The position numbers were made by a program, and so were the translations under genes. DNA of 64,000 bases from Actinomycetes bacterium (GTDB lineage Bacteria; Actinomycetota; Acidimicrobiia; Acidimicrobiales; Bog-793). Each line of letters begins with the position of its first letter. The first letter of the stretch is position 1. A model generated the notes under the pieces. That model made no database searches. It was not told the DNA's origin and saw only the letters and a list, made by a program, of their open reading frames with translations. The stretch covers positions 12,408 through 76,407 of the forward strand of contig JAJZMK010000139.1 of the NCBI GenBank assembly GCA_021798275.1. The letters run 5' to 3'. Shown here piece by piece: positions 1-64,000 of this stretch.

Positions 1-1659
1 AACATCCACGCCGGTACCGGCGGGAGCGCCGGGCACATAGAACCGATTCCAATTGGCTTTTGAAGGATGAACGGAGTCGGCCGGACCGTTGGCAAAAACT
101 TTTAAGACGTTTTTGGTGATGGCGGTGAGGGTGGGCATGGCCGGTCGTATCCCGAAATGCAAACCGTCTTCCACTTTTTTCGACCCGTCCCATAAGAGAG
201 AAACCCATTGCGCCGTTCCCGTCGCAAAAACTCCGCCCCCGCCTTTCAGGCTGTAGTAAGACATGTCGGAATGAAGTGGTCCCAAAACCGAATCTATCGG
301 CGAGTGAGCCAGCAAATTTACGTTTTTGGGCGCCTCACTGGGCTCGTAGGCATCGAACTCCGACCCGACGACACCTGGAATTGCGGCGTTGTTTTTTAAA
401 CCTGTGCCTTCAAATACCCACGAATCGGCCTCTTTTACCACCATGGGAACAGGCGAGGAACCGCCGGGCTGAAAAGCCTGATACATGATCCCTATCATTT
501 TACTCTCAAACCAAGGCACTGGATCGGTGGCCCATGATACGCCGGTTGCAAGCGCCGGATCTTTTTTTGCTTCCGGATCAGCCGCGGCGTCTTTATAACA
601 AATTTCATGCCTGTAGGAACCGACCGGGGACGGCGCCAGTCTAATTTGGCGGTAGCAGGCGTTCGCTCCCAAAAACATCAAATTGACCCCTTTGGCAAGA
701 GCCGATTCCGCCCCCAGCCGCATGGGCATGGACCAGTATTCGTCGTGGCCCAAACTGACGAGCACTCTGTGGTTTAAAAGCAGGTCCGGCCGGATATGAA
801 AATCTACATCGGTCCAGTAGGTAACGTCCAGCCCCAAACGTTCCGCCAAGTACACGAAAGGGTACTCGTTTCCCATAAAGTCGCCCGAACCTCCCGCATC
901 CAAATTCGGGCCGTACGGGCGGTCAAAAGACACTACTCTGGATCTGTCCGCCAAAGTTCCGGTGGGAAGACCCCCGTAAAGAGAGTAGCCACCCCACAGG
1001 TTATAAGCCTGCCAAGTCGTAACGGCGCTTTGCACGACTATGGCCGACCTGCTGGAATCATCCCGCACCATAAACGGGACATAGCGCTCGGCGCCTTGCG
1101 AAGATACCAGCTTTATAAGATAATAACCCGGGAGATAGCCGGAGTCTATCCCGAATTGCCTGGAAGGATTCCAGTGGCATTCCACCATATTTATGCCCGG
1201 GGTAAAAGTTGAGGAGGGCTGACTTTGGCCCCTAATTCTGGGAGTTCTGTGGATCAACCTGGCACCCAAACCCTGGTAATAGCCCATACGGTAAATTTCC
1301 GCATAATAGCTGGGGGCCGGAGTATTGACGTAAAGCGTCAATACGTCACCCTCAACCAAACTGACTTTATCGACAAAACCCTCTATGCCGGGTGAATAAG
1401 AATTTTGCTTCCCCCGCAAAAGCCACCCGAGAGAACCTTTCTTATTGTTTTCTTCAATGATTTTTTCTGAAACCGGCAGCCTGTCCGCTGTCTTGTTGCT
1501 TTTTTTATCTCCGATGGCTGCGTCGTATGTGGTAGGCGTATTACCCGGAGAAGCCGCTTTTTTTGGACCGGGGCGCGAAAGGATATCCGCTATTGTCCCC
1601 CCTATTGCCAAAGAACCCACAACGCCGGCAACTGTTTTTATGAAATGTCTTCTCTCCAC
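1..1659 (-). CDS. Tat-signal secreted protein, N,N-dimethylformamidase beta-subunit-like family (C-terminus cut by window edge)
   Basis: Absent from the ORF track because it runs off the window. My reverse-complement translation from GTG at 1659 stays open for 553 codons to position 1. It begins VERRHFIKTVAGVVGSLAIGG (twin-arginine motif plus hydrophobic region). Internal LVSLGHDEYWSMPMR and ANACYRQIRL resemble the DMFase-beta-like family as I recall it. The + strand ORFs at 208-1212 are its antisense shadows. Confidence 0.6.
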   Translation of the reverse strand, partial: MERRHFIKTVAGVVGSLAIGGTIADILSRPGPKKAASPGNTPTTYDAAIGDKKSNKTADRLPVSEKIIEENNKKGSLGWLLRGKQNSYSPGIEGFVDKVSLVEGDVLTLYVNTPAPSYYAEIYRMGYYQGLGARLIHRTPRIRGQSQPSSTFTPGINMVECHWNPSRQFGIDSGYLPGYYLIKLVSSQGAERYVPFMVRDDSSRSAIVVQSAVTTWQAYNLWGGYSLYGGLPTGTLADRSRVVSFDRPYGPNLDAGGSGDFMGNEYPFVYLAERLGLDVTYWTDVDFHIRPDLLLNHRVLVSLGHDEYWSMPMRLGAESALAKGVNLMFLGANACYRQIRLAPSPVGSYRHEICYKDAAADPEAKKDPALATGVSWATDPVPWFESKMIGIMYQAFQPGGSSPVPMVVKEADSWVFEGTGLKNNAAIPGVVGSEFDAYEPSEAPKNVNLLAHSPIDSVLGPLHSDMSYYSLKGGGGVFATGTAQWVSLLWDGSKKVEDGLHFGIRPAMPTLTAITKNVLKVFANGPADSVHPSKANWNRFYVPGAPAGTGVDV

Positions 1660-1703
1660 CGCTTAGATCCTAAACCAATTTTAAGCAATAATATATATCA
1701 GAG

Positions 1704-2612
1704 ATGAAACCTATACCTGTCGCGTTCCATATAGGACCGCTGGAAATACATACATACGGGATCGGGCTGGCAATTGCATTCTGGTTCGGATACCGCTACT
1801 TTTGCTACAGATTGAGAAAACACGGATACGACGATTCCTGGTTCACCGTCACTTTCGTTGAAATAGTGATTTCGGCCGTGATAGGAGCCAGAATTGTCCA
1901 CGTTTTGGCTCACACAAGGTACTACTCACAAAACCCTGGGCAGATCGTGGCAATCTGGAACGGAGGCCTTTCCAGTTTCGGAGGACTCCTGGGAGGAATA
2001 CCCGTCGGGTTTTTGAGCGCAAAAAAACGTTGCAAAAACCTAAAACTTTCCGTGGCGGCAGATCTGATCGCCCCTGTTTTGGTGGAGGCATGGGCGGTGG
2101 GAAGGCTTCTGGGCCCGCAACTGATGTACTCGGGAGGAGGAAAACCCACCAATGCCTGGTATGGCATGTACTACGCAGGGGAAGTGGGCAAACGACTTCC
2201 GGTGCCGATATTTCAAGCCATCGAATGCACCGCCGTTTTTCTGATCAGCCTTTATGCCGAGAGGTTAATTTCCAAACGCGGCGGGCCCATAGGCGTCGTG
2301 GCCTGTACGGCAACCGCATTATGGGGTCTCAGCCGCTATTTTGACGAATCGGTATATCTTCCGCACGACAACGGCACGATCGGAGTCGAGGCGGCGGGTT
2401 TGGCCATGTTTTTCGGCGGTCTGCTGCTTGCCGGAATTCTGATGTTCAAAAAAAGACATGCTCCGTCTCCAAACGGAGAAAAGCACTCCGGAGGCATGGC
2501 GGATACGGCAAACGTCAATGCCGACACCGGCAAGGACGCCGATATCCCGTTACCGAAATATCCCCGCGGCGATCCTTGGGGCAACAAAGTCGGGCTTCCC
2601 GCCGCGACTTAG
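1704..2612 (+). CDS. lgt: prolipoprotein diacylglyceryl transferase
   Basis: 302-aa polytopic ORF. The N-terminus PVAFHIGPLEIHTYGIGLAIAFWFGY and IWNGGLSSFGGLLGG match Lgt family motifs. Confidence 0.9.
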   Translation: MKPIPVAFHIGPLEIHTYGIGLAIAFWFGYRYFCYRLRKHGYDDSWFTVTFVEIVISAVIGARIVHVLAHTRYYSQNPGQIVAIWNGGLSSFGGLLGGIPVGFLSAKKRCKNLKLSVAADLIAPVLVEAWAVGRLLGPQLMYSGGGKPTNAWYGMYYAGEVGKRLPVPIFQAIECTAVFLISLYAERLISKRGGPIGVVACTATALWGLSRYFDESVYLPHDNGTIGVEAAGLAMFFGGLLLAGILMFKKRHAPSPNGEKHSGGMADTANVNADTGKDADIPLPKYPRGDPWGNKVGLPAAT

Positions 2613-2838
2613 ACCCTTATCCGGTTCTTCGCTCAGATTGCCTTTTGAACACAAAAGGCGGCTCAAAAGAACTCGGCCCGGGCGACGAAAGCCGTCGATA
2701 AATTCCATACTATCTCTTGCTTATTCACTGTATGTAATATAGAATATGCCATAAGTGGCAATTCTCTACTTTTTCTCCCGGAAGCCACGCTATAGGCTGC
2801 AAAAAGAGGCCCTTTCGCCCTGAGGAGAGCTGATACAA

Positions 2839-3012
2839 ATGCCTAACCTAACCATCCAAGACTTACGCAAAATGTCGGATGAAATTACAATGAAAAAAAT
2901 TGCCAATATCAAAGAGTGCATACAAAAAGCCCTTGATATCTTGAACCGTAAAGATTACGATACCGAGTCGGTCAAGATAATATTGCAAGACATCCTGCAT
3001 CATATCGACTGA
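2839..3012 (+). CDS. small hypothetical protein (57 aa, predicted helical)
   Basis: ATG at 2839 is preceded by GAGGAG (2822-2827). It translates to MPNLTIQDLRKMSDEITMKKIANIKECIQKALDILNRKDYDTESVKIILQDILHHID and ends at TGA 3010-3012. It is below the ORF-track length cutoff and competes with the antisense 2863-3102 ORF, which has no RBS. Confidence 0.35.
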   Translation: MPNLTIQDLRKMSDEITMKKIANIKECIQKALDILNRKDYDTESVKIILQDILHHID

Positions 3013-3088
3013 GGTCGCTTTGATCGGCATTTGTCCGGCACTTTGATAAGCGGAGAGATAAACGACAGGACTTGAGACAGGTTGCGCT

Positions 3089-3589
3089 ATGCTCAAGTAC
3101 ATAGGGCAGAGCGGCTGTATTCCCTACTCTTTAGCTAAAATGACTTTTACAGAGGCTGAAATGACGGCAAACAAATACGGACCGGCGGCAGGTGACGAAG
3201 AAAAATGGCAAAGTGAGCTGACCGAAGAGCAATTTCATGTGCTGCGCCAAAAAGGCACCGAAGCGCCGTTCACCGGTAAATATAACGACTTTCACCAAAA
3301 AGGACTCTTTCTTTGCGCGGCATGCGGAAACGCGCTCTTTGCCTCGGATGACAAATACGATTCCGGCTCCGGGTGGCCCAGTTTCACAAAACCGGTCAAT
3401 TCCGAAAATATTGCCACCAATCGGGATTTCTCGCACAATATGGTGAGAACGGAGGCCGTTTGCGCGAAATGCGGATCACACCTCGGACACGTGTTTGACG
3501 ACGGACCGGAACCGCTGGCGCAGCGGTGGTGCATCAATTCGGTTGCTCTGGAATTTGAGCAAAAAGACGGCTCCGGCCCAAAAGAATAG
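3089..3589 (+). CDS. msrB: peptide-methionine (R)-S-oxide reductase
   Basis: CAACGNALF and CAKCGSHLGHVFDDGP form the two CxxC pairs. GSGWPSF and RWCINS are SelR/MsrB motifs. The start is uncertain: ATG at 3089, 3140 or 3161, with GAGG 5 nt before 3161. Confidence 0.9.
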   Translation: MLKYIGQSGCIPYSLAKMTFTEAEMTANKYGPAAGDEEKWQSELTEEQFHVLRQKGTEAPFTGKYNDFHQKGLFLCAACGNALFASDDKYDSGSGWPSFTKPVNSENIATNRDFSHNMVRTEAVCAKCGSHLGHVFDDGPEPLAQRWCINSVALEFEQKDGSGPKE

Positions 3590-3593
3590 AAAA

Positions 3594-4226
3594 ATGCTTT
3601 TCGCAGGACACAACACGCACATGGTCGACGCGGGGAACGCTTTGCCAGGAAACGCGGATCCGATCATTGTATCAGGCAAACACTGCGTACTCGGCACTCC
3701 CGTCATGCCACCTTTCCCCCCGAATTGCGAAACTACGGTGATAGCCATGGGATGCTTCTGGGGTGCGGAAAGAGCCATGTGGCAGTTGGAGGGCGTCTAT
3801 ACGACGGCGGCCGGATACTGCGGCGGATTTACCGAAAATCCCACCTATGAGCAAGTCTGTTCGGGAAAAACCGGACATGCCGAATCCGTCTTGGTGGTAT
3901 TTGATCCGGAAATACTGAGCTACGGCCAAATTATAAAAACCTTTTACGAGACCCATGACCCCACGCAATATATGGGGCAGGGCAACGACATCGGCACCCA
4001 ATACCGCTCAGCCCTTTACTGTGACAATCGACAGCAGACGGAAACGGCTTTGAGAATTACCGCCCGCTACCAAAGTATTTTGGAGCGGGCAGGGATGGGC
4101 CCGATTGTCACGGAAATCGCCTCACAAAAGAACTTTTATTACGCCGAGGAATACCACCAGCAATACTTGGCCAAAGTTCCCAACGGGTACTGTGGACTGA
4201 AATCTACCGGTTTAAAATGTATATAA
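3594..4226 (+). CDS. msrA: peptide-methionine (S)-S-oxide reductase
   Basis: Catalytic GCFWG motif (AMGCFWGAERAMW), plus YRSALY and EEYHQQYL. I chose ATG 3594 because the upstream part of the 3495 ORF overlaps msrB. Confidence 0.9.
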   Translation: MLFAGHNTHMVDAGNALPGNADPIIVSGKHCVLGTPVMPPFPPNCETTVIAMGCFWGAERAMWQLEGVYTTAAGYCGGFTENPTYEQVCSGKTGHAESVLVVFDPEILSYGQIIKTFYETHDPTQYMGQGNDIGTQYRSALYCDNRQQTETALRITARYQSILERAGMGPIVTEIASQKNFYYAEEYHQQYLAKVPNGYCGLKSTGLKCI

Positions 4227-4448
4227 AGTGTCCTCGCCGCCTCTTTGATATTGAAAATTTTGCAAATCAAACAATTTACATTCGGCGCCTATCGGAAGTT
4301 TTCTAAAAAGATACGGTTTGTAATGCACTTTACTGATTTTGATGTGTTAAAATATATACATCACAGTTTTGTTAAATTTTTATCAGCAAATGTTAAGATT
4401 TATGCGTCATGGTATTAAGATAAACGCTTACAGAAACGAATATGAAAA

Positions 4449-5009
4449 GTGACGAAACCGCTTAAAGAGTTTTGGGGTAAATTTGCCTCCGGCCGCATAG
4501 GTACTTTTGTTATCAGGATATTCCGTTACAGCACGACCTCTTTGATATGTTTGGGCATCAGTGAAGCCACTATCTTGATACTTACCGCCACCAACTTATT
4601 CGGGGCCACCACCGCAGCCCTGATTGCCAATTTTGCCGGAGTCATTCCTTCTTACCTGCTGAGCAGATATTGGATTTGGAAAGAAGCCGACAGAAAAAAC
4701 ACCACAAAACAAATCGTGCTTTACTGGATCATATCGATTATATCCATCGGCATAACAAGCTTTGCAACCGGGTTCATTACCCATCATTCCGACACCACGG
4801 GAACCGCACACTTGGAGGTCGTGGGCGGGTCTTTCCTGGGTCTCAACTTTATACTCTGGATCGCCAAATATGTTGCATACCAAAAGATAGTTTTTCGAAT
4901 AGCCCCCAATGAGGCAGGGTCTGGGCAAAACGGGGATTACCCTGCTTTGTCAGCTGAAAAGCACGCAGAAAAGACGGCCTTCAGCCAAACAGGTAAATTG
5001 GATTTCTAA
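4449..5009 (+). CDS. GtrA-family membrane protein
   Basis: Four predicted TM helices. FRYSTTSLICLGISE and the motif IPSYLLSRYWIWKE are typical of GtrA-like proteins. GTG start. Confidence 0.65.
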   Translation: MTKPLKEFWGKFASGRIGTFVIRIFRYSTTSLICLGISEATILILTATNLFGATTAALIANFAGVIPSYLLSRYWIWKEADRKNTTKQIVLYWIISIISIGITSFATGFITHHSDTTGTAHLEVVGGSFLGLNFILWIAKYVAYQKIVFRIAPNEAGSGQNGDYPALSAEKHAEKTAFSQTGKLDF

Positions 5010-5027
5010 AGCATCCGAAGCTTTATC

Positions 5028-5438
5028 CTAACCGGTTGCAATCCTTCTTCCGGATATCGAATTGATATGGATTCGCACATAGTGCTCGTCTTCGTCGCTT
5101 ACCCATGAATTGAATTGCAGTCGGCGTTCGTTCTCGGAAAGGTTGTCGATGGCATTTGTTATATCGCGCCCGACCCCTTCTATCATGATGCTCCATCCGC
5201 TGTGGGTGGCATAGTCCAGGGAATCCACTTCAAACGCCACATTATTCAAACCGGAATGCTCAAATTTAGTGCCTATGGTGGTTTTAAACACTATCGCATA
5301 ATCGTCGAACACGTAATTGACGGGGAAAATAAGCGGACGCCCATCCTCCACAATTCCCAGCCTTCCGACAGACTGGGTTTTCAACAATTCAAAACATTCT
5401 TTTTCGTCAATAGTCTGTATGTGAACGTCCCCTGTCAT
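5028..5438 (-). CDS. pyridoxamine 5'-phosphate oxidase-family (flavin-binding split-barrel) protein
   Basis: 136 aa. ECFELLKTQSVGRLGIVEDGRPLIFPVNYVFDD matches the Pyridox_ox_2/PPOX-like N-terminal pattern. Confidence 0.7.
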   Translation of the reverse strand: MTGDVHIQTIDEKECFELLKTQSVGRLGIVEDGRPLIFPVNYVFDDYAIVFKTTIGTKFEHSGLNNVAFEVDSLDYATHSGWSIMIEGVGRDITNAIDNLSENERRLQFNSWVSDEDEHYVRIHINSISGRRIATG

Positions 5439-5539
5439 ATTTCCTCCGCATCGCGCTAGACCCTATTACAGACTATATAAACTTGGGGCTCCTGTCCCCA
5501 GTAAGACTTTGTTTTATATAAATACTGTCAAAAGAAACA

Positions 5540-6439
5540 TTATAAGGCGTAACCATAAATAGGCCAGTGGCGCTGTGCTTTCGCAAGGGGTGAACGGTTT
5601 TGTGATGCCAAAAATGTTGAGTAGCTCTCTGCCCAAGATTCATACCACTGCCCCTGCAAAAAATATAAGTTGGCCAATTCGTAATTGTTGATATCAAATT
5701 GATCAGTCATTTTAAATAAAATTTCACACGAAGCCTGAGCGTCCGACAACGATCGGTGAGGCGTCTGATTCGTGACACCGTAGTAGCCGCAAAGCGAGGC
5801 CAGGTTGCGGCGTCCCTGTCTGTCTTTGGCAAAGTATCTGTCCAAAACCAATATGTCGATGACAGGACCTTTCCACCCGGCTTCATACAGGCTGGTATTT
5901 AAAAATTTCTTGCCCAAAAGACTGACTATGCTCAAATCATAGGTAAGATTCATGCCGACCAAAGGTATCCCGTTTCCCGCTAAGTCGAGTAGCTTATCGA
6001 ATACAGCCCGAATTGCCGCAACCAAGTCCTCACCCCGTTCCACAGCCTCTTCTGTGGTGATGCCGTGGATAGCCGTGGCTTCTTTTGGTATGGGCACACC
6101 CGGATTCACAATTTGTTCGCAGGACGATTCCGGCAAACGGTTTTGATACGTGCAAAAAGCGTAGCTTACGGGTAAAGCCGTCTTGATGTCAAGACCCGTT
6201 GTTTCCAAATCAAAAGCAACGACTTCTCCGTATGACCACATTTTATCTACCGATATTTCCTGTTGGCACCCATAAGACAGACACTGCTGTATATGCTTGT
6301 TTCCGTCTTCCAGAACAGCTCTCAAACCCATACTATCGACATCTCCTTCTTTCATCACGGAATCCCGGCTTTTGATTTTGGTATTGACAACCCAAATTCG
6401 CCGGACTTCCAAGCTAAATAACATTGATGTTATTTTCAC
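5540..6439 (-). CDS. DEDDh 3'-5' exonuclease (DNA polymerase III epsilon-like)
   Basis: Exo motifs VVAFDLETTGLD, AIHGITTEEA and HRSLSDAQA (H-x4-D). The true start may be an internal Met. Confidence 0.8.
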   Translation of the reverse strand: MKITSMLFSLEVRRIWVVNTKIKSRDSVMKEGDVDSMGLRAVLEDGNKHIQQCLSYGCQQEISVDKMWSYGEVVAFDLETTGLDIKTALPVSYAFCTYQNRLPESSCEQIVNPGVPIPKEATAIHGITTEEAVERGEDLVAAIRAVFDKLLDLAGNGIPLVGMNLTYDLSIVSLLGKKFLNTSLYEAGWKGPVIDILVLDRYFAKDRQGRRNLASLCGYYGVTNQTPHRSLSDAQASCEILFKMTDQFDINNYELANLYFLQGQWYESWAESYSTFLASQNRSPLAKAQRHWPIYGYAL

Positions 6440-6569
6440 ATACGGCTATAACAGGAAGCAGACAAGAGAATTTTTTACGCTTTGGCGTCGCTCAAAACCT
6501 CCCTGTTGCCTCAAAAAACTACCGGGGCAGATTCGGCATCACCGAAAGATCCCTCTAATTTTTAGTGGC

Positions 6570-6575
6570 TATAAT
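6570..6575 (+). promoter_or_regulatory. candidate -10 box (TATAAT) giving a leaderless transcript of the 6582 gene
   Basis: A perfect TATAAT ends 6 nt before ATG 6582, and no SD lies in between. Leaderless mRNAs are common in Actinomycetota. Confidence 0.3.
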
Positions 6576-6581
6576 GGTATT

Positions 6582-6926
6582 ATGTGGTGGAATAAGAGGG
6601 CCGTCGGTTTACACTGTACGCTTCTTATTGTTTTGCCCATCTTTTCCTTTATGGCGTATTGGCAACTGAGCAGAGCCCTGGGAGGAAACAGCCTGAGTTG
6701 GGTTTATACCTTTGAATGGCCGTTTTTCGGATTCTACGCCATTGTTTTGTGGTGGAAACTTATTCACGAGAACGAAGAAAAGAAAACCGGACTGCGGTTT
6801 TCCAGAAAACACGCCGCGGACAACGACTCGGACAAAGAAAAAGATCTGGAAGAACAGACTGCGGCATACAACAGTTACTTATCTTCTTTGTACCAAAGCG
6901 GGGAACAAAACCGCTTAAAAACATGA
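6582..6926 (+). CDS. small membrane protein (2 TM, acidic/basic C-tail)
   Basis: Internal ATG of the 6297 ORF. MWWNKRAVGLHCTLLIVLPIFSFMAYW and WVYTFEWPFFGFYAIVLWW are hydrophobic helices. The upstream part of the ORF overlaps the exonuclease gene. Confidence 0.5.
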   Translation: MWWNKRAVGLHCTLLIVLPIFSFMAYWQLSRALGGNSLSWVYTFEWPFFGFYAIVLWWKLIHENEEKKTGLRFSRKHAADNDSDKEKDLEEQTAAYNSYLSSLYQSGEQNRLKT

Positions 6927-7223
6927 TGCGGATTTTGACCGGACGGACGAAAACATATCTGCTAGATTGTGCCGATGGGACTAATTATTCGCGTTCTGGT
7001 TAAGATTTTGGTCAAAATAAAAAGACAAAAGAAGGCCAAAAAAACCTCATAAAAAGATCTGTATTTCTCGATACCCAGCCGGCAACGATGTTGCCGGCCA
7101 AAGCGTCGTCACCAGGCAACCGAGCTTGCCCGTATCGACATCTTTTAAACCATTTATTTTTAGAAATTTCCGATAACTTTGTGTTTTTGTTTTTTACGGC
7201 CATAGGGCTATAGAATAAAAGTT

Positions 7224-7943
7224 ATGACAGACGGCGACAATGTTAGCGAACATCAAGAAAACGCATCGGGAACCAAAACAATTTACCGTCAGGTAAAATT
7301 CGTTCCCGATAGAACAGCCGTAACGTTACTCTTAATTCGGCACGGCGAATCGGCAATAGCCGATATGGAAAACCCGTTTCCCCTGACAGAAGGCCGCAGC
7401 GACCCATCTCTGTCACCGATCGGCATTCTGCAAGCCCAGGCTTTGGCTTCCAGATTGGCCGGTTACCGGTTGGACGACATCTACGTGACGCAGCTGAAGC
7501 GTACCCAAGAAACAGCCGCTCCATTGTGCAGCGCCATCGGAAAAACGTGGACCGTAGAAGAAGATTTGGTGGAGATATTTATGGGGGAATGGGAAGGCGG
7601 CATTTACCGCAAGCACATGACGGAAGGGCATCCCGTCGCCCAAAGGATTCTGGCCGAACAGCGTTTTGACGTTATTCCGGGCGGAGAATCAAATCATTCC
7701 GTAACTTCGAGGGCAGTCGCTGCCATTCAAAAAATTACGGTATCGCATCCCGGCAAAACTCTGGCCATATTTACACACAGCGTTGTGATAGCCAATGTGC
7801 TTGCTTTTGTCACCCGCTCGGAACCGTTTGCCTTCCTGGGCAACGACAACGCCTCCGTATCCGAAATTGTGGTTGCCGACGGGAAATGGTATCTGAGAAG
7901 ATTTAACGATACGGCCCACCTGGAGCACATCAAGCACCTATAA
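7224..7943 (+). CDS. histidine phosphatase family protein (phosphoglycerate-mutase-like)
   Basis: LLLIRHGES catalytic RHG motif and a downstream FTHSVVI (His) motif. Confidence 0.85.
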   Translation: MTDGDNVSEHQENASGTKTIYRQVKFVPDRTAVTLLLIRHGESAIADMENPFPLTEGRSDPSLSPIGILQAQALASRLAGYRLDDIYVTQLKRTQETAAPLCSAIGKTWTVEEDLVEIFMGEWEGGIYRKHMTEGHPVAQRILAEQRFDVIPGGESNHSVTSRAVAAIQKITVSHPGKTLAIFTHSVVIANVLAFVTRSEPFAFLGNDNASVSEIVVADGKWYLRRFNDTAHLEHIKHL

Positions 7944-9575
7944 AATGCCGTCCGGCTCAAAAGTCCCCTTTCCTTGTCCGTTTGGCTGTGATTGATCAAA
8001 ATCTGTTTTTTTCTCGGGTATTTCAACCCAAAAGTGCGTACCCACGCCGTCCACAGAGTTCACCCCCGTTTTGCCGCGATGCACTTCCACAATCGAGGCG
8101 ACTATCGCCAAACCCAATCCCGTGCCGCCTCTGTCTCTGTTTCTGGAAGAATCGGCCTTATAAAAACGTTCAAATACTTTTTCCAGGTGCTCCCGGGGAA
8201 TACCAGGCCCTTCGTCTATCACTTCGAAGATACCGCCGGCTCCCGAGTTTTTGACATTAATGTGTATGGCTGCCGAGCTCGGGGTATGGACTATCGCGTT
8301 TCTGACTAAATTGACGGCGACCTGTCTGAGACTTGCTTCGTCCCCGTACACATTAACGGAACCTTCCGATTGAAAAGTAATTTCTCTGTCCGGATCCATA
8401 GCCTGGGCGTCGATGGCCGCGTCTGCCGCTATTTGGTTCAAATCCACCGTTTCGAAGTGATAGACGTGTCCTTGATCCAGTCTGGCCAGCAACAGCAGAT
8501 CTTCCACCAGCTCGGCCATGCGCTTGGCTTCGCTTTCAATCCTGAGCATCGACCTTTCCAGGTCTTCCGGATGTTTATTGGCTCCTCTCCGGAAAAGCTC
8601 GGCATAGCCCCTGATGGAAGTGAGCGGGGTTCTGAGCTCGTGGGAAGCATCCGCCAAAAATTGCCTCAGTCTGTTTTCAGAAGATTGTTGTTCGTTAAAA
8701 GAGTGCTCTATTTGGCTGAGCATAGTATTTAAAGATATGCCGAGACGGCCGAGTTCCGTGTTGGGTTCCGCCACCGTGACCCTCTGCGAAAGGTCTCCTT
8801 TTGCTATGGCATCCGCCGTTTTTTCTATCTTCTCGAGAGGCTTCATCCCTATTCTCACCAATATATAGCTGAGCAGTGCCAAGACCACCAGGACACTTAT
8901 GCCGACAGCCAAATCAAAAAGTTTCAGGTGTCGCAAAGTGTCATAAAAAGGATTGAGCGGAATGGCAATAACTTCCACCCCCGCCACTTCTTGGGTAAAG
9001 CCGTTGATGGCCGGTATGGCCATCACCCTGTAAGCGCTTACGGCACCGTGCCCGCCTTTTGCCGGAGCCGAAAAAACCTGTACGTCGTTGGGGGAATTAA
9101 ACTGCTGGATGACTCTCTTGACCACCGACAAAGGCACAATGGGGCCGGGGCCGTCGGCAACGGGAAAAGCGCTGATCACCGCACCGCTGATATCTATGAC
9201 TTCACCGTAGGTGCCGGTGGGAGCCGCGCTCAAATTGGGGGATTTGAAACCTCCGTCGCCGAAGTAACGCTCCACGGGCAGTTTGGCGGCAGCGAGCTGT
9301 TCGTCAACCTGTCTTGTCAAAAAAGATTCTGTTTGCGAATAAACTATAACGTCGGCCACCGACAAACCGACGGTCGTTATAAGAACCAGTCCGATCAAGA
9401 GGCGGGTCCTTAAAGAAAATTTCCCCGGTCTCAGTTTTGCTCTCAAAAGGCTTTTTGATCCGGTTATCCGCTCACGGGAAAACGGCTCTTCTTCTCGGTT
9501 GTGATCCTGAAATAAAGACGGGACTTGTGTTTCGGCTTCTTCTCGGTTGTCTTTAAACTGGTTTTTTTGCTTCAT
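7938..9575 (-). CDS. sensor histidine kinase (2 TM, HAMP, HisKA, HATPase_c)
   Basis: H-box ASHELRTPLTSIRGY; N box LVRNAIVHT; G boxes IDEGPGIP and GGTGLGLAIV; HAMP-like KPLEKIEKTADAIAKGDLSQRV. Confidence 0.9.
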   Translation of the reverse strand: MKQKNQFKDNREEAETQVPSLFQDHNREEEPFSRERITGSKSLLRAKLRPGKFSLRTRLLIGLVLITTVGLSVADVIVYSQTESFLTRQVDEQLAAAKLPVERYFGDGGFKSPNLSAAPTGTYGEVIDISGAVISAFPVADGPGPIVPLSVVKRVIQQFNSPNDVQVFSAPAKGGHGAVSAYRVMAIPAINGFTQEVAGVEVIAIPLNPFYDTLRHLKLFDLAVGISVLVVLALLSYILVRIGMKPLEKIEKTADAIAKGDLSQRVTVAEPNTELGRLGISLNTMLSQIEHSFNEQQSSENRLRQFLADASHELRTPLTSIRGYAELFRRGANKHPEDLERSMLRIESEAKRMAELVEDLLLLARLDQGHVYHFETVDLNQIAADAAIDAQAMDPDREITFQSEGSVNVYGDEASLRQVAVNLVRNAIVHTPSSAAIHINVKNSGAGGIFEVIDEGPGIPREHLEKVFERFYKADSSRNRDRGGTGLGLAIVASIVEVHRGKTGVNSVDGVGTHFWVEIPEKKTDFDQSQPNGQGKGTFEPDGIL

Positions 9576-10272
9576 AATAGTCTTGTGAACTTGGTGCCCT
9601 GAGGCTGTAACCGGCTCCTCGCAGAGTATGGATCAGAGGGGGGCCATGTGAATCCACTTTTTTGCGGAGATAACTTATATAGGTCTCAACGACGTTTGCA
9701 TCTCCTTCGAAATCATACTCCCACACGTAATCAAGTATCTGCGCTTTGGACAACACCCTCCTGGGGTTCAGCATTAAATATCTGAGCAGCTTAAATTCCG
9801 TGGGAGTCAACTCGATCGGTCTGTCCCCTCTGTAAACTTCTCTTGTCTCTTCGTCAAGTTCCAAATCGTAAAACGTAAGCTTTGCTTTGCTGTTGGAAGA
9901 GTCATTGGTCCTGCGTAAAATTGCCCTTAGGCGCGCCACCAATTCCTCTATGCTGAATGGCTTTGTTACATAGTCGTCTCCGCCCAAGGTGAGCCCTCTG
10001 ACCTTGTCTTCGGTGGTATCGCGGGCCGTCAAAAACAATATGGGTACTTTATAACCTTCCAATCTCAGCCGCCTGGCCACTTCGAAACCGTCCAGATCCG
10101 GCAACATGACATCCAGCAGCATCAGGTGCGGTCTGCTTTTGAGGGCTGCCGTCAAAGCCTCTCTGCCCGTATAAGCCGTTGTCACTTCAAAGCCTTCATA
10201 GTGTAAAGCCGTGGCAACCAAGTCGGCTATATTTCTTTCATCATCAACCACCAAAACACGATTAGTATCCAC
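9553..10272 (-). CDS. OmpR/PhoB-family response regulator
   Basis: Receiver domain VLVVDDE...LLDVMLPDLDG...TARD...K. C-terminal winged helix LTPTEFKLLRYL...TLRGAGY. It overlaps the kinase gene, so the two form an operon. Confidence 0.92.
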   Translation of the reverse strand: MDTNRVLVVDDERNIADLVATALHYEGFEVTTAYTGREALTAALKSRPHLMLLDVMLPDLDGFEVARRLRLEGYKVPILFLTARDTTEDKVRGLTLGGDDYVTKPFSIEELVARLRAILRRTNDSSNSKAKLTFYDLELDEETREVYRGDRPIELTPTEFKLLRYLMLNPRRVLSKAQILDYVWEYDFEGDANVVETYISYLRKKVDSHGPPLIHTLRGAGYSLRAPSSQDYYEAKKPV

Positions 10273-10325
10273 ATTGATAATAATCTAGTATTAAGCTGTG
10301 AGTAAGCTGTGAAAAAACTGACAAA

Positions 10326-10862
10326 GTGTATAGGAACTTTGTCTGCCATGCAAAGACCTGCGGGAATAAATTGCAGAGTTTTTTGGTTATCGCATTCATG
10401 TATACAATAGCAAAAGAGAGTAGCCGGTTTCTTGTTTCGTCTTCCAGAGAAATAGCGGCTCCCAGGCATATAATTTTTGAGATTCTGACGGATCCAACCA
10501 AACACCCTATTTTAGACGGCGAGACGACGGTAAAAAGTTTCATTTCCGGCGAACGGTTGCGACTGGGAACAAAATTCTCCATGTCAATGAAAATGTGGGC
10601 ACCGTACCACATAACCAATACTGTAGTCGAATATGAAGAAAACTCCCTCATCGCTTGGCGTCACTTTTTTGGCCACAGGTGGAGATACCGGCTGGAAGAG
10701 ATAGACGAACAGCATACGCTTGTCATAGAAACTTTTGATTACTCCACCGCCAAATCGCCGTTCGGTATCAAACTTATGGGGTTTCCCGAGAAGAACCTGG
10801 AAAACATCCGACGGACTTTAGAAAGACTGGCTGCACTCGCGGAGAACTCGGTCTCCCAATAA
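10326..10862 (+). CDS. SRPBCC (START/polyketide-cyclase-like) family protein
   Basis: SREIAAPRHIIFEILTDPTKHPILDG resembles the SRPBCC N-terminus. Start uncertain (an internal Met near 10398 is possible). Confidence 0.55.
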   Translation: MYRNFVCHAKTCGNKLQSFLVIAFMYTIAKESSRFLVSSSREIAAPRHIIFEILTDPTKHPILDGETTVKSFISGERLRLGTKFSMSMKMWAPYHITNTVVEYEENSLIAWRHFFGHRWRYRLEEIDEQHTLVIETFDYSTAKSPFGIKLMGFPEKNLENIRRTLERLAALAENSVSQ

Positions 10863-10991
10863 AAGTCTTGGGCGAATCAAATCGGATGCAAAAAATTATT
10901 TGCGCCCAAAACAATTAAAGTTCCTTTTCGGACTCTATACTCATATTGTTGGGTGTAACACCACGCAATTTATGATTGATAAACGGATGCC

Positions 10992-11816
10992 ATGCCCGAA
11001 ACAACGGAGTTTACCCTTAAAAAAAGCAAGCGGGCCAAACATATACGCCTCACCATAAGCAGCACCGGTCAATTGGTAATAGTCGTACCCTACACGTTTA
11101 ATTTGGATTATCTGCCGACAATTTTGGAAAGAAAAAAGTCCTGGATCGAAAAATCCTTGCGTGACTTCCGGCAACAGGACAGAGAGGCTTTATCCGGCCG
11201 GACAATCCCGGAAACCATAGAACTAAAGGCAATCGATACCGTGATCCGGGTAGAAATAGCGGAGACCGCAGATCCTTTTTTGTCATATTTAGAGACCCAA
11301 AACCGCCTTTTCCCGCTAACCGCAAAACCTCAAGACAGCTCCTCTTCGCCTCACGGCCGGCCGGCCACCGGACATAAAATAAAAGTCAAAGAATTGCCGG
11401 ACAATATCTTATTAATTACCGCATCGGATACTGCCTCGGAAGAGATCTTGGCAAAAATCAACTCCTGGCTGGCCGCAAAAGCCAGACACATATTGGTTCC
11501 CTGGCTGCTTGCCTTGGCTGACGAACGAGGTATCGACGTAAAATCTGTTTCCATTCGCTCGCAACAGACACGGTGGGGAAGTTGCAGTACTTCTGGTAGA
11601 ATTAGTCTAAATAAAACTCTGTTATTTTTACCTCCTGTATTGGTAAATCATATTATGTTACATGAATTATGTCATTTAAAAGAAATGAATCACTCAAAAC
11701 GGTTTTGGGATTTGCTGGAGCAGGAAGACAAAAATACGCAGCTGGCAAAATCTCAATTAAAAAAGGGGTGGCAACTCGTACCTTACTGGGCCATAGGCAG
11801 TCCTTATGGCGGGTAG
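10992..11816 (+). CDS. DUF45/YgjP-like zinc metallohydrolase (M48 superfamily)
   Basis: RWGSCSTSGRISLN followed by HELCHLKEMNHSKRFW (HExxH + H), the DUF45 signature. Confidence 0.8.
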   Translation: MPETTEFTLKKSKRAKHIRLTISSTGQLVIVVPYTFNLDYLPTILERKKSWIEKSLRDFRQQDREALSGRTIPETIELKAIDTVIRVEIAETADPFLSYLETQNRLFPLTAKPQDSSSSPHGRPATGHKIKVKELPDNILLITASDTASEEILAKINSWLAAKARHILVPWLLALADERGIDVKSVSIRSQQTRWGSCSTSGRISLNKTLLFLPPVLVNHIMLHELCHLKEMNHSKRFWDLLEQEDKNTQLAKSQLKKGWQLVPYWAIGSPYGG

Positions 11817-11937
11817 ACTTTTTTGCCTATTTTTGAGATGTTATTAATGCTATCGTATGACATTGCTTATATTTACCGGCCCGACCGCCGAAAAGCCCCA
11901 CTTTTTATTATCATAGATAGCGCCATGGAGAAACCAA

Positions 11938-12633
11938 ATGACTGACAGTAACGCATCCGGTCACAGCGAGTCCGACTTCGGTTTTTTAAGCAATGCAGCC
12001 GTTGAATCACCGACCCTTGGCGACGAGCCGCTTGTTCGGCAGAGCACTCCGGAAAACACCCGGTCAAACAAAAGGTCGGCCCCCGCAAAAAAGCAAAAGC
12101 GCCTCAAAAGATTGCTGACGGAATGGGTAATAGTTATTTTCGTGGCAGCCACAGTTGCTTTTTTGACCAGGACTTTTGTGCTGCAGACGTTTTTTATACC
12201 ATCCGGGTCAATGACACCGACTTTACAGGTCGGGGACCGTATTTTGGTCAACAAAATTTACGGGACCATCCATACGGGCGACATAGTGGTTTTCAGAAGA
12301 GCCTCAGGCGACCCTCAGGTACAGTATCAGGACTTGGTGAAAAGAGTGATCGGTTTGCCGGGACAAAAAGTAATCTGGGATGGGAATAACATATTGATCA
12401 ACGGAAAGCCGTTGCCTCAGCCGTGGCTGCCCACCCTGACCGGCATATGCGCCACCGTTCCCCATACTTCGGGATCTCTTGTGGTTCCCAAAAACGAATA
12501 TTTCGTCATGGGCGACTGCCGGGGCGACTCTTACGATTCCCGTTACTGGGGGCCGGTTCCAAAGTCCCATATCGTAGGTAAAGTGGTTGCCATAATTTGG
12601 CGACACGGCTCTCCTTATTTTCACTGGTTTTAA
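11938..12633 (+). CDS. lepB: signal peptidase I
   Basis: N-terminal TM; SGSMTPTL (catalytic Ser); GDRILVNK (Lys); GDCRGDSYDSRYWGPV box E. Confidence 0.92.
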   Translation: MTDSNASGHSESDFGFLSNAAVESPTLGDEPLVRQSTPENTRSNKRSAPAKKQKRLKRLLTEWVIVIFVAATVAFLTRTFVLQTFFIPSGSMTPTLQVGDRILVNKIYGTIHTGDIVVFRRASGDPQVQYQDLVKRVIGLPGQKVIWDGNNILINGKPLPQPWLPTLTGICATVPHTSGSLVVPKNEYFVMGDCRGDSYDSRYWGPVPKSHIVGKVVAIIWRHGSPYFHWF

Positions 12634-12699
12634 GATTTTTTATTGCCTGCAATTGCAAAATCTGTAAAAAATGGCAAACTTGTATCAGGGAAGGAGAAA

Positions 12700-14010
12700 A
12701 TGATGCCCAGAAGTACATCACAGTACAGAACCTCCGGCAGCTTACTCAAAATATTCTCGGCGATCATTGTACTCGGAGCTGCAGGTTTTATAGCCGTTGC
12801 CGTACTGACCAAACACGGCTCATCCGCGGCAAGTAAGCAGTCGGGAACAGCGACAACGTCAAGCGGCGGCCTCATAACGGCAACCACATTACCCCGCACG
12901 AGACATCATGCCGGCGGCAAAAGTGTCGGCAAAAATCACAACGGCTCTAAAAGCGGAACGCCGAAGAGTAAAAAAGTACTCTCCCAAAAGGGAAGCTCTC
13001 CAAAAGTGACCGGTAACAAATTGTACGTTTTGTCAGCCAACCCCACAGCCGGTTCCGTCGGTGTCAACCCATTGGCACCCATTGAAATCACTTTTTCACA
13101 GCCCCTCTCGCCCGCCTCGGGAACTCCTACCGTTACACCGGCAACGGCCGGCTCTTGGAAAATCAACGGCAACAAAGCTGTCTTTACCCCCACCGTACCG
13201 TTTATACCTTTAAGCGACATCACGGTATCCGTCAAAAACGGCCTGACCCCCATTCTGTCCTCGACGGGAAACAGTCTTTCGTCCAACTTTACTCTTTCCT
13301 TTAAAATCAAAACAGGTTCCGTCATGCGCATACAGGAGTTATTGTCGCTTCTCCGCTATTCCCCGTTGTCTTTTGCCTACAACGGTACCCCCGTAAACCC
13401 GACGGACGAAACCGCTCAAATAAAAGCTTTCTACAATCCCCCGGCAGGGAAATTTACGTGGAACCAGACCACGTGGCCGTCCGAACTCATGCAATTGTGG
13501 CAACCGGACAATTATAACGTCATGACCAGAGGTTTGGTAATGGAGTTTCAAGCCGATCACAGTTTATTGGTAAACGGAAAGTTGACTGCCGGCCTCTTCA
13601 ACGACCTTCTCCAGGCCATGATCAATAACGATGTTAATACCGGGGGCTATAACTACGCTTTGGTAAATAAAACTCCTCCGGAAAATCTTACCGTTTACCA
13701 CAACGGAAAAGCCGTAATCACCACTCAAGCCAATACCGGCATAGCGGCCGATCCCACTATCGACGGCACGTATCCGGTATTTGCCAAGTACAGATACCAG
13801 GTTATGCACGGTACAAATCCCAATGGATCACATTACTCCGACCCGGTCCAATTCGTTTCCTATTTCGACGGGGGAGAAGCCGTGCATTACATGCCGCGGG
13901 CATATTACGGAATTCCGCAAAGCTTGGGCTGCGTGGAATTGCCGTTTTCTACGGCGTCACAGGTTTGGCCGTGGCTTGCCTACGGAACACTGGTGACCAT
14001 TATCAACTGA
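12700..14010 (+). CDS. L,D-transpeptidase family protein with N-terminal TM anchor and Ig-like domain
   Basis: AAGGAG at 12691-12696 precedes ATG 12700/12703. TM helix LLKIFSAIIVLGAAGFIAVAVL, then an S/T/G/K-rich linker. The C-terminal YkuD-like motif reads HYSDPV...HYMPRAYYGIPQSLGCVELP. Confidence 0.7.
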   Translation: MMPRSTSQYRTSGSLLKIFSAIIVLGAAGFIAVAVLTKHGSSAASKQSGTATTSSGGLITATTLPRTRHHAGGKSVGKNHNGSKSGTPKSKKVLSQKGSSPKVTGNKLYVLSANPTAGSVGVNPLAPIEITFSQPLSPASGTPTVTPATAGSWKINGNKAVFTPTVPFIPLSDITVSVKNGLTPILSSTGNSLSSNFTLSFKIKTGSVMRIQELLSLLRYSPLSFAYNGTPVNPTDETAQIKAFYNPPAGKFTWNQTTWPSELMQLWQPDNYNVMTRGLVMEFQADHSLLVNGKLTAGLFNDLLQAMINNDVNTGGYNYALVNKTPPENLTVYHNGKAVITTQANTGIAADPTIDGTYPVFAKYRYQVMHGTNPNGSHYSDPVQFVSYFDGGEAVHYMPRAYYGIPQSLGCVELPFSTASQVWPWLAYGTLVTIIN

Positions 14011-14023
14011 CTCTGCGTCAAAA

Positions 14024-15400
14024 TTATATTTTCGCTATATTGCCAAACCGCGCATGGTTGGGAGCGAAGGAAAGCTCCACGACACCCGTCGGGCCGTTTC
14101 TGTGTTTGGCTATGATAACCTCCGCCGTGCCTTTATCGACCGAGTCGGCATGATACACTTCATCGCGATAGATAAACATCACGACATCGGCATCCTGCTC
14201 GATTGCGCCGGATTCCCTCAGGTCGGACAACATGGGACGTTTGTCGGTTCTCGCTTCCAAGTTTCTTGAAAGCTGACTCAAAGCCACTACCGGAATATTT
14301 AGCTCACGGGCCAATATCTTCAAGCCTCTGCTGATCTCGGATATTTCCACTTGCCTGTTTTCTGCGTTATTTCTCCCCGTCATCAACTGCAGGTAGTCGA
14401 CTATCACCAGCGAAAGATCCGTCCTTGATTTGATTCTTCTGGCCTTTGCCCTGATATCCATTATCGTCACATTGGGGTTGTCGTCTATATACAGCGGGGC
14501 GTCGCTCAAGCGTCCTATCGCCTGATTAATTTTTCCGAAATCGTCTTGCGTTAAACGCCCGCTTCGCATTCGGCCCGCATCAACCCTTGCTTCGGCGGCC
14601 AGCACTCTCTGTGCTATTTCCAAATGACTCATTTCCAGCGAAAAAAACAAAACCTTTTCGCCGTGTATGGCTGCATGGGCGGCTATGCCGAGCGCAAAAG
14701 CCGTTTTGCCCATAGAGGGCCTCGCTCCGACAACAACCAAGTTGGAGGACTGTAAACCGGCCAAATGCTCATCCAAATCGACATAACCGCTCGGTATGCC
14801 GGTAATGCCTTCGGTCCTGCCGGCCAATTCTTCCAGCCTGTCCAAACTGCGGCTCAGCAGTTCGTTTAAGTCGACTATCGTATCCGTTGAACGCCTCTCG
14901 GCCACGTTAAAAACCAACGATTCGGCTTTGTCAAGCGCTTCCGTCACGTCGGTGGGCAGGCTGTAGCCTATATCGGCAATTTCATTGGCCACGCCTATAA
15001 GCTTCCGCAACAAAGCGTTCTCTTCTACAATTTTGGCGTAATAAGGTGCCGAAGAAATGGCCGGCACCGCCGCCTGTAAGGAGATGACCTCGGCTTGTCC
15101 TCCGGCTTCTTCCAATAAATTATTGCGCCGCAACTCTTCCGCAACCGTTATGGCGTCAGCCGGATCTCCTTTGGCATAAAGGGATGTGATGGCTTCAAAA
15201 ACAAGTTTGTGAGAAGGCTTGTAGAAATCGGATGCGCCACACATTTCCAATGCGGCCGCCGTTGCGTCCCTCGACAACAGCATTGCCCCCAGAAGAGACT
15301 CTTCCGCATCCAAGTTATACGGCGGAATCCTTGGCGCAGCAGGATCGGATTTTCCCATGTCATCGGATCTCATTGGAGATTCCTTATATGATTGAGGCAT
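14024..15400 (-). CDS. dnaB: replicative DNA helicase
   Basis: PPYNLDAEESLLGAMLL at the N-terminus, Walker A GARPSMGKTAF, Walker B VIVDYLQLM. Confidence 0.96.
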   Translation of the reverse strand: MPQSYKESPMRSDDMGKSDPAAPRIPPYNLDAEESLLGAMLLSRDATAAALEMCGASDFYKPSHKLVFEAITSLYAKGDPADAITVAEELRRNNLLEEAGGQAEVISLQAAVPAISSAPYYAKIVEENALLRKLIGVANEIADIGYSLPTDVTEALDKAESLVFNVAERRSTDTIVDLNELLSRSLDRLEELAGRTEGITGIPSGYVDLDEHLAGLQSSNLVVVGARPSMGKTAFALGIAAHAAIHGEKVLFFSLEMSHLEIAQRVLAAEARVDAGRMRSGRLTQDDFGKINQAIGRLSDAPLYIDDNPNVTIMDIRAKARRIKSRTDLSLVIVDYLQLMTGRNNAENRQVEISEISRGLKILARELNIPVVALSQLSRNLEARTDKRPMLSDLRESGAIEQDADVVMFIYRDEVYHADSVDKGTAEVIIAKHRNGPTGVVELSFAPNHARFGNIAKI

Positions 15401-15412
15401 AGAGATAATCTT

Positions 15413-15452
15413 ATAGGCCTTTGGGCTTCCGAAAATGGGTTCAAAGGCCTAT
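15413..15452. other. perfect 11-bp inverted repeat (ATAGGCCTTTG / CAAAGGCCTAT, 18-nt spacer) between rplI and dnaB
   Basis: Read directly from the sequence. It sits in the 146-bp rplI-dnaB spacer and has no flanking U-tract on either strand. Confidence 0.5.
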
Positions 15453-15546
15453 TAATTATTCCCCGTACGAAGAACCGGAGTTCTTTGCCTATAAAGTGAA
15501 CAGAGGAGCCTCTTTGCTCTATAAATTTTATGACAGGAACAAAACT

Positions 15547-15993
15547 TTATTCCGACTCCACGTTGACCGTAATCGGGAATTCCACGTCTGTGTGGAGACG
15601 TACCGTTATCCGATGTGTCCCCAACGACTTGATCGGCTCCGAAGGGAGCACTTTATGCCTGTCGATGTCTATGCCTGTCTGCTGTAAAACAGCCTGCAGG
15701 ATATCGTGGTGCGTAACCGATCCGAACAAACGCCCTTCCGTACCGGAACGCGCCTGTATCGCGATTATTTTCGGCACCAATTGCTGGGCAACGACTTCCG
15801 CCGCTTCCCTGTCTTTGTGATCCTTCAAATCCCTGCTTTTCCGCATGGCGGCTGCCTGTGCGGTAATGCCTGCGGTGGCCTTTAAAGCGGTCTTATGAGG
15901 CAACAAATAATTTCTGGCATATCCGTCGGGAACATCCACGATATCCCCGCGCTTGCCGATACCCGACATGTCTTTACGCAAAACTACTTTCAT
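15547..15993 (-). CDS. rplI: 50S ribosomal protein L9
   Basis: [32 protein letters not shown] is the canonical L9 N-terminus. Confidence 0.95.
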
Positions 15994-16415
15994 TCTTCAT
16001 CACCCGCGGAATCAGCTTCGGCCGTAACCAAAGTCAACAACTCTTCCATTTCTCCTTCGGCTTCTTCATTTTCTGCCGGAGCCCATCTGTCAACGTTTTC
16101 TTCTCTCGAAGGCCTGTTGCCGGAACGTTCGTTGGTCGTTCGCTGCGTATAAGGCAGCAGGGCCAACTCCCTGGAAAGCTTGATCGCCATTGCCACGTCG
16201 CGTTGGTGCTGGGTACAGTTTCCCGAAACGCGCCTGGAACGTATTTTCCCTCTGTCTGATATAAACTTGCGCAACACATTAACCGCTTTGTAGTCTATGT
16301 GGTTGATGTCCCCCCGGCAGAAGGCACAAACCTTTTTGCGGATTTTACGGGTACTTTCTTTTGGTGCCCGCTTCGTAGCCGTACTGCTACGGTCTCTGTC
16401 ATTATTTCTTGCCAC
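15990..16415 (-). CDS. rpsR: 30S ribosomal protein S18 with long acidic C-terminal extension
   Basis: Core sequence [51 protein letters not shown] tail of about 51 aa follows. Its stop overlaps the rplI start (ATGA). Confidence 0.9.
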
Positions 16416-16417
16416 TT

Positions 16418-16882
16418 TTAAAACGGCTCCTCTTCTTCAGTGTAAGGCGGGGGTTCGGACTCAGGCCTGTACTTACTTTCCGCTTGTCCGGCGGAGGCAT
16501 AGTCCCCTCCCGTACCCCTTCTTTCATTTCTAACAATTTGGCAGGTTGCCCAACGTAAACTCGGTCCGAGTTCATCGGCTATAACCTCCACCCTTGATCG
16601 CTTTTCTCCCTCGGGTGTCTCCCAGCTGCGCTGCTCAAGTCTGCCTGTCACAATCACTCGCGCACCCCTGGAAAGTGTTTCGCTGACGTTTTCCGCCATT
16701 TCACGCCAGCAAACAATGTCGAAAAAAGACGCTGCTTCTTCCCACTCCTGTGTCTGGCGGTTTTGCCAACGTCTGTTGACCGCCAAACCAAAGGTTGCCG
16801 TAGCCTGACCGTTTGGGGTAAATCTAAGTTCCGGATCCCTCGTAACGTTACCGACCAAAACAACAGTGTTACCGTTTGTCAT
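16418..16882 (-). CDS. ssb: single-stranded DNA-binding protein
   Basis: [32 protein letters not shown] fold. The C-terminal tip is acidic (EEEEPF). Confidence 0.95.
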
Positions 16883-16910
16883 TGCAACCCCTTTGCTTTC
16901 TTATGTTTGT

Positions 16911-17255
16911 TTAGCTGTTGGACGTTTCCGGGGCTTTTTTACCCCTGGCTTTAGTCTGTAAGCTTTTGTTTTCCGGCTGTTTTACTATTCTGTGACGAAT
17001 AACCGCATCGGAAAGACCGAGCATTCTGTCTACTTCCGCTACCAATGGCGGGTCAGCCGTAAACTCGATGAAAACGTAAACACCTTCTGTTTGGTGGTTG
17101 ATTTCGTAAGCGAACTGCTTGCGTCCCCAAGTATCGATGTGGCCTGTCGTGCCACCTTTTTCTTTTATCAGTTCTGAGATACGATCAATGAAGGCTTTTA
17201 CTTCATCCTCGCTTAACGATACGTTAAAAATAGTTGCAATTTCGTAAGGCCGCAC
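16911..17255 (-). CDS. rpsF: 30S ribosomal protein S6
   Basis: The GTG start at 17255 gives VRPYEIATIF, the usual S6 N-terminus. It is preceded by AGAGGAGGAA. The ORF-track ATG at 17285 lies inside this RBS. Confidence 0.9.
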   Translation of the reverse strand: MRPYEIATIFNVSLSEDEVKAFIDRISELIKEKGGTTGHIDTWGRKQFAYEINHQTEGVYVFIEFTADPPLVAEVDRMLGLSDAVIRHRIVKQPENKSLQTKARGKKAPETSNS

Positions 17256-17443
17256 TGGGCATTCCTCCTCTGGACCCTTAAACATTTAAGGGACCCCTTT
17301 TTATCGGGGCAGGTTAAACTTTAGGGACATTATAGCTTGAATTTATGTTGGCTGACTAAAAACATACAAAAACGTACACGTAATATTTAGCAGGAATTTA
17401 TAGGTTCTGCATACCGTTTAACAATACGACTGAGACGATGCCC

Positions 17444-17875
17444 TCAAGATTTACGGGGCAGTCTCTTTTTATGTTTCAACGCGGCGCCTTCAAAAGTTCG
17501 CATGAGGAAATTCCAATTACAGCAGGTGCAGACTTCGACTTCATAAAAACTTGCATCGGGCCTTTTGTTCATCATGGACAACAGCTCAAAACCGGGAGCC
17601 AAGGGTTTACCGTTGCGGGGCAGCTGTGAGCCGAATACAAAGTAGACCAAAACCAACGTAGCATCCTTGCAAATAGGGCAACCGTCGTCCGTCGCCTGTC
17701 CTATATTGCTTGCCACTCTCAATAACTCCGGCTGAGCGTCACAGATATCGGCCTGAGCCACCCTCCCTTTTTCAAAGTCGCGTATCAGAATTTCTCTGGT
17801 CAACCTGTATTCGATCCAGGAAGCATTCGCGGCCGCTGCTTTGTCCGTAAATGACTTGCCGGATGCTTTTTCCAT
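17444..17875 (-). CDS. DUF5318-like Cys-rich protein (Rv0049-like position)
   Basis: 143 aa with CPICK and CTCC pairs. It sits between rpsF and PadR/ino1, as in other Actinomycetota. The family call rests on recollection and synteny. Confidence 0.55.
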   Translation of the reverse strand: MEKASGKSFTDKAAAANASWIEYRLTREILIRDFEKGRVAQADICDAQPELLRVASNIGQATDDGCPICKDATLVLVYFVFGSQLPRNGKPLAPGFELLSMMNKRPDASFYEVEVCTCCNWNFLMRTFEGAALKHKKRLPRKS

Positions 17876-18028
17876 ATCTAAAAAGGGTACCTGAGATTTT
17901 GCCTAAAACGGTCATCATCAAATAAAAATCTTGGAAACCTTGTCCGTCGGCAAAATCCGCAATCCGGGGTTTATTAATTTAATTTTTAGATATATCGATA
18001 CGATATGTTGTCAAGACAGAATTTACGC

Positions 18029-18034
18029 TATACT
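18029..18034 (+). promoter_or_regulatory. candidate -10 box (TATACT) for a leaderless PadR transcript
   Basis: TATACT ends 7 nt before ATG 18042. TTGTCA at 18008-18013 is a possible -35 box, though the 15-nt spacer is short. Confidence 0.3.
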
Positions 18035-18041
18035 GGTCACC

Positions 18042-18809
18042 ATGATCGAGCTTGCCATACTTGGACTCCTGAAAGAAGGACCCATGCACGGTTATGATCT
18101 GAGAAAGCGTTTAAAAAATGACTTCGGGCCTCTGGCAAATATCTCCTACGGCTCTTTATACCCTGCCCTGGAAAGGCTGGAAAAAGCCGGTGCCATTACC
18201 CAGGTCGGACGTACCGGTCAAAATATAACGGCTCCGGTTTTCACAACCGGATCTTTGGAAGGCGAAAGAGCTTCCTTTATGGCAAAAAGGGCCACGGCTA
18301 AAGCCGTAGCCGCCATCAGCGGTCACAGCACGAGGGCAAAAAAGGTCTTCACCATAACGGAAAAGGGTGACTTATTGTTCGAAGAGTTGCTCGAGGATCC
18401 GGTCAGCCGTGACGATCCGAGGGGATTTAATTTGCGTTTGGGATTTGCCAAACACCTGAGTCCGACCGCCCGAATCAGAATGCTTGAACGCAGACGCCTG
18501 CAATTGATAGACAGGTTTGAAACCAGCAAGAAGAGCCTGGGCCAACCCCATCGCTTATTGGACGAATACGAACTTGCCATCGCAAAACACTCTTTGGAAA
18601 TTGTGGCATTGGATCTTCAGTGGGTTGAATCTCTGCTGGAAAAAGAAAACCTGCGGAATACCTCAAATTCGAACCCGGTCGGCAAAAGCAACACCGCTCC
18701 CGGTGAAACCGCACCTATTGAAGATATCCGAGCCGCCGACAAAGTTGTCAGTGTAAAAAAAGTAAATCAAGAAGCATCTTTTCACCCGCAGGTAGAAACA
18801 CCTGTTTAA
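18042..18809 (+). CDS. PadR-family transcriptional regulator
   Basis: [24 protein letters not shown]...[15 protein letters not shown] is the PadR winged-helix signature. The internal ATG at 18042 is in frame with the 17931 ORF. Confidence 0.85.
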
Positions 18810-18831
18810 AGGAGCACCAAGAAAGGAAAGC

Positions 18832-19917
18832 ATGGAAACAAACCAGAAAAAAATAAAGGTTGCGATAGCCGGTGTCGGAAACTGCGCCAGCGCACTCATC
18901 CAGGGGGTTCACTACTACCAGAACGCCAACGCCGACGAGCAAGTACCGGGTCTTATGAATGTGGTATTGGGCAATTACCACGTCTCCGACATTGAATTCG
19001 TCGCCGCTTTTGATGTCGATTCGACAAAAGTAGGCGTGGATCTCTCGAAAGCCATCTCTGCCGGTGAAAACAACACTATTCGCTTCAGTGACGTACCGGA
19101 ACTGTCGGTGGACGTCAAGAGGGGACCCACCCTGGACGGTTTGGGCAAGTACTACTCACAAACGATTGAGGAGTCTCCGGTGGAGCCCGTCGATGTGGCC
19201 GAAGTTTTGCGAGAAACACAGGCGGACGTATTGGTGGCATACCTGCCCGTCGGTTCCGAAAACGCACAAAAGTATTACGCCCAGGCTGCCTTGGACGCAA
19301 AAGTTGCTTTTGTAAATGCGATACCGGTGTTTATAGCAAGCGACCCGGTTTGGGCAAAGAAATTTACCGACGCCAATGTCCCGATCATAGGGGACGACAT
19401 CAAAAGCCAAGTGGGTGCCACTATCCTTCACAGAATTTTGGCAAGACTCTTTGAAGACCGCGGTACGGTGCTGGACCGCACTTACCAGCTGAACGTGGGC
19501 GGCAATATGGACTTCATGAATATGCTGGAAAGAGAGCGTTTGGAGTCCAAGAAAATATCCAAGACTCAGGCCGTCACCAGCCAGGTGGATCACGAACTGA
19601 AAGCCAAAGATGTTCACATCGGTCCTTCGGATCACGTGCCTTGGCTGGAAGACAGAAAATGGGCTTACATCAGAATGGAGGGACGCAACTTCGGCGACGT
19701 GCCTCTGAATGTGGAAGTCAAGCTCGAAGTATGGGACTCTCCGAACTCAGCCGGAGTTATTATAGATGCCGTACGCTGCGCAAAAATAGCTTTGGACAGA
19801 AAAATAGGCGGTCCGCTCACCGGCCCTTCCGCTTATTTTATGAAATCTCCGCCCGTACAGTACCACGACGACATAGCGAGACAAATGGTTCAGGATTTCG
19901 CCAACGGCACAGACTGA
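18832..19917 (+). CDS. ino1: inositol-3-phosphate synthase (myo-inositol-1-phosphate synthase)
   Basis: [21 protein letters not shown] and the overall length (361 aa) match actinobacterial Ino1. Confidence 0.9.
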
Positions 19918-19930
19918 ATTGCCGTAACGG

Positions 19931-19971
19931 CGGGGCGGGAACACTGATAAAGGTTCCCGCCCCGTTTTTTT
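19931..19971 (+). terminator. Rho-independent terminator of ino1
   Basis: Perfect 12-bp stem CGGGGCGGGAAC / GTTCCCGCCCCG with a 10-nt loop, followed by T7. Confidence 0.85.
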
Positions 19972-19979
19972 GAAACCGT

Positions 19980-21386
19980 CTACTTCCCGGTCGTCTGATT
20001 GAGTAGATACCAGCTTTTCAACCTGGCTCTTACCTCATCTTTGCCAAGAATTCCTTCGTCCAAACGTATCTCCAACAAATAAGACAGGGCTTTGCCCACC
20101 ATGGGACCGGGGGTAAGATTCAACTCTGCCATCACTTCCAAACCGTCCAATTCCGGTCTGATGGCATCCAATTCTTCCTTGGCTCTCAACTCTTTATAGC
20201 GTTCTTCAAACCCGTCGATACTGGCCATGAGCGCGTCCGCTTTGGCTTTGTTGCGGGTTGTACAGTCAGCTCTGGTCAGTGCATTGAGTTTTTCCAACAG
20301 GTCGCCGGCGTCGCGTGCATACCTGCGGATTGCCGACTCCGTCCAACCCATTTTATAGGTATGAAATCTCAGATGCAGGGCTATCAGCTTATAGACCTGT
20401 TCGATCTGATCACCGGAATATCTAAGGGCTTCCAGACGCTTCCTGGCCATTTTTGCCCCGACGATATCGTGATGATGGAAACTGACTCCGCTTTTCGAAA
20501 TAGACCTGGTTTTCGGTTTGCCTATATCGTGAAGCAGTGCCGCCATCCGTAAAATTAAATCCGGAGGGGTTTTCGCCACAACGGCAACAGTGTGTTCCAA
20601 CACGTCTTTGTGTCTGTGAATGGGATCCTGCTCCAAAGACAAAGCCGGCAATTCGGGCAGGAAAACTTCCGCCAATTTGTTGTTCAACAAAAACCAAAGC
20701 CCGGATTGCGGCTCCGGCAACATGAGAAGCAGGTTGAATTCGTCCCTTATCCTTTCGGCGGAAACTATCTTGAGCCTTTCGCTCATGCTTTGTACCGCCT
20801 CGAGAAGATCGGGAACCGGAGTCAGGTTATAACCGCAGGAAAATCTGGCGGCGCGTAACATCCGCAGCGGGTCGTCGGAAAAAGATTCTCTGGGCTCAAT
20901 GGGAGTTTTCAGTATCTTGTTCTGCAATAAGTCTTCCAGCCCGCCGAAAGGATCTATAAGTTTTATTTCCGGCAATTTGATGGCCATGGCATTGACCGTA
21001 AAGTCGCGCCTGGCCAAATCCTTTTCTATGTCCTTGCCGAATACCACCTCGGGATGACGGGAAAGCGAAGAGTAGGCATCGCTGCGGTGAGTGGTTATCT
21101 CGAACTTCTGACCGTTGTAAAGAGCGCCTATGGTACCAAACTGTTTGCCCTGTGCCCAAGTGGCATCGGCAAACCTGCTCAAAATCTTCTCTGTCTCATC
21201 CGGTTTGGCATCGGTGGTCAGGTCGATATCTATTATTGAAGAACCCTCTTTATAGGGACGGGGAACAAAGCCGTCCCTGACGGAACCGCCCACGATATAG
21301 ATGTCGTAGCCGGCTGTGCTGAATTGTTCAGCCAAGAACAGTGTTTTATTGATAACCGATTCAAAATTTTTAGGGATCACATTCAC
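19980..21386 (-). CDS. cca: CCA tRNA nucleotidyltransferase / poly(A) polymerase family with HD domain
   Basis: YIVGGSVRD...IDLTTDA nucleotidyltransferase motif, RRDFTVNAM, HD domain LLHDIGKP. Confidence 0.9.
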   Translation of the reverse strand: MNVIPKNFESVINKTLFLAEQFSTAGYDIYIVGGSVRDGFVPRPYKEGSSIIDIDLTTDAKPDETEKILSRFADATWAQGKQFGTIGALYNGQKFEITTHRSDAYSSLSRHPEVVFGKDIEKDLARRDFTVNAMAIKLPEIKLIDPFGGLEDLLQNKILKTPIEPRESFSDDPLRMLRAARFSCGYNLTPVPDLLEAVQSMSERLKIVSAERIRDEFNLLLMLPEPQSGLWFLLNNKLAEVFLPELPALSLEQDPIHRHKDVLEHTVAVVAKTPPDLILRMAALLHDIGKPKTRSISKSGVSFHHHDIVGAKMARKRLEALRYSGDQIEQVYKLIALHLRFHTYKMGWTESAIRRYARDAGDLLEKLNALTRADCTTRNKAKADALMASIDGFEERYKELRAKEELDAIRPELDGLEVMAELNLTPGPMVGKALSYLLEIRLDEGILGKDEVRARLKSWYLLNQTTGK

Positions 21387-21524
21387 AAAAGTACCTAAAC
21401 ATTAAAATAATGCCGGCAGTTGCCGCAACGCCGCCAATTCACTCTATAACCTGAGAATCCGATCATATCGAAGTTTGGGGCTGCGGTTCCGCCTGTTTTG
21501 CAAGAGAGAACAATTTAGCGGCCC

Positions 21525-23804
21525 GTGCCGGCGGGCAGACGGCAAAGAGGGTATTTACAAATTGGCAATATGGGCAAAGCGCTCTCATTTTTGAGATATT
21601 GTTTTTTAGTGTCTCGTTTACCGCCTAAAGACTTTGCTTTTACAAAAAGGTCCTCTCCGGTTTTTACCCGCATCAAATGCCGCTTCTGCGGTGGGACAAG
21701 TATAAAAACGCTGCTTCTGTCCTTTTCGATACTTACTATCTCGATCCTCGCCGTGTTCCCCGACTCAGTCGGTGCCGCAACGTTGCCGCCGCAAAACCGT
21801 TCCGGGGTTCTCGGCACAACTTTGATCTTGTCAAACCAAACAGAATGGATCAAGCGGAGCGGACAGGCTTTTACAATAAGTCTTTCGATATCTTCGTCTT
21901 TGCCGGAAAAGAGTCTGGGTCTCCAGTTTTTATTCTATTCCAAACTGACATCCCGTTACACATACAACGCCTCCGCTGACAACCAAGAGGAGAGCCAAAA
22001 CATAATTGACACGTCGCAGGTCATACCGATTACCCGGCTCAGAACTAAGACGCTTGCAAAAAACCGGTTTCGGACAAACATAAGCTTTCCCATATCGCTT
22101 TTGAACAGCAGACCGGGTCATAAAATAACCCCCACTTTATACCTGTCCTGCAACCAAAGTGCCTGTGACGGAGTGTATCCCTTACAGGTTAATTTAATCG
22201 ACATCCCGACAGACAAACAATTGAGTGTCTTTACAACTCATATCATTTACACTGTATTTGAAAACGGAAATTTACCCTTGGAAGTGGGTTTGATAATCCC
22301 CATAGGCGAGAACAATTATATTAAGCCGGGCGGAACAATCGATGTCCCGCAACCGTCAATATCGTCACTTAAGTCGCTCCTCTCGCTTCTGACGGCGTAC
22401 AAAAAAGTCCCCATTACTCTCAACATAAGCCCCCAGTTGGTATATGCCCTGGAGACCGATACGCAAAAAAGTGCAAAAAATATCATTTCTGAAATCCGTC
22501 ACTTAATCGGTATCAAATTCAAACTAAAAGACCTGCAGGTCTTGGGACAGGCTTTTTCCAATGTAAGTGCAACGCAATTGGTTAATGCCGGATTGGGTTC
22601 CCAGTTGGGAACTCAATTCCAATACGGAATATCCACATATGCAAATTATTTAAAAATCAAAACCAGAGCAAGTCCTTATCTGTCCCCCACGGACTTATCG
22701 GCAAAAGCTTTTTCTTTATTGACAGACAACCATGTAAATCGGATGATTTTACCGGAAAACAATATTTTATTGCACTACATTACTACAATTACTGCCCCTT
22801 TGCGCATACCTCTCAATAGCGCTGCCCCTTCAAATAAAAGCTCCGCAAAAACTCCCGAAGTGCTGCTGACGGACCAAGGACTCGCCGGCATGTTTATGGA
22901 CAACAACAGTGATCCCAGGCTGGAAGCGAGCACAATCTTGGGTGAACTTGCACAGATATACTTTGACGCGCCGGACGCTCTCAACAACAGATGCATTATC
23001 GTCAACCCGTCTTCTTGGGGCGGGAAGTACCTTATGAAACCCCTCTTGGCCGGATTGTTTTCTTCCAACATTTTGCGGTCAAAAACGATCAATCAAATTT
23101 TCGCAACGGTACGGACGGGAACAAACGGCTCTCCCGCACAAGCCAAACTGAGCGGCTACTCCGGCAACCGCTCAGGCAACAAAAAATCACGCGGCAGCGA
23201 ACGCTCCGGCCTCGACAAAAGCGCTCAATACCTTCGGGATCTGGAATCGATTTTGGGTACAAAAACGGCTTTGGCTCAGTCGCAGAACTTGCTGGCGACT
23301 GCTGCCGTTTTGGAAGGAGAAACGAACGGCCTGTCTCCGGCGAAGAGGAGCGCCTACTTTCTGACCCCTTATCAAGTAATTAAAAAAATTGAACCGAAGC
23401 TGTCGCTGACCGGAAATAAATCGATAACCCTTACCTCCTCAACCGGAAAAGTCCCCATAACGATCGGCTCTGATTATCAAATTCCCATTAACGTAATTCT
23501 TGACGTAAGTTCCAGCGAAGTGATAGTCCAAACCAAACCGAAATTTCTCTCGCTCCGGCATCTGCAACCTGTTTACTTTCAAGTGACGACGAGAACATCC
23601 GGCAGATTCATACTAAAAGTACAAGTCTTTTCTCCAAAAGGCCATTTGTTGTTGTTGACTGAGGACTATGTGGTGTCCTCAACCGCCATTTCGCTGCAGG
23701 CAATACTGTTGACGGCGCTTGCTCTGCTCATATTGATTGTTTGGTGGGTAAAGTCTTTCATCAAATCGAGAAGCAATAAACTTCGCGCCGGCGGCAATCG
23801 ATAG
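21525..23804 (+). CDS. large secreted/anchored protein, DUF6049-like (Rv3909-like position)
   Basis: 759-aa ORF. Signal-like LLLSFSILTISILAVFPDSVGAA and a single C-terminal TM ILLTALALLILIVWWV. It lies between cca and murJ as in mycobacteria. Start uncertain. Confidence 0.6.
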   Translation: MPAGRRQRGYLQIGNMGKALSFLRYCFLVSRLPPKDFAFTKRSSPVFTRIKCRFCGGTSIKTLLLSFSILTISILAVFPDSVGAATLPPQNRSGVLGTTLILSNQTEWIKRSGQAFTISLSISSSLPEKSLGLQFLFYSKLTSRYTYNASADNQEESQNIIDTSQVIPITRLRTKTLAKNRFRTNISFPISLLNSRPGHKITPTLYLSCNQSACDGVYPLQVNLIDIPTDKQLSVFTTHIIYTVFENGNLPLEVGLIIPIGENNYIKPGGTIDVPQPSISSLKSLLSLLTAYKKVPITLNISPQLVYALETDTQKSAKNIISEIRHLIGIKFKLKDLQVLGQAFSNVSATQLVNAGLGSQLGTQFQYGISTYANYLKIKTRASPYLSPTDLSAKAFSLLTDNHVNRMILPENNILLHYITTITAPLRIPLNSAAPSNKSSAKTPEVLLTDQGLAGMFMDNNSDPRLEASTILGELAQIYFDAPDALNNRCIIVNPSSWGGKYLMKPLLAGLFSSNILRSKTINQIFATVRTGTNGSPAQAKLSGYSGNRSGNKKSRGSERSGLDKSAQYLRDLESILGTKTALAQSQNLLATAAVLEGETNGLSPAKRSAYFLTPYQVIKKIEPKLSLTGNKSITLTSSTGKVPITIGSDYQIPINVILDVSSSEVIVQTKPKFLSLRHLQPVYFQVTTRTSGRFILKVQVFSPKGHLLLLTEDYVVSSTAISLQAILLTALALLILIVWWVKSFIKSRSNKLRAGGNR

Positions 23805-23805
23805 C

Positions 23806-25449
23806 ATGACGGATACAACCAAACCGCCCAATAAAAACTCCCGCAGCAACACCGTAAGCATCATATCCGGGGAAAAGCGCAAATCCCAGCTGAACAGGGC
23901 TTCATTAAAGACTGCCGGCGGTACCATGTTGTCACGCTTGACGGGGCTGCTCAGATTAATTATTTTGGCATACGCCATCGGCGGCTCCAGGTTGGCGGAC
24001 GCCTTTAACCTTGCCAACAATACCCCCAATATGGTGCACGATCTCATTTTGGGTGGCATAATGGCCGCCACATTTGTGCCCGTCATTGTGGAACGAATGT
24101 CAAAATCTTCCGAAGAAGAGATAAGGGCGTCGATATCGGCCATCATTTCTCTGTCGATAATGATACTGATCGTTTCGACGGCAATTTTTGAGCTGCTGGC
24201 GCCGGGAATCGTCAGTTTGTATACATTCGGAACGCATATCAGCCCCCAAGAAAGATCGGTGGCCACGGAGCTGTTGAGATTTTTTGCCCCGCAGGTACTC
24301 TGCTACGGTTTTTTTGGCCTCATTGCGTCTTTATTGGCCACAAGAGACAAATTCGAAATAGTGGGCGTCGCTCCGGTGACCAACAATATCGTGGGGATTA
24401 TAGTCTTGCTCGTTTTTTCTTTTATGACAAGCAAGACAAACGTAAAGCATCTCAACCTCTCCTCCCCGGAACTTATTTTGTTGGGCGTCGGCACGACGCT
24501 GGCGGTCGCCTCACAGGTATTTGTCATATTGCCCGCGCTCAGAAGAGAAAAATTCAGATTTAGATTTTCCTTCAATTTCCGCGACCCGGCTATACGGATG
24601 ATTGCTTCCCTCTCTTCTTGGACACTGGGATTTGTGTTGGCAAACCAAGCGGCTGTGTTTTTCATAATGGCTCTGGAAGTGAGATCGGGCGTCGGAGGGG
24701 TCAGCGCGTATACTTATGCTTTTACTTTTTTTCAACTCCCTTTCGGCGTCATAGCCGTATCCATAACAAACGTGGTGACCCCGGATTTTGCCAGATTGTA
24801 TTCCTTGAACAAGCCGAGACAATTTGCCAACAGGTTTTCATACGGCGTGCGTCAGGTAATGGCTTTGGTAATTCCGGCGGCAGCCGCTTACTTGATCTTG
24901 GCCAAGCCGATGATAGCCGCCCTGATAGGCCACGGCCGCGAATCCACAACGGCCGTCGATTTGACCGCGGCCACTTTGGTGATGTTTGCTTTGGGCCTGC
25001 CCAGCTTTTGTGTATTCTTTTTGGCCATCAGGGCTTTCCAAGCCATGCACGATACCAAAACGGCTTTTGTTTTATATGTTATTGAAAACGGGGTAAATAT
25101 CATTACCGCAATTTTTTTGTACCGTCACTTCGGCGTCAAAGGTTTGGCGCTTTCTTATTCCATAGCCTATACCGTCGGCGTTTTGGTGGCACTGTTGTTG
25201 ATCAGAGAAAGGCTCGGCAGCATCAGCGGAAAAAAAATTCTTTTACGCTCTTTAGAAGCCCTCGGCTACTCCGTTGTAATGGTATTTGCCGTAGCCTTCA
25301 TAGGAGCGCTTTTCCCGCATGAAAGGGGTGTTTATGAACTGCTCATTTTGATTATGCAGATTGCCGTCGGATTGCTAATATATTTAGGAATCGCAAATAT
25401 TGCGCGCAGCATTATGGTGTGGAAAGCTAAAACATCTCCGCACGTATAA
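23806..25449 (+). CDS. murJ: lipid II flippase MurJ/MviN
   Basis: 547-aa polytopic protein. TAGGTMLSRLTGLLRLIILAYAIG...LADAFNLANNTPNMVHDL is the MurJ N-terminal signature. Confidence 0.9.
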   Translation: MTDTTKPPNKNSRSNTVSIISGEKRKSQLNRASLKTAGGTMLSRLTGLLRLIILAYAIGGSRLADAFNLANNTPNMVHDLILGGIMAATFVPVIVERMSKSSEEEIRASISAIISLSIMILIVSTAIFELLAPGIVSLYTFGTHISPQERSVATELLRFFAPQVLCYGFFGLIASLLATRDKFEIVGVAPVTNNIVGIIVLLVFSFMTSKTNVKHLNLSSPELILLGVGTTLAVASQVFVILPALRREKFRFRFSFNFRDPAIRMIASLSSWTLGFVLANQAAVFFIMALEVRSGVGGVSAYTYAFTFFQLPFGVIAVSITNVVTPDFARLYSLNKPRQFANRFSYGVRQVMALVIPAAAAYLILAKPMIAALIGHGRESTTAVDLTAATLVMFALGLPSFCVFFLAIRAFQAMHDTKTAFVLYVIENGVNIITAIFLYRHFGVKGLALSYSIAYTVGVLVALLLIRERLGSISGKKILLRSLEALGYSVVMVFAVAFIGALFPHERGVYELLILIMQIAVGLLIYLGIANIARSIMVWKAKTSPHV

Positions 25450-25490
25450 TAAAATTACACATTCAAAGTATATACAATACGAGGTTTAAA

Positions 25491-26318
25491 ATGATTAAAA
25501 TCATCACCGATACCGCCGCAGACATACCCGCCGATATTTTAAATGAAAAAAATATAACCGCCGTTCCTTTGGGTGTGCGTTTCACCCAGAACGGCACCGA
25601 TCTGGATGTTGAATCCGTACAGGATTTCTGGAAAACCCTGTCCTCCTCTTCTTTTCTGCCAAAAACCTCGGCTCCGTCTCCGGGCAGCTTTGCGGAATCA
25701 TTTCTTGCGGCACAATCCGAAGGATACGAAGGTGTCGTATGTATTACTCTAGCCTCTGAGTTTTCCGGAACATACGATGCCGCCTTGGCCGGAGCAAAAG
25801 AGGTCAACGGTTTTCCGATTGAGGTCATAGACTCAAAATCAGTTACTCTTGGGGAAGGATTGCTTGTACTTTTTGCAGTTGAGTTGGCAGAAAATAATCT
25901 TCCGTTTAAAGAAATTGTCAGCAGTGTCTATACCAAGCGCGACAAAATTAAAGTTATTGCACTGCTTGATACATTAGAATACTTAAAAATGGGCGGCCGG
26001 ATAGGCCCACTCTCCTCCATGATAGGCACCCTCCTTTCCGTGAAACCAATTCTCGGTATAACCTTCGGAAAACTTATACCGCTCGGAAAACAAAGGACCA
26101 GGTCAAAAGGACTTGATTTTTTAATCAACTCGCTGAATACTACTGCCGAGCTGGAAAAGGTTGCCGTAGTACACTCGATGGCCCCGGATATAGACAATAT
26201 TGCCGAATCCGTAAAAAATATTGTAAAAACAGACGACGTGCTTGTCTCTTATATAGGCCCTATCATAGGAACCTATTCCGGCCCGGGTACAATCGGGTTT
26301 TGTATCATGGAAAAATAA
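25491..26318 (+). CDS. DegV-family fatty-acid-binding protein
   Basis: IKIITDTAADIP..., PKTSAPSPGSF and SGTYDAA motifs, 275 aa. Confidence 0.9.
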   Translation: MIKIITDTAADIPADILNEKNITAVPLGVRFTQNGTDLDVESVQDFWKTLSSSSFLPKTSAPSPGSFAESFLAAQSEGYEGVVCITLASEFSGTYDAALAGAKEVNGFPIEVIDSKSVTLGEGLLVLFAVELAENNLPFKEIVSSVYTKRDKIKVIALLDTLEYLKMGGRIGPLSSMIGTLLSVKPILGITFGKLIPLGKQRTRSKGLDFLINSLNTTAELEKVAVVHSMAPDIDNIAESVKNIVKTDDVLVSYIGPIIGTYSGPGTIGFCIMEK

Positions 26319-26380
26319 CGGCCGTTTTTATGGTGCCTTATATTTTCCTGTCTCTTTCTTATCGGTAGTAAGATATTATT

Positions 26381-26713
26381 ATGCAAACACCTTCCGACCA
26401 AACAACTGAAGCCGATAAAGCAGACCTGGCTGCCAAGGTAACCGGTTACCTCGAAACGGCGGTAACTTTAATCAGGGATAAATCGACAAAACCGCTTGCC
26501 GATGTCATAAATACCATTTTGATTGCGGTTATGTTGGTGCTCGGAATTTCTTTTTTGGCGGTTATCTTTACAATAGGTATAGTTCGGTTATTCGATGATT
26601 TGGTCTTTTCCGGCCATGTGTGGGCCACTTATCTTTTACTGGGCGGAATATCTTTCGTCGCCGGATTGTTCTTGATAAGGAAGCTGGGAAAAGAAAGGTC
26701 GCATATTGTCTGA
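26381..26713 (+). CDS. small 2-TM membrane protein (possibly holin-superfamily-III-like)
   Basis: Two hydrophobic helices (ILIAVMLVLGISFLAVIFTIGIV and ATYLLLGGISFVAGLFLI). The family guess is weak. Confidence 0.45.
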   Translation: MQTPSDQTTEADKADLAAKVTGYLETAVTLIRDKSTKPLADVINTILIAVMLVLGISFLAVIFTIGIVRLFDDLVFSGHVWATYLLLGGISFVAGLFLIRKLGKERSHIV

Positions 26714-27662
26714 AACTCATATTCATGACGTCGTGATACTTGGTTCCGGTCCGGCGGGACTGACAGCCGCGATATATACAGCCAGAGGCAATCTAAAACC
26801 TTTGCTGTTGGAAGGTGAGCCCTCCTCAACGGGAGACCAGCCCGGCGGGCAGTTGATGCTGACAACGGAAGTGGAAAACTTCCCGGGATTCCCGCAGGGA
26901 ATTTTGGGACCGGAGCTTATGTCAAACCTGAAGGAACAGGCACTCAGGTTCGGTACAAATATAACCACGGCAAAAGTCGTAAAGGTCGATTTCTCCGATT
27001 CGCCTTTTTCCATATGGACATCGGTATCCGACAACCCTCTTAGAGCCCGCTCGGTTATCATCTCGACGGGTGCACAGGCTCTTATGCTAAATGTCGCGGG
27101 AGAAGACAGGTTGCTGGGTCATGGGGTGTCCGCCTGTGCCACGTGTGACGGTTTTTTCTTTAGGGATCAAAAAGTTCTTGTGGTGGGCGGCGGTGACTCA
27201 GCTCTTGAAGAGGCCGGATTTTTGTCGAAATTTGCCTCTTCTGTTACCGTTATACACCGCAGAAAAGAGTTGCGGGCTTCGAAAATTATGCAGGAAAGAG
27301 CGATGAAAAATCCAAAGATTTCTTTCCTATATAACGCCGTTGTGAAAGAACTTGTCGGAAAAGATAAGCTGGAGTTTGTGAGAATCCAAGACATCGAAAC
27401 GGGTCTGACGGAAGACGTAGAAGCACAGGGTCTGTTCGTTGCAATAGGACACGCTCCGAATACGGAGCTTTTCAAAAACCAACTCGAACTGGATGACAAG
27501 GGATACATCTTGACACGGAACGGCACACAGACTTCGATTCCCGGGGTATTTGCGGCCGGAGACGTCCAAGACTCCAAATACCGGCAGGCAATAACGGCGG
27601 CCGGTTCAGGTTGTATGGCAGCGTTGGATGTGGAAAAATACTTGGAATCATCGGAAAAGTAA
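26706..27662 (+). CDS. trxB: thioredoxin-disulfide reductase
   Basis: VVILGSGPAGLTAAIY, redox-active CATCDG, GGGDSALEEA, GVFAAGDV. Confidence 0.96.
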   Translation: MSETHIHDVVILGSGPAGLTAAIYTARGNLKPLLLEGEPSSTGDQPGGQLMLTTEVENFPGFPQGILGPELMSNLKEQALRFGTNITTAKVVKVDFSDSPFSIWTSVSDNPLRARSVIISTGAQALMLNVAGEDRLLGHGVSACATCDGFFFRDQKVLVVGGGDSALEEAGFLSKFASSVTVIHRRKELRASKIMQERAMKNPKISFLYNAVVKELVGKDKLEFVRIQDIETGLTEDVEAQGLFVAIGHAPNTELFKNQLELDDKGYILTRNGTQTSIPGVFAAGDVQDSKYRQAITAAGSGCMAALDVEKYLESSEK

Positions 27663-27696
27663 TTTATTCTATTAAAATACGAAAAGGAGACTTTAA

Positions 27697-28023
27697 ATGT
27701 CCGGGAGCACGGTAACCGTTAGCGACTCTAATTTTAATGAGGCTGTAATAGCTTCTGATACGCCTATTTTGGTTGATTTTTGGGCAGAATGGTGCGGCCC
27801 ATGCAAAATGATTTCCCCTATCTTAGACGAAATAGCCGCCGAACATGACGGCAAGGTTGTTATAGGAAAACTCAATGTAGATGACAACATCGAAACCGCT
27901 CGGCGTTTTGAGGTAATGAGCATACCTACCTTGATCTTATTCAAAGACGGCGAGCCCAAAGTAAGAATCGTCGGGGCACAGCCAAAGTCAAGTCTGTTAA
28001 ATAAAATAGACCCATTCATCTGA
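27697..28023 (+). CDS. trxA: thioredoxin
   Basis: FWAEWCGPCK active site, 108 aa. Confidence 0.96.
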   Translation: MSGSTVTVSDSNFNEAVIASDTPILVDFWAEWCGPCKMISPILDEIAAEHDGKVVIGKLNVDDNIETARRFEVMSIPTLILFKDGEPKVRIVGAQPKSSLLNKIDPFI

Positions 28024-28067
28024 TAACAGACCGGTTTTGACCGCTATACAGATAAATTGCACGCGTG

Positions 28068-28087
28068 TAATAAAGATATCTTTATTA
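28068..28087. promoter_or_regulatory. 20-bp perfect palindrome TAATAAAGATATCTTTATTA (candidate operator) upstream of the cwlM-like gene
   Basis: Read directly in the trxA-cwlM spacer. The spacer is also bracketed by GATAACAGA (28022-28030) and, near 28126-28134, its inverted copy TCTGTTATC. Confidence 0.35.
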
Positions 28088-28150
28088 ATTTATTGAGATT
28101 GTTACGATAAACACCGACATCACTTCTGTTATCGTCCTATCATTGAATAA

Positions 28151-29191
28151 ATGGTTCCAAACGAGTTGAAGCTGGAAAACTCAGATACCCAAAATACAGA
28201 AATTGTGGGCGACTCTCTTCTACCATTAAAACTTGGTGACCAAAATCTGGCGGTTGCCGATCTCCAAAGACGTCTCAACGCCATAGATATAGAAGTTGAG
28301 GATATTCACGGTTCATTCGGTTTGTCAACCCAAAAGGCAATAACGGAATTCCAAGCCGTAAGAGGCTTGATCGCAACCGGAGAATGCAACCGGCAAACTT
28401 GGGATGCATTGGTTGAATCCGGCTGGAAACTCGGCGATCGCATGCTATACCGCCGTACCCCGATGATAAAAGGGGATGATGTTGCCCAGTTGCAGCAAAG
28501 TTTGAGTGCTTACGGCTTTGATCCGGGCAGAATAGACGGTATTTTTGGCGACGAAACGGATTTGGCACTGCGTGATTTCCAACGCAATTGCGGTCTTTTG
28601 GTGGACGGTATTTGCGGACAAAGAACCATTCATGAACTGAACAGGTTACGGCCCGCCAACGGCGGCACTGCCTTGGTATCGCCTTTGCGTGAACGTTGGA
28701 AGCTGATTTCAAATCGCGAATCGGGTTTGATCGCGAAAAAAATAGTGGTGTGTGAACCGGGCGGCTTTGCCAAAGCCACCACGGCTCTCAAACGGTCTTT
28801 TGGCAACAGCGGAGCCAACGTCTTTGTTCTTCCCAATATCAACCCCTCTGCCACAGCGGCGGAAGCCAATCAACTGGGTGCTGACCTTGTTATTTCACTG
28901 AACTTACAGCCGACGACAAGAGACTGCTCCATCCATTTCTACAAAGGCTACCGCTATGAATCGGAAACCAGCAAGCAGCTCTCCGAACTGATCAGGCTGG
29001 AACTGGCCGCTTCTTTTGACTTTGAAAAAGTTATAACAACGGGAATGGCTACGCCTATCTTAAGGGAAACAAGAATGCCTGCGGTTGAGCTGTATATCGG
29101 AGACATTAAAGAAGTCATAAGAAAAATTACTTCTCTGGCCTCTTCAATTGTCAAAGCCTCAACACAATGGATAGAGCACGACTGGGAATAG
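28151..29191 (+). CDS. cwlM: CwlM-like N-acetylmuramoyl-L-alanine amidase with two PG-binding domains
   Basis: Two PG_binding_1 repeats (DLQRRLNAIDIEV..G.FG..T..A...FQ..RGL...G and VAQLQQSLSAYGFDPGRIDGIFGDETDLALRDFQRNCGL). The C-terminal part is amidase_3-like. Position after trxB-trxA matches Actinomycetota. Confidence 0.75.
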   Translation: MVPNELKLENSDTQNTEIVGDSLLPLKLGDQNLAVADLQRRLNAIDIEVEDIHGSFGLSTQKAITEFQAVRGLIATGECNRQTWDALVESGWKLGDRMLYRRTPMIKGDDVAQLQQSLSAYGFDPGRIDGIFGDETDLALRDFQRNCGLLVDGICGQRTIHELNRLRPANGGTALVSPLRERWKLISNRESGLIAKKIVVCEPGGFAKATTALKRSFGNSGANVFVLPNINPSATAAEANQLGADLVISLNLQPTTRDCSIHFYKGYRYESETSKQLSELIRLELAASFDFEKVITTGMATPILRETRMPAVELYIGDIKEVIRKITSLASSIVKASTQWIEHDWE

Positions 29192-29282
29192 ATCCCGGTT
29201 AGGCGCTTATTTATACCAAAGTACGGCTTTATCTGGTGTTTAGCTTTACCTCTGACACTAAACCTCTTCTTCAAGTCTTGAG

Positions 29283-29315
29283 AAATCCACAAGCTAATCC
29301 ACAAGTTGTGGATAA
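29283..29315. promoter_or_regulatory. cluster of three DnaA-box 9-mers with 3-nt spacers
   Basis: AAATCCACA (29283-29291), TAATCCACA (29295-29303) and TGTGGATAA (29307-29315, a perfect TTATCCACA on the minus strand). They lie in the convergent cwlM/parB spacer. Confidence 0.6.
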
Positions 29316-29446
29316 CCGTAAAGTTATAGTTTATATATACTGAGTTAACCCAAAATAGACGTACTGAATACGCAGTGAAATACTAAGGAAAATCTTTAGA
29401 GGTTTCCGACAATTATAAACGTCAAGTTGACGGTCATACATTTGAC

Positions 29447-30421
29447 TCACCCATTGCCAACCATGGCCCGATAAATCCGTTCCAAGTCCTCAAGGGTCGC
29501 AAAGTCAATGACAATTTTGCCATGCTTGGATCCCATTTCCACCTTGACCCTTGTATCAAGGTGACCACTGAGCAATTCTTCCAACTCTAAAAATCCCGGA
29601 GGCCGTAACTGCTTGGAGGAGATACTGCCCAAATGCCTGCTTTGAAGATCGGCGTATTCCGGATTTAAATCACGATAGGAATCAGTTCCACTCTCTGTAG
29701 AATAAAGGGAATCTGCTTTGTTTGGAGCAGCTATATTTGATCTTTGATCGCCGTCGGTTATTTTTTTGACTGCATCCTCCAAACTCCGGACTGATAATTT
29801 TGACTCGGCCGCATCCTGAGCCAAACGTTCTTGTATTTGCCGGTCAGGAGTAGCCAGCAGTACTTTGGCGTGTCCCATGGTTATGGAGCCCTCCTGCAGC
29901 ATAACCTGCACGGTTGGAGGGAGCTGGAATAGTCTGAGTGAGTTGGAAACAGCGGCTCTGCTTTTACCGACCCTCAAAGCAACTTCTTCGTGCGTTAAGC
30001 CAAATTCCTCTATCAACTGCTTATATGCCGAAGCTTCCTCTATGGGGTTCAAATTGCTTCTATGTAGGTTCTCTACTAAAGCTTTTTCCAAACTCAGTTT
30101 GTCGTCAGCTGTTTGTACTAAAACCGGTATGGTTTGCAGCCCGGCCCGTTTGGAAGCACGCCAACGCCGTTCGCCGGCAATTAACTCAAAAACTCCTGGC
30201 TCTGTTTCCCTAACCAGGATCGGCTGCAGTAAACCCAGCGCTTTGATGGAGTCGGATAACTCCGCCAAAGATTCTTCGTCAAAACTTTTTCGCGGTTGAT
30301 ATTGGTTTGGGCGTATGGAGGCTATCGGCACCTCACGCAGTACACTTGTTGCCCCTCCGGCAACTTGGCTGGGTATTAAAGCGCTCAGACCGCGACCCAG
30401 GCCGGTAGTTTTACTTGCCAT
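29447..30421 (-). CDS. parB: chromosome partitioning protein ParB
   Basis: GLGRGLSALIP, the ParB box PILVRE...ELIAGERRWRA, and an HTH region. Confidence 0.95.
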   Translation of the reverse strand: MASKTTGLGRGLSALIPSQVAGGATSVLREVPIASIRPNQYQPRKSFDEESLAELSDSIKALGLLQPILVRETEPGVFELIAGERRWRASKRAGLQTIPVLVQTADDKLSLEKALVENLHRSNLNPIEEASAYKQLIEEFGLTHEEVALRVGKSRAAVSNSLRLFQLPPTVQVMLQEGSITMGHAKVLLATPDRQIQERLAQDAAESKLSVRSLEDAVKKITDGDQRSNIAAPNKADSLYSTESGTDSYRDLNPEYADLQSRHLGSISSKQLRPPGFLELEELLSGHLDTRVKVEMGSKHGKIVIDFATLEDLERIYRAMVGNG

Positions 30422-30422
30422 T

Positions 30423-31268
30423 TTACAATATCTCCTTGGCTAACTCTCTATACGCTATAGCCCCCCTGGAAGAAGGGTCGTGAAGTGTTACCGGCTGTCC
30501 GAAAGAAGGGGCTTCGGAAACACGAACGGAACGCGGTATGATGGTGTCACAAACCTTTGTACCCCCATACTGCGTAAAATGACTCTTGACATCCTTTACA
30601 ACCTGATCAGCAAGTTTAGTTCTGGCATCATACATAGTTAAAACTATGGTGCTGACCACCAGTGTCGGGTTAAGGCTCGATCGCACCAATTCCACGTTGT
30701 TTAGCAATTGGCTTAAACCCTCCAACGCGTAATATTCACACTGGATGGGCACCAGGACTTCTGTGGCGGCAGTTAAGGCGTTTACTGTCAAGAGACCGAG
30801 AGAAGGGGGGCAGTCGATAAAAATGAAGTCGAAATCTTCTCCCAACTGTTCTATGGACCTTTTTAAGCGCATTTCCCGGCTAAATGAAGTCACCAGCTCG
30901 ATTTCTGCCCCAGCCAAACTTAATGTAGCCGGAGTAAGAAACAAATTTTTGATACTTGTGGGCTCAATAGAGTCTTCAATATCGACATCGTGGAGCAACA
31001 CGTCATAAATAGAATTATCAAAATTACGGGCGTGAACGCCTAACCCGGAGCTGGCATTGCCCTGGGGATCCAGATCAATGATTAAAACTTGTTTACCTAA
31101 GTCGGCAAGAGCAGCACCTAAGTTGACTGTAGTGGTAGTTTTACCTACTCCGCCCTTTTGATTTGCTATGGCGAAAATACGGCATTTTTGATCTTGTGTC
31201 TGTGGCACGCTTAGATTACACATCCTTTGATATGGAAAATTCTTTAAACCACTAAAAATATAGCACAA
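30423..31268 (-). CDS. parA: chromosome partitioning ATPase ParA/Soj
   Basis: Deviant Walker A IANQKGGVGKTTT, plus IIDLDPQGNA. The real start may be ATG 31223. Confidence 0.95.
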   Translation of the reverse strand: MCYIFSGLKNFPYQRMCNLSVPQTQDQKCRIFAIANQKGGVGKTTTTVNLGAALADLGKQVLIIDLDPQGNASSGLGVHARNFDNSIYDVLLHDVDIEDSIEPTSIKNLFLTPATLSLAGAEIELVTSFSREMRLKRSIEQLGEDFDFIFIDCPPSLGLLTVNALTAATEVLVPIQCEYYALEGLSQLLNNVELVRSSLNPTLVVSTIVLTMYDARTKLADQVVKDVKSHFTQYGGTKVCDTIIPRSVRVSEAPSFGQPVTLHDPSSRGAIAYRELAKEIL

Positions 31269-31344
31269 CGTTTCTTCCGGGTAATCTTGAGATTAGTAAT
31301 AAAAGTCACGTTTTGGTATTTATATTTCAGAAATTTTCATGGAT

Positions 31345-31360
31345 TGTTCTACGTGGAACA
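31345..31360. promoter_or_regulatory. parS-like 16-mer TGTTCTACGTGGAACA (copy 1)
   Basis: 13/16 match to the consensus parS TGTTTCACGTGAAACA. Located in the rsmG-parA spacer. Confidence 0.5.
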
Positions 31361-31391
31361 TTTGCTGTGCCGGTTCATGCGAAAAGAAAAA

Positions 31392-31407
31392 TGTTCTACG
31401 TGGAACA
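31392..31407. promoter_or_regulatory. parS-like 16-mer TGTTCTACGTGGAACA (copy 2, identical)
   Basis: Identical to copy 1 and 47 bp away. The outer flanks are GGAT and ATCC, which are inverted with respect to each other. Confidence 0.5.
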
Positions 31408-31578
31408 ATCCTTCGCTTCATTCGCTAAGAAGATGCGGCGTCCCAAATATACCTTTTGCCGGACATGAGAGGTTTTGAACTCTGTGAGATTACTCGCTTG
31501 TCCGAGTCAAATCTGCTTCCCTGGTAAGATGCTGAATGCTCTGTGATGCAGTTTTCTTGCGACTGCCTTTAGTAAGCA

Positions 31579-32235
31579 CTAATCTGTTTTGAGTTGGAAT
31601 ATTGGCCTTTTAGCCGGAATGCCGACCCGGCGCGGATACTCGTCGGGACATGTGCCGGTCATTCTTAATTTAACGAAAGAGTATTGGTTCTTGATGGATG
31701 CTTCCGGCAAAAGGGCTACTTTTTGACAACCTTCCTTCGGCCAACGCAACTCGGTATTACCGCCGGGTGGCTCGGAAACAACCAATATTCCATCTTTTTG
31801 TAAAAACGGTGCGGCACATTCGGCTGTAATGGGAGGTTGGGAAAAACTTCTGGATACTACCACCGAAAAACTGTTCCTCAAAGAAGGTACCCTCGCAGCG
31901 ACTTCCGCTCTTTCACATACGACATCCACGCGCCGGTCCAAGTCTAAAGACAAAAGGGCTTTATTGAGGAATTCACATCTTTTTACGCTTGCATCCAAAA
32001 GCACCAGGCGGCTGTAGTCCAGAGAAACAGCCAAAAAAAGTCCGGGAATGCCGCCGCCGCTGCCCAAATCCAGAATCTCAATTTTGGCTATATTGCTTTC
32101 TCTTATGATATTAAGAAAACCAGCGCTGTGTTTAATATGCCCTTCAATCGGCCCGGGCCCTAAAAAACCCAGCTGTTGTGCCTGCAGTAAAACTTTGAGC
32201 AGAGCCGGATTTCCCTGTATTTGAGAAGTGCTTAT
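31579..32235 (-). CDS. rsmG: 16S rRNA (guanine527-N7)-methyltransferase RsmG; start codon unresolved
   Basis: SAM motif ILDLGSGGGIPG. The ORF track starts at TTG 32067, inside this motif. The frame is open up to 32256 and encodes ...NPALLKVLLQAQQLGFLGPGPIEGHIKHSAGFLNII, but contains no ATG/GTG/TTG. Candidates are ATA 32235 (ATAA overlap with the jag stop) and CTG 32202. Confidence 0.8.
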   Translation of the reverse strand: MSTSQIQGNPALLKVLLQAQQLGFLGPGPIEGHIKHSAGFLNIIRESNIAKIEILDLGSGGGIPGLFLAVSLDYSRLVLLDASVKRCEFLNKALLSLDLDRRVDVVCERAEVAARVPSLRNSFSVVVSRSFSQPPITAECAAPFLQKDGILVVSEPPGGNTELRWPKEGCQKVALLPEASIKNQYSFVKLRMTGTCPDEYPRRVGIPAKRPIFQLKTD

Positions 32236-33281
32236 TTGGAAAGCACCTCTGCTTCGCTATTTTCCGAAGATTTATAGATAACGACGCGGCGTCTCGGCTC
32301 AAAACCTTCTGATCTGGTTTCCAAGCCTTCCATGGCAGAAACGGTGTCATGTACTATTTTACGGTCTGGAGAACTCATGGGCTCCAGTTTTTTGGTAACA
32401 CCTGTTTCTATAACTTCCTGGCCAAGCTTTTGGACGAAAGCCATTAAAGCTTTGGCTCTTTTCTCCCGGTAATGTGATACGTCCACAGTCAACCTGGTTC
32501 TTTCATCTGTATTTTCGTTGCGCTGTATGATTGTCCTTGTGATGTCCTGTATGGCATCCAGGGTAAAACCTTTGGGCCCCACTAAAATACCCAATTCCGG
32601 TCCGTCAATATTGATTAATATTTGTGGATTGTCAATTGAAGCTTCTACCTTGGCACTAAAACCAAATTGCGTCAGCAATTCCTGTAGAAAATGAACGGCT
32701 ATCTTAGCTTTTTCTTCTATCTCCATCTCATCTACCTCTTTCTGAAGAGTATTGCTTATTTCCGGTAACGGTTTATCCCCTGTTTTATACTTCCTGCTTT
32801 GCTGTGTAGCGACTGCCGGTATTTTATCTTTCACCAAACTTGTCTCATTTCCTTCTGTTTGCATACTGCCTGTTTGGTTGTTCCGGTATTTCCTTGGCCG
32901 GTCGAATTGATTATTTTTATCTCTTCTTGTTGCCTCAGAGGGCTGCCCCGTAGTCTTGTCAAAATTTTTCTGAATACGATCGCTGGTTCTTTGTTGATTA
33001 CCCGGTGTTGTGTTGTCAGACTGGACTGCGGGGTTTGAATAGGACTTCCTCTCATCCCTGTTGTTATATGAGCTCCTTTTTTTAAACTGTTTTTTTCTCG
33101 GAAGGAACTGGGGTTTTACACGGACTCTTACCCGAGCCTGTTTTGATGCAATACCAAAAATACCTTTTTTGGCTGGGGATACAATAACGACTTCAGCGTC
33201 TCTTAATTCTATACCCAAAGCTTCGAGCGCTTCCTGTATAGCTGATTCATTGGTTGAACCGGTAGTTTCTACCCATTCCAC
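32232..33281 (-). CDS. jag: Jag/KhpB-type RNA-binding protein (Jag_N, KH, R3H) with long low-complexity linker
   Basis: N-terminus EWVETTGSTNESAIQEALEALGI. KH-like LVGPKGFTLDAIQDI. R3H-like PMSSPDRKIVHDTV. A linker of about 130 aa rich in Q/N/R/K/T lies between them. Confidence 0.85.
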   Translation of the reverse strand: MEWVETTGSTNESAIQEALEALGIELRDAEVVIVSPAKKGIFGIASKQARVRVRVKPQFLPRKKQFKKRSSYNNRDERKSYSNPAVQSDNTTPGNQQRTSDRIQKNFDKTTGQPSEATRRDKNNQFDRPRKYRNNQTGSMQTEGNETSLVKDKIPAVATQQSRKYKTGDKPLPEISNTLQKEVDEMEIEEKAKIAVHFLQELLTQFGFSAKVEASIDNPQILINIDGPELGILVGPKGFTLDAIQDITRTIIQRNENTDERTRLTVDVSHYREKRAKALMAFVQKLGQEVIETGVTKKLEPMSSPDRKIVHDTVSAMEGLETRSEGFEPRRRVVIYKSSENSEAEVLSK

Positions 33282-33287
33282 TATTAT

Positions 33288-34211
33288 TTACCGCCTTCTT
33301 TTCGAGCGTTTAGTTGAATTATTATTTGTTTTTAAGCTGCCTTTGGGGGGAGTGTATCCCTTAGCGGCCATATTTGTCTTATTTTTCGCGGCATCGCTTG
33401 GGGTCAATGAAGATGTATTGGAAACCGATTCCAATAAAGCTTTAAGGCCTTTGGGTCTTGGTTCGCCCGCACCGCTTTTTGTTTTTGAAACCTCTGATGC
33501 CTGTGATTTCAATTTGGCGAAGGATTCTTTGATATGAGGGTCGTGTCTGTACATATACTCCTGTTGGGCAACCCTAAATAAACTGGACACAATAAAGTAC
33601 ACACTCACACCGGCAGGCAATGCGATATAAATTACCGAATATATCAAAGGAAATATCTTTTGCATCTTTTGCATTTGTTGCATTTGCGGATTGGCTTGGG
33701 CGGAAATATTACGCCCGCTCATCTGCTTCATTTGGATATATTGCAAAACAATAGCAATAACAATCAATACGATATAAGGGAATCTTCCTCCCCAGCTATG
33801 GAGTGAACGTACGGAATCGGCCAGATTGATACCGAAAGCCGGCAGTGCCCCATGTGCGCTAATGATGGCATGATACATTTTCGACGAGTGTGAAATATAA
33901 TCAGGGGAAGGAATAAGAACTTTGCTCCCGTGTCTCACCACAGTCTTGGTGGCGGTAATGCCGCGTATGGTGTCATAAAGTATTATGAAAACGGGCAGCT
34001 GCAGCAACATAGGTAAACAACCGCCGGTGGGACTTACGCCGTGTTCTTTGTAAAACGCCATCATCTCTTCGTTTTGATGTCTTCTGATGTCTTGTTTTTC
34101 CGCGACAGTGGCACCCGGCGGCACTTTGTAGCGGGAGAGCGGAGCTAGGAGCCAGGCAAGTGCGTCAAATATGGGCTGGAAAACCTGACCGAGTGTAGAT
34201 GCTAAAACCAC
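33288..34211 (-). CDS. yidC: membrane protein insertase YidC
   Basis: YKEHGVSPTGGCLPMLLQLPVFIILY and PAGVSVYFIVSSLFRVAQQ are YidC/Oxa1 core motifs. Basic C-tail. GTG start. Confidence 0.9.
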   Translation of the reverse strand: MVLASTLGQVFQPIFDALAWLLAPLSRYKVPPGATVAEKQDIRRHQNEEMMAFYKEHGVSPTGGCLPMLLQLPVFIILYDTIRGITATKTVVRHGSKVLIPSPDYISHSSKMYHAIISAHGALPAFGINLADSVRSLHSWGGRFPYIVLIVIAIVLQYIQMKQMSGRNISAQANPQMQQMQKMQKIFPLIYSVIYIALPAGVSVYFIVSSLFRVAQQEYMYRHDPHIKESFAKLKSQASEVSKTKSGAGEPRPKGLKALLESVSNTSSLTPSDAAKNKTNMAAKGYTPPKGSLKTNNNSTKRSKRRR

Positions 34212-34237
34212 AGGAGGTCCTTTTTATCTTGGTAACG

Positions 34238-34534
34238 TTATAAGTGTTTCACTTTATACGTTTGCTTACTGAACATTTTTTTGTTTTTGTGAGATTTATT
34301 TATAGCAAATTCCGCTTTGGTGGGCACCAAATCAATACCAAAGCCGCCGTGAGGTCTACAACGCAATATTCTTTTTGTACCGAGCACAATGCCGCTATAT
34401 GCCCCGTGTTCAGTGATGGCCTCTGCCATATATTCCGAGCAAGAAGGTGAAAAGCGGCACGGCGACAATTTTCCTTGCCGCGATATTTGGTAAATTTTGA
34501 TGAGCTTCAGAGCTGCTTTTTGGGTAAATCTCAC
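34238..34534 (-). CDS. yidD: membrane protein insertion efficiency factor YidD
   Basis: YQISRQGKLSPCRFSPSCSEYMAEAITEHG is the YidD signature. Confidence 0.88.
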   Translation of the reverse strand: MRFTQKAALKLIKIYQISRQGKLSPCRFSPSCSEYMAEAITEHGAYSGIVLGTKRILRCRPHGGFGIDLVPTKAEFAINKSHKNKKMFSKQTYKVKHL

Positions 34535-34956
34535 GTTGAACTCGTTTTTTGTATTTTTAGAACTGCATTTTGTGCCGCTGTGCGTAAATCCTTATAATCT
34601 AATTTAGCAGCATTTGGTTTCATTATTATGAGATAGTCACCCGGTATCAACTGGTTGGCTACTTCTCTGGTGATTTCCCTCAATCTTCTTTTGCAAAGAT
34701 TTCTTTTGACGGCATTCCCGTATTTTTTACTCACTACAAAGGATACCCTTATTTCTGTTATAAAGCTATTTTGCCTATAAAAAGCTACCGTCATGTATTG
34801 ATTGGACCGTTTGATCCCGTATTTGTATAAATTAAAAAACGAATTGCGCCCTTTTATGGATAGTGTTTTAGGCTGAGATATGCGCTCTTCCGCGCCTTCT
34901 TCTGGCTGCAAGGATCTCTCTTCCTGCACGTGTGGCCATTCTGTGCCTAAAACCAT
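34531..34956 (-). CDS. rnpA: ribonuclease P protein component
   Basis: [29 protein letters not shown]...[21 protein letters not shown] contains the RNR-like motif. All usable starts (ATG 34956, GTG 34929, TTG 34911) lie inside rpmH. Confidence 0.85.
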
Positions 34957-35002
34957 GTTTTTTTGAACGTTTTCTTTGATTTGGTTGGTACGTACGTTTC
35001 AT
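34868..35002 (-). CDS. rpmH: 50S ribosomal protein L34
   Basis: Hand-translated 44 aa: [44 protein letters not shown]. Too short for the ORF track. Canonical L34 sequence and position. Confidence 0.92.
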
Positions 35003-35171
35003 AGCTTCTCCTTAAGTATTAAAATAAGCTCTTAAAAAATACCATCTTTAGAATAGCTTGTTTTGATAGATGTTAAAGTTCAAGGCAGAATTACTTAATG
35101 ATTAAATACTATACGTAACTCTCTAAACACACATATTATAAAAACAACGTTTTATGGGTTTTATCTGCAAT

Positions 35172-35204
35172 TTGTCCACAACTTGTGGATTACGTTGTGG
35201 ACAA
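35172..35204. promoter_or_regulatory. three DnaA boxes with 3-nt spacers upstream of dnaA
   Basis: TTGTCCACA (35172-35180), TGTGGATTA (35184-35192) and TGTGGACAA (35196-35204). The trio ends 22 nt before the dnaA ATG. Confidence 0.7.
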
Positions 35205-35225
35205 AAAAATTGAAAGGCTGCAAAA

Positions 35226-36635
35226 ATGATTGATCCCCAGCAGCTCTGGAGTGAGTGCTCAAAAGTTATTAAAACACAGGTATCGGAAGCCACTTGGAAA
35301 ACCTGGTTTTCTGCAATAACACCTGTTGAAGTGGTAGAAAGTACTTTTATCTTGTCTGTACCCAACGACTTGGTGAGGGGTAGACTGCAAAGCCGTTTCA
35401 ACGGTATTTTGTCTGAATGTGTATCGGACATACTTGGGAGTAAGTTTGAAATCACACTCAATGTTTTGCCGGGTGTTCGGCAAAACATGCTTGACGAGGA
35501 TGTTTTTTTTAATACCTTTTATAAGGAAAACGACCCTCAAAGTAAAAAAGGGGGGGGAAAGAAATTCAGCTCGGAAAGTGTCTTAGACAGAAATAGTAAT
35601 TTCGATAATAATAATTTCGATTACAGACAAAATAAGTACAGCTTTGAAACTTTCGTAATAGGTCAGTCCAACAGGTTTGCTCACGCAGCCGCACTTTCTG
35701 TTGCCGAAACACCTGGAAGAGCGTATAACCCTTTGTTTATTATAGGTGACGTCGGATTGGGTAAAACTCATTTACTGCAAGCCATCAGGAATTACATCAA
35801 TAAGCATTTTACAAAAATGAGTGTCTTATATATTTCTGCGGAAACATTCATGAATGAATTTATCGATGCCATAAGAAACAACTCCACAAACTCATTCAAA
35901 AAGAAATACCGGGCTTGTGATGTTTTACTTATTGACGACATTCAATTTATCGAAGGGAAAGAATCGCTCCAGGAAGAATTCTTTCATACCTTCAACTCAC
36001 TTTACGAGGCCTCTAAACAGGTTGTATTGACTTCCGACAGACCTCCCGGGTCCATGAAAACACTGGAAAGCAGACTCAGAAGTAGGTTTTTGTCTGGATT
36101 GATTGCCGATATACAACCTCCGGAGTTCGAGACAAGACTGGCTATATTGCGGACTAAATCAGAACACGAGCGCCTGAGTATACCCGACGAAGTGCTTGGG
36201 TTTATCGCTGAAAACGTAAAGCACAACATCAGGGAGTTGGAGGGGGCATTGATCAGGGTACATGCCTATGCATCTTTAAACAAACTGCCTTTAAATAAAA
36301 GTTTGGCCGAAGAGATATTATCTGACATAAAACGTCAACCAAAAGGAATCACGGTACAAGACATTGTGTTGATAACCTCTAAGAAATTTGGTTTCACGGA
36401 AGAAGAGATACGCGGCCCTTCCCGGCAAAAAGCTATAGTTTTGGCGCGTCAAATAGCCATGTATGTCATCAGGGAGCTGACAGATTTTAGTTATCCGTCG
36501 ATAGCCAAAGAATTCGGCGGGAGGGATCACACCACGGTGATGCATGCCGTAGACAGGATCTCTAAAATAATGGTGGAGCAAAAAAATATTTACGATTTGG
36601 TTACAGAATTAATTAGAAAAATAAAAGAAGAGTAG
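35226..36635 (+). CDS. dnaA: chromosomal replication initiator protein DnaA
   Basis: Walker A GDVGLGKTHLLQA, LLIDDIQF, sensor and box VII regions, and the C-terminal DNA-binding helix FGGRDHTTVMHA. Confidence 0.97.
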   Translation: MIDPQQLWSECSKVIKTQVSEATWKTWFSAITPVEVVESTFILSVPNDLVRGRLQSRFNGILSECVSDILGSKFEITLNVLPGVRQNMLDEDVFFNTFYKENDPQSKKGGGKKFSSESVLDRNSNFDNNNFDYRQNKYSFETFVIGQSNRFAHAAALSVAETPGRAYNPLFIIGDVGLGKTHLLQAIRNYINKHFTKMSVLYISAETFMNEFIDAIRNNSTNSFKKKYRACDVLLIDDIQFIEGKESLQEEFFHTFNSLYEASKQVVLTSDRPPGSMKTLESRLRSRFLSGLIADIQPPEFETRLAILRTKSEHERLSIPDEVLGFIAENVKHNIRELEGALIRVHAYASLNKLPLNKSLAEEILSDIKRQPKGITVQDIVLITSKKFGFTEEEIRGPSRQKAIVLARQIAMYVIRELTDFSYPSIAKEFGGRDHTTVMHAVDRISKIMVEQKNIYDLVTELIRKIKEE

Positions 36636-36871
36636 TTTTTATGTGAATAACTTGTTGGTAAGTTTGTGACTGCCTTGTTGATTCTTTGTTGAAAAGTAGA
36701 TTTTTTTAAAACAATTTGGTTTTTATTTACGGGAGCTGTTGATAATAAGAAAACATTGTGGATTAACTAATATGTAATAACTAGGGATTACATTCACAAT
36801 TCACAATTCACAGGGACTATTATTATTATGTTTTAAATAAAAAAATTATTATAAGAATGGGTGGATAACAA
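36636..36871. other. putative oriC (dnaA-dnaN spacer with DnaA boxes and AT-rich unwinding candidate)
   Basis: TGTGAATAA (36642-36650), TGTGGATTA (36767-36775) and GGTGGATAA (36860-36868). ATTCACA occurs three times in tandem (36792-36812). The AT-rich stretch at 36814-36856 is almost pure A/T. Confidence 0.7.
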
Positions 36872-37987
36872 TTGAAATTCACAACAGAGAAAGATTTTAT
36901 AGCGGAAGCATTGAACGGTCCCGTCAGAGCTGCGACATCAAAAGGCACCTCATACAGTGTTCCGAGTTTAAAATTAAAACTCAAAAGCCACAATTTGGAA
37001 ATTACCGGTTCTGATCCGGATTTGGTTATATCAACCAGAATCGATGTGCATGGGGAACAAGACGGGGAAACAATTGTTCCCGCAAAACTTTTTCAAGACA
37101 TCATTAGAGCTCTCGATCAAGGTGCTGTACATGTTATTTCTAACGACGAAGAGATTACCATCACTTCCGGAAAAGCAGAATTTAAAGTACGCGAACCTGT
37201 GGGTGGAGAACTTACACTTCTTACAAAAGCCACAGCTGCCGGATCACTTCTCCCCACTAAAGTGGTAGCCGAAGCTCTCAATCAGGTTGTCAGGGCAGCT
37301 CTTACGGATAATTCCAGAGCACCTCAATTGTCAGCCGTTCTTTTTTCGGCAACCGAAGACGGAATAAGAATGGTAGCCACTGACTCATACCGACTTGCTT
37401 ATAAAGACATTAAAGGCGTAAAAATAGACGAGCAGACAGAAGACGTTTTAATTCCGGCAAAAACACTTGATGAACTGCAAAGAATTATTTCAGCAAAACA
37501 AAATGCGGAAGATATCAACTTTTCATACAGCGATACAGACGCCGTTTTTAATGTGGGTGACACGAAACTGGCAACAAGGCTCATCAAAGGTCCTTTTCCT
37601 GAGTATCAAAGACTTTTGCCAAATAATTACGAAAACTATGCTGTTGTGGAAAAAGAGCCTTTTATAAATGTAATCAGTAGAATCAGACTGCTGATAAGGG
37701 ATTCAAAAGACTCTTCATCTCCTGTTAAATTGAATTTTTCTGAATCACACATCGAGGTAAGTGTAAATACTCCGGAAAACGGAAGCGCAGTCGAAATAAT
37801 TGAAGCCGAGTACTCGGGTGACGAAACACTCATAGCTTTTAATCCAAATTACTTACTTGACGGACTGCGAGCCATTAATTCAGAAAAGGTGGTCATTAAT
37901 ATCATCGACAGTTCAAAACCGGCAACTTTGGAACCTGAAGAAGAAAAGGACTACCACTACCTATTGATGCCGGTGAGAATATCCTGA
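36872..37987 (+). CDS. dnaN: DNA polymerase III subunit beta
   Basis: TTG start. KFTTEKDFIAEALNGPVRA..., LVATDSYRLA and a C-terminal MPVRIS ending, typical of sliding clamps. Confidence 0.95.
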   Translation: MKFTTEKDFIAEALNGPVRAATSKGTSYSVPSLKLKLKSHNLEITGSDPDLVISTRIDVHGEQDGETIVPAKLFQDIIRALDQGAVHVISNDEEITITSGKAEFKVREPVGGELTLLTKATAAGSLLPTKVVAEALNQVVRAALTDNSRAPQLSAVLFSATEDGIRMVATDSYRLAYKDIKGVKIDEQTEDVLIPAKTLDELQRIISAKQNAEDINFSYSDTDAVFNVGDTKLATRLIKGPFPEYQRLLPNNYENYAVVEKEPFINVISRIRLLIRDSKDSSSPVKLNFSESHIEVSVNTPENGSAVEIIEAEYSGDETLIAFNPNYLLDGLRAINSEKVVINIIDSSKPATLEPEEEKDYHYLLMPVRIS

Positions 37988-39063
37988 GTATAATAAAAAG
38001 CATAGAAGTAAGTAATTTTCGGAACATTCTGAATACAAAATTTACACCGGCAGACAAAGGTGTAACTTTGATTATAGGACCCAATGGATCAGGGAAAACC
38101 TCCATTCTTGAAGCCATTGCATACACTTCTATTCTTAGATCAATAAAAAACGATTCAAAAAATTCAATTATTAAAAACGATAAAGATTCGTCAAAGATAA
38201 AAGCAAACCTTATAAATAACGGAAGAAATTCTACAATAGATGTAATATTAAATAAATTAAGTAAAGATTATGTTGCTATAAATGATATAAAAGTAAATAA
38301 ATCATCGCAGTTGTTGGAGGAATTATCAATCACATTATTTACTCCGGAAGATCTTAATTTAATAAAAGGGGGACCAAATTTACGGCGGGACTATCTTGAT
38401 GACATACTTTCTTTAATATCACTCAATAATTACAATTATATAAGACAATTTGAAAAGTCCTTACGACAAAGAAATATACTGCTAAAACAAGTAACTCTCA
38501 AAAACTATAATAATTATCTGGATACATTGAATGTATGGGATGAACAAATTGCAAAATATAGTACAATTTTAGTTAATTTAAGAAAAAATCTAATACTGGA
38601 ATTAACTCCATACATACAAGAAGAGTTTACAAAAATAACAAATATAAAAAAAGATATAAGAATCAACTACGTATCTTCTGTGGGAGAAAATATTCTTGAA
38701 GAATTAATTGATAAACGGACAGAAGATATCCTAAGAAAAACTACAACAATAGGTGCACACCGAGACGACATGGAAATCATTCTGGGAGATTTGGACGCCA
38801 GGCGGCAACTCTCTCAAGGTCAGCAACGTTCTTTGGCGATATCATTAAAGCTGGCAATGCACCGTATAGTGATCGATAAGAATAAAAAAATTCCGGTTAT
38901 ATTACTGGACGATGTCTTTTCGGAATTGGACGAAGATGTAAGCCGCAGTTTATTGGAGCAGATTTACGATTATCAGGCAATTGTGACTTCTGCCACGAAA
39001 CCATTGCAAAAAATATTAGTGAGTAAAGAAGTAAAGATGTTGAATGGTGAGTGTGAGCAATAG
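37984..39063 (+). CDS. recF: DNA replication/repair protein RecF; probable non-canonical (CTG) start
   Basis: Walker A GPNGSGKTS, signature LSQGQQRSLAISLKLA and Walker B VILLDDVFSELD. The 28 codons before the ORF-track TTG (38068) encode SIIKSIEVSNFRNILNTKFTPADKGVTL, a typical RecF N-terminus. Confidence 0.85.
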   Translation: MSIIKSIEVSNFRNILNTKFTPADKGVTLIIGPNGSGKTSILEAIAYTSILRSIKNDSKNSIIKNDKDSSKIKANLINNGRNSTIDVILNKLSKDYVAINDIKVNKSSQLLEELSITLFTPEDLNLIKGGPNLRRDYLDDILSLISLNNYNYIRQFEKSLRQRNILLKQVTLKNYNNYLDTLNVWDEQIAKYSTILVNLRKNLILELTPYIQEEFTKITNIKKDIRINYVSSVGENILEELIDKRTEDILRKTTTIGAHRDDMEIILGDLDARRQLSQGQQRSLAISLKLAMHRIVIDKNKKIPVILLDDVFSELDEDVSRSLLEQIYDYQAIVTSATKPLQKILVSKEVKMLNGECEQ

Positions 39064-39124
39064 TATCGACATATGGATATTTTTGCGAGCATATAACTTA
39101 TATAGAATATAAAAAGCAGATTTT

Positions 39125-39484
39125 ATGGACGAAACACACCATATATATTTTTCCTGCGAAGAGTATATGAAAAAAATAGGTCATGCCGAAGTTATACTTT
39201 TATCAAAAATTCAATCGGTATGGGGTGAAGTCGTAGGCGATAATATCAAACAAAATGTTTTGCCGGTAAAAATTACAGAGGATACCTTGATTGTCATGAT
39301 ATCCAACCCGGCGTGGGATACCCAAGTAAATTTTTTTGCCAAAGACATTTTAGACAAACTCAAAAAGCAAATACTCAATCAAGAATTAACCGTTGACGAA
39401 AAAAACGGACATGATGTATACAACCACGTCAAAACCGCGGAGAGTGCTTTTCCTGTGAAGATGAAAACTTTTTTAAAACATTAA
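39125..39484 (+). CDS. DUF721 (DciA-like) protein
   Basis: IQSVWGEVVGDNIKQNVLPVKITEDTLIVMISNPAWDTQVNFFAKDIL matches the DUF721 pattern. It lies between recF and gyrB, like Rv0004. Start may be ATG near 39167. Confidence 0.7.
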   Translation: MDETHHIYFSCEEYMKKIGHAEVILLSKIQSVWGEVVGDNIKQNVLPVKITEDTLIVMISNPAWDTQVNFFAKDILDKLKKQILNQELTVDEKNGHDVYNHVKTAESAFPVKMKTFLKH

Positions 39485-39542
39485 TTATTCTTTCGGAAGG
39501 TCTAGACTAGGAACTGTATTCGAAAATATATAGGCGGAGATA

Positions 39543-41468
39543 GTGACCGAACAAGCAGTATTAACTTATGAAGCGGAAGATATAGAAATTCTTGAAGGAT
39601 TGGAACCCGTCCGCAAACGGCCCGGTATGTTTATCGGATCTACTTCCACAACAGGCTTGCACCACTTAATTTGGGAAGTTGTGGATAATTCTGTAGATGA
39701 GGCTATGCAGGGGTTCTGTACAAAAATAATAGTCACACTTCTACAAGACGGCGGCTGCCGTGTTGAGGATAACGGCAGGGGTATTCCCGTGGATCCACAT
39801 CCGAGCGACCCAAGTAAGACGGCGGCGGAAATAGTTTTAACTGTTTTACATGCCGGCGGTAAGTTTGGCGGATCCGGTTATAAGGTATCCGGCGGTCTGC
39901 ACGGGGTCGGGGTATCTGTTGTCAACGCCCTTTCTAAAAGGTTGGATCTTGAAATCGACAGAGGCGGCAGACGGTACGAAATGAAGTTTGCCGGCGGCGG
40001 GACCACCGTGTCAAAATTAAAACCCGTGGGGGACTCACCCAGGAAGCGAACCGGCACCACCGTGGTATTTTGGCCGGACCAGACAATTTTTGACGACGTT
40101 GAGTTTCGCGCCCAGACCGTAATGGAGCGCTTGCAAATAATGGCTTTCCTCAATAAAAGCCTGGAAATTGTCTTTATCGACGAAAGGCAAGACCCGGTTT
40201 TAAGAGAGATTTACAAATATAACGGGGGTATACAAGACTTTGTCAAGCATTTAAATTCCTCCAAAGAACCTCTGTTTAAAAAAATATGTTTTTATGAAGG
40301 GGCAGAACCGGAGCAGGAGGTAGAAATTGCTCTGCAGTGGAATACCACATATTACGAAAGCATCCATTCGTTCGCAAACGGTATATCCACTATTGAGGGC
40401 GGCATGCATGAGGAAGGTTTTAAAAAGGCCCTCACAAACGTAATTAATAAATATGCCAGAGCCCGTAAATTGCTAAAAGATAATGAAGCCAATCTGGACG
40501 GAAAAGATATCAGAGAGGGACTGACTGGTATTATTTCAGTCCGCCTGCGTGATCCGCAGTTTGAAGGGCAGACAAAGTCAAAACTTGGCAATGTTACCAT
40601 CAGATCTTTGGTTGAGAAAACAACAAATGAAAAACTGAGTCAGTGGCTGGAGGAAAATCCAAGGGAGGCATCCCAAATTATCCAAAAAGCCATTTTAGCC
40701 AGCCGCGCCAGACAGGCAGCCGCCAATGCCAGAGACCTGACGCGCAGGAAAAGTGCCATGGGCGGTGCCGGTTTACCAGGCAAACTTATTGACTGTTCTT
40801 CAAAAAACGCCGAAATATCGGAAATCTTTATTGTGGAAGGCAATTCGGCGGGAGGCTCCGCCAAAGACGCGAGGGATCCACACACGCAGGCTATTTTACC
40901 GATCAGAGGTAAAATCCTCAATGTTGAAAAGTCCCGCATGGATAAAATGCTGAAAAACACCGAGATTCAGGCCCTGATTATGGCTATAGGCGGAGGAGTG
41001 GGTGACGATTTTGATATCACAAAAGTGCGTTACCATAAAATAATCATTCTTGCCGACGCAGACGTTGACGGATCACACATCAGGACCCTACTTCTAACCT
41101 TCTTTTTGCGCCAAATGAAACCGTTGATAGAAAGCGGGTTTGTATATGCCGCACAACCGCCCCTGTATTCCACTTTGGTCGGCAACACCAAAACATACCT
41201 AAAAGACGACCAAGCAAAAGCGGAATTTTTGGCTTCCCATCCAAACCACAAAAATGAATTCCAGAGATTAAAAGGTCTCGGAGAAATGGACTTCAGTGAA
41301 TTGGAGGCCACTACCATGAATCCGGCGAAGAGATCCCTGTTGCAAATAAATATGGAGCAGGCAAGTATTGCCGATGAGGTTTGCTCAATTTTGATGGGTG
41401 ACGATGTTGAGGTGCGCAGAAAATTTATACAGCAAAATGCCAAAGATGTGAGGTTTTTAGATGTCTAA
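39543..41468 (+). CDS. gyrB: DNA gyrase subunit B
   Basis: LEGLEPVRKRPGMFIGS, GGLHGVG, EGNSAGGSAK, PIRGKILNVE, and the Toprim motif ILADADVDGSHI. Confidence 0.97.
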   Translation: MTEQAVLTYEAEDIEILEGLEPVRKRPGMFIGSTSTTGLHHLIWEVVDNSVDEAMQGFCTKIIVTLLQDGGCRVEDNGRGIPVDPHPSDPSKTAAEIVLTVLHAGGKFGGSGYKVSGGLHGVGVSVVNALSKRLDLEIDRGGRRYEMKFAGGGTTVSKLKPVGDSPRKRTGTTVVFWPDQTIFDDVEFRAQTVMERLQIMAFLNKSLEIVFIDERQDPVLREIYKYNGGIQDFVKHLNSSKEPLFKKICFYEGAEPEQEVEIALQWNTTYYESIHSFANGISTIEGGMHEEGFKKALTNVINKYARARKLLKDNEANLDGKDIREGLTGIISVRLRDPQFEGQTKSKLGNVTIRSLVEKTTNEKLSQWLEENPREASQIIQKAILASRARQAAANARDLTRRKSAMGGAGLPGKLIDCSSKNAEISEIFIVEGNSAGGSAKDARDPHTQAILPIRGKILNVEKSRMDKMLKNTEIQALIMAIGGGVGDDFDITKVRYHKIIILADADVDGSHIRTLLLTFFLRQMKPLIESGFVYAAQPPLYSTLVGNTKTYLKDDQAKAEFLASHPNHKNEFQRLKGLGEMDFSELEATTMNPAKRSLLQINMEQASIADEVCSILMGDDVEVRRKFIQQNAKDVRFLDV

Positions 41469-43947
41469 AAACACCAAAGGAACCGATCCTTCAGGAACGA
41501 CGGAAGAAACAATTACAGGCACTATTGAGCCTATAGAAATTCAACTCGAGATGGAAAGGTCCTTCCTCGAGTACTCTATGTCCGTTATTATTTCCAGGGC
41601 GTTGCCCGACGTAAGAGACGGTTTGAAACCCGTGCACAGGCGTATTCTGTACGGTATGTGGGATAACGGACACCGTCCGGACAGACCGCATGTAAAATGT
41701 GCAAAAGTCGTGGGTGACGTCATGGGCCGTTTCCATCCCCACGGAGACGCCGCCATATATGACGCTTTGGCCAGAATGGTGCAAGACTTCAGTTTGCGTC
41801 ACCCGTTGATTGACGGTCACGGAAACTTTGGGGCGCCGGGTCCAAACGCCGGTCCGGCGGCAATGAGATACACCGAATCCAGGCTTTCTCAACTCGCGAT
41901 GAGTCTTTTGGAAGACATCAACGAGCAAACTGTTGATTTTGTCCCCAATTACGACGGTTCGGATGAAGAACCGCTCGTATTGCCGGGACGGTTTCCGAAT
42001 CTCTTGGTAAACGGTTCGCAGGGTATTGCCGTGGGAATGGCGACCAATATACCTCCGCATAACCTCGGAGAAATTATTGATGCCACCAAATATCTCATAA
42101 ATAATCCAGATGCCACTTCGGACGATCTTATGAGGTTTGTGAAAGGTCCCGACTTTCCCACGGGTGCGACAATACTGGGACGCCAGGGGATTATCGATGC
42201 GTACAGGACCGGAAGAGGTTCCATTAAACTCAGATCGACGGCTGAAATTATTGAGGGTCGGGGCGGGGTTTCCCAGATCGTAGTCACCGAAATTCCTTAC
42301 CAGGCCTCAGTGGAAGTTATAGCGGAACGTATTGCCGACTTGGTTGAGGGCGGAGACCTGACAGGAATTTCCGATATACAGGACGCCTCTTCCGCCGGTA
42401 AGCCAAAACTTGTCATTACTTGTAAAAGAGATGCCAACGCAAACGTATTGTTGAATAATTTGTATAAGCAAACTCCTCTGCAAAGCTCGTTCGGCATACA
42501 TATGCTGGCTTTGGTTGACGGAGTGCCGCGCTTATTGACTCTCAACAGCGCTTTGGCTGCTTATATAAAACATCAAATTGAAGTAGTTACGAGAAGGTCT
42601 GAATACAGATTAAATAAAGCCAAAGCAAGGGCACATATTGTAGAAGGACTGCTTAAAGCCCTTGACATATTGGACGATGTAATAAATGCCATTCGGTCTT
42701 CTGCTGACCGGCAAGACGCAAAAACGAAACTGACCGCCGAGCCATTTTTATTTTCCGATGAGCAGGCAACACATATCCTGGATATGACCCTCAGCCGTCT
42801 TACGCGGCTTGGACGCAGGGAGCTGGAAGATGAAATGGCGCAATTGAGTGCTCTAATCATAGAATTGGAGTCGATTTTAAGTGACGATGTGCGTCTTCGT
42901 TCGGTTATATCAGAAGAGTTGGAAGTAATTAAGACGAAATTTGCCACCCCAAGAAAAACTATGATCGGTCATGATGTCGGGGAAATAAACACAGAGGACT
43001 TAATTGACGACGAAGAAGTCGTGGTTACCCTAACCAAAGCCGGTTACATAAAAGCCGTACAAACTGATTCCTACAAAACACAGTCGCGCGGCGGCAAAGG
43101 AGTAAGGGCGGCCAGATTAAAAGAAGAGGATATAGTAGAAGAAATTATCCATACCACAACCCATACCCATCTTCTGCTGTTTTCAAACAAAGGTAAGGTT
43201 TACCGCCTGCGTGCCTACGAAGTCCCCATGAAAGAAAGGACTTCGAAAGGAACGGCAATAGTCAACCTGGTTCCTTTGAGTCCCGAAGAAAAAATAGAAG
43301 AAATAGTTGCCACAAAAGACTTCGATCCCGATAAATTCCTGTTGTTTGTGACTAAAAACGGGCAAGTCAAAAAAACTTCTCTGACAGAATACGATAAGAC
43401 AAGAAGAGAAGGCTTTATTGCAATTAACTTACACGACGACGATGAATTGGTCAGGGTGTTTAGTGTGGGGAACAGAGAAGATGTCATAATGGTTTCTAAA
43501 AATGGCATGGCAATTAGGTTCTCCGAAGAAGACATAAGGGCTGTCAGTCGCGCTGCCGCCGGTGTCAGGGGTATGAAATTAAAGTCCGGTGACGAAGTGG
43601 TTTCCAGTTTAGTGGCCAAAGGCGACTCATCTTTGCTTGTTGTCACACTAAACGGTTACGGCAAAAGAATCAAGCTCGACAGTTTTCACTCACAGGCACG
43701 CGGCGGGCAGGGTGTCAGGTGCATACGCTTAACTCAATCAAAAGGCTATGTCGTCTCTGGGTTGATGGCCGATGACGATGATGAAGTTTTGATATCCTCG
43801 TCAACGGGTATCCTGATCAGAACTTCCGTGGGACAAATTACTTCTCAAGGCAGAGCAGCTACAGGAGTAAAAGTGATGAATTTGAGCGACGACCAACATG
43901 TTGCGGCTGTGGCTTTGGTGAAAAACCAAGACCAAGAATACGAATAA
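41461..43947 (+). CDS. gyrA: DNA gyrase subunit A
   Basis: RALPDVRDGLKPVHRRILY, HPHGDAAIYDALARM and AAMRYTE (catalytic Tyr). C-terminal beta-pinwheel repeats. 8-nt overlap with gyrB. Confidence 0.97.
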   Translation: MSKNTKGTDPSGTTEETITGTIEPIEIQLEMERSFLEYSMSVIISRALPDVRDGLKPVHRRILYGMWDNGHRPDRPHVKCAKVVGDVMGRFHPHGDAAIYDALARMVQDFSLRHPLIDGHGNFGAPGPNAGPAAMRYTESRLSQLAMSLLEDINEQTVDFVPNYDGSDEEPLVLPGRFPNLLVNGSQGIAVGMATNIPPHNLGEIIDATKYLINNPDATSDDLMRFVKGPDFPTGATILGRQGIIDAYRTGRGSIKLRSTAEIIEGRGGVSQIVVTEIPYQASVEVIAERIADLVEGGDLTGISDIQDASSAGKPKLVITCKRDANANVLLNNLYKQTPLQSSFGIHMLALVDGVPRLLTLNSALAAYIKHQIEVVTRRSEYRLNKAKARAHIVEGLLKALDILDDVINAIRSSADRQDAKTKLTAEPFLFSDEQATHILDMTLSRLTRLGRRELEDEMAQLSALIIELESILSDDVRLRSVISEELEVIKTKFATPRKTMIGHDVGEINTEDLIDDEEVVVTLTKAGYIKAVQTDSYKTQSRGGKGVRAARLKEEDIVEEIIHTTTHTHLLLFSNKGKVYRLRAYEVPMKERTSKGTAIVNLVPLSPEEKIEEIVATKDFDPDKFLLFVTKNGQVKKTSLTEYDKTRREGFIAINLHDDDELVRVFSVGNREDVIMVSKNGMAIRFSEEDIRAVSRAAAGVRGMKLKSGDEVVSSLVAKGDSSLLVVTLNGYGKRIKLDSFHSQARGGQGVRCIRLTQSKGYVVSGLMADDDDEVLISSSTGILIRTSVGQITSQGRAATGVKVMNLSDDQHVAAVALVKNQDQEYE

Positions 43948-44003
43948 ATTGGAAGTTTCTCCAATAAATAACGTCTTGGAATATAAACTGTTATAGGTAC
44001 TGG

Positions 44004-44077
44004 GGGGCTATAGCTCAGTCGGTTAGAGCGCAGCACTGATAATGCTGAGGTCGCTGGTTCGATTCCAGCTAGCCCCA
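44004..44077 (+). tRNA. tRNA-Ile (anticodon GAT)
   Basis: Hand-folded cloverleaf of 74 nt. Acceptor GGGGCTA/TAGCCCC, anticodon loop CTGATAA, T-loop TTCGATT. No encoded CCA. Confidence 0.93.
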
Positions 44078-44240
44078 CTACGTAAGCGAGAGGGGGTGAG
44101 TTGTGCCTAAGAAAAGTTCAAGCTATACAAAGGTGTTGCCCAATGGCAATCGTGTGACTATTAAGATCAGCGGTATTGGGTCATACAACGACTCGATTCC
44201 CGAGTGGGCGAAACACTAGTACTAATATATCCCGCAACTT

Positions 44241-44960
44241 TAGCCGAATCGGTTCGTTATTTTTCCAATTCTGATGTCTGTATCAAGCATATTGCAGCTC
44301 TCGTGGCCAAACGATATTATTTGTCCGAGCTGTGGACGCACAGATATGATTTACTTAGAAACTCAAAAACGCCGGCAGTGTAAATCGCGCCATACAAAAC
44401 GGCAATTTGCGGTCAAAATCGGCACTATTTGTAAAGATAGCCATTTAGGTTGGATAAATGGCTTCCGCCGTCTGGCTGATCATTAATACCAAGAACGGCG
44501 TTAACTCTTACGAGATTGTACCCGCACCGGGCGTTACACAAAAGGCCGCTTCACTGACAAAATACCCATCGTCGGCGTGGTTGAAAAGAAAAAGTACGTT
44601 GGCCAAATCAGGACCTTTATGACCAAACAAGCAGACGCAATCATTACGCTACATTCCGCAAGCAAAACCTAGACGAAGGCGAACACACACTGACGAAAGC
44701 AAAATATACAGCCGCGCAAAACGAACGTTTATACACAAATCCGTAAATCATAGTGAAAAAAGTACATTTGCGGCGCAATTTCTATAACTACGATTGATGA
44801 CTTTTGGAACTTATTTAAGCGTTCTTACAAAGGCACTTACACGCACCTTTCGCCAGCTCACCTTGACAGCTGCCACAAAGAGTACCTATCGTTACAATAC
44901 CCAAATATTCAATGACGGTCAGCGATTTACTGAATGGTTTGCTAATTACAACAGAAGGTT
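44241..44960 (+). pseudogene. degraded IS1595-family transposase gene (frameshifts, stops, internal loss)
   Basis: SWPNDIICPSCGRTDMIYLETQKRRQCKSRHTKRQFAVKIGTICKDSHL is the zinc-ribbon N-terminus. Later fragments in other frames include IPIVGVVEKKKYVGQIRTF, KSVNHSEK and TIDDFWNLFKRSYKGTYTHLSPAHL. No intact ORF and no inverted repeats were identified. Confidence 0.6.
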
Positions 44961-45449
44961 ATGTACAAAACCCTCATTAGTAAAACTTAGCCATCCCTGT
45001 TGGATTTGTCCCACTCAATTCCTTATTACCCCTAAGGGCTAGAGCAAAACTTGTGCAATTCGGATCTGATGCGCTATATTTTCCCAGATCTGCCATCCTT
45101 CCAAGTATATGGTGTAGGTGGAGTTGGCCGGGATTGTATTTACCGATACCTAAAAATGAAACAGAGCCAGTAATAAAATCAGAAACTAAAAGAATCTAAG
45201 TAACAAGAAATGACCAGAATTAAAGACAACTATTAACCCTATATCTATCGGCATACCTAAAACTGCATATGCAAGAGGATTCTTTAACGCTTGCTCTGTC
45301 TGCAGACCTAAGGTGTCAGCAGCCATCGTGTCGTCTGACAAGAGGCCCATTTTGACCGCATGTCTACAGCGTCTTACCGCCTTCCGGTAGAACAGCTTGC
45401 GAAAAAACAAGACTTTTATAAAAATTGTCTGGGTTGATGTGTGTGATTT

Positions 45450-46022
45450 TCATTCCTGTAGCTCTTTTTGGGTGGCTATTGCATTGACCAGATACATTAA
45501 TTTGATTGTTGTATTCCAGCTGCGGATCGTCATTGATTTATAAAGGGGCGAGGACATCGCTTGGTTCAGTCGGCTTTTTGTTCGTAACACACTGAGCCGC
45601 TGCGAGTAAATAACACCGTTACCTGGCCACACTGTATCGATGCCCTCACGAGGGTTAAAAGCTGTCATTGCTTCCTCCGCCTCAACATCCATGAGAAAGA
45701 TAGCGTCGCTGTGATACTTGTCTGGCTGGTCGCCAAAACCATGTGGTTTACGTGTGATAACGTCCGCGAGTTGCTTGTGTGTTAATACCAGCACCTTGAT
45801 AAGTTCACTATCGAGTTTAAATGTCTTGGGCAATGCCGTTTCGATTATGGTTTTTATGTCATAAGGCTGTTTTTCGGACTGCACAATGACGTTACCGCTG
45901 GCAATATAGGTCGTAATACCGGAAAACCCAAGTGCTTCGAGGCAACTCTTTAACTCTGTCATTGAAACTATGTTCTTACCGCCGACGTTGATACCTCGGA
46001 GGAGTAATATATAAGTTTGCAC
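45450..46022 (-). CDS. DUF1697 domain protein
   Basis: MQTYILLLRGINVGGKNIVSMTELKSCLEALGF...TYIASGNV is the DUF1697 signature. Confidence 0.8.
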   Translation of the reverse strand: MQTYILLLRGINVGGKNIVSMTELKSCLEALGFSGITTYIASGNVIVQSEKQPYDIKTIIETALPKTFKLDSELIKVLVLTHKQLADVITRKPHGFGDQPDKYHSDAIFLMDVEAEEAMTAFNPREGIDTVWPGNGVIYSQRLSVLRTKSRLNQAMSSPLYKSMTIRSWNTTIKLMYLVNAIATQKELQE

Positions 46023-46385
46023 TAAATCCCATTATATTCTACGTGTCGCTTATAATTAGTGTATAAATAACCAGCAAGTAGACAAGAGCGATGAGGCCTC
46101 TAAATCTGCCTTAATAAGATACCTCTGCCAGGGCCTGTGCCGGATAGCCCGATGAGTAAGTTCAATAAGACTATGCGAAAAATCTTGTCTGAGCCAAAGA
46201 AAAACTTAAAAGATAACTCATCCCCACAAAAAGAGAGTGCAAGATGTGGGTTGATTACTTAAGTAGGAGTCGCTCGCCTTTGTGGGACACACACGCAGCC
46301 TCTACAGGTCACATCCGGGTGGTCCACCCTACGGGCCCCCGATAATCGTTCGACGCGTTGATGGACGGCTTGATATACTGTTGAG

Positions 46386-47147
46386 GTGCGCGCATTCGAC
46401 GACCTTGTGGCCGAGGCGGCTGCCGCAGACGTCACGGGGTGGGGTTTCGGTTGGCTGGACGGCCGGGCGACCGAGGAGCGTCCACCTTGGGGCTATGCGA
46501 AGCTTCTCTCCGACAGACTCGGCCAAGTCGACTCTGCCCTAGATTTGGATACCGGCGGCGGGGAGGTTCTTGCCGAGGCCCCAAGGTTCCCATCACGGAT
46601 GGTCGCTGCCGAGAGTTGGCCGCCAAATGCAGAGCGCGCCCGCCAATTGCTAGGTTCGCGCCATGTGCAGGTCGTCCAACCTGCCGAGGGAGGCCGACTA
46701 CCTTTAGCGAACGAGTCGTTCGAACTCGTGACAGCTAGGCACCCGGTGCGCCCCAACTGGGAAGAAATCAGTCGTGTTCTGATGAAGGGAGGCGTCTACT
46801 TTGCCCAGCATGTGGGGCCGGGTTCGGCCTTCGAGTTGATCGAGCGTTTCCGTGGTCCGCTCGTGAGGGAGCGTCAGCAACGCGACCCGATTCTGGAATC
46901 GGCTGCGGCGGAGCAGGCGGGCCTGATAGTCGCAGACCTTCGCACAGCACGGTGCCGCATGGAGATCCACGACGTCGGCGCCGTGGTATGGCTCCTTCGC
47001 AAGTGTGTCTGGTGGGTGCCGGATTTCTCAATCGTGAAATATCACCGCACGCTCATCGAACTGGACGCGGAACTTCGTCGGGGTAACCCCTTCGTCGCTC
47101 ACTCGACCCGCCACCTGATCGAAATGCGGAAACCGGCGCTCCTGTAG
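46386..47147 (+). CDS. class I SAM-dependent methyltransferase (within a high-GC foreign block)
   Basis: Motif I ALDLDTGGGEVL and motif post-I/II-like FELVTARHP. The surrounding ORF clutter on both strands is typical of high-GC DNA. Confidence 0.7.
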   Translation: MRAFDDLVAEAAAADVTGWGFGWLDGRATEERPPWGYAKLLSDRLGQVDSALDLDTGGGEVLAEAPRFPSRMVAAESWPPNAERARQLLGSRHVQVVQPAEGGRLPLANESFELVTARHPVRPNWEEISRVLMKGGVYFAQHVGPGSAFELIERFRGPLVRERQQRDPILESAAAEQAGLIVADLRTARCRMEIHDVGAVVWLLRKCVWWVPDFSIVKYHRTLIELDAELRRGNPFVAHSTRHLIEMRKPALL

Positions 47148-47435
47148 GCGAAGTAAGCAGAACGGTGGCGGTTCTCGGGAGTCACCCGATGCGAAGTAGC
47201 CTCACGCCGCACCCGTCTAGGTTTGCGAGCTGGAAGTAACACAGACCCCAATTGGTCAGCAAGGGGTATAGCCGCTCACGGCAGTGCTCGGTGTTGAGGA
47301 TCGCGGTCCTGTAGGTGAGCTCAACGACATCGACCTCAAGGAGTATCGCAAGACCCACGCCACGGGCTCCTGTGAGACGGCTAGGGTTGAAGTGGTGCGC
47401 TGTGGACAATTAAGGTACTGCTTCAAAGAAAATAA

Positions 47436-48446
47436 TCAATCGTTCCAGTCGTACGGGTTGTCATTCGCTTTTTGCAGTGTCTCGACATAACTCGATCTGT
47501 AATAGTCATGTCTGTTGTCCGTGGGATAGGAAAGTGTTCCTCGGATGTCGTCCAAATTGGTACAACCCCTGCTTTGCAACCAAGCCGACAAATCTTGTAG
47601 AAGTTGTGAAACGTATCCAAGACCGTTTCGTAAAATGGTTGATGTGGTCATAACGGCATTGGCACCGACAAGCAGGTATTTGATAATTTCATCCGCAGTT
47701 TCTACCCCGGTGGTGGCCGCTATATGAGTTTTAACCCGATTTCTTACCAAAGCTATGACAGCCAGCGGAAGTCTTATTTCGCGTTTGTCAGATAAATTGA
47801 CAGTGGGCAAGACCTCTAGGATATTTAGATCAATGTCCGGATAAAGGTATCTGTTGAATAAAACCAGAGCATCCGCTCCAAGGGAGTCAAACTCTTTTAT
47901 GACATTGGATAACGAAGTGTACATGGGAGACAATTTGACGGCGAGGGGTATGTTCACCTCTTCTTTGACCGATCTGAAGATATCAAAGTGCAATTGTTCG
48001 ATGTCTGTTCCCTGCATCTCATTTTCACTTATGGGTTGATATAAATTCAGTTCGATTCCGGCGGCTCCGGCATCCTCCATTTTCTTGGCATAAGACACCC
48101 AGCTGCCCAAACTGGATCCGTTGAGACTTGCGATAATCGGTATGCCGACCCCAGAACTCGCCGCTTCGATGGTTCGTAAATAAGGGAGGGGGTCAGGAAG
48201 TTCCAAAGATGCCTGCGGAAAATACGAAAGAGATTCAAGGAAACTGTCCTCATAATTTTCAAGTATAGAGGCTCTTTGGTGTGCTTCAGTGTTGATCTGC
48301 TCTTCAAATAAGGAGTGAAGTACAATGGCTCCCACCCCCGATTCTTCCAAAGCTTTAATTTGATTCAAAGATTGAGACAGCGGTGACGGAGAAGCGATAA
48401 TGGGGTTTTTTAATTTAAGTCCCATATAATTTGTCGTCAGATTCAC
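47436..48446 (-). CDS. dihydroorotate dehydrogenase-like (PreA/DPD C-domain-like) flavoprotein
   Basis: TNYMGLKLKNPIIASPSPLS, a TIM-barrel class-1 DHOD/DPD-like pattern, GADALVLFNR. It has no Fe-S Cys clusters. Confidence 0.75.
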   Translation of the reverse strand: MNLTTNYMGLKLKNPIIASPSPLSQSLNQIKALEESGVGAIVLHSLFEEQINTEAHQRASILENYEDSFLESLSYFPQASLELPDPLPYLRTIEAASSGVGIPIIASLNGSSLGSWVSYAKKMEDAGAAGIELNLYQPISENEMQGTDIEQLHFDIFRSVKEEVNIPLAVKLSPMYTSLSNVIKEFDSLGADALVLFNRYLYPDIDLNILEVLPTVNLSDKREIRLPLAVIALVRNRVKTHIAATTGVETADEIIKYLLVGANAVMTTSTILRNGLGYVSQLLQDLSAWLQSRGCTNLDDIRGTLSYPTDNRHDYYRSSYVETLQKANDNPYDWND

Positions 48447-48463
48447 TGGACTTTTCTGCTTTC

Positions 48464-51400
48464 TTATCTCGTGTTTGGGTAGGCTTTAGCCGGTTTGGCG
48501 GCCATTTCTTCGTATTGTCGCCACTTTCTGTCGACAGCCTCTTCCGCAAGTTTTAAGAGTATTTCGGATTCCTCGGGGTTGCTGCGGCTGAGGGCGTTGT
48601 AACGAATTTCTTCCAAAGCGTATTTTTTGAACGAAATTCTTTTTCTTGGGGAGTCTAAAAGAAAAGGCTTCTCTCCTTTGGACTGCAATACGGGATCGTA
48701 TCTAAAAAGAGGCCAGTATCCGCTGGCTGTGGCCCGATATTGTTGTTCAAGACCGCACCTCATATCAATCCCGTGCGCTATACAATGGCTGTAAGCGATA
48801 ATTAAAGAAGGTCCCGGGTAGGCTTCTGCTTCTCTGAAGGCAAGCAAAGTTTGTTTTTTATCAGCGCCCATGGCAACTTTTGACACATATACGTTGCCGT
48901 AAGATATGGCTTGCAATGCCAAATCTTTTTTCTCCAGTTTTTTGCCTGATGCCGCAAATTTGGCTATGGACCCGAGAGGCGTGGACTTACTCATCTGCCC
49001 GCCGGTATTGGAGTAAACTTCTGTGTCCAAAACAAGGATGTTGACATTTCTGCCGGAGGCAAGCACGTGGTCCAAGCCTCCGGCCCCTATGTCGTAAGCC
49101 CAGCCGTCGCCGCCCACTATCCAAACGCTTTTGCGCAATAAGGCATCTGCCACACTTTCCAGATCTCTGGCGCCGACAGAGTCGATTGCCGTCAATTTTT
49201 CTCTCAGGAGGTCTATTCTCTGACGTTGCAATTCCAATTCCGATTCTGTTGCCTGGGGTGAGGATGTAATTTCAGCTACGAAACCGCTGCCTAAAAGTTC
49301 AGACAAATCCTGCAGGTGCCGCAGAGCTATGTTGTACTGGTGGTCTACGGCAAGTCTGATGCCCAAACCGAATTCGGCATTATCCTCAAACAGTGAATTT
49401 GACCAAGCCGGTCCCCGCCCGAATTCGTTGGTGGTCCACGGAGTGGTGGGCAGGTTGCCACCATAGATGGATGAGCATCCTGTGGCATTGGCAATTATTG
49501 CCCGGTCGCCAAAGAGTTGGGACAGAAGTTTCAAGTAAGGAGTCTCTCCGCACCCGCTGCAGGCGCCGGAGAACTCAAACAGCGGTTTTAGGTATTGGGT
49601 TCCGCGGACCGTCGAGAAATCTATTCTTTCTCTTCGCGGATAAGCTAAAGTTTCAAAAAAAGCCACATTTTCCTTTTCCTGCGCAAGGAGCGGCTCTTTG
49701 TCAACCAAATTGATTGCCTTGCTGTTTGTGGCGGATGTGACGGGGCAGGCTTCCACACAAAGTCCGCACCCGGTGCAGTCTTCGGAATAGACTTGCAGGG
49801 TGTACATCATGTCCGGCAAACCGCGCTCGATGAGCGGTGCTGATTTAAATTTAGCGGGCGCTCCGGCAATGTCTCGACTGTCGTAATACTTGCTTCTTAT
49901 CACGCTGTGAGGACAAACAAAACTGCAATTGCCGCATTGTATGCAAATGTCGGGATCCCATTCGGCAACTATATCAGATATGTTTCTCTTCTCAAGGCAA
50001 GCTGTTCCGGTCGGCCAAGTTCCGTCCGCCGGGAGCAAACTGACTGGGAGATCCTCCCCCTCACCTTTCATTAACTTCAGAGTTACCCTATCGATAAAAG
50101 TATCCTCGCTTGCGACATAAGGGTCTGAATCGGAATCACGATAATCTTCATCTGAGGGTATCTCTACTTTTTCCAAATTCTCCAAAGCGGCTTCAATGGC
50201 AGCCAGGTTGGCATCCACAACCTTTTGTCCCCGCTTGCTGTAACTTTTGACGATATATTCCGCAATTTTTTTCTTGGCCGTATCGGTACCGATGATGTTG
50301 GATATGGCGAAAAAGCTTGTTTGCAGAATTATATTAATTCTTGATCCGAGCCCAAGTTCCCTTGCTATTTTTGTGGCATTGATGACATACAAGGAAATAT
50401 TTTTCTCTCTCAGTCTTTTTTTAATGCCGGCATCCAAATGAGCACACACTTCTTTTGCCGTATATGGCGAGTTGAGAAGTAAGGTTGAGGATTTATCGGC
50501 ACGATCCAAAATTTCCTTGTTGCCCACCAAGTTGAATTGATGGCATCCGATAAAAGAAGCGTGTTCAATCAGATAGGGGGCTTTTATGGGAGATTTTCCG
50601 AATCGCAGATGCGATGCAGTTTGTGAGCCAGATTTTTTGGAGTCGTAAACAAAATATCCCTGTGCGTAATATCCCAGGGAGCCCAATATCTTAATGGTAT
50701 TTTTATTGGCGCCTACGGTTCCGTCCGATCCCAAACCATAAAAAACAGCTTCTATGGTATCTGGCGATCTGGTTTCAAAATCTTTACTGTAGCGTATGCT
50801 GGAAAACGTAACATCATCATTGATCCCGACGGTAAATCTGCGTTTTGGTGAATCCGAGTCCAGCGTGTCAAAGACGGCTTTCACCATTCCCGGAGTAAAC
50901 TCTTTGGAAGACAGTCCGTAACGCCCGCCGATGACAGACGGTCGGGCATTACTGCTGACAAAGGACTCCGCTATCAGTGCTTCAATGTCTAAAAACAAAG
51001 GTTCTCCGAGCGAACCAGGTTCTTTCGTCCTGTCCAAAACGGCTATTTTTTCAACCGTAGGCGGCAAAGCTTCTATGATTTGCGCCGCCGGGAAAGGCCT
51101 GTAGAGCCTGATTGCCAAAAGACCGACTTTCTCTCCGAAGTTATTTAAGTACTGAACCGTTGTCGCCGTGGTTTCGATGGAAGAACCCATGGCGACAATG
51201 ACTTTTGTCGCCGCAGGATCCCCGAAGTAGTCAACCAGATGGTATGACCTGTTTGTCAGTCCGGCAAAGTCGTCCATTGCCTCTTGGACAATACCCGGGG
51301 TTTTCTCATAGTAAATGTTTACGGCTTCGCGCGTTTGAAAGAATACGTCGGGGTTTTGGGAAGTGCCCCTGATAATTGGGTGTTCGGGAGACAAAGCACG

Positions 51401-52006
51401 CTTTCTGTTCTGATGTATCAAATCGATAGGCACCAATTGTCTGAGAACTTCATCTTCGATGTACTCTATGGTGTTGAGTTCGTGAGAGGTTCTGAATCCG
51501 TCAAAAAAATGGAGAAAAGGAATTTTTGATTTCAGGGTTGCCAATTGGGAGACTGCCGCAAGGTCATGAGCTTCTTGTACTGATGCGGATGCCAACATGG
51601 CTATTCCGGTCTGGCGTAGTGCCATCACATCGGAATGATCTCCAAAAATCGACAGAGTCGAAGTCGCCAGGGAACGGGCCGCCACATGGATGACGGTTGA
51701 GGACAATTCTCCGGTTATTTTATAAATATCCGGAATCATTAACAATAAGCCTTGTGAAGCAGTAAAAGTTGTTCCGAGTGCGCCTCCCTGGAGTATGCCG
51801 TGCAAGGCCCCGGCAGCGCCTCCTTCGCTTTGCATTTCTATGACCTGGGGTATAGAGCCGTAGATATTCCTCTTTTTTTGGGTAGACCACTCATCCGTCA
51901 GTTCGGCCATGGGGGAAGATGGGGTAATTGGGTAAATGGCACAAAGTTCGTTTAGCCTATATGCCACCGAAGCCGCCGCTTCGTTTCCGTCTACTGTTAT
52001 TTGCAT
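48464..52006 (-). CDS. nifJ: pyruvate:ferredoxin (flavodoxin) oxidoreductase, homodimeric type
   Basis: 1180 aa. N-terminus DGNEAAASVAYRLNELCAIYPITPSS. Ferredoxin domain CIQCGNCSFVCPH and CTGCGLCVEACP. TPP motif GGDGWAYDIG. Confidence 0.95.
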   Translation of the reverse strand: MQITVDGNEAAASVAYRLNELCAIYPITPSSPMAELTDEWSTQKKRNIYGSIPQVIEMQSEGGAAGALHGILQGGALGTTFTASQGLLLMIPDIYKITGELSSTVIHVAARSLATSTLSIFGDHSDVMALRQTGIAMLASASVQEAHDLAAVSQLATLKSKIPFLHFFDGFRTSHELNTIEYIEDEVLRQLVPIDLIHQNRKRALSPEHPIIRGTSQNPDVFFQTREAVNIYYEKTPGIVQEAMDDFAGLTNRSYHLVDYFGDPAATKVIVAMGSSIETTATTVQYLNNFGEKVGLLAIRLYRPFPAAQIIEALPPTVEKIAVLDRTKEPGSLGEPLFLDIEALIAESFVSSNARPSVIGGRYGLSSKEFTPGMVKAVFDTLDSDSPKRRFTVGINDDVTFSSIRYSKDFETRSPDTIEAVFYGLGSDGTVGANKNTIKILGSLGYYAQGYFVYDSKKSGSQTASHLRFGKSPIKAPYLIEHASFIGCHQFNLVGNKEILDRADKSSTLLLNSPYTAKEVCAHLDAGIKKRLREKNISLYVINATKIARELGLGSRINIILQTSFFAISNIIGTDTAKKKIAEYIVKSYSKRGQKVVDANLAAIEAALENLEKVEIPSDEDYRDSDSDPYVASEDTFIDRVTLKLMKGEGEDLPVSLLPADGTWPTGTACLEKRNISDIVAEWDPDICIQCGNCSFVCPHSVIRSKYYDSRDIAGAPAKFKSAPLIERGLPDMMYTLQVYSEDCTGCGLCVEACPVTSATNSKAINLVDKEPLLAQEKENVAFFETLAYPRRERIDFSTVRGTQYLKPLFEFSGACSGCGETPYLKLLSQLFGDRAIIANATGCSSIYGGNLPTTPWTTNEFGRGPAWSNSLFEDNAEFGLGIRLAVDHQYNIALRHLQDLSELLGSGFVAEITSSPQATESELELQRQRIDLLREKLTAIDSVGARDLESVADALLRKSVWIVGGDGWAYDIGAGGLDHVLASGRNVNILVLDTEVYSNTGGQMSKSTPLGSIAKFAASGKKLEKKDLALQAISYGNVYVSKVAMGADKKQTLLAFREAEAYPGPSLIIAYSHCIAHGIDMRCGLEQQYRATASGYWPLFRYDPVLQSKGEKPFLLDSPRKRISFKKYALEEIRYNALSRSNPEESEILLKLAEEAVDRKWRQYEEMAAKPAKAYPNTR

Positions 52007-52009
52007 AAC

Positions 52010-53647
52010 CTAACCTTTCACATCCTCTACCATTTCAATGGCGTGCACCGGGCACTGTTCAAAACATGCTCTGCAACCTGTACACAAGTTGTAATCAAAT
52101 TTGTAACGGTTACCTTTGCCGAGTTTTATAACTGCATGTTCGGGGCACGCGGCAAAGCAGCCGTCGCATTCAAAGCAATTGCCACACGATAAACAGCGTG
52201 CGGCTTCAAAGTGAGCCTCTTCCTCGGATAGAGTGGCGACCACCTCATCAAAATTTTTAACTCTATCCTGCGGGGATTTATGCTGAGGTTTTTCAGCAAG
52301 GAGGTCTTTGAAATACCAAAGATTCAAGTCTGATATATGAACAACATCATGTTTCCCGAGAAGTGTAAATTCATTTCCTGATAACCAGGTATCGATATTT
52401 TTTGCGGCTTTTTTGCCGTGCCCTATGGCAATTGTGACGGTTTTTTCCGCCGGCACCATATCGCCGCCGGCAAAAATACCCGGATGGCCAGTCATCATTT
52501 GGTTATTTACGACAACGGTACCGTCGTTTTTAAACTCTATGCCTTGCACCGAAGCCAAAAAGTCTGTTTCACTGTTTTGGCCCAACGCAAGGATGACGCT
52601 GTCGGCGGAAACGGTCTCTTTTTTTCCGGTCGGTTTGGGTACGCCGTTTTCATCCAATTCCATGAGTTCCAACTCCATGCCTTTTTCCCCGAAGGCGGTA
52701 ATGGTTCGCAACCAATGGATTTGGACTCCCTCAAGAAGTGCCTCGTCGGCTTCTTCTTCGTGAGCCGGCATCTGCTCTCTGGTTCTTCTGTAGACGATTA
52801 CGGTTTCTTCCGCACCAAGCCGTTTTGCCGTACGGGCGGCGTCCATGGCCGTATTGCCGCCGCCGTAAACCGCAACCTTGCGTCCTATGAGCGGCCTTTC
52901 TCCTTCTGCGACGTTGTGCAAGAATTGGATGGCATCCACTATTTTTGAGGCGTCACGGGTGGGTATATTGACGCGTTTTGCCAGATGGGCACCCACGGCC
53001 ACGAAAACGGCATCGAAACCGCCGCTTTCTTTTTCTTCCAAAACATCGTTGACTTTATGACTGAGTTTGAAACTCACGCCCAGCTCTTCCAGCCGGTTGA
53101 TTTCAGCGTCGAGGACTTCCCTTGGCAGACGGTATGAAGGGATTCCGTACCTCATCATCCCCCCCGCTTGTTTGCCCGCGTCTCTGACTTCGACTTGGTG
53201 GCCGAGAAGTGTTAAGTGATAAGCGGCGGATAAACCGGAGGGACCGGCACCTATCACCAAAACCTTTTTGCCGGAGTTCTTCTTTGGCTTGACGAAAGAA
53301 AGTTTTTCCTTCAGGGCAAAATCGCCCACAAATCTTTCTACATTATGGACTCCTATCGACGTGTCCAAATCCTTACGGTTGCAGGCATCCTCGCACGGGT
53401 GATAGCACACCCTTCCGTGGACAGCAGGGAAAGGATTGTCTTTGGTGATTATTTCCCAAGCTTTTTGATAATTGTGCTGCTCTGTTTCATAGAGCCAAGC
53501 TTGGATATTTTCACCGGCGGGACACGCTTGGTTGCAGGGCGGCAATAGATCCAGGTAAACAGGCTTAAAAGCCCTTACGGGCCCGCTTCTGTAGGTAGGT
53601 TCGGATAGGTTGGGTACGGTTGTGATATCAAATGGCATGTCTGGCAC
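52010..53647 (-). CDS. GltD/PreT-like NAD(P)H-dependent oxidoreductase with C-terminal 2x[4Fe-4S] ferredoxin domain
   Basis: N-terminal CNQACPAGE...CYHPCEDAC cluster motifs. Dinucleotide folds VIGAGPSGLSAAY and VYGGGNTAMD. C-terminal CLSCGNCFECDGCFAACP and CTGCRACFEQCP. Confidence 0.85.
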   Translation of the reverse strand: MPDMPFDITTVPNLSEPTYRSGPVRAFKPVYLDLLPPCNQACPAGENIQAWLYETEQHNYQKAWEIITKDNPFPAVHGRVCYHPCEDACNRKDLDTSIGVHNVERFVGDFALKEKLSFVKPKKNSGKKVLVIGAGPSGLSAAYHLTLLGHQVEVRDAGKQAGGMMRYGIPSYRLPREVLDAEINRLEELGVSFKLSHKVNDVLEEKESGGFDAVFVAVGAHLAKRVNIPTRDASKIVDAIQFLHNVAEGERPLIGRKVAVYGGGNTAMDAARTAKRLGAEETVIVYRRTREQMPAHEEEADEALLEGVQIHWLRTITAFGEKGMELELMELDENGVPKPTGKKETVSADSVILALGQNSETDFLASVQGIEFKNDGTVVVNNQMMTGHPGIFAGGDMVPAEKTVTIAIGHGKKAAKNIDTWLSGNEFTLLGKHDVVHISDLNLWYFKDLLAEKPQHKSPQDRVKNFDEVVATLSEEEAHFEAARCLSCGNCFECDGCFAACPEHAVIKLGKGNRYKFDYNLCTGCRACFEQCPVHAIEMVEDVKG

Positions 53648-53946
53648 ATATTCAATTCTGTCAGTACTGAATATTGATCAATAGGGTCTAAAGGCATAAA
53701 GACCCGGTGCGCCGTACCCGAAGGGGTTATGAGTCGGAATTTCTGTAAACCGAGTGACTTATTAGGAGGTCTTGTACGAGCTCAAAGGCCATATTTGTTT
53801 TGGGTGCTTAAAAGTTTTACTTTTTGCGGCAAAATATCTGAAATTCCTACAAAGGCTATTTGTTTAACCGATAGGCAATCCTCTCCCTTCCCTTTAATCC
53901 GGCGATTTTTTGTCTGTCCAAAGTATTGCATTTATGATGGTTAGAA

Positions 53947-54897
53947 GTGAAAAAAATCATAGTGTCGAAAAGATTATTTACAAACCTTTCTTTGGCTGTG
54001 GCAGTATGCTACGCGTTGCTGATTGCCACCGGCGGAGCGGTGCGTCTCACCGGTTCCGGACTCGGTTGCGCGGATTGGCCCACGTGTTCGGCCGGGCATC
54101 TGATCGCCTCCGATTCTTTCCATCCCTTGGTTGAGTTCTCCAACCGGATGGTTACGGTTGCTGTCAGCGTGGTAACCGTGGTTACGTTTCTGGCCTCTTT
54201 TTACAGAAATCCGCGTTCGCGTAAACTGATTTTGCTGACGGGAATCATCTTTGCCGGTTTGGCGGGACAGGTTGTCGTGGGGGGCCTCCTTGTTTTGACA
54301 AAATTAAACCCCTACCTTGTCGCCCTGCATTTTCTCTTGACCATAGGAATTTTAGTCGTTGCCATATTTCTCTTTCACCTGTCGCGGCAAGCGAAAACAT
54401 ATAAAAAAACCCCTTTGGTGACGTCGGAAATTATCAATCTGACCCGCCTGCTGCTTCTGGTTTTGACCGCAGTTACCGCTGCCGGTACGATGGTAACCGG
54501 ATCCGGTCCTCATGCCGGCGGGAAAGGGGCACAGCGCGTTCCCATTTCTTTTCGCGACATGGCTGAGTTGCACGCGGACTTAGTTCTTTTCCTGGCGGGA
54601 TTGACCGTGGCATTGTGGTTTCTGGTCAAACAGGCACGGGTCGCCGGCTCCATTCAAAAGCGTTCCATGAAGTTGGTGGAAATTGTGGGACTGCAGGGTG
54701 TTATAGGCTACACCCAATACTTTTTACACGACCAAACGGGATTGGTCGAGATCCACATGATAGGGGTAGCGTCACTGTGGGTTTTTCTGTTTTGGTTCTA
54801 TCTTCAATTGTATAGTTATCAGCCCTTTGGTGATGCCGAATCACACCGGTTGGCGAACACGGGCTCCGAAGCGTTGGTCAATTCCGGAAACAATTAA
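53947..54897 (+). CDS. ctaA: heme A synthase (COX15/CtaA)
   Basis: GTG start. GGAVRLTGSGLGCADWPTC and an 8-TM pattern with conserved His residues. Confidence 0.85.
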   Translation: MKKIIVSKRLFTNLSLAVAVCYALLIATGGAVRLTGSGLGCADWPTCSAGHLIASDSFHPLVEFSNRMVTVAVSVVTVVTFLASFYRNPRSRKLILLTGIIFAGLAGQVVVGGLLVLTKLNPYLVALHFLLTIGILVVAIFLFHLSRQAKTYKKTPLVTSEIINLTRLLLLVLTAVTAAGTMVTGSGPHAGGKGAQRVPISFRDMAELHADLVLFLAGLTVALWFLVKQARVAGSIQKRSMKLVEIVGLQGVIGYTQYFLHDQTGLVEIHMIGVASLWVFLFWFYLQLYSYQPFGDAESHRLANTGSEALVNSGNN

Positions 54898-55010
54898 AAA
54901 CGGCACGGCCTTTTGCCCGACCCTCTTTGTTCTGAGCGGCTGAAAAAATTCAAAGGCTTATTTGCCGCATATACAAGCGCGCGCTTATTAAACTGATTAA
55001 ATTGTAAATA

Positions 55011-55304
55011 ATGACTTTTGACAAAACTGCGCTACCGGATTTAGAAGCCACCGCAGAGCAAATGGGTTCAAGTTTTGTGTGGATCGTGATCGTTTGGAAT
55101 GACCCCATCAATTTAATGAGTTATGTAACGTACGTGTTCCAAAAGTTATTCGGATATTCGCAGGCCAAAGCTCAGAAGCTTATGCTTGATGTACACAATA
55201 AAGGCAGGGCGGTCGTTTCCAGCGGAACGCGCGAAAAGGCGGAATTGGACGTACTGCGTCTGCACGGTTACGGTTTGTGGGCTACACTTGAAAAATCGAC
55301 GTGA
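55011..55304 (+). CDS. clpS: ATP-dependent Clp protease adaptor ClpS
   Basis: [44 protein letters not shown] is the ClpS core. Confidence 0.92.
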
Positions 55305-56008
55305 TGAAAAAAAGATTTAAGCAGCTGCCCGACGGTAGATATTCCGTTCGATTACCTACCGAAGAGCGCGTGTTGTTAAAAATACTGCCCAATCAATTGC
55401 TTGACTCCCTAACGGTTTTATCGGAAGCGTTGTCCGGCAATACAGAAGAACACCCACTCGGGCAACCCGATGACAAAGTACCAGAAGACGAGGAAGACGC
55501 TCTTTTATATAAAGACAGTTTTTATACAATTGACGATTTTGAAATTCCAGAGGCCATCAAACGTCTTATACCGAAAGCGTATCCGCGCGATGAAAATGCC
55601 CAAAATGATTTTTCAGCCTTGACGGTTGCCAATCTTTTGGGAGAACATGTCGACAATTTAACTTTACTCATGTCGAGTATCTCAAACCAATACCTTACGG
55701 CCGACGAACTACACAAGTGGATGGTTGCCCTCAATGATTTACGTTTGGTTATAGGCACGACCATCGGCGTGACGGAAAATTCCTCGCTGCCCGACTACAA
55801 CGATCCGAGTATCTCCCAGTGGATTGCTTACAGCTACCTGACGGAACTGGTTGAAGACATAGTATCGGTACTGTTCAATGAACTTCCCGATGTCGAAGAA
55901 AGCGAAGACCCGGCGTTGCCGGAAGACCCATGGGGGGAGCCGCCGGGAGGCATGAGGTGGGACGGTACGGTAAAACCCGATCAACAGGGTCCGTTTTTTC
56001 AAAATTAA
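55301..56008 (+). CDS. acidic DUF2017-like protein coupled to clpS
   Basis: 4-nt overlap with the clpS stop. Acidic, 235 aa. The family call rests on the conserved clpS-DUF2017 pairing in Actinomycetota. Confidence 0.55.
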
Positions 56009-56101
56009 TATTTAATAAGTCATATCGGTCTGCTTCATAACTAAGGTGTATATGTATTATGGATAAAATTTTATTCGGCAGTCTGCCCTTTCGGTAACCG
56101 T

Positions 56102-57466
56102 GTGACTTCTATGGCTAAAGCTCGCATTTTGGCATTGATGGGCTCCGGAGAAATAGCCCCCAAATTGGTGAAAACACACAGGGAAATAATCACCAAATTC
56201 CATAATCCGAAAATAGTATTAATTGCCACTCCGTATAGGTTTCAGGAAAATGTGAAAGAACTGTCGGAAAAAATTATTGATTTTTTTCGGGTAAGCCTCT
56301 TGTCTGAAGTAATACCGGTGGATCTGCCTGACGGCAAAGACGATTCATACAGTTACGTTCTTCCGGAACTTGACGATGACTTAAAATACAACAAGTTATT
56401 AAAGGAAGCCGATATCGTTTTTTCGGGCCCGGGGAGTCCCAGTTATGCTCTATATAGGTGGCAAAAGAGTTTAACTAAAGACCTGCTGACGGAAAAATTA
56501 TTAAATGGCGGTGCTGTGGTTTTTTCAAGCGCAGCGGTTTTGACACTGGGAGCCTACAGTGTTCCGGTCTATGAAATTTATAAAGCCGGGGAAGCGCCGA
56601 AATGGTTAAAAGGATTAAATATTTTAGAGGCGATAGGCATTCGAGCAGCCCTTATTCCTCACTATAATAATGCGGAAGGTGGGACGCACGACACCAGATT
56701 TTGTTACCTGGGGGAACGTCGACTTGCTTTTTTAGAAGATCAATTGCCCCGTGACACAGTAATTTTGGGTATCGACGAACACACGTGCCTGTCGGTAGAT
56801 TTGGATGAATCCGCCGTCAAAGTGAGCGGTTTGGGTAATGTCACCGTCAGGTACAGAGGTGAATCCCGCATAATAAATACCGGCACAACTTTGAAACTCG
56901 ACGGTTTGCGGGAAATAATTTCCTCTCTGATGCCGGACGGCAAAGAAGACCCCTTTTCTCGCAAGGTATTTTCTGGTCGGCAACACCAAGAGACAACCGA
57001 ATTTGAGCAAACCGGCTTGCATGACAATGGAGTGAATGCTGACAACCGAGGCGCGGATACCGAACTCCGAGAGGTATTTTTGGGGTTTGAAGAAGAGTTT
57101 GTCCACTCGCTAAATGAAAAAGATGCCGATAAAATTTTTTCCGTATTGAGTGAAGCTTTAAATTTTCTCATGAGCGCCTTTTTGGCAGCCGATCCGCTTG
57201 CCGAAGAAAGCATAAAGTTTGCTTTGAATAAACTAAAAAGCAGGTTTTTGCTTCTTCTTCGAGAGCTTGTCTCTTGTGCCAAGAATGGCTTTGTCGACAA
57301 AAAAATACTTTACGCTCCTCTCGTGAACGGTTTGATTGCAATGCGCAATGAGGCAAGAGACGCCAATCTTTATCATGAGGCAGATAGACTGAGGGATATT
57401 TTATTGTCGGCAGGGATCCAGATCCAAGATACAGCCGACATTACAACTTGGAACTTTAAAGACTAA
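56102..57466 (+). CDS. hypothetical fusion protein: peptidase-S51/GATase1-like N-domain + CysRS-type C-terminal module
   Basis: GTG start, 454 aa. The N-terminal half contains ILALMGSGE, ADIVFSGPGSPSYAL, GGAVVFSSAAVLTLGA and IPHYNN. The C-terminal end EARDANLYHEADRLRDILLSAGIQIQDTADITTWNF resembles the extreme C-terminus of bacterial CysRS. Confidence 0.6.
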   Translation: MTSMAKARILALMGSGEIAPKLVKTHREIITKFHNPKIVLIATPYRFQENVKELSEKIIDFFRVSLLSEVIPVDLPDGKDDSYSYVLPELDDDLKYNKLLKEADIVFSGPGSPSYALYRWQKSLTKDLLTEKLLNGGAVVFSSAAVLTLGAYSVPVYEIYKAGEAPKWLKGLNILEAIGIRAALIPHYNNAEGGTHDTRFCYLGERRLAFLEDQLPRDTVILGIDEHTCLSVDLDESAVKVSGLGNVTVRYRGESRIINTGTTLKLDGLREIISSLMPDGKEDPFSRKVFSGRQHQETTEFEQTGLHDNGVNADNRGADTELREVFLGFEEEFVHSLNEKDADKIFSVLSEALNFLMSAFLAADPLAEESIKFALNKLKSRFLLLLRELVSCAKNGFVDKKILYAPLVNGLIAMRNEARDANLYHEADRLRDILLSAGIQIQDTADITTWNFKD

Positions 57467-57583
57467 GAAGAAGCGGTGGCTTGTGATGCAAAAACACGCC
57501 GACTGTAGGATTAGTGGCCAAATTAAGCCGTCTTGATAAATCGATACTGTTTAAACTGCTAATCTCTATTTAGTCATTAACCG

Positions 57584-57659
57584 GCCCCCATCGTCTAGAG
57601 GCCTAGGACGTCGCCCTTTCAAGGCGGAAGCACGGGTCCGAATCCCGTTGGGGGTGCCA
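57584..57659 (+). tRNA. tRNA-Glu (anticodon TTC), CCA encoded
   Basis: Hand fold of 76 nt. Acceptor GCCCCCA/TGGGGGT (G1:U72), anticodon loop CTTTCAA, T-arm ACGGG-TCCGAAT-CCCGT, then GCCA. Confidence 0.88.
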
Positions 57660-57668
57660 ACCGTACCG

Positions 57669-57708
57669 CCTTACGAGATCAGGAATTATTACCCCTGATG
57701 TCGTAAGG
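57669..57708 (+). other. long hairpin immediately after tRNA-Glu (15-bp stem with 1 mismatch, 10-nt loop)
   Basis: CCTTACGAGATCAGG ... CCTGATGTCGTAAGG. No U-tract follows, so it is not a canonical intrinsic terminator. Confidence 0.4.
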
Positions 57709-58155
57709 TTGCCGTCAGAGTAGATTAGTGCAGCATAAACTATCTAAATACTTAAAGCCCAGAAAGAAAGTTACTGGCAGGCAGATGTTGAAAAGTTATT
57801 TTCGATTGCCTCAGGCTGGGATGCAAAAGAGTTTTTCATGGCCAATCCGTCAGTAGTGTTTGATGCGAAGCCACGATAATAAAGAGCGTCGCGGCAAAAG
57901 CGCTTTCGATCAGCGAAGAGCAGCCAATTGTTCAGATCAGCCGTCACGAAGACCGGTATTATAAATTATCGATTAAAGAGGAAAGCGGCGTAAGCCAGGT
58001 ATTGGCGGAGTTGCTGTCCGGTACCACTTCTTATGAAATTTTTAAGATGAGCTTTTATTTTTTGATTAGCAAAAAATACAAAAAATAACTTTTTAAGGTG
58101 CTACTTTTAAACAACAGATATGAGGCGTCATTTACTGGCACCCCATATAAAGTAA

Positions 58156-58230
58156 GGACCTGTGGTGCAGCTCGGAGTGCACGCCGGCCTGTCAAGCCGG
58201 AGGTCGCGGGTTCAAATCCCGTCAGGTCCG
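58156..58230 (+). tRNA. tRNA-Asp (anticodon GTC)
   Basis: Hand fold of 75 nt. Acceptor GGACCTG/CAGGTCC, anticodon loop CTGTCAA, T-loop TTCAAAT. Confidence 0.9.
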
Positions 58231-58273
58231 CTACAACTTTGACGGATACTTGTTTTCTGTGTCCGCCAAGTAT

Positions 58274-58346
58274 GGTCGGGTAGCTCAGTTGGCAGAGCGC
58301 GCGCCTGAAAAGCGTGAGGTCACCGGATCGACGCCGGTCCCGACCA
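58274..58346 (+). tRNA. tRNA-Phe (anticodon GAA)
   Basis: Hand fold of 73 nt. Acceptor GGTCGGG/CCCGACC, anticodon loop CTGAAAA, T-arm ACCGG-ATCGACG-CCGGT. Confidence 0.88.
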
Positions 58347-58424
58347 CAAATTTTTTAACCAAATTTCCCCGTTAAGGCCATTACGGGAGTGTTTTGTCCG
58401 GGAAAACCGACGTATATATTCGAT

Positions 58425-58444
58425 ATTGGAATATATATTCCAAT
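58425..58444. promoter_or_regulatory. 20-bp perfect palindrome ATTGGAATATATATTCCAAT (candidate operator) upstream of the 58585 gene
   Basis: Read directly. It lies 140 bp upstream of the secreted-protein gene. Confidence 0.35.
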
Positions 58445-58584
58445 CCGATGACATACGCATTACAGTTATGCATACATCGTCAATAAATACTTCTTCTGCT
58501 CTTGACTCCCTATTTTTTCTAAGGTAGACCTTTTATTGCTTTGGAAATGCCAAGGCATACCATCATTTCAATAGGGGAGTCAAC

Positions 58585-60006
58585 ATGATAGGTGCGAAAA
58601 TGAAGCAAGTTTTGCAGATTGCAAAAAAACATATCTTGGTAAGTACCCTCTTTCTATCAGGTATGACGGCGGTAGTGGGCGGTGTCGCGGTATCCAATGT
58701 AGGTGCCGCTGTGTCTGCATCTTCCACTGCCCCCATCAACTCTTTGTATCACCGGTACCAGTATAAATCGCGTCATCTTATCGGATTTGAGTCGGGTGTC
58801 AGCAGACCGGCAGGCGGATGTACTTACGAAAACCATCTCATTTCCTGTACTGCCGGAAGGGGAAATATGGGGATGCCTTTCCCTCCGGAACCGCCGATGC
58901 ATCCGGGCTATCCAAATATGCCTTTCCCTCCGGAACCGCCGATGCATCCGGGCTATCCAAATATGCCTTTCCCTTCCACATCAACAACCTGTCAAGCGGC
59001 CTCATCGGGGGATGCCGTACCGACGGCACGGGCTGTGGTGTCAATAAAAATGACGCAATATGGGCCGGTCCTGGCTGTCGGGAGTGGGTCTAATGTCAAT
59101 TGCTCCCTATATACTCTGACGGCCGACAACACCGCCGCGTCGCCGGCAACCTACGGTTGTACCGATACACCTGTAGTGCCGAATTTGGGTTCATGTGCCC
59201 AAAATATATGGCCGGCCTTGCTTTCTGACGGTACCCCTGTAGCGGGAATGGGCGTAAACCCCCATTTATTGGGAATCGTCAAAAGAACGGACGTCATCAG
59301 CGGGAAAACCGTTGATCAGGTAACTTATAATGGGCATCCCTTGTATCAATTCTTCCTCGACAAGAAATCAAACGATCTGAACGGTGCTGGTTTGAACGAC
59401 GGTTTAGCCGGCGGTGTTTGGTATCTCATGTCTCCGATGGGTATACCTGCCGCAGGTCATGCTACCGTGACACTCGAGGGCACGACAAATGCCGGTGTTG
59501 TATTATCCGTTTTGATGAATACCGGAGCCGGTTATAAAGAGTATCCGGTATATACGTTCAGTGGAGATGCAAACGGTAAAGTATCGTGCACAGGGAAGTG
59601 CGCTCAATTCTGGCCGCCCGTTTTGACATCGGAATTTCCTATAGCCACGAACGGCGTAAACCAAATGCTTTTGGGAGTTACCAGGAATTCAGCCGGCAGT
59701 CTGCAAGTCACTTATAACGGGCATCCCTTGTATCTGTTCATAAAAGATGCTGCCATCAGCGCCGCAGGTGAAGCTACAGGCAATGGCTTGGGGGCTTTGT
59801 TTGGCGGTACGTTTGAGACCGTTAACCCCGCGACACCCGTGACTTCTTCCACTACCACAACAACGGCGGCTCCGACCACAACAACGGCGGCTCCGACCAC
59901 AACAACGGCGGCTCCGACCACAACAACAAAGGCTCCGACCACAACAACGGCGGCTCCGACCACAACAACGGCGGCTCCGACCACAACAACAAATCTATAC
60001 GGTTAG
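58585..60006 (+). CDS. secreted repeat protein with two Yx(FWY)xxD-motif (COG4315-like) domains, a Pro-rich tandem repeat and a C-terminal T/A/P repeat
   Basis: Signal/TM ILVSTLFLSGMTAVVGGVAVSNVGAAVSA. The motif occurs twice: VTYNGHPLYQFFLD and VTYNGHPLYLFIKD. PFPPEPPMHPGYPNM occurs twice. The tail is a TTTTAAP repeat. Confidence 0.75.
   Translation: MIGAKMKQVLQIAKKHILVSTLFLSGMTAVVGGVAVSNVGAAVSASSTAPINSLYHRYQYKSRHLIGFESGVSRPAGGCTYENHLISCTAGRGNMGMPFPPEPPMHPGYPNMPFPPEPPMHPGYPNMPFPSTSTTCQAASSGDAVPTARAVVSIKMTQYGPVLAVGSGSNVNCSLYTLTADNTAASPATYGCTDTPVVPNLGSCAQNIWPALLSDGTPVAGMGVNPHLLGIVKRTDVISGKTVDQVTYNGHPLYQFFLDKKSNDLNGAGLNDGLAGGVWYLMSPMGIPAAGHATVTLEGTTNAGVVLSVLMNTGAGYKEYPVYTFSGDANGKVSCTGKCAQFWPPVLTSEFPIATNGVNQMLLGVTRNSAGSLQVTYNGHPLYLFIKDAAISAAGEATGNGLGALFGGTFETVNPATPVTSSTTTTTAAPTTTTAAPTTTTAAPTTTTKAPTTTTAAPTTTTAAPTTTTNLYG
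58873..58974 (+). repeat. perfect 45-bp tandem repeat, about 2.3 copies (coding MPFPPEPPMHPGYPN)
   Basis: Positions 58873-58917 and 58918-58962 are identical. A 12-nt partial third copy follows. Confidence 0.9.
59854..59991 (+). repeat. 21-bp tandem repeat ACCACAACAACGGCGGCTCCG, about 6.5 copies (coding TTTTAAP)
   Basis: Six full units were read directly. Unit 4 carries GGC>AAA, changing TAAP to TKAP. Confidence 0.9.
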
Positions 60007-60054
60007 GCAGTACAGCAACGCGACAATCAGCCAATGATGCTTAGTGATTGAAGA

Positions 60055-60099
60055 AAGACCAGTTGGGTGAATCAAATAGGTTTACTCAACTGGTCTTTT
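60055..60099. terminator. bidirectional terminator-like hairpin between convergent genes
   Basis: AAGACCAGTTGGGT / ACTCAACTGGTCTT forms a 14-bp stem with one G:U pair and a 15-nt loop, followed by TT. Confidence 0.5.
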
Positions 60100-60101
60100 G
60101 A

Positions 60102-61190
60102 TTAATTTGTAGATTTCCAGACGTTATAAGATTTCTCGTTGTCAATTAAAAACGATGCCACAGATGAAGGCCATTCTTTGTTTAATTTAGCTGCCACCAA
60201 AAGTCCTCCTATGCAAGAGGGAGTGGTGGGCGCCTTTATTGTCGCACCCGGCAGGTATTGGTGAATGTATTTCTGGAATAGCGGACTTTTGTCGACAAAT
60301 CCGCCTACGAGACCTAAATCAAACTGACCGGAATCGAGATGCAAATTGCTTAATGCGCAGATTACTAGAGATTCTATATCTTTTGCTGCCTCGATAAAAA
60401 CTTCTATAGCTACCTCGTCACCTTCCAAAGCCGCTGTTTCCACTGTCGGGCCAAAACCGGCTATCTCCGCTTTTGTAAAAGGTCGGTGATATGCCGCTTT
60501 TGCTAGATGCAATACCGTGGGGACGTTGTAATGCTGGAGTGCTAGATCGGACAGTACAGTTTCTTTACCCCTGCCGTCGCGCCATTGGAATATTTTTTTG
60601 AGGCCGTTGAGTCCTATCAGATAGCCGCTTCCTTCGTCGGCAAACAGGTGCCCCCATCCGCCGACGCGCCAAGCCATTCCGCCGTCATTAACGCCGAAAC
60701 AATTACTGCCCGTACCCGAGATGACTACAACCCCTTCTTGACACATCAGCGCAGTCGCCCAAGCGCTTACAACATCATTCATGATCAATACGGTCGTTTT
60801 ACCTATTGCATCCCTGATTACATTTTCCATAGCAATTATTTCACTGCGTTCGTCTATACCTGATATACCACCAAAGGCTGCCTTGACGATAAAGTCCTTT
60901 TCGTTGTCGGCTTTTGCTTTTAAAAACACCTCGTTTATGCTCTTCAGAATATTTTTAGTAGCTGTTTCTGTGCCGTAAGCTTCGGGGTTTCCGGGTCCTG
61001 TCCGGGTAAAGTAGACTTTGCCGTTTGGGAGGTAAAGCGCCGTTTCTGTCTTTGTGCCGCCACCGTCTATCGACAAATAGGCGCTCTTTATTTCAGACCC
61101 CGGTTTTATATTTGGTGCAAGTTCAGGAGGTATAGCGATTAGAGATTCTTGAGCAGTCATTATCCCCATAATAGTTATGAAGTAAAGCAA
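60102..61190 (-). CDS. BadF/BadG/BcrA/BcrD-type ATPase (N-acetylglucosamine kinase-like)
   Basis: LSIDGGGTKTE phosphate-1 motif, VISGTGSNCFG, and an ASKHA fold pattern. Start may be an internal Met near 61160. Confidence 0.8.
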   Translation of the reverse strand: MLYFITIMGIMTAQESLIAIPPELAPNIKPGSEIKSAYLSIDGGGTKTETALYLPNGKVYFTRTGPGNPEAYGTETATKNILKSINEVFLKAKADNEKDFIVKAAFGGISGIDERSEIIAMENVIRDAIGKTTVLIMNDVVSAWATALMCQEGVVVISGTGSNCFGVNDGGMAWRVGGWGHLFADEGSGYLIGLNGLKKIFQWRDGRGKETVLSDLALQHYNVPTVLHLAKAAYHRPFTKAEIAGFGPTVETAALEGDEVAIEVFIEAAKDIESLVICALSNLHLDSGQFDLGLVGGFVDKSPLFQKYIHQYLPGATIKAPTTPSCIGGLLVAAKLNKEWPSSVASFLIDNEKSYNVWKSTN

Positions 61191-61556
61191 AAAAAAGTTT
61201 TTGATTACAAAATAAATTCAAATGTTCGGTAGAGAATAAAAGTTGGCAGCTTTGTTTTTCTTGTTTGCAGACAGTTTATTGTCTAAGTACGCGTACGGCT
61301 GTGTTTGTTATATGGATGGAATTGATAAAAATTTTGATTTTGAAACAGCACTTTTCATTGTCCCTGGTAACGTGGTTAAACAAGAATTCGCCGGTCGCAG
61401 TTTTATTTGCAATTTATCCAATTGTTTTATATTGTGTTCATGCCTACTTTATTAATAATAGGTGATAAACAAAAATTCATAAAAAGAAAACAATTTTTTG
61501 AAAAGCTGTATTGGTGTTTTATTGGATTTGAATGTAAATATCTTGATGGTCGGGCT

Positions 61557-63275
61557 ATGTCTTATAAACTGAAATTAATGTGGTCAACACGTATCTTTTG
61601 CACGATCATGTCAATATTATTGCTACTTGCATACTTCCTATTTCCGTCTTTCGGCTCTGTCGCATATGCCGAAGGAGTTTTACCGCTGTCGGTTATTTCT
61701 CAACCGAAAATTACCAGATTAAGTCCTCCTTCGGGAGCTTCGGGTACTCAGGTGACGGTTATCGGCAGTGGATTCGGTGCAGACACAACCGTATCTATAG
61801 GCGGCACTGTCGTATCGGCAACAGTGAAGCCCAATGACAGAGCATTGGTGTTCACTGTTCCGAATTTGCCCGTCAAAAGTGCGACAATTATTGTCAATAA
61901 CCCGGGTACGATAGAGGCAAGTGCTGTTTTTCAGGTGCTGGCACCCCTTGTTTTTAACCAAGCCACCATTCCTGTGGTGGAAGCCGGGCAAAATCTTTCT
62001 CTAAAGCTGACGGCGACGGGAGGAAAGTCTCCGTATACTTTTTCTTCCTCCGGTCCTCTGCCGGCGGGTATTCAGATATCGGCAGCCGGTTCGATTCAAG
62101 GCACTCCGACCCAATCCGGAGTTTTTATCGCAACCTTACTCGTGACAGACAGCAATCACCTGACTGCCAAGTCAAACGTGACTTTTACGATAACACCCGG
62201 ACCGGTCATAACGACACAGGCGCTTGCTCCGGTGATACAGGGTTCAAACTTCTCAGACACTTTATCGGCGACGGGAGGGAGTCCTCCTTATAGTTGGACT
62301 ATAGCAAAAGGAGCCATTCCCGGAGGTCTGCTACTGACTTCAAACGGAATTTTGGAAGGGCGGCCCGGTGTCGCCGGAGTATATAACATTGATATCAAAA
62401 TCATCGATTCCCTCGGGGCTTTTACGACCTCCTCCTTTTCCTTTACAGTAAAAGCTCCTCCGCCTCCCCCGCAAAGTGTCGTAATTGTGAGCAGGGGAGG
62501 CCGGTTTGCTTCTTATGATTCTTCCACCGCGACTCCGGTCCAAGTACCGGCAAAAGGTCATTTGCCCGGTATTACGATAGGGGTAGCCGAGTCGGCGGGG
62601 TCCTCCGGATATTTTGTTGTCAATTCGGTGGGCAGGATCACAACTTTTGGCGGCAGTTTTCCCTTAAGGTCTTTGCCCAGAAAAAAACTGCAAGGCCGCA
62701 TTATTGCTTTGGCTTCTGATCCGTCGGCTCCAGGCTATTGGCTATTGAGCAACAAAGGTGTTATCTATCGGGGCGGCAAAGCCAAGTTTTATAGAACCTT
62801 TTTATCCAACGCACCGGTAAGGGGAAAATACAAAATTACTGAAACCCCTCTGGCCCATCAACACCTGGTTGGGATTGCAAGCGCGCCTCATGGCGGCGGC
62901 TACTGGGCTATCACTGCCAACGGTTGGCTTTGGGGTTTCGGGTCGGCAAAACGACTGGTACCCTTATACCTACGCAAAGCGGTAAAAGCGTACCATAGTC
63001 ACGTAGTGTCAATAGTGTCGGCCAAAGTCGGTATGGGATTTTATGTGGTGCTGGCCAACGGTCAGGTTTTGTCATTCGGGTCGGCGGTCAACTATGGGAG
63101 CCCCGGTATCCGCCTTGCCGATGCCGCCACCATCGTCATCGCTCCCGGGGGCAAAGGTTACTGGTTGCTCACCAAAAAAGGCCAGCTTATTCCTTTCGGC
63201 CAAGCCTCGGCTGTCACGTTTGTAGGCGGGGATTATTTAAACAACTCCGTGGTAAGCGGAGTTGCAATGCGATAG
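61557..63275 (+). CDS. secreted multi-domain protein: IPT/TIG domain, two Ig-like (cadherin-like) domains, Pro-rich hinge, five-fold C-terminal repeat (beta-propeller-like)
   Basis: Signal peptide MSILLLLAYFLFPSFGSVAYA. ITRLSPPSGASGTQVTVIGSGFG is the IPT domain. GGKSPYTFSSSGPLPAGIQISAAGSIQGTP and GGSPPYSWTIAKGAIPGGLLLTSNGILEGRP are the Ig-like domains. Five repeats follow, of the type GYWLLSNKGVIYRGGKA and GYWAITANGWLWGFGSA. Confidence 0.7.
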   Translation: MSYKLKLMWSTRIFCTIMSILLLLAYFLFPSFGSVAYAEGVLPLSVISQPKITRLSPPSGASGTQVTVIGSGFGADTTVSIGGTVVSATVKPNDRALVFTVPNLPVKSATIIVNNPGTIEASAVFQVLAPLVFNQATIPVVEAGQNLSLKLTATGGKSPYTFSSSGPLPAGIQISAAGSIQGTPTQSGVFIATLLVTDSNHLTAKSNVTFTITPGPVITTQALAPVIQGSNFSDTLSATGGSPPYSWTIAKGAIPGGLLLTSNGILEGRPGVAGVYNIDIKIIDSLGAFTTSSFSFTVKAPPPPPQSVVIVSRGGRFASYDSSTATPVQVPAKGHLPGITIGVAESAGSSGYFVVNSVGRITTFGGSFPLRSLPRKKLQGRIIALASDPSAPGYWLLSNKGVIYRGGKAKFYRTFLSNAPVRGKYKITETPLAHQHLVGIASAPHGGGYWAITANGWLWGFGSAKRLVPLYLRKAVKAYHSHVVSIVSAKVGMGFYVVLANGQVLSFGSAVNYGSPGIRLADAATIVIAPGGKGYWLLTKKGQLIPFGQASAVTFVGGDYLNNSVVSGVAMR

Positions 63276-63286
63276 CCGAAACAATC

Positions 63287-64000
63287 CTAAACGTTTGATT
63301 TGGCCGAGATCAGTTTTTCCAGCACTTCGTCCGGTACGGCCAAACTGCCTTGCCCGATGCCGATAAACAGGTCCGGTTTATATTTTCCATGGAAATCAGA
63401 TCCGCCGGTTGGGATAAAGCCGTATTTTTCCGCTAAAGCAACCAGCTTTAATATCGTACCGGGAGTGTATTTGCCGTAGTAAGATTCTATGCCTACAACT
63501 CCGATTTCTTTCATGTGAGCCAAGCTCTGTTCTAATCGGTCAAAACTGAAACTGCCCGATAAAGGATGTGCAAGCGATGTGACTCCCCCCGAAAGACTGA
63601 CGACTTGTACCAATTCCTCAAGCTCAATACGTTCTTTGGGTATGTAAGCTTTGCCGTTGTTGCCGAGCCAGACAGTGAAAGCTTCGTCAAGAGAGCCCAC
63701 CATTTTATGATTTAAGAGTACTTGGGCAAAGTGAGGTCTGCCGATTAAACCGACTCCGGCTTCTTTCTTGACCTCGTCCAGAGTAATACCCATTCCGAGT
63801 TCGTTCAATTTGAGTACAAGACGCTCATTTCTGGTAGAGCGGTCGTGTTGCAAAGCTTCCAAATACAGTCCCAGGGGACTTTTTGAATCCGAGACAAAAT
63901 AACATAGAACGTGAACGGATATATTTTTGCCATACAGACAACTCACTTCACATCCAGGAATCAGGGTTATACCCAGCTCTTCTGCTCGTTTGGCAGCGCG
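63287..64000 (-). CDS. PHP-domain metal-dependent phosphoesterase (TrpH/YciV-like), N-terminus beyond window
   Basis: GGSDFHGKYKPD and LAHP motifs. The frame stays open through 64000, where upstream codons read ...AAKRAEELGITLIPGCEVS. Confidence 0.8.
   Translation of the reverse strand, partial: RAAKRAEELGITLIPGCEVSCLYGKNISVHVLCYFVSDSKSPLGLYLEALQHDRSTRNERLVLKLNELGMGITLDEVKKEAGVGLIGRPHFAQVLLNHKMVGSLDEAFTVWLGNNGKAYIPKERIELEELVQVVSLSGGVTSLAHPLSGSFSFDRLEQSLAHMKEIGVVGIESYYGKYTPGTILKLVALAEKYGFIPTGGSDFHGKYKPDLFIGIGQGSLAVPDEVLEKLISAKSNV

What the first reader, a model, noticed from the sequence alone, without database searches (positions are those of the whole stretch)
47436..53647. PFOR sandwiched between the two halves of a dihydropyrimidine-dehydrogenase-like (PreT/PreA-like) pair with a relocated ferredoxin domain
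Three tightly packed co-oriented genes have gaps of 3 and 17 nt. The first encodes a GltD/PreT-like NAD(P)H flavoprotein carrying an extra C-terminal 2x[4Fe-4S] domain. The second is a 1180-aa homodimeric-type pyruvate:ferredoxin oxidoreductase. The third is a DHOD/PreA-like FMN TIM-barrel protein lacking the Fe-S domain that PreA normally carries. Together these parts resemble a split DPD-type electron wire attached to PFOR. That could couple pyruvate oxidation directly to NAD(P)+, analogous to eukaryotic PNO, or to reduction of an unknown enoate or pyrimidine-like substrate. I do not know of a biochemical description of this three-gene module.
Basis: partly seen in the sequence, partly recalled or inferred. 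Interest (0 to 1): 0.55.

Follow-up and report, generated by a model that had tools for sequence, protein, structure and literature searches.

The report
PFOR operon with two flavoprotein partners
An uncultured, probably actinobacterial, bacterium encodes the pyruvate-oxidising enzyme PFOR between two flavoprotein genes that accompany PFOR in many bacteria: one probably passes its electrons to NADP+, the other is a dihydroorotate-dehydrogenase look-alike of untested function. The cluster has been noticed before but never tested biochemically.

Summary
Three co-oriented minus-strand genes, with gaps of 3 and 17 nt, encode:
- a 545-aa PRK12771 iron-sulfur flavoprotein (here called GltDL);
- a 1180-aa single-chain PFOR;
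- a 336-aa PRK07565 "DHOD-like" barrel (here called DHODL).

A second, diverged copy of the module lies on another contig of the same MAG.

The linkage is far beyond chance:
- In 73 of 73 metagenomic loci with room, PFOR directly follows the closest GltDL relatives. DHODL follows PFOR in 39 of 48.
- The PFOR–DHODL pair alone is wider. It is adjacent in 28 of 36 DHODL-bearing genomes of the phylum sample and in several other phyla.

New details:
- GltDL is a circularly permuted NfnB/StnC-type NADP(H) module with a PorD-like, not PreA-like, ferredoxin domain.
- Relatives of GltDL end a porGAB operon that has no porD, and are fused to an OFOR subunit.
- DHODL keeps FMN-site residues but lacks the DHOD/DPD catalytic residues.
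- DHOD-like–GltDL fusion proteins exist.
- In this phylum the pair tracks lineages that have cytochrome oxidase.

Best reading: a non-covalent pyruvate:NADP+ oxidoreductase system with an FMN accessory subunit.

The cluster was already noted in Propionibacterium (McCubbin 2020). This scan has also reported it on other genomes. No biochemical study turned up.

The parts
52010..53647 (-). GltDL: a 545-aa NAD(P)-binding Fe-S flavoprotein of NCBIfam PRK12771. It is a circularly permuted NfnB/GltD/StnC-type module (FAD, NAD(P)H site, two [4Fe-4S]) plus a C-terminal 2x[4Fe-4S] ferredoxin domain.
   Evidence: NF009410 767.6 bits against a cut-off of 516; 38 % identity to NfnA of NfnABC (9BOV_A); all 15 Cys and the Y286-R287-R288 motif are invariant in 59 relatives; model pLDDT 79; best fold matches are StnC 8OH5_C, NfnA 9BOV_A and 9N5U_A.
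52013..52285 (-). Residues 455-545 of GltDL. This is the permuted 'N-terminal-type' segment (NF-x-EV ... RC-x2-C, Cys485/488), followed directly by the PorD-like dicluster domain (Cys491/494/497/501 and Cys522/525/528/532).
   Evidence: residues 455-489 align to residues 9-43 of NfnB 4YLF_B and 13-61 of NfnI-L 5JCA_L; residues 478-545 alone score PorD_KorD 49.4, PorD_Arch 47.2 and PreA 25.2 bits. Cys positions.
48464..52006 (-). A single-chain (homodimer-type) pyruvate:ferredoxin oxidoreductase of 1180 aa. Its start lies 3 nt after the GltDL stop.
   Evidence: TIGR02176 1650 bits over model positions 2-1166, with all PFOR Pfam domains. Cys688/691/694/698, 744/747/750/754 and 816/819/844/1075 suffice for three [4Fe-4S]; it falls in the clade of GltDL-linked PFORs (55 rows, SH-like support 100).
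47436..48446 (-). DHODL: a 336-aa dihydroorotate-dehydrogenase-like TIM-barrel protein (NCBIfam PRK07565). It is probably FMN-binding, has no Fe-S domain and lacks the DHOD/DPD catalytic residues. Its start lies 17 nt after the PFOR stop.
   Evidence: NF005741 396 bits against a cut-off of 303; PyrD 92 and PreA 89 bits, both far below their cut-offs. Asn134, Lys171, Asn198 and Gly247 are invariant, while the catalytic-Cys position (137) is Gln here and variable in the family; model pLDDT 89.4; best fold matches are the FMN domain of pig DPD, DHODB and DHODA. The GTG start at 48446 is preferred over the ATG at codon 8 because Leu3 and Tyr7 are conserved in the family.
53648..53946 (.). A 299-nt divergent spacer between GltDL and a COX15/CtaA-like gene (53947-54897, + strand). 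It is the presumed promoter region of the operon.
   Evidence: Inference from gene layout only. The consensus scan gave only weak hits, not above its shuffled expectation.

Best explanation
The three genes form one operon for a PFOR that carries its own electron outlets.

Shown by sequence:
- PFOR is canonical: a TPP site and three [4Fe-4S].
- GltDL is an NfnB/StnC-type module with FAD, an NAD(P)H site carrying the Tyr-Arg-Arg motif also present in the aligned NfnB, NfnI-L and NfnA/StnC sequences, and two [4Fe-4S]. It is fused to an OFOR delta-subunit-like 2x[4Fe-4S] domain.
- DHODL is a DHOD-fold barrel. It keeps the FMN-site residues and has lost the DHOD/DPD acid/base and half of the substrate-binding residues.

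Inferred mechanism:
1. PFOR oxidises pyruvate + CoA to acetyl-CoA + CO2.
2. The PorD-like domain of GltDL docks at the distal cluster of PFOR and takes the electrons.
3. The electrons pass through four clusters to FAD, which reduces NADP+.
The net activity is pyruvate:NADP+ oxidoreductase without free ferredoxin. This would work like Euglena PNO or Azoarcus evansii KGOR, with different parts.

DHODL is the older and more widespread partner of this PFOR clade. Most likely it is a bound FMN electron-transfer subunit: either a second outlet or a hub between the PFOR and GltDL cluster chains. It may be tied to PFOR operation in oxygen-respiring cells. Its acceptor is unknown.

The module is inherited, and probably transferred, as a unit. 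It is duplicated in this MAG.
For: Linkage:
- PFOR directly follows GltDL in 73 of 73 related metagenomic loci with room. DHODL follows PFOR in 39 of 48.
- In a 201-genome sample of the phylum, DHODL is adjacent to PFOR in 28 of 36 DHODL-bearing genomes.
- PFOR lies directly upstream of DHODL in 12 of 18 loci from other phyla.
- GltDL-linked PFORs form one clade (55 rows, support 100). Their DHODLs cluster the same way: 2 label changes against 22 when shuffled.

GltDL as an OFOR-to-NAD(P)+ port:
- Its C-terminal domain is PorD-like.
- In genome G037 the orthologue (54 % identity) is the last gene of a tightly packed porG-porA-porB operon that has no porD.
- In G092 a relative precedes korA/korB-like genes.
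- P0208 is a single chain with OFOR catalytic domains plus a PRK12771-like module. It has 15 member sequences on 3 contigs and 39 % identity over 94 % of GltDL.
- The closest solved relatives are the NADP(H)-binding subunits of NfnABC and StnABC.
- All 15 Cys and the Tyr-Arg-Arg motif are invariant.

DHODL as a bound flavoprotein:
- FMN-site residues are invariant, while the catalytic position is variable.
- PFOR-DHODL single-ORF fusions exist.
- DHOD-like + PRK12771-like fusions exist.

Expression in other organisms:
- Co-transcription and co-regulation of the same trio in Propionibacterium (PMC7650540).
- nifJ, sll0743 and sll0744 form one transcription unit in Synechocystis (PMC11368403).

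Aerobic link: 26 of 28 PFOR genomes with adjacent DHODL have COX1, against 3 of 28 PFOR genomes without it.
Against: - No protein of the module has been purified or assayed. Cofactors, NADP+ versus NAD+ preference, complex formation and direction of electron flow are all inferred.
- Single-chain PFOR already contains its own PorD-type domain. How a second such domain would dock is unknown.
- More distant PRK12771 members (36-40 % identity) in anaerobic relatives are mostly not next to OFOR genes. The family therefore has other partners too.
- The PFOR-DHODL fusions are singletons from MAGs and could be assembly or read-through errors. The GltDL-PFOR 'fusions' (P0182 and others) carry truncated PFOR and are probably errors.
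- The DHOD-like + GltDL fusion family keeps the catalytic Cys, so it may do DPD-type chemistry that DHODL cannot.
- Nine of 48 GltDL-PFOR loci lack DHODL, so DHODL is not essential for GltDL function.
- The COX1 association rests on related genomes and is not phylogenetically independent. Outside this phylum, DHODL also occurs in anaerobes: Bacteroides in the control set, and Anaerolineaceae and Synergistales.
Confidence: 0.6

Rival explanations
1. Electron-bifurcating or confurcating complex, as postulated for Propionibacterium. The NfnB-like FAD of GltDL would combine low-potential electrons from PFOR/ferredoxin with high-potential electrons entering through DHODL (for example from a quinol) to reduce NAD(P)+, or run the reverse.
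For: McCubbin et al. 2020 proposed this for the same gene trio (PMC7650540). GltDL is homologous to NfnB, whose FAD bifurcates. Three redox proteins in one operon leave room for a third electron path.
Against: DHODL is of the soluble class-1 type. PyrD-1B scores 92 bits and PreA 89 bits, but quinone-dependent DHOD only 27 bits. Its N-terminus aligns from residue 2-3 of class-1 DHODA and of the PRK07565 model, leaving no N-terminal extension of the kind class-2, quinone-dependent DHODs are known to carry (the class-2 feature is from my own knowledge). The closest solved relatives of GltDL are the GltD-like NADP(H) modules of NfnABC and StnABC; to my knowledge the bifurcating flavin in those complexes sits in another subunit. 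GltDL also partners with OFORs where no DHODL is present.
Confidence: 0.12
2. A DPD-like NADPH-dependent reductase. GltDL + DHODL would form a PreT/PreA-like enzyme that reduces an unknown small substrate at the FMN of DHODL, with PFOR as an alternative low-potential electron donor or just a co-regulated neighbour.
For: The cofactor complement equals that of DPD. Single-chain DHOD-like + PRK12771-like proteins exist in several multi-member clusters without PFOR nearby. The best fold match of the DHODL model is the DPD FMN domain. DHODL has family-specific invariant polar residues (Glu49, Asn109, Arg199, Arg317; Glu48 nearly invariant) that could bind a substrate.
Against: The catalytic Cys position is Gln here and Tyr/Phe/Ser/Met/Leu elsewhere. 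The Lys43 equivalent is variable, and the N-x2-G-x2-N substrate loop is absent and modelled with low confidence. DHODL is linked to PFOR in most lineages that have no GltDL at all. GltDL is always linked to PFOR in this subfamily, also where DHODL is missing.
Confidence: 0.12
3. No physical complex. The three would be independent soluble enzymes kept in one operon only for co-regulation. PFOR would use free ferredoxin or flavodoxin, GltDL would act as a general ferredoxin:NADP+ reductase, and DHODL would do an unrelated job.
For: PFORs are promiscuous towards small redox proteins (review PMC13768988). No experimental interaction data exist. Nine of 48 loci lack DHODL, and the phylum sample holds genomes with DHODL but no detected PFOR (5 of 36).
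Against: GltDL-PFOR adjacency is 73/73 with very short or overlapping spacers. The PFOR and DHODL trees are congruent. The porD-less porGAB-GltDL operon and the OFOR-GltDL fusion require direct contact in relatives.
Confidence: 0.1

Closest known systems
PFOR (nifJ) cluster of Propionibacterium, flanked by a 'glutamate synthase small chain-like' gene and a 'dihydroorotate dehydrogenase' gene (McCubbin et al. 2020, Genes 11:1115, PMC7650540)
   Same: The same three-gene architecture as described there: a GltD/NfnB-like protein with two 4Fe-4S, FAD and NADP sites plus an extra ferredoxin-type site, then PFOR, then a DHOD-like protein. The genes are co-transcribed and co-regulated, and the host is also an actinobacterium. 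The function was postulated, not tested.
   Different: I could not fetch the Propionibacterium sequences by name, so orthology is inferred from the description. That paper proposed quinol-linked bifurcation, which the class-1, non-membrane character of DHODL does not favour.
Synechocystis sp. PCC 6803 nifJ operon (sll0741 nifJ, sll0743, sll0744 'DHOD (fumarate)'; transcription unit TU3296)
   Same: PFOR is co-transcribed with a DHOD-annotated gene (PMC11368403). The cyanobacterial control genome Synechococcus elongatus has both PRK07565 and PFOR above their cut-offs.
   Different: That transcription unit lists no GltDL gene, and an extra hypothetical gene lies between. I did not verify that sll0744 belongs to PRK07565.
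NADP(H)-binding GltD-like modules of the electron-bifurcating NfnABC (9BOV chain A, 9N5U chain A) and StnABC (8OH5 chain C) complexes; NfnB/NfnI-L; GltD
   Same: The best sequence and fold matches of GltDL: 38 % identity to 9BOV_A, TM-score by query 0.71-0.73. They share the permuted placement of the RC-x2-C segment after the FAD domain (9BOV_A, 9N5U_A, 8OH5_C) and the Tyr-Arg-Arg-Thr motif after the second Rossmann loop.
   Different: Those modules are fused to formate-dehydrogenase-like or other domains and work with HydB/C-like subunits. GltDL is free-standing, ends in a PorD-like domain and sits beside PFOR. It is below the NfnB/GltA equivalog cut-off (314 against 472 bits), and no NfnA/PyrK-like gene is adjacent.
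Dihydropyrimidine dehydrogenase (pig DPD; E. coli PreT/PreA)
   Same: The same cofactor inventory when GltDL and DHODL are taken together. The DHODL model matches the DPD FMN domain best, and GltDL matches the DPD N-terminal half.
   Different: The catalytic Cys and the pyrimidine-binding residues are absent in DHODL. The ferredoxin domain sits on the other protein and is PorD-like. PreA scores 89 bits against a cut-off of 335.
2-oxoacid:NAD(P)+ oxidoreductases built from an OFOR plus a flavoprotein: Azoarcus evansii KGOR (Ebenau-Jehle et al. 2003) and Euglena/Cryptosporidium PNO
   Same: The proposed net reaction type is the same: a 2-oxoacid oxidised with NAD(P)+ as acceptor, without free ferredoxin. 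A published phylogeny (PMC10134865) groups KGOR-alpha with GltD/NfnB homologues.
   Different: From my own knowledge, PNO is a covalent fusion of PFOR to a cytochrome-P450-reductase-type FMN/FAD domain, a different flavoprotein family. KGOR uses a two-subunit KorAB core. I could not read the KGOR paper, and neither system is known to me to include a DHOD-like subunit.

Membership tests
Pyruvate:ferredoxin (flavodoxin) oxidoreductase, single-chain type (TIGR02176) | Full-length match above the curated cut-off, with all PFOR domains in order | tested here: met
   1650 bits against a cut-off of 911, model positions 2-1166. Pfam POR_N, PFOR_II, POR, EKR, Fer4 dicluster and TPP_enzyme_C are all present.
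Pyruvate:ferredoxin (flavodoxin) oxidoreductase, single-chain type (TIGR02176) | Twelve Cys ligands for three [4Fe-4S] clusters | tested here: met
   Two C-x2-C-x2-C-x3-C motifs (688-698 and 744-754) plus Cys816/819/844/1075. Assigning the last four to the TPP-proximal cluster rests on my memory of the Desulfovibrio africanus enzyme.
Pyruvate:ferredoxin (flavodoxin) oxidoreductase, single-chain type (TIGR02176) | Pyruvate/CoA-dependent reduction of ferredoxin or viologen | not testable with these tools
   Needs an enzyme assay.
NCBIfam NF009410 / PRK12771 'NAD(P)-binding protein' | Full-length match above the curated cut-off; Fer4_20 + FAD/NAD(P) Rossmann pair + C-terminal dicluster | tested here: met
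   767.6 bits against a cut-off of 516, model positions 23-564. GAGPSG at residue 133 and GGGNTAMD at residue 262. Fifteen invariant Cys.
NfnB (large subunit of NfnAB) / NADPH-dependent GltA-GltD | Match above the equivalog cut-off, canonical N-terminal RC-x2-C start, and an adjacent NfnA/PyrK-like or GltB partner gene | tested here: not met
   TIGR01316 314 bits against a cut-off of 472. The RC-x2-C segment is permuted to residues 455-489. The neighbours are PFOR and a CtaA-like gene.
Dihydropyrimidine dehydrogenase PreT/PreA | PreA: FMN barrel with a catalytic Cys and pyrimidine-binding Asn residues, plus its own C-terminal 2x[4Fe-4S] domain | tested here: not met
   NF006183 89 bits against a cut-off of 335. 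The Cys equivalent is Gln137 and varies in the family. There is one Cys in the whole protein and no Fe-S domain.
Dihydroorotate dehydrogenase (class 1A/1B PyrD, class 2) | Catalytic base (Cys in class 1, Ser in class 2) and the four orotate-binding Asn; class 2 also has an N-terminal quinone/membrane domain | tested here: not met
   The DHODA Cys130 equivalent is Gln137, the Asn132 equivalent is Ile139 and the Asn67 equivalent is Ser74. Only the Asn127 and Asn193 equivalents (Asn134, Asn198) are kept. PyrD models score 90-92 bits against cut-offs of about 270, and class-2 models 27 bits or less. DHODA residue numbers come from my own knowledge, checked by counting in the alignment.
NCBIfam NF005741 / PRK07565 'dihydroorotate dehydrogenase-like protein' | Full-length match above the curated cut-off | tested here: met
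   396 bits against a cut-off of 303, model positions 3-330. The second copy on C33 scores 400 bits.
NCBIfam NF005741 / PRK07565 'dihydroorotate dehydrogenase-like protein' | Flavin (FMN) binding | tested here: inconclusive
   Residues that line the FMN site in DHODs are invariant in 57 family members (Asn134, Lys171, Asn198, Gly247, Gly261), and the fold is DHOD/DPD-like. No cofactor was modelled or measured.
Pyruvate:NADP+ oxidoreductase (PNO, Euglena type) | PFOR covalently fused to an NADPH-cytochrome P450 reductase-type FMN/FAD domain | tested here: not met
   PFOR ends at residue 1180 with no extra domain. The partner flavoprotein is of the GltD/NfnB type and is a separate polypeptide. 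The resemblance is in the proposed function only.

The most novel reading that the evidence does not exclude
The three proteins assemble into one ternary complex that is a third, non-covalent kind of pyruvate:NADP+ oxidoreductase. In it a DHOD-type FMN barrel, stripped of its catalytic residues, serves as a redox hub or safety valve between the PFOR and GltDL iron-sulfur chains. This accessory would be what lets a nominally anaerobic enzyme work in oxygen-respiring bacteria, and it may explain the aerobic PFOR activity seen in cyanobacteria.
Probability: 0.3. Interest if true: 0.75.

Novelty: new member of a known kind. Interest (0 to 1): 0.5.

Why it matters
PFOR is a central enzyme of carbon and redox metabolism. 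A comprehensive review from November 2026 lists only small soluble carriers (ferredoxin, flavodoxin, rubredoxin) as its partners and calls PFOR in aerobes enigmatic (PMC13768988).

Two dedicated partner proteins accompany a large PFOR clade across many phyla. The DHOD-like one alone forms about 660 sequence clusters at 50 % identity. In the phylum sampled here it tracks lineages that have cytochrome oxidase.

If GltDL makes PFOR an NADP+-linked enzyme, metabolic models of many aerobic and facultative bacteria assign the wrong cofactor to pyruvate oxidation. That group includes cheese propionibacteria and abundant uncultured soil and water Actinomycetota. A ferredoxin-free pyruvate-to-NADPH module would also be useful for engineering. 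Finding out what DHODL does could explain how PFOR tolerates oxygenated cells.

Tried and rejected
- Literature: nine full-text searches (PFOR with DHOD-like, GltD, NfnB-like, sll0744, nifJ, cryo-EM/FMN/NADP, PRK07565/cd04739/PRK12771, KGOR). They returned only the Propionibacterium genome paper, the Synechocystis operon table and the 2026 PFOR review, which does not mention these partners. The KGOR paper (PMC225024) is not held.
- GltDL-PFOR fusions: the top 'longer' hits (P0182, P0184, P0187, P0189, P0190, P0255) are singletons with truncated PFOR parts. I treat them as read-through or assembly artefacts.
- Quinone-linked (class 2) nature of DHODL: rejected on model scores and because the protein aligns from residue 2-3 with no N-terminal extension.
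- 'Relocated PreA ferredoxin domain': rejected in favour of a PorD-like origin.
- A PFOR docking signature: I compared DHODL-linked PFORs with partner-less PFORs. This gave only a 3-residue insertion after the second cluster motif (residues 759-761) and five discriminating columns, too little to interpret.
- A replacement gene in the nine GltDL-PFOR loci without DHODL: nothing consistent appeared downstream.
- More distant PRK12771 members in anaerobic relatives: 13 of 14 loci had no OFOR gene within 7 kb, so the OFOR link holds for sub-clades and not for the whole NCBIfam family.
- The AU test for monophyly of the triple-module DHODLs did not finish in the time limit.
- Model coordinates are not exposed, so I could not measure cluster or flavin distances.

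Full report
**Observation**

On the minus strand of the window lie three ORFs:
- 53647..52010: 545 aa, GTG start, TAG stop.
- 52006..48464: 1180 aa, ATG start.
- 48446..47436: 336 aa, GTG start.

The spacers are exactly 3 nt and 17 nt. A consensus scan finds no promoter-like or terminator-like sites above its shuffled expectation inside the block.
- Protein 1 (here GltDL) has Fer4_20, Pyr_redox_2 and a C-terminal dicluster domain. It belongs to NF009410/PRK12771 (767.6 bits, cut-off 516).
- Protein 2 is a complete single-chain PFOR (TIGR02176, 1650 bits, cut-off 911).
- Protein 3 (here DHODL) has only DHO_dh and belongs to NF005741/PRK07565, 'dihydroorotate dehydrogenase-like protein' (396 bits, cut-off 303). 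It has one Cys in total and therefore no Fe-S domain.

**Genome context**

- The window is part of contig C76 of a 2.09-Mb MAG with 156 contigs, 85.7 % complete.
- Neighbours are a divergent COX15/CtaA-like gene, ClpS-DUF2017, gyrB-gyrA and a Lipoprotein_15 protein. That is an inference; no name is available.
- The MAG has a COX1 gene and E1_dh-type 2-oxoacid dehydrogenase genes, but no homodimeric-type aceE. PFOR is therefore probably not its only route from pyruvate.
- A second copy of the whole module lies at the start of contig C33, which cuts its GltDL gene. It has the same order and 77, 77 and 65 % amino-acid identity.
- The two PFORs and the two DHODLs are each other's sisters in trees.
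- C33 is somewhat lower in G+C than the genome (41.3 against 45.9 %). The second copy could therefore come from a related population binned into the MAG.

**Conservation**

Starting from DHODL:
- A scan of one genome per species gave 18 loci at 34-43 % identity in many phyla. Twelve have PFOR directly upstream. These include Balneolaceae, Rhodothermaceae, Hyphomicrobiales, Acidimicrobiia, Bacteroidota, Anaerolineaceae and Acidobacteriota. Only one, a Proteobacteria MAG, has the full trio.
- In a 201-genome sample of the MAG's own phylum, 36 genomes have PRK07565 and 57 have PFOR. By coordinates the two genes are adjacent in 28 genomes, and probably in one more across a contig break.
- The full trio occurs only in the MAG itself and in G125 and G165, which belong to other families.

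Starting from GltDL:
The best 80 loci have 57-64 % identity.
- PFOR directly follows GltDL in all 73 loci with at least 400 nt of downstream sequence.
- DHODL directly follows PFOR in 39 of 48 loci with room.

In trees:
- In a PFOR tree of 89 sequences, all GltDL-linked PFORs form one clade (55 rows, SH-like support 100).
- The pair-only PFORs of the MAG's own class and order fall in the sister clade. This was a FastTree run, and the GltDL-linked rows were sampled through GltDL.
- The DHODL tree shows the same clustering: 2 label changes against 22 when shuffled.
- The trio is therefore inherited, and probably transferred, as a unit. The PFOR-DHODL pair is the older and wider association.

**GltDL anatomy**

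- Its best solved relatives are the GltD-like NADP(H) modules of NfnA in the NfnABC complexes (9BOV_A at 38 % identity, 9N5U_A) and of StnC in StnABC (8OH5_C). Next come NfnI-L, NfnB, GltD and DPD.
- The HMMER alignments show a circular permutation. Residues 455-489 (NF-x-EV ... RC-x2-C) align with the extreme N-terminus of NfnB and NfnI-L, while the polypeptide itself begins at the third Cys of that cluster motif.
- This accounts for all 15 Cys: five N-terminal, two in the permuted segment and eight in the dicluster domain. They match four [4Fe-4S] clusters with one non-Cys ligand, as I recall for NfnB and DPD.
- All 15 Cys and the Tyr286-Arg287-Arg288 motif are invariant in 59 relatives. The aligned NfnB, NfnI-L, NfnA and StnC sequences show the same motif.
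- The C-terminal domain scored alone matches OFOR delta subunits best (PorD_KorD 49 bits, PorD_Arch 47, PFOR delta 39.5), well above PreA at 25 bits. It is a PorD-like module, not a relocated PreA domain.

**GltDL relatives recur with OFORs**

- In genome G037 the 54 %-identical orthologue is the last gene of a tightly packed porG-porA-porB operon. There is no room for porD and none is present. There its ferredoxin domain presumably is the delta subunit.
- In G092 a 36 % relative precedes korA- and korB-like genes.
- P0208 is a single chain with POR_N, TPP_enzyme_C, Fer4_20, Pyr_redox_2 and a dicluster domain. It has 1124 aa, 15 member sequences on three contigs from different samples, and 39 % identity over 94 % of GltDL. 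A separate POR-gamma gene follows it. This is a Rosetta-stone fusion of this flavoprotein type with an OFOR catalytic subunit.
- More distant PRK12771 members in anaerobic relatives are not next to OFOR genes. The link holds for sub-clades, not for the whole family.

**DHODL anatomy**

- Alignment to Lactococcus DHODB and DHODA and a 57-member family alignment show that the residues lining the FMN site in DHODs are invariant: Asn134, Lys171, Asn198, Gly247 and Gly261.
- The catalytic Cys position is Gln here and Tyr, Phe, Ser, Met or Leu elsewhere. The Lys43 equivalent is variable.
- The N-x2-G-x2-N substrate loop is absent, and that stretch is modelled with low confidence.
- Family-specific invariant residues appear instead: Ser45, Phe47, Glu49, Asn109, Trp116, Arg199 and Arg317, with Glu48 and Tyr320 nearly invariant.
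- The AlphaFold model (pLDDT 89.4) matches the FMN domain of pig DPD and class-1 DHODs with TM-scores of 0.65-0.69.
- Class-2, quinone-dependent DHOD models score only 27 bits or less.
- The family has about 660 clusters at 50 % identity with E ≤ 1e-30, almost all free-standing proteins of 325-340 aa.
- PFOR-DHODL single ORFs exist, for example P0009 (1566 aa) in an NCBI MAG, but all are singletons.
- Several multi-member clusters of about 860 aa (P0022-P0028) fuse a DHOD-like barrel to a PRK12771-like module that includes the C-terminal dicluster. The barrel's best family is PRK07565 (268-276 bits, against PreA at 191-199). No PFOR is nearby in the one locus inspected.
- These fusions keep the catalytic Cys.

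**An ecological correlate**

- Of the 28 PFOR genomes with adjacent DHODL in the phylum sample, 26 have COX1. The two without it belong to one family with the reversed order, DHODL then PFOR.
- Of the 28 PFOR genomes without adjacent DHODL, only three have COX1, and two of those PFOR genes sit at contig ends.
- The genomes are related, so this is a correlation and not a test. DHODL also occurs in anaerobes of other phyla.
- The COX1 tally of 125/201 includes eight genomes flagged as unpublished (G001, G018, G048, G082, G088, G120, G148, G174). None of them carries a PFOR hit, so the cross-tabulation does not rest on them.

**Literature**

- McCubbin et al. 2020 (PMC7650540) described the same trio in Propionibacterium. 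They reported that it is co-transcribed and co-regulated, and that knocking out this PFOR cripples growth. They postulated a bifurcating complex with quinol oxidation by the DHOD-like subunit and called for tests.
- The November 2026 review of PFOR diversity does not mention either partner and calls PFOR in aerobes enigmatic (PMC13768988).
- I found no biochemical or structural study.
- Earlier agents of this scan reported the same module on other genomes, with the same general verdict.

**Interpretation**

- Most likely (about 0.6), the operon encodes a PFOR with a dedicated NADP+-reducing partner. Electrons would leave the distal PFOR cluster through the PorD-like domain of GltDL, cross four clusters to FAD and reduce NADP+. 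The net activity would resemble PNO or KGOR but use different parts.
- DHODL would be a bound FMN subunit with an unknown acceptor, possibly linked to PFOR function in oxygen-respiring cells.
- Shown here: gene linkage, family membership, motif conservation and the fusions.
- Inferred: cofactor content, complex formation, nucleotide preference and the direction of electron flow.
- Rivals: a bifurcating complex, a DPD-like reductase of an unknown substrate, and mere co-regulation without a complex.
- Overall, this is a new member of a gene cluster that has been noticed before but never characterised.

Noticed in passing
Outside the window: contig C33 of the same MAG (L013 = C33:1-5444; GltDL C-terminus 3-407, PFOR 423-3986, DHODL 4000-5010): A second, diverged copy of the whole three-gene module (77/77/65 % amino-acid identity), cut by the contig start. 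The contig's G+C is 41.3 % against 45.9 % for the genome, so this is either a true paralogue or a contig from a related population binned into the MAG.
   Followed up: partly
L041 (G037:C2:455000-470000), genes at 11476..6770 on the minus strand: A porG-porA-porB operon with no porD gene ends in a PRK12771 orthologue (54 % identity to GltDL). That protein's C-terminal dicluster domain probably replaces the delta subunit, which would make this a candidate four-gene 2-oxoacid:NAD(P)+ oxidoreductase.
   Followed up: partly
L167-L169, gene at 5001-8375 (protein P0208), followed by a POR-gamma gene at 8372-8893: A natural fusion of OFOR catalytic domains (POR_N, TPP_enzyme_C) with a PRK12771-like FAD/Fe-S module. 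It has 1124 aa and 15 member sequences. It lies downstream of, and on the opposite strand to, a run of branched-chain amino-acid biosynthesis genes (acetolactate synthase, KARI).
   Followed up: partly
L166, gene at 6001-8607 (P0026); also P0022-P0028: A family of proteins of about 860 aa fuses a PRK07565-like barrel that still has the catalytic Cys (motif S-C-P-H) to a PRK12771-like module. The cofactor set is DPD-like but the domain order is new. Function unknown; no PFOR nearby.
   Followed up: partly
L042 (G051:C261) and L043 (G094:C349): In two genomes of one family, PFOR is flanked on both sides by DHOD-like genes: one upstream (37-39 % identity to DHODL) and one downstream (about 41 %).
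   Followed up: no
L039 (G125:C12), PFOR at 7640..4096 on the minus strand: In this full-trio locus the PFOR match is split into two overlapping pieces in different frames near residue 470. This could be a frameshift, a sequencing error or a pseudogene.
   Followed up: no
window 48425-48446: A public gene call starts DHODL at the ATG of codon 8: P0032 has 329 aa and begins at query residue 8. Leu3 and Tyr7 are conserved across the family, which favours the GTG start at 48446.
   Followed up: yes
window 49726-49734 (PFOR residues 759-761): DHODL-linked PFORs carry a 3-residue insertion right after the second ferredoxin-type cluster motif. Nine partner-less PFORs lack it. This might mark a docking surface, but it is too small to interpret.
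   Followed up: no
Phylum sample of 201 genomes: Within this phylum, PFOR with an adjacent DHOD-like gene is found almost only in genomes with a COX1 gene (26 of 28). PFOR without it is found mostly in genomes lacking COX1 (25 of 28).
   Followed up: partly
window 46262-47410: Just downstream of the operon lies a convergent methyltransferase ORF (46386-47147). The 2-kb window 46001-48000 has the highest G+C of the whole window (53.3 %).
   Followed up: no

Follow-up and report, generated by a model that had tools for sequence, protein, structure and literature searches.

To our knowledge, cysteinyl-tRNA synthetase (CysRS) is among the few synthetases without editing activity: it has no editing domain from which a trans-editing factor could derive, and we are aware of no trans-acting factor that serves tRNA(Cys) alone. 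A precedent for pairing a hydrolase with an anticodon-binding domain is given by the crenarchaeal ThrRS-ed, a trans-acting deacylase composed of an editing domain and an anticodon-binding domain. As for the S51 family of serine hydrolases, every characterized enzyme known to us cleaves at an aspartyl carbonyl, which for MccG belongs to an aspartyl-nucleotide. This enzyme hydrolyzes processed microcin C, a mimic of aspartyl-adenylate (PMC9239234), which provides a precedent for an S51 enzyme acting on an aminoacyl-nucleotide. The contacts of Escherichia coli CysRS with G34 of tRNA(Cys) are made by R423, R427, W432, A435, D436, R439, and D451 (PMC12684709). When four of these G34-contact residues are mutated, CysRS is re-targeted to another anticodon (PMC13449415), so these residues set anticodon specificity and do more than maintain the structure.

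Here we describe gene X, which encodes an S51-type hydrolase fused to a CysRS-type anticodon module. It was found in the window, the whole 64,000-nucleotide stretch analyzed from an Actinomycetes bacterium (contig JAJZMK010000139.1), and its features are listed in Table 1.

Table 1. Coordinates of gene X, its domains, predicted catalytic residues, and neighbors in the window
Feature	Position	Strand	Basis
clpS, N-degron adaptor, conserved upstream neighbor	55011..55304	+	Pfam ClpS E=2e-22, NF000668 E=1e-41
DUF2017 protein (AosR family), 235 aa, no cysteine	55301..56008	+	Pfam DUF2017 E=3.6e-24
Gene X, S51-hydrolase/CysRS-anticodon-module fusion	56102..57466	+	ORF; 454 aa from GTG 56102
S51-type serine hydrolase domain, residues 1-283	56102..56950	+	Foldseek, profile vs 6nqc
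Ser143 codon, predicted nucleophile, motif F-[A/S]-S-A-A	56528..56530	+	268/268 members
His187 codon, predicted general base, motif IPHYNN	56660..56662	+	268/268 members
Asp225-Glu226 codons, predicted triad acid, motif GIDEHT	56774..56779	+	D225 264/266, E226 253/266
Disordered linker, residues 284-312	56951..57037	+	pLDDT <50
Helical bundle, homologous to CysRS helical-bundle (DALR-2-type), residues 313-399	57038..57298	+	Family profile vs CysRS
CysS_C-type anticodon-binding domain, residues 400-454	57299..57463	+	Pfam PF23493, G34-pocket residues
Spacer gene X to tRNA-Glu, probable tRNA promoter region	57467..57583	+	Conservation vs L004
tRNA-Glu(UUC), conserved downstream neighbor	57584..57659	+	ARAGORN, Rfam
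tRNA-Asp(GUC), tRNA-Phe(GAA)	58156..58347	+	ARAGORN, Rfam

Overall architecture and distribution of gene X

An earlier sequence-only reading of this DNA had proposed an orphan fusion of an S51/GATase1-like domain with a CysRS-type module; the ORF, its coordinates, and all the motifs quoted in that reading are present in the window. An alternative start at ATG 56111, chosen in public gene calls (P0001), yields a protein of 451 aa, and 13 public contigs carry the identical 451-aa call. The AlphaFold model of the product has a pLDDT of 86.9 and a pTM of 0.80. When gene X alone is used as the query, all matches stay below threshold (Pfam CysS_C, E=0.002; TIGR00435 cysS, E=4e-4; cyanophycinase, E=5e-3). 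Against the PDB, the family profile reaches E=1.5e-12 to 5.5e-14 for CysRS structures and 2e-6 to 4e-8 for 6nqc, an S51 peptidase. The two-domain architecture is confirmed, far above chance, and each module is established in its fold and its homology, together with a conserved catalytic triad and a conserved G34 pocket. The two modules are connected by a linker of 3 to 86 aa in the family (median 24.5), devoid of sequence conservation. Searches of the PDB, Pfam, NCBIfam, and the literature, including that on 6nqc, turned up no characterized protein built in this way, in agreement with the sequence-only reading.

The label of orphan, on the other hand, has to be abandoned. More than 6,900 homologs, at least, were scored in one search, and clustering at 50% identity divides the family (E<=1e-30) into 738 clusters, with members in at least 596 species genomes from Actinomycetota (mainly Acidimicrobiia), Chloroflexota, Methylomirabilota, and Dormibacterota. 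One orthologue belongs to a cultured strain, Salinilacustrithrix flava EGI L10123 (NZ_CP133888.1, ~1,145,098-1,146,333). The C-terminal module is carried by 243 of the 268 sampled members, the remainder being mostly fragments; judged from these sequences, the fusion is stable across ~740 clusters and at least four phyla. We found no characterized member of the family, and the names given to the protein in the sources are only "cyanophycinase-like exopeptidase" (JGI) or "hypothetical."

The N-terminal S51-type domain

The closest Foldseek match of the gene X model is 6nqc (E=1.9e-14, TM 0.78), and 7uqv, 3en0, 7uqw, 7ffp, 6a4r, and 1fy2 all score at or below ~1e-9, with pseudo-CphB, cyanophycinase, and PepE at E=1e-11 to 1e-9. 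The family profile of the N-domain matches 6nqc at E=4e-8, and ~60 residues of this domain are invariant across the family. Ser143 falls exactly on the serine of the 6nqc "CSAG" segment and lies at most one residue off PepE S120 in a low-confidence hhalign alignment (E=0.12). His187 pairs with PepE H157 (hhalign) and with the "IPHFNK" segment of 6nqc, and E226 pairs with PepE E192 (hhalign). The cyanophycinase model TIGR02069 matches with 16.3 bits (cutoff 126.6) over residues 218-250 only, i.e., the stretch carrying the triad acid. Both the S51 fold and the Ser-His-Glu/Asp triad at the PepE positions (S120/H157/E192) are thus found in gene X, in the model and in the sequence, respectively, which supports the assignment of the N-domain to an S51/class-I-GATase-like fold with a conserved Ser-His-acid triad. 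The S51/GATase1-like assignment of the sequence-only reading stands, and its size estimate of ~230 aa is to be extended to ~283 aa.

The gene X query gives no match to PF03575 at E<=1 and does not reach the Pfam gathering score; 5 of 54 family members match this model at E<=0.01, the best at 1.7e-4. The S51 motifs GxSAG and "GG" (PMC11078827) are absent from the family, which carries an invariant F-[A/S]-S-A-A elbow and G-P-G-S-P instead, so that both glycines of GxSxG are missing from the nucleophile elbow.

Five further residues of gene X, E192, H196, D197, C201, and H227, are invariants specific to the family. A site for Zn or another metal formed by them was considered, an idea prompted by the genes for Znu-type transporters that adjoin gene X in ~19 loci, on the opposite strand and in one group of loci only. 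C201, H196, and H227 are substituted independently of one another; a joint metal site is therefore unsupported.

The C-terminal CysRS-type module

The C-terminal profile, compared with the whole PDB, retrieves CysRS chains only (E=5.5e-14 to 9e-5), with a match that extends over the helical bundle as well as the anticodon-binding domain, in line with the CysRS-type C-terminal assignment of the sequence-only reading. Family profile positions 313-437 map to CysRS residues 357-486 (8qhp) and 336-459 (E. coli, 1li5/1u0b), and the modeled helical bundle has four long helices. The gene X query scores 18.6 bits with PF23493 (gathering score 23), and 45 of 54 family members match this model, the best at E=3.9e-11; many carry a precomputed PF23493 assignment. 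At the family level, these alignments indicate domain-level homology to CysS_C. The match to TIGR00435 (19.4 bits, cutoff 340) pairs residues 322-451 with model positions 343-464 only: the Rossmann-fold catalytic domain of CysRS is not present in gene X, where residues 1-283 adopt the S51 fold.

The CysRS contacts with G34 have their equivalents in gene X at R415, R419, Y424, A427, D428, R431, and D443, as deduced from HMMER alignments. Among the 243 family members with the module, R415, D428, R431, and D443 are found in 100% and R419 in 242; position 424 is W, F, or Y in 242 of 243 and position 427 is A or S in 97%. The helices around this pocket are little conserved. The comparison with CysRS concerns the residues contacting G34, and GCA is a candidate reading of the anticodon.

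Structural support for the CysRS-likeness of the modeled module is weak: 1u0b is the top match of the isolated C-terminal model, with E=0.03, prob 0.96, and an rmsd of 13.5 Å. The net charge of the module is -7 on average and about -2 for the anticodon-binding domain alone, whereas the E. coli CysRS counterpart is nearly neutral. The position of the "lED" glutamate of CysRS, E450, is occupied in the family by R (64%), Q (11%), H (8%), or E (6%). A "specificity switch" from E450 to Arg relative to CysRS was considered and discarded, as the residue varies inside the family and is not a fixed determinant.

Genomic neighborhood of gene X

Downstream of gene X, tRNA-Glu begins 118 bp past the final base of the stop codon and is followed by tRNA-Asp and tRNA-Phe, as described in the sequence-only reading. 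In ~29 of 60 related loci, tRNA-Glu lies immediately 3' of gene X on the same strand, and tRNA-Asp and tRNA-Phe join it in ~13; no tRNA-Cys gene was found near gene X in the 60 loci examined. The spacer shares 87% DNA identity with that of the related locus L004, and ~100% over its last 90 nt, while the two gene X proteins are only 65% identical. The spacer is thus better conserved than gene X, which is what an independent tRNA promoter would predict, and we best read the adjacency as synteny, which appears to include a separate promoter-like spacer. Co-transcription of gene X with tRNA-Glu was rejected as functional evidence on the same ground, together with a strong hairpin 3' of tRNA-Glu and the identity of the tRNAs, which is not Cys. 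The sequence-only reading implied a link to the adjoining tRNAs, which finds no support here: about half of the loci keep the adjacency, but with the tRNAs for Glu, Asp, and Phe and never with that for Cys.

In 14 loci, this window among them, a same-strand clpS lies one or two genes upstream of gene X. The DUF2017 gene, which overlaps clpS by 4 bp and stops 93 bp ahead of gene X, occupies position -1 or -2 in 21 loci. Its product scores 32.5 bits with the AosR model NF051854 (cutoff 260) and, having no cysteine at all, is missing the redox-sensing cysteines of AosR. Often, gene X is preceded instead by abH, an α/β-hydrolase gene that overlaps it by 4 bp; this translational coupling is observed in 28 loci from at least three phyla. 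The ClpS linkage is missing from most loci outside Acidimicrobiia, where the abH linkage persists. No functional name could be retained for abH, whose similarities are only generic (α/β-hydrolase, esterase). In Mycobacterium tuberculosis, the ClpS-DUF2017 operon runs on into cysteine-biosynthesis genes, at the place taken here by gene X, and ClpS-DUF2017 is a general actinobacterial pair, with or without gene X (PMC8280819).

The locus belongs to the core chromosome, near oriC, and PADLOC gives no match for gene X, abH, or DUF2017; membership in a defense system was accordingly rejected. No cyanophycin synthetase was seen in the gene X neighborhoods. A lead from the NCBI protein name "CysS/YqeB" was also dropped, as the translation of E. 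coli YqeB has no CysS_C-like C-terminus.

Possible functions of gene X

The reading that we prefer, with somewhat less than even confidence, makes gene X a hydrolase that targets tRNA(Cys), or a different tRNA with G34, and cleaves the acyl group carried by it. The C-terminal module, taken from CysRS, would dock on the anticodon arm of a G34 tRNA, the most probable partner being tRNA(Cys) with its anticodon GCA, by means of an Arg/Arg/aromatic/Ala/Asp/Arg/Asp pocket as in CysRS. The S51 domain, held on a flexible linker, would allow Ser143-His187-Glu226 (or Asp225) to attack the acyl group on the bound tRNA, most likely an aminoacyl ester at A76, forming an acyl-enzyme that would then be hydrolyzed. 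Gene X would in this way serve as a deacylase for one tRNA, in quality control or salvage. Because S51 enzymes cut at an aspartyl carbonyl, the preferred acyl group may be acidic and Asp-like; candidates on tRNA(Cys) are phosphoserine and oxidized cysteine (cysteine sulfinate), and on a different G34 tRNA the candidate is Asp. We infer tRNA binding, the identity of the tRNA, the aminoacyl-ester substrate, and the acyl group removed from the features described above. The complete retention of the CysRS G34 pocket in the alignments strengthens the proposal, already made in the sequence-only reading, of a hydrolase or transferase directed at tRNA or aminoacyl-tRNA.

Several observations speak against a deacylase: the weak structural match of the C-terminal module and its net negative charge, the lack of tRNA-Cys near the 60 loci, and the elbow without the GxSxG glycines. 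The linkers of 3-10 residues found in some members make the reach from anticodon to CCA end (~75 Å) questionable, unless the protein is a dimer or the tRNA is bent. The neighbors abH (generic), ClpS, and DUF2017 give no specific pointer to translation quality control. A wider claim, that gene X founds a new class of translation-associated enzyme, a hydrolase or transferase for a single tRNA in which an S51 peptidase has borrowed the CysRS anticodon reader to act on acyl-tRNA(Cys), appears to us rather unlikely. Such enzymes might clear tRNA(Cys) of damaged or non-cognate residues that resemble Asp, for example cysteine sulfinate or phosphoserine. If true, this would reveal a so far unknown quality-control step in cysteine decoding, common in Acidimicrobiia, Chloroflexota, Methylomirabilota, and Dormibacterota.

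The short linkers would better suit allosteric coupling, and with it a tRNA-gated peptidase or amidase, in which the S51 domain cuts a small peptide or amide, and the CysRS module, by sensing tRNA(Cys) in its uncharged state, turns the hydrolase on or off. Substrates such as a dipeptide with Asp or Cys, or a conjugate of a low-molecular-weight thiol, would tie amino-acid release to the charging state. The bona fide S51 peptidase fold, whose characterized members take small Asp-peptides, the conserved G34 pocket, the coupling to abH, a small-molecule-type hydrolase, and the position held by cysteine-biosynthesis genes in M. tuberculosis are all consistent with this scheme. We nonetheless judge it unlikely: no peptidase gated by tRNA is known to us from bacteria, the cysteine-free DUF2017 neighbor falls far under the AosR cutoff, and the N-domain is far more conserved than typical dipeptidases, which suggests a large, specific substrate.

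The weak structural match and acidity of the module, and the names that the protein bears in the sources, would also fit a specialized S51 exopeptidase of the cyanophycinase/PepE type, with a C-terminal module that serves in dimerization, protein interaction, or binding of another ligand and does not bind tRNA; the nearest solved relative, 6nqc, is itself a stand-alone S51 protein without tRNA module. Yet the anticodon-contact residues are kept at ~100% over ~740 divergent clusters while the flanking helices drift freely, a pattern difficult to account for if the original ligand had been lost. Gene X moreover stays far under the PF03575 threshold and that for cyanophycinase (16 bits against 126.6), and no neighborhood offers a cyanophycin synthetase, making this explanation improbable.

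The proximity of clpS recalls that in E. coli aat, the gene for the aminoacyl-tRNA-protein transferase, lies close to clpS-clpA, and would accord with an aminoacyl-tRNA-dependent transferase in which Ser143 takes the aminoacyl group (e.g., Cys) and hands it to an amine rather than water, the acceptor being a protein N-terminus (an N-degron-type, ClpS-linked modification) or a small molecule; aminolysis is possible for serine acyl-enzymes, and the conserved anticodon pocket implies that gene X selects a tRNA. This is a very doubtful option, however, as the aa-tRNA transferases known to us have GNAT-like (Aat, Bpt/Ate1, Fem), Rossmann (cyclodipeptide synthase), or LanB folds and not that of S51, no acceptor-binding feature was found in gene X, the ClpS linkage is absent from most non-Acidimicrobiia loci, where that with abH persists, and ClpS-DUF2017 is a pair general to actinobacteria with or without gene X.

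Comparison with known systems

With the S51 enzymes PepE (aspartyl dipeptidase), CphB (cyanophycinase), and MccG, gene X shares the fold and a triad at equivalent positions. The nearest solved structure, 6nqc from an acI-B1 actinobacterium, has the GSGE N-terminal motif in common with it, and PepE shares the segment PH[FY]xNA...H..[DE]TR. Gene X differs from the family by its sub-threshold PF03575 and TIGR02069 scores, its F-[A/S]-S-A-A elbow, and "GPGSP" in place of "GG," and by a ~140-aa C-terminal aaRS anticodon module that no characterized S51 enzyme possesses.

The homology to the C-terminal domains of CysRS (PF23493; E. coli ~326-461, 1U0B) extends over ~125 residues, with the seven G34-contact positions and the terminal G-T-x-W motif kept. 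The Rossmann catalytic domain, the CP domain, and the stem-contact fold of CysRS are replaced by the S51 hydrolase and the linker, so gene X cannot aminoacylate. Further differences are the replacement of E450, mostly by Arg, Gln, or His, and a poor superposition of the model on 1u0b. Gene X would exemplify how nature re-uses the recognition part of an aaRS to direct another chemistry to a single tRNA.

The free-standing factors AlaX, YbaK/ProXp, DTD, and ThrRS-ed remove acyl groups from particular tRNAs, and gene X resembles them in proposed function only: no aaRS editing domain or DTD fold was matched in Pfam, NCBIfam, PDB sequence, or fold searches, and the catalytic folds of trans-editing factors are unrelated to the S51 serine-peptidase fold. 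If gene X deacylates acyl-tRNA(Cys) or transfers its acyl group, the aminoacyl-tRNA hydrolases would gain a new fold. Translation in soil and freshwater phyla that are abundant but poorly studied could then be connected, in a testable way, to cysteine or redox stress, and synthetic biology would obtain a small, portable module for targeting tRNA(Cys).

Finally, GCN2 combines an aaRS-like tRNA-binding domain with a non-synthetase enzyme, as gene X would if its hydrolase were gated by tRNA. GCN2 is eukaryotic, contains a complete HisRS-like domain, regulates a kinase, and has no sequence relation to gene X; should the CysRS-type module sense uncharged tRNA, gene X would represent a bacterial counterpart to GCN2-type logic.

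Domain composition and distribution of X

The gene encoding X, an S51-type hydrolase domain followed by a CysRS-like C-terminal module, exists as an open reading frame whose translation contains all the motifs quoted in the sequence-only reading. Public gene calls start it at the ATG at 56111, giving a 451-aa protein (P0001) that is 100% identical to X; 13 contigs carry it, GCA_027365915.1 and GCA_027408335.1 among them. The window has a G+C content of 46.8% and takes in the region of the chromosomal origin; dnaA, gyrB, gyrA, and dnaB all lie within it.

Features of the window; those from dnaB to tRNA-Ile come from window 1–47000
Feature	Position	Strand	Remark
dnaB	14024–15400
CCA-adding/poly(A) polymerase-family gene	19980–21386
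murJ	23806–25449
dnaA	35226–36635
gyrB	39543–41468
gyrA	41461–43947
tRNA-Ile	44004–44078
1180-aa and 545-aa ORFs	48464–53647	−	4-bp overlap
DUF2017 protein	55301–56008
X ORF	56102–57466	+	454 aa from GTG
X to tRNA-Glu spacer	57467–57583
tRNA-Glu(UUC)	57584–57659	+	ARAGORN and Rfam
tRNA-Glu to tRNA-Asp spacer	57660–58155		496 bp
Hairpin	57668–57709		−25 kcal/mol, z = −7.3
A/T-rich block	~58070–58125
tRNA-Asp(GUC)	58156–58231	+	ARAGORN and Rfam
tRNA-Phe(GAA)	58274–58347	+	ARAGORN and Rfam
Lipoprotein_15-repeat protein	58585–60006

Taken alone, the X sequence gives sub-threshold matches to Pfam CysS_C (E = 0.002, 18.6 bits, below the cutoff of 23), TIGR00435 cysS (E = 4e-4, residues 322–451), TIGR02069 cyanophycinase (E = 5e-3), and PDB entry 6nqc (E = 0.01). 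A full-length profile built from 54 X homologs matches the CysRS structures 8qhp (E = 1.5e-12) and E. coli 1li5/1u0b (2e-10), its positions 313–437 aligning with CysRS residues 357–486 and 336–459, respectively, which form the helical bundle and the anticodon-binding domain; it also matches 6nqc at E = 2e-6 over positions 10–264. The profile of the N-terminal domain alone reaches 6nqc at E = 4e-8, and that of the C-terminal module retrieves exclusively CysRS from the whole PDB (5.5e-14 to 9e-5). Pfam CysS_C is reached by 45 of the 54 family members (best 3.9e-11) and Peptidase_S51 by only five. The family profiles thus uphold the proposed composition of an S51-like N-terminal and a CysRS-like C-terminal part.

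The AlphaFold2 model of X, predicted with confidence (pLDDT 86.9, pTM 0.80), consists of an α/β domain (residues 1–283), a disordered linker (284–312), four long helices, and a small C-terminal α/β unit. A Foldseek search of the PDB bears out the S51 likeness: 6nqc ranks first (1.9e-14, TM 0.78), followed by pseudo-CphB, cyanophycinase, and the Xenopus and Salmonella PepE (1e-11 to 1e-9). The expected CysRS likeness is recovered in part, since the CysRS–tRNA(Cys) complex 1u0b appears after the S51 structures with a probability of 0.99, but the C-terminal module modeled alone (pLDDT 88, pTM 0.52) matches 1u0b, its top hit, only at E = 0.03 and with a poor global r.m.s. deviation. Because this structural match is weak, though consistent, the CysRS relationship rests on the sequence profiles.

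X had been described as an orphan, which does not hold: with E ≤ 1e-3 as the limit, a word-indexed search scored at least 6,972 proteins, and an exhaustive profile search of 50%-identity clusters found 738 at E ≤ 1e-30 and 1,866 at E ≤ 1e-10. When one genome of each species was scanned with a pattern, at least 596 loci encoding X turned up; most of those listed belong to Acidimicrobiia and other Actinomycetota, and the listed matches also include Chloroflexota, Methylomirabilota/Rokubacteria, Dormibacterota, and the cultured Salinilacustrithrix flava. The proteins bear only the database names "hypothetical protein", "cyanophycinase-like exopeptidase", and "CysS/YqeB C-terminal domain-containing protein", and literature searches found no paper describing the architecture. 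We class X as a large, previously uncharacterized family with a new domain combination.

Active site and anticodon pocket

The N-terminal part of X is a serine-hydrolase domain of S51 type whose triad is intact. Ser143 and His187 are invariant in 268 members, and Asp225 and Glu226 are present in 264 and 253 of 266, respectively. In the HMMER alignment to 6nqc, Ser143 falls on the serine of CSAG, His187 on IPHFNK, and Asp225-Glu226 on GIDE. The PepE catalytic triad is made up of Ser120, His157, and Glu192 (PMC9239234); the weak match of the X profile to E. coli PepE (E = 0.12) places His187 and Glu226 exactly on His157 and Glu192, and the serine within one residue of Ser120. The family carries F-[A/S]-S-A-A in place of the usual S51 elbow GxSAG, and G-P-G-S-P in place of the S51 GG motif. 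The nearly invariant segment PHYNNAEGGTHDTRFCYLGERRL (X residues 186–208) is absent from 6nqc, the closest solved relative, whereas a recognizable counterpart occurs in E. coli PepE (residues 156–178; locus L085, 11454–12143, − strand). A candidate metal site formed by Glu192, His196, Cys201, and His227 of X is unsupported, as these positions are substituted independently of each other.

Derived from CysRS, the C-terminal part combines a helical bundle with an anticodon-binding domain whose G34 pocket is intact. In the E. coli CysRS–tRNA(Cys) complex, seven residues surround G34 (PMC12684709), four of which, Arg427, Trp432, Asp436, and Arg439, were changed to re-target CysRS to a CUA anticodon (PMC13449415). 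All seven have counterparts in X.

Residues around G34 in E. coli CysRS and their X equivalents from HMMER alignments
CysRS	X	Family
R423	R415	conserved 243/243
R427	R419	conserved 242/243
W432	position 424	W/F/Y in 242/243
A435	A427	A 83%, S 14%
D436	D428	conserved 243/243
R439	R431	conserved 243/243
D451	D443	conserved 242/242

In addition, Trp450 of X (CysRS Trp458) is kept in 238 of 239 members, and the surrounding helices are poorly conserved. The sole systematic difference from CysRS lies at the E450 position, which varies within the X family. The strongest case for a module that would still read a G34 anticodon loop is that its RNA-contact residues, and not the helices around them, are held invariant; the predicted anticodon is likely GCA.

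Genomic neighborhood

Clustering of the ORFs from 72 X loci reveals two recurrent same-strand upstream arrangements: CtaA > ClpS > DUF2017 > X, found in the window, and abH > X, where abH is an α/β-hydrolase gene. The abH product carries an intact GQSWG nucleophile motif and HD.HAQ, and its relatives are generic esterase-like proteins only. The abH–X pair occurs in 28 loci, including L054, L057, and L018, labeled Chloroflexota and Methylomirabilota, and the genes often overlap by 4 bp or 1 bp. The complete order ClpS > DUF2017 > abH > X is found in two loci, L014 and L021. The M. tuberculosis clpS-aosR(DUF2017) operon extends to the genes rv1333-mec-cysO-cysM, and cysteine biosynthesis is activated by AosR in that species (PMC8280819). 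By analogy, the matching place of X after clpS-DUF2017 hints at cysteine metabolism. The DUF2017 protein of the window (AosR family) scores far under the AosR cutoff. It has no cysteines, so redox sensing through cysteines as in M. tuberculosis AosR, probed there with an AxxxA mutant, is not available to it. PADLOC gave no matches for X, abH, or DUF2017.

Other upstream genes were also observed. In the Chloroflexota loci L067 (5041–5913) and L053 (533–1345), a heliorhodopsin gene (NF038020, E = 3e-77) directly precedes X on the same strand. Upstream of ctaA in the window, the 1180-aa ORF appears from its sequence to be of pyruvate:ferredoxin-oxidoreductase type; the overlapping 545-aa ORF encodes a ferredoxin/FAD oxidoreductase (Fer4_20, Pyr_redox_2).

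Downstream, the gene directly after X is tRNA-Glu(UUC) in about 29 of 60 loci, and in about 13 tRNA-Asp and tRNA-Phe accompany it; tRNA-Cys occurs in none of the 60. The X to tRNA-Glu spacer is 87% identical between the window and locus L004 (~100% over the last 90 nt), compared with 65% for the flanking proteins. The spacer probably serves as a conserved promoter or leader of the tRNA; a simple sigma-70 scan of it gave no match. Together with the hairpin just after tRNA-Glu, the pattern fits an independent conserved tRNA promoter plus processing or termination signals, so the adjacency is best taken as conserved synteny and not functional evidence, and a tie of X to the adjoining tRNAs is unsupported. 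The tRNA-Glu to tRNA-Asp spacer is also long in L004 (7525–8038), as against 10–60 bp in most other Acidimicrobiia loci; a few, such as L006, are far longer. It contains only two conserved blocks, the hairpin and an A/T-rich block directly upstream of tRNA-Asp, possibly its promoter, and its unconserved middle holds short ORFs only.

The gene just past the tRNA cluster encodes a secreted Lipoprotein_15-repeat protein in which the segment MPFPPEPPMHPGYPN is duplicated and the C-terminal part carries successive threonine/proline-rich repeats (TTTTAAP/TTTTKAP type); the protein's length differs between L001 (430 aa) and L002 (486 aa), contigs that are otherwise identical. Tyrosine recombinase/integrase genes (cluster c19) occur near X in L025 (7585–8814), L007, L040, and L070, downstream of it in L025, L040, and L070, and with the variable gene content downstream of X may mark an integration hot spot beside the tRNA cluster. 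In L014 (7344–8822) and L021 (7390–8823), which also have ClpS/DUF2017-abH-X, an amidase-signature enzyme of the GatA-like family (E = 2e-108 to PRK07869) lies between X and tRNA-Glu and may be a further hydrolase of this neighborhood.

Proposed function and relation to known systems

The two domains are kept together across several phyla, and a flexible linker of 3–86 aa (median 24.5) connects them. The C-terminal module would hold tRNA(Cys) or another G34 tRNA by its anticodon arm, and the hydrolase would then attack an acyl group on the bound tRNA, the simplest target being the aminoacyl ester at A76. Tentatively, X may thus be a deacylase of acyl-tRNA(Cys) or of a G34 tRNA, a reading that is quite possible, if short of probable. 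In crenarchaeal ThrRS-ed, an editing hydrolase is paired with an anticodon-binding domain. The S51 enzyme MccG can hydrolyze an aspartyl-nucleotide (PMC9239234), and both precedents support the deacylase reading. Since cleavage at an aspartyl carbonyl is common to all characterized S51 enzymes (PMC9239234, PMC11078827), our reasoned guess is that the acyl group may be acidic and Asp-like, with cysteine sulfinate, phosphoserine, or Asp as candidates. Against deacylation stand the very short linkers of some members, the acidic C-terminal module, and its weak match in structural modeling.

That X is a peptidase gated by uncharged tRNA is unlikely. Loss of tRNA binding by the C-terminal module, with which its acidic character would agree and against which the invariant pocket speaks, is more doubtful still. 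An aminoacyl transferase, possibly tied to the neighboring ClpS, is the least probable.

X shares its logic with trans-editing factors or GCN2-type sensors without being homologous to either. X is excluded from the cyanophycinases (16 versus 126.6 bits) and, without a Rossmann core, is not a CysRS. It has the S51 fold but fails the Pfam sequence threshold and is devoid of the canonical elbow motif, and its C-terminal domain belongs to CysS_C at the family level.
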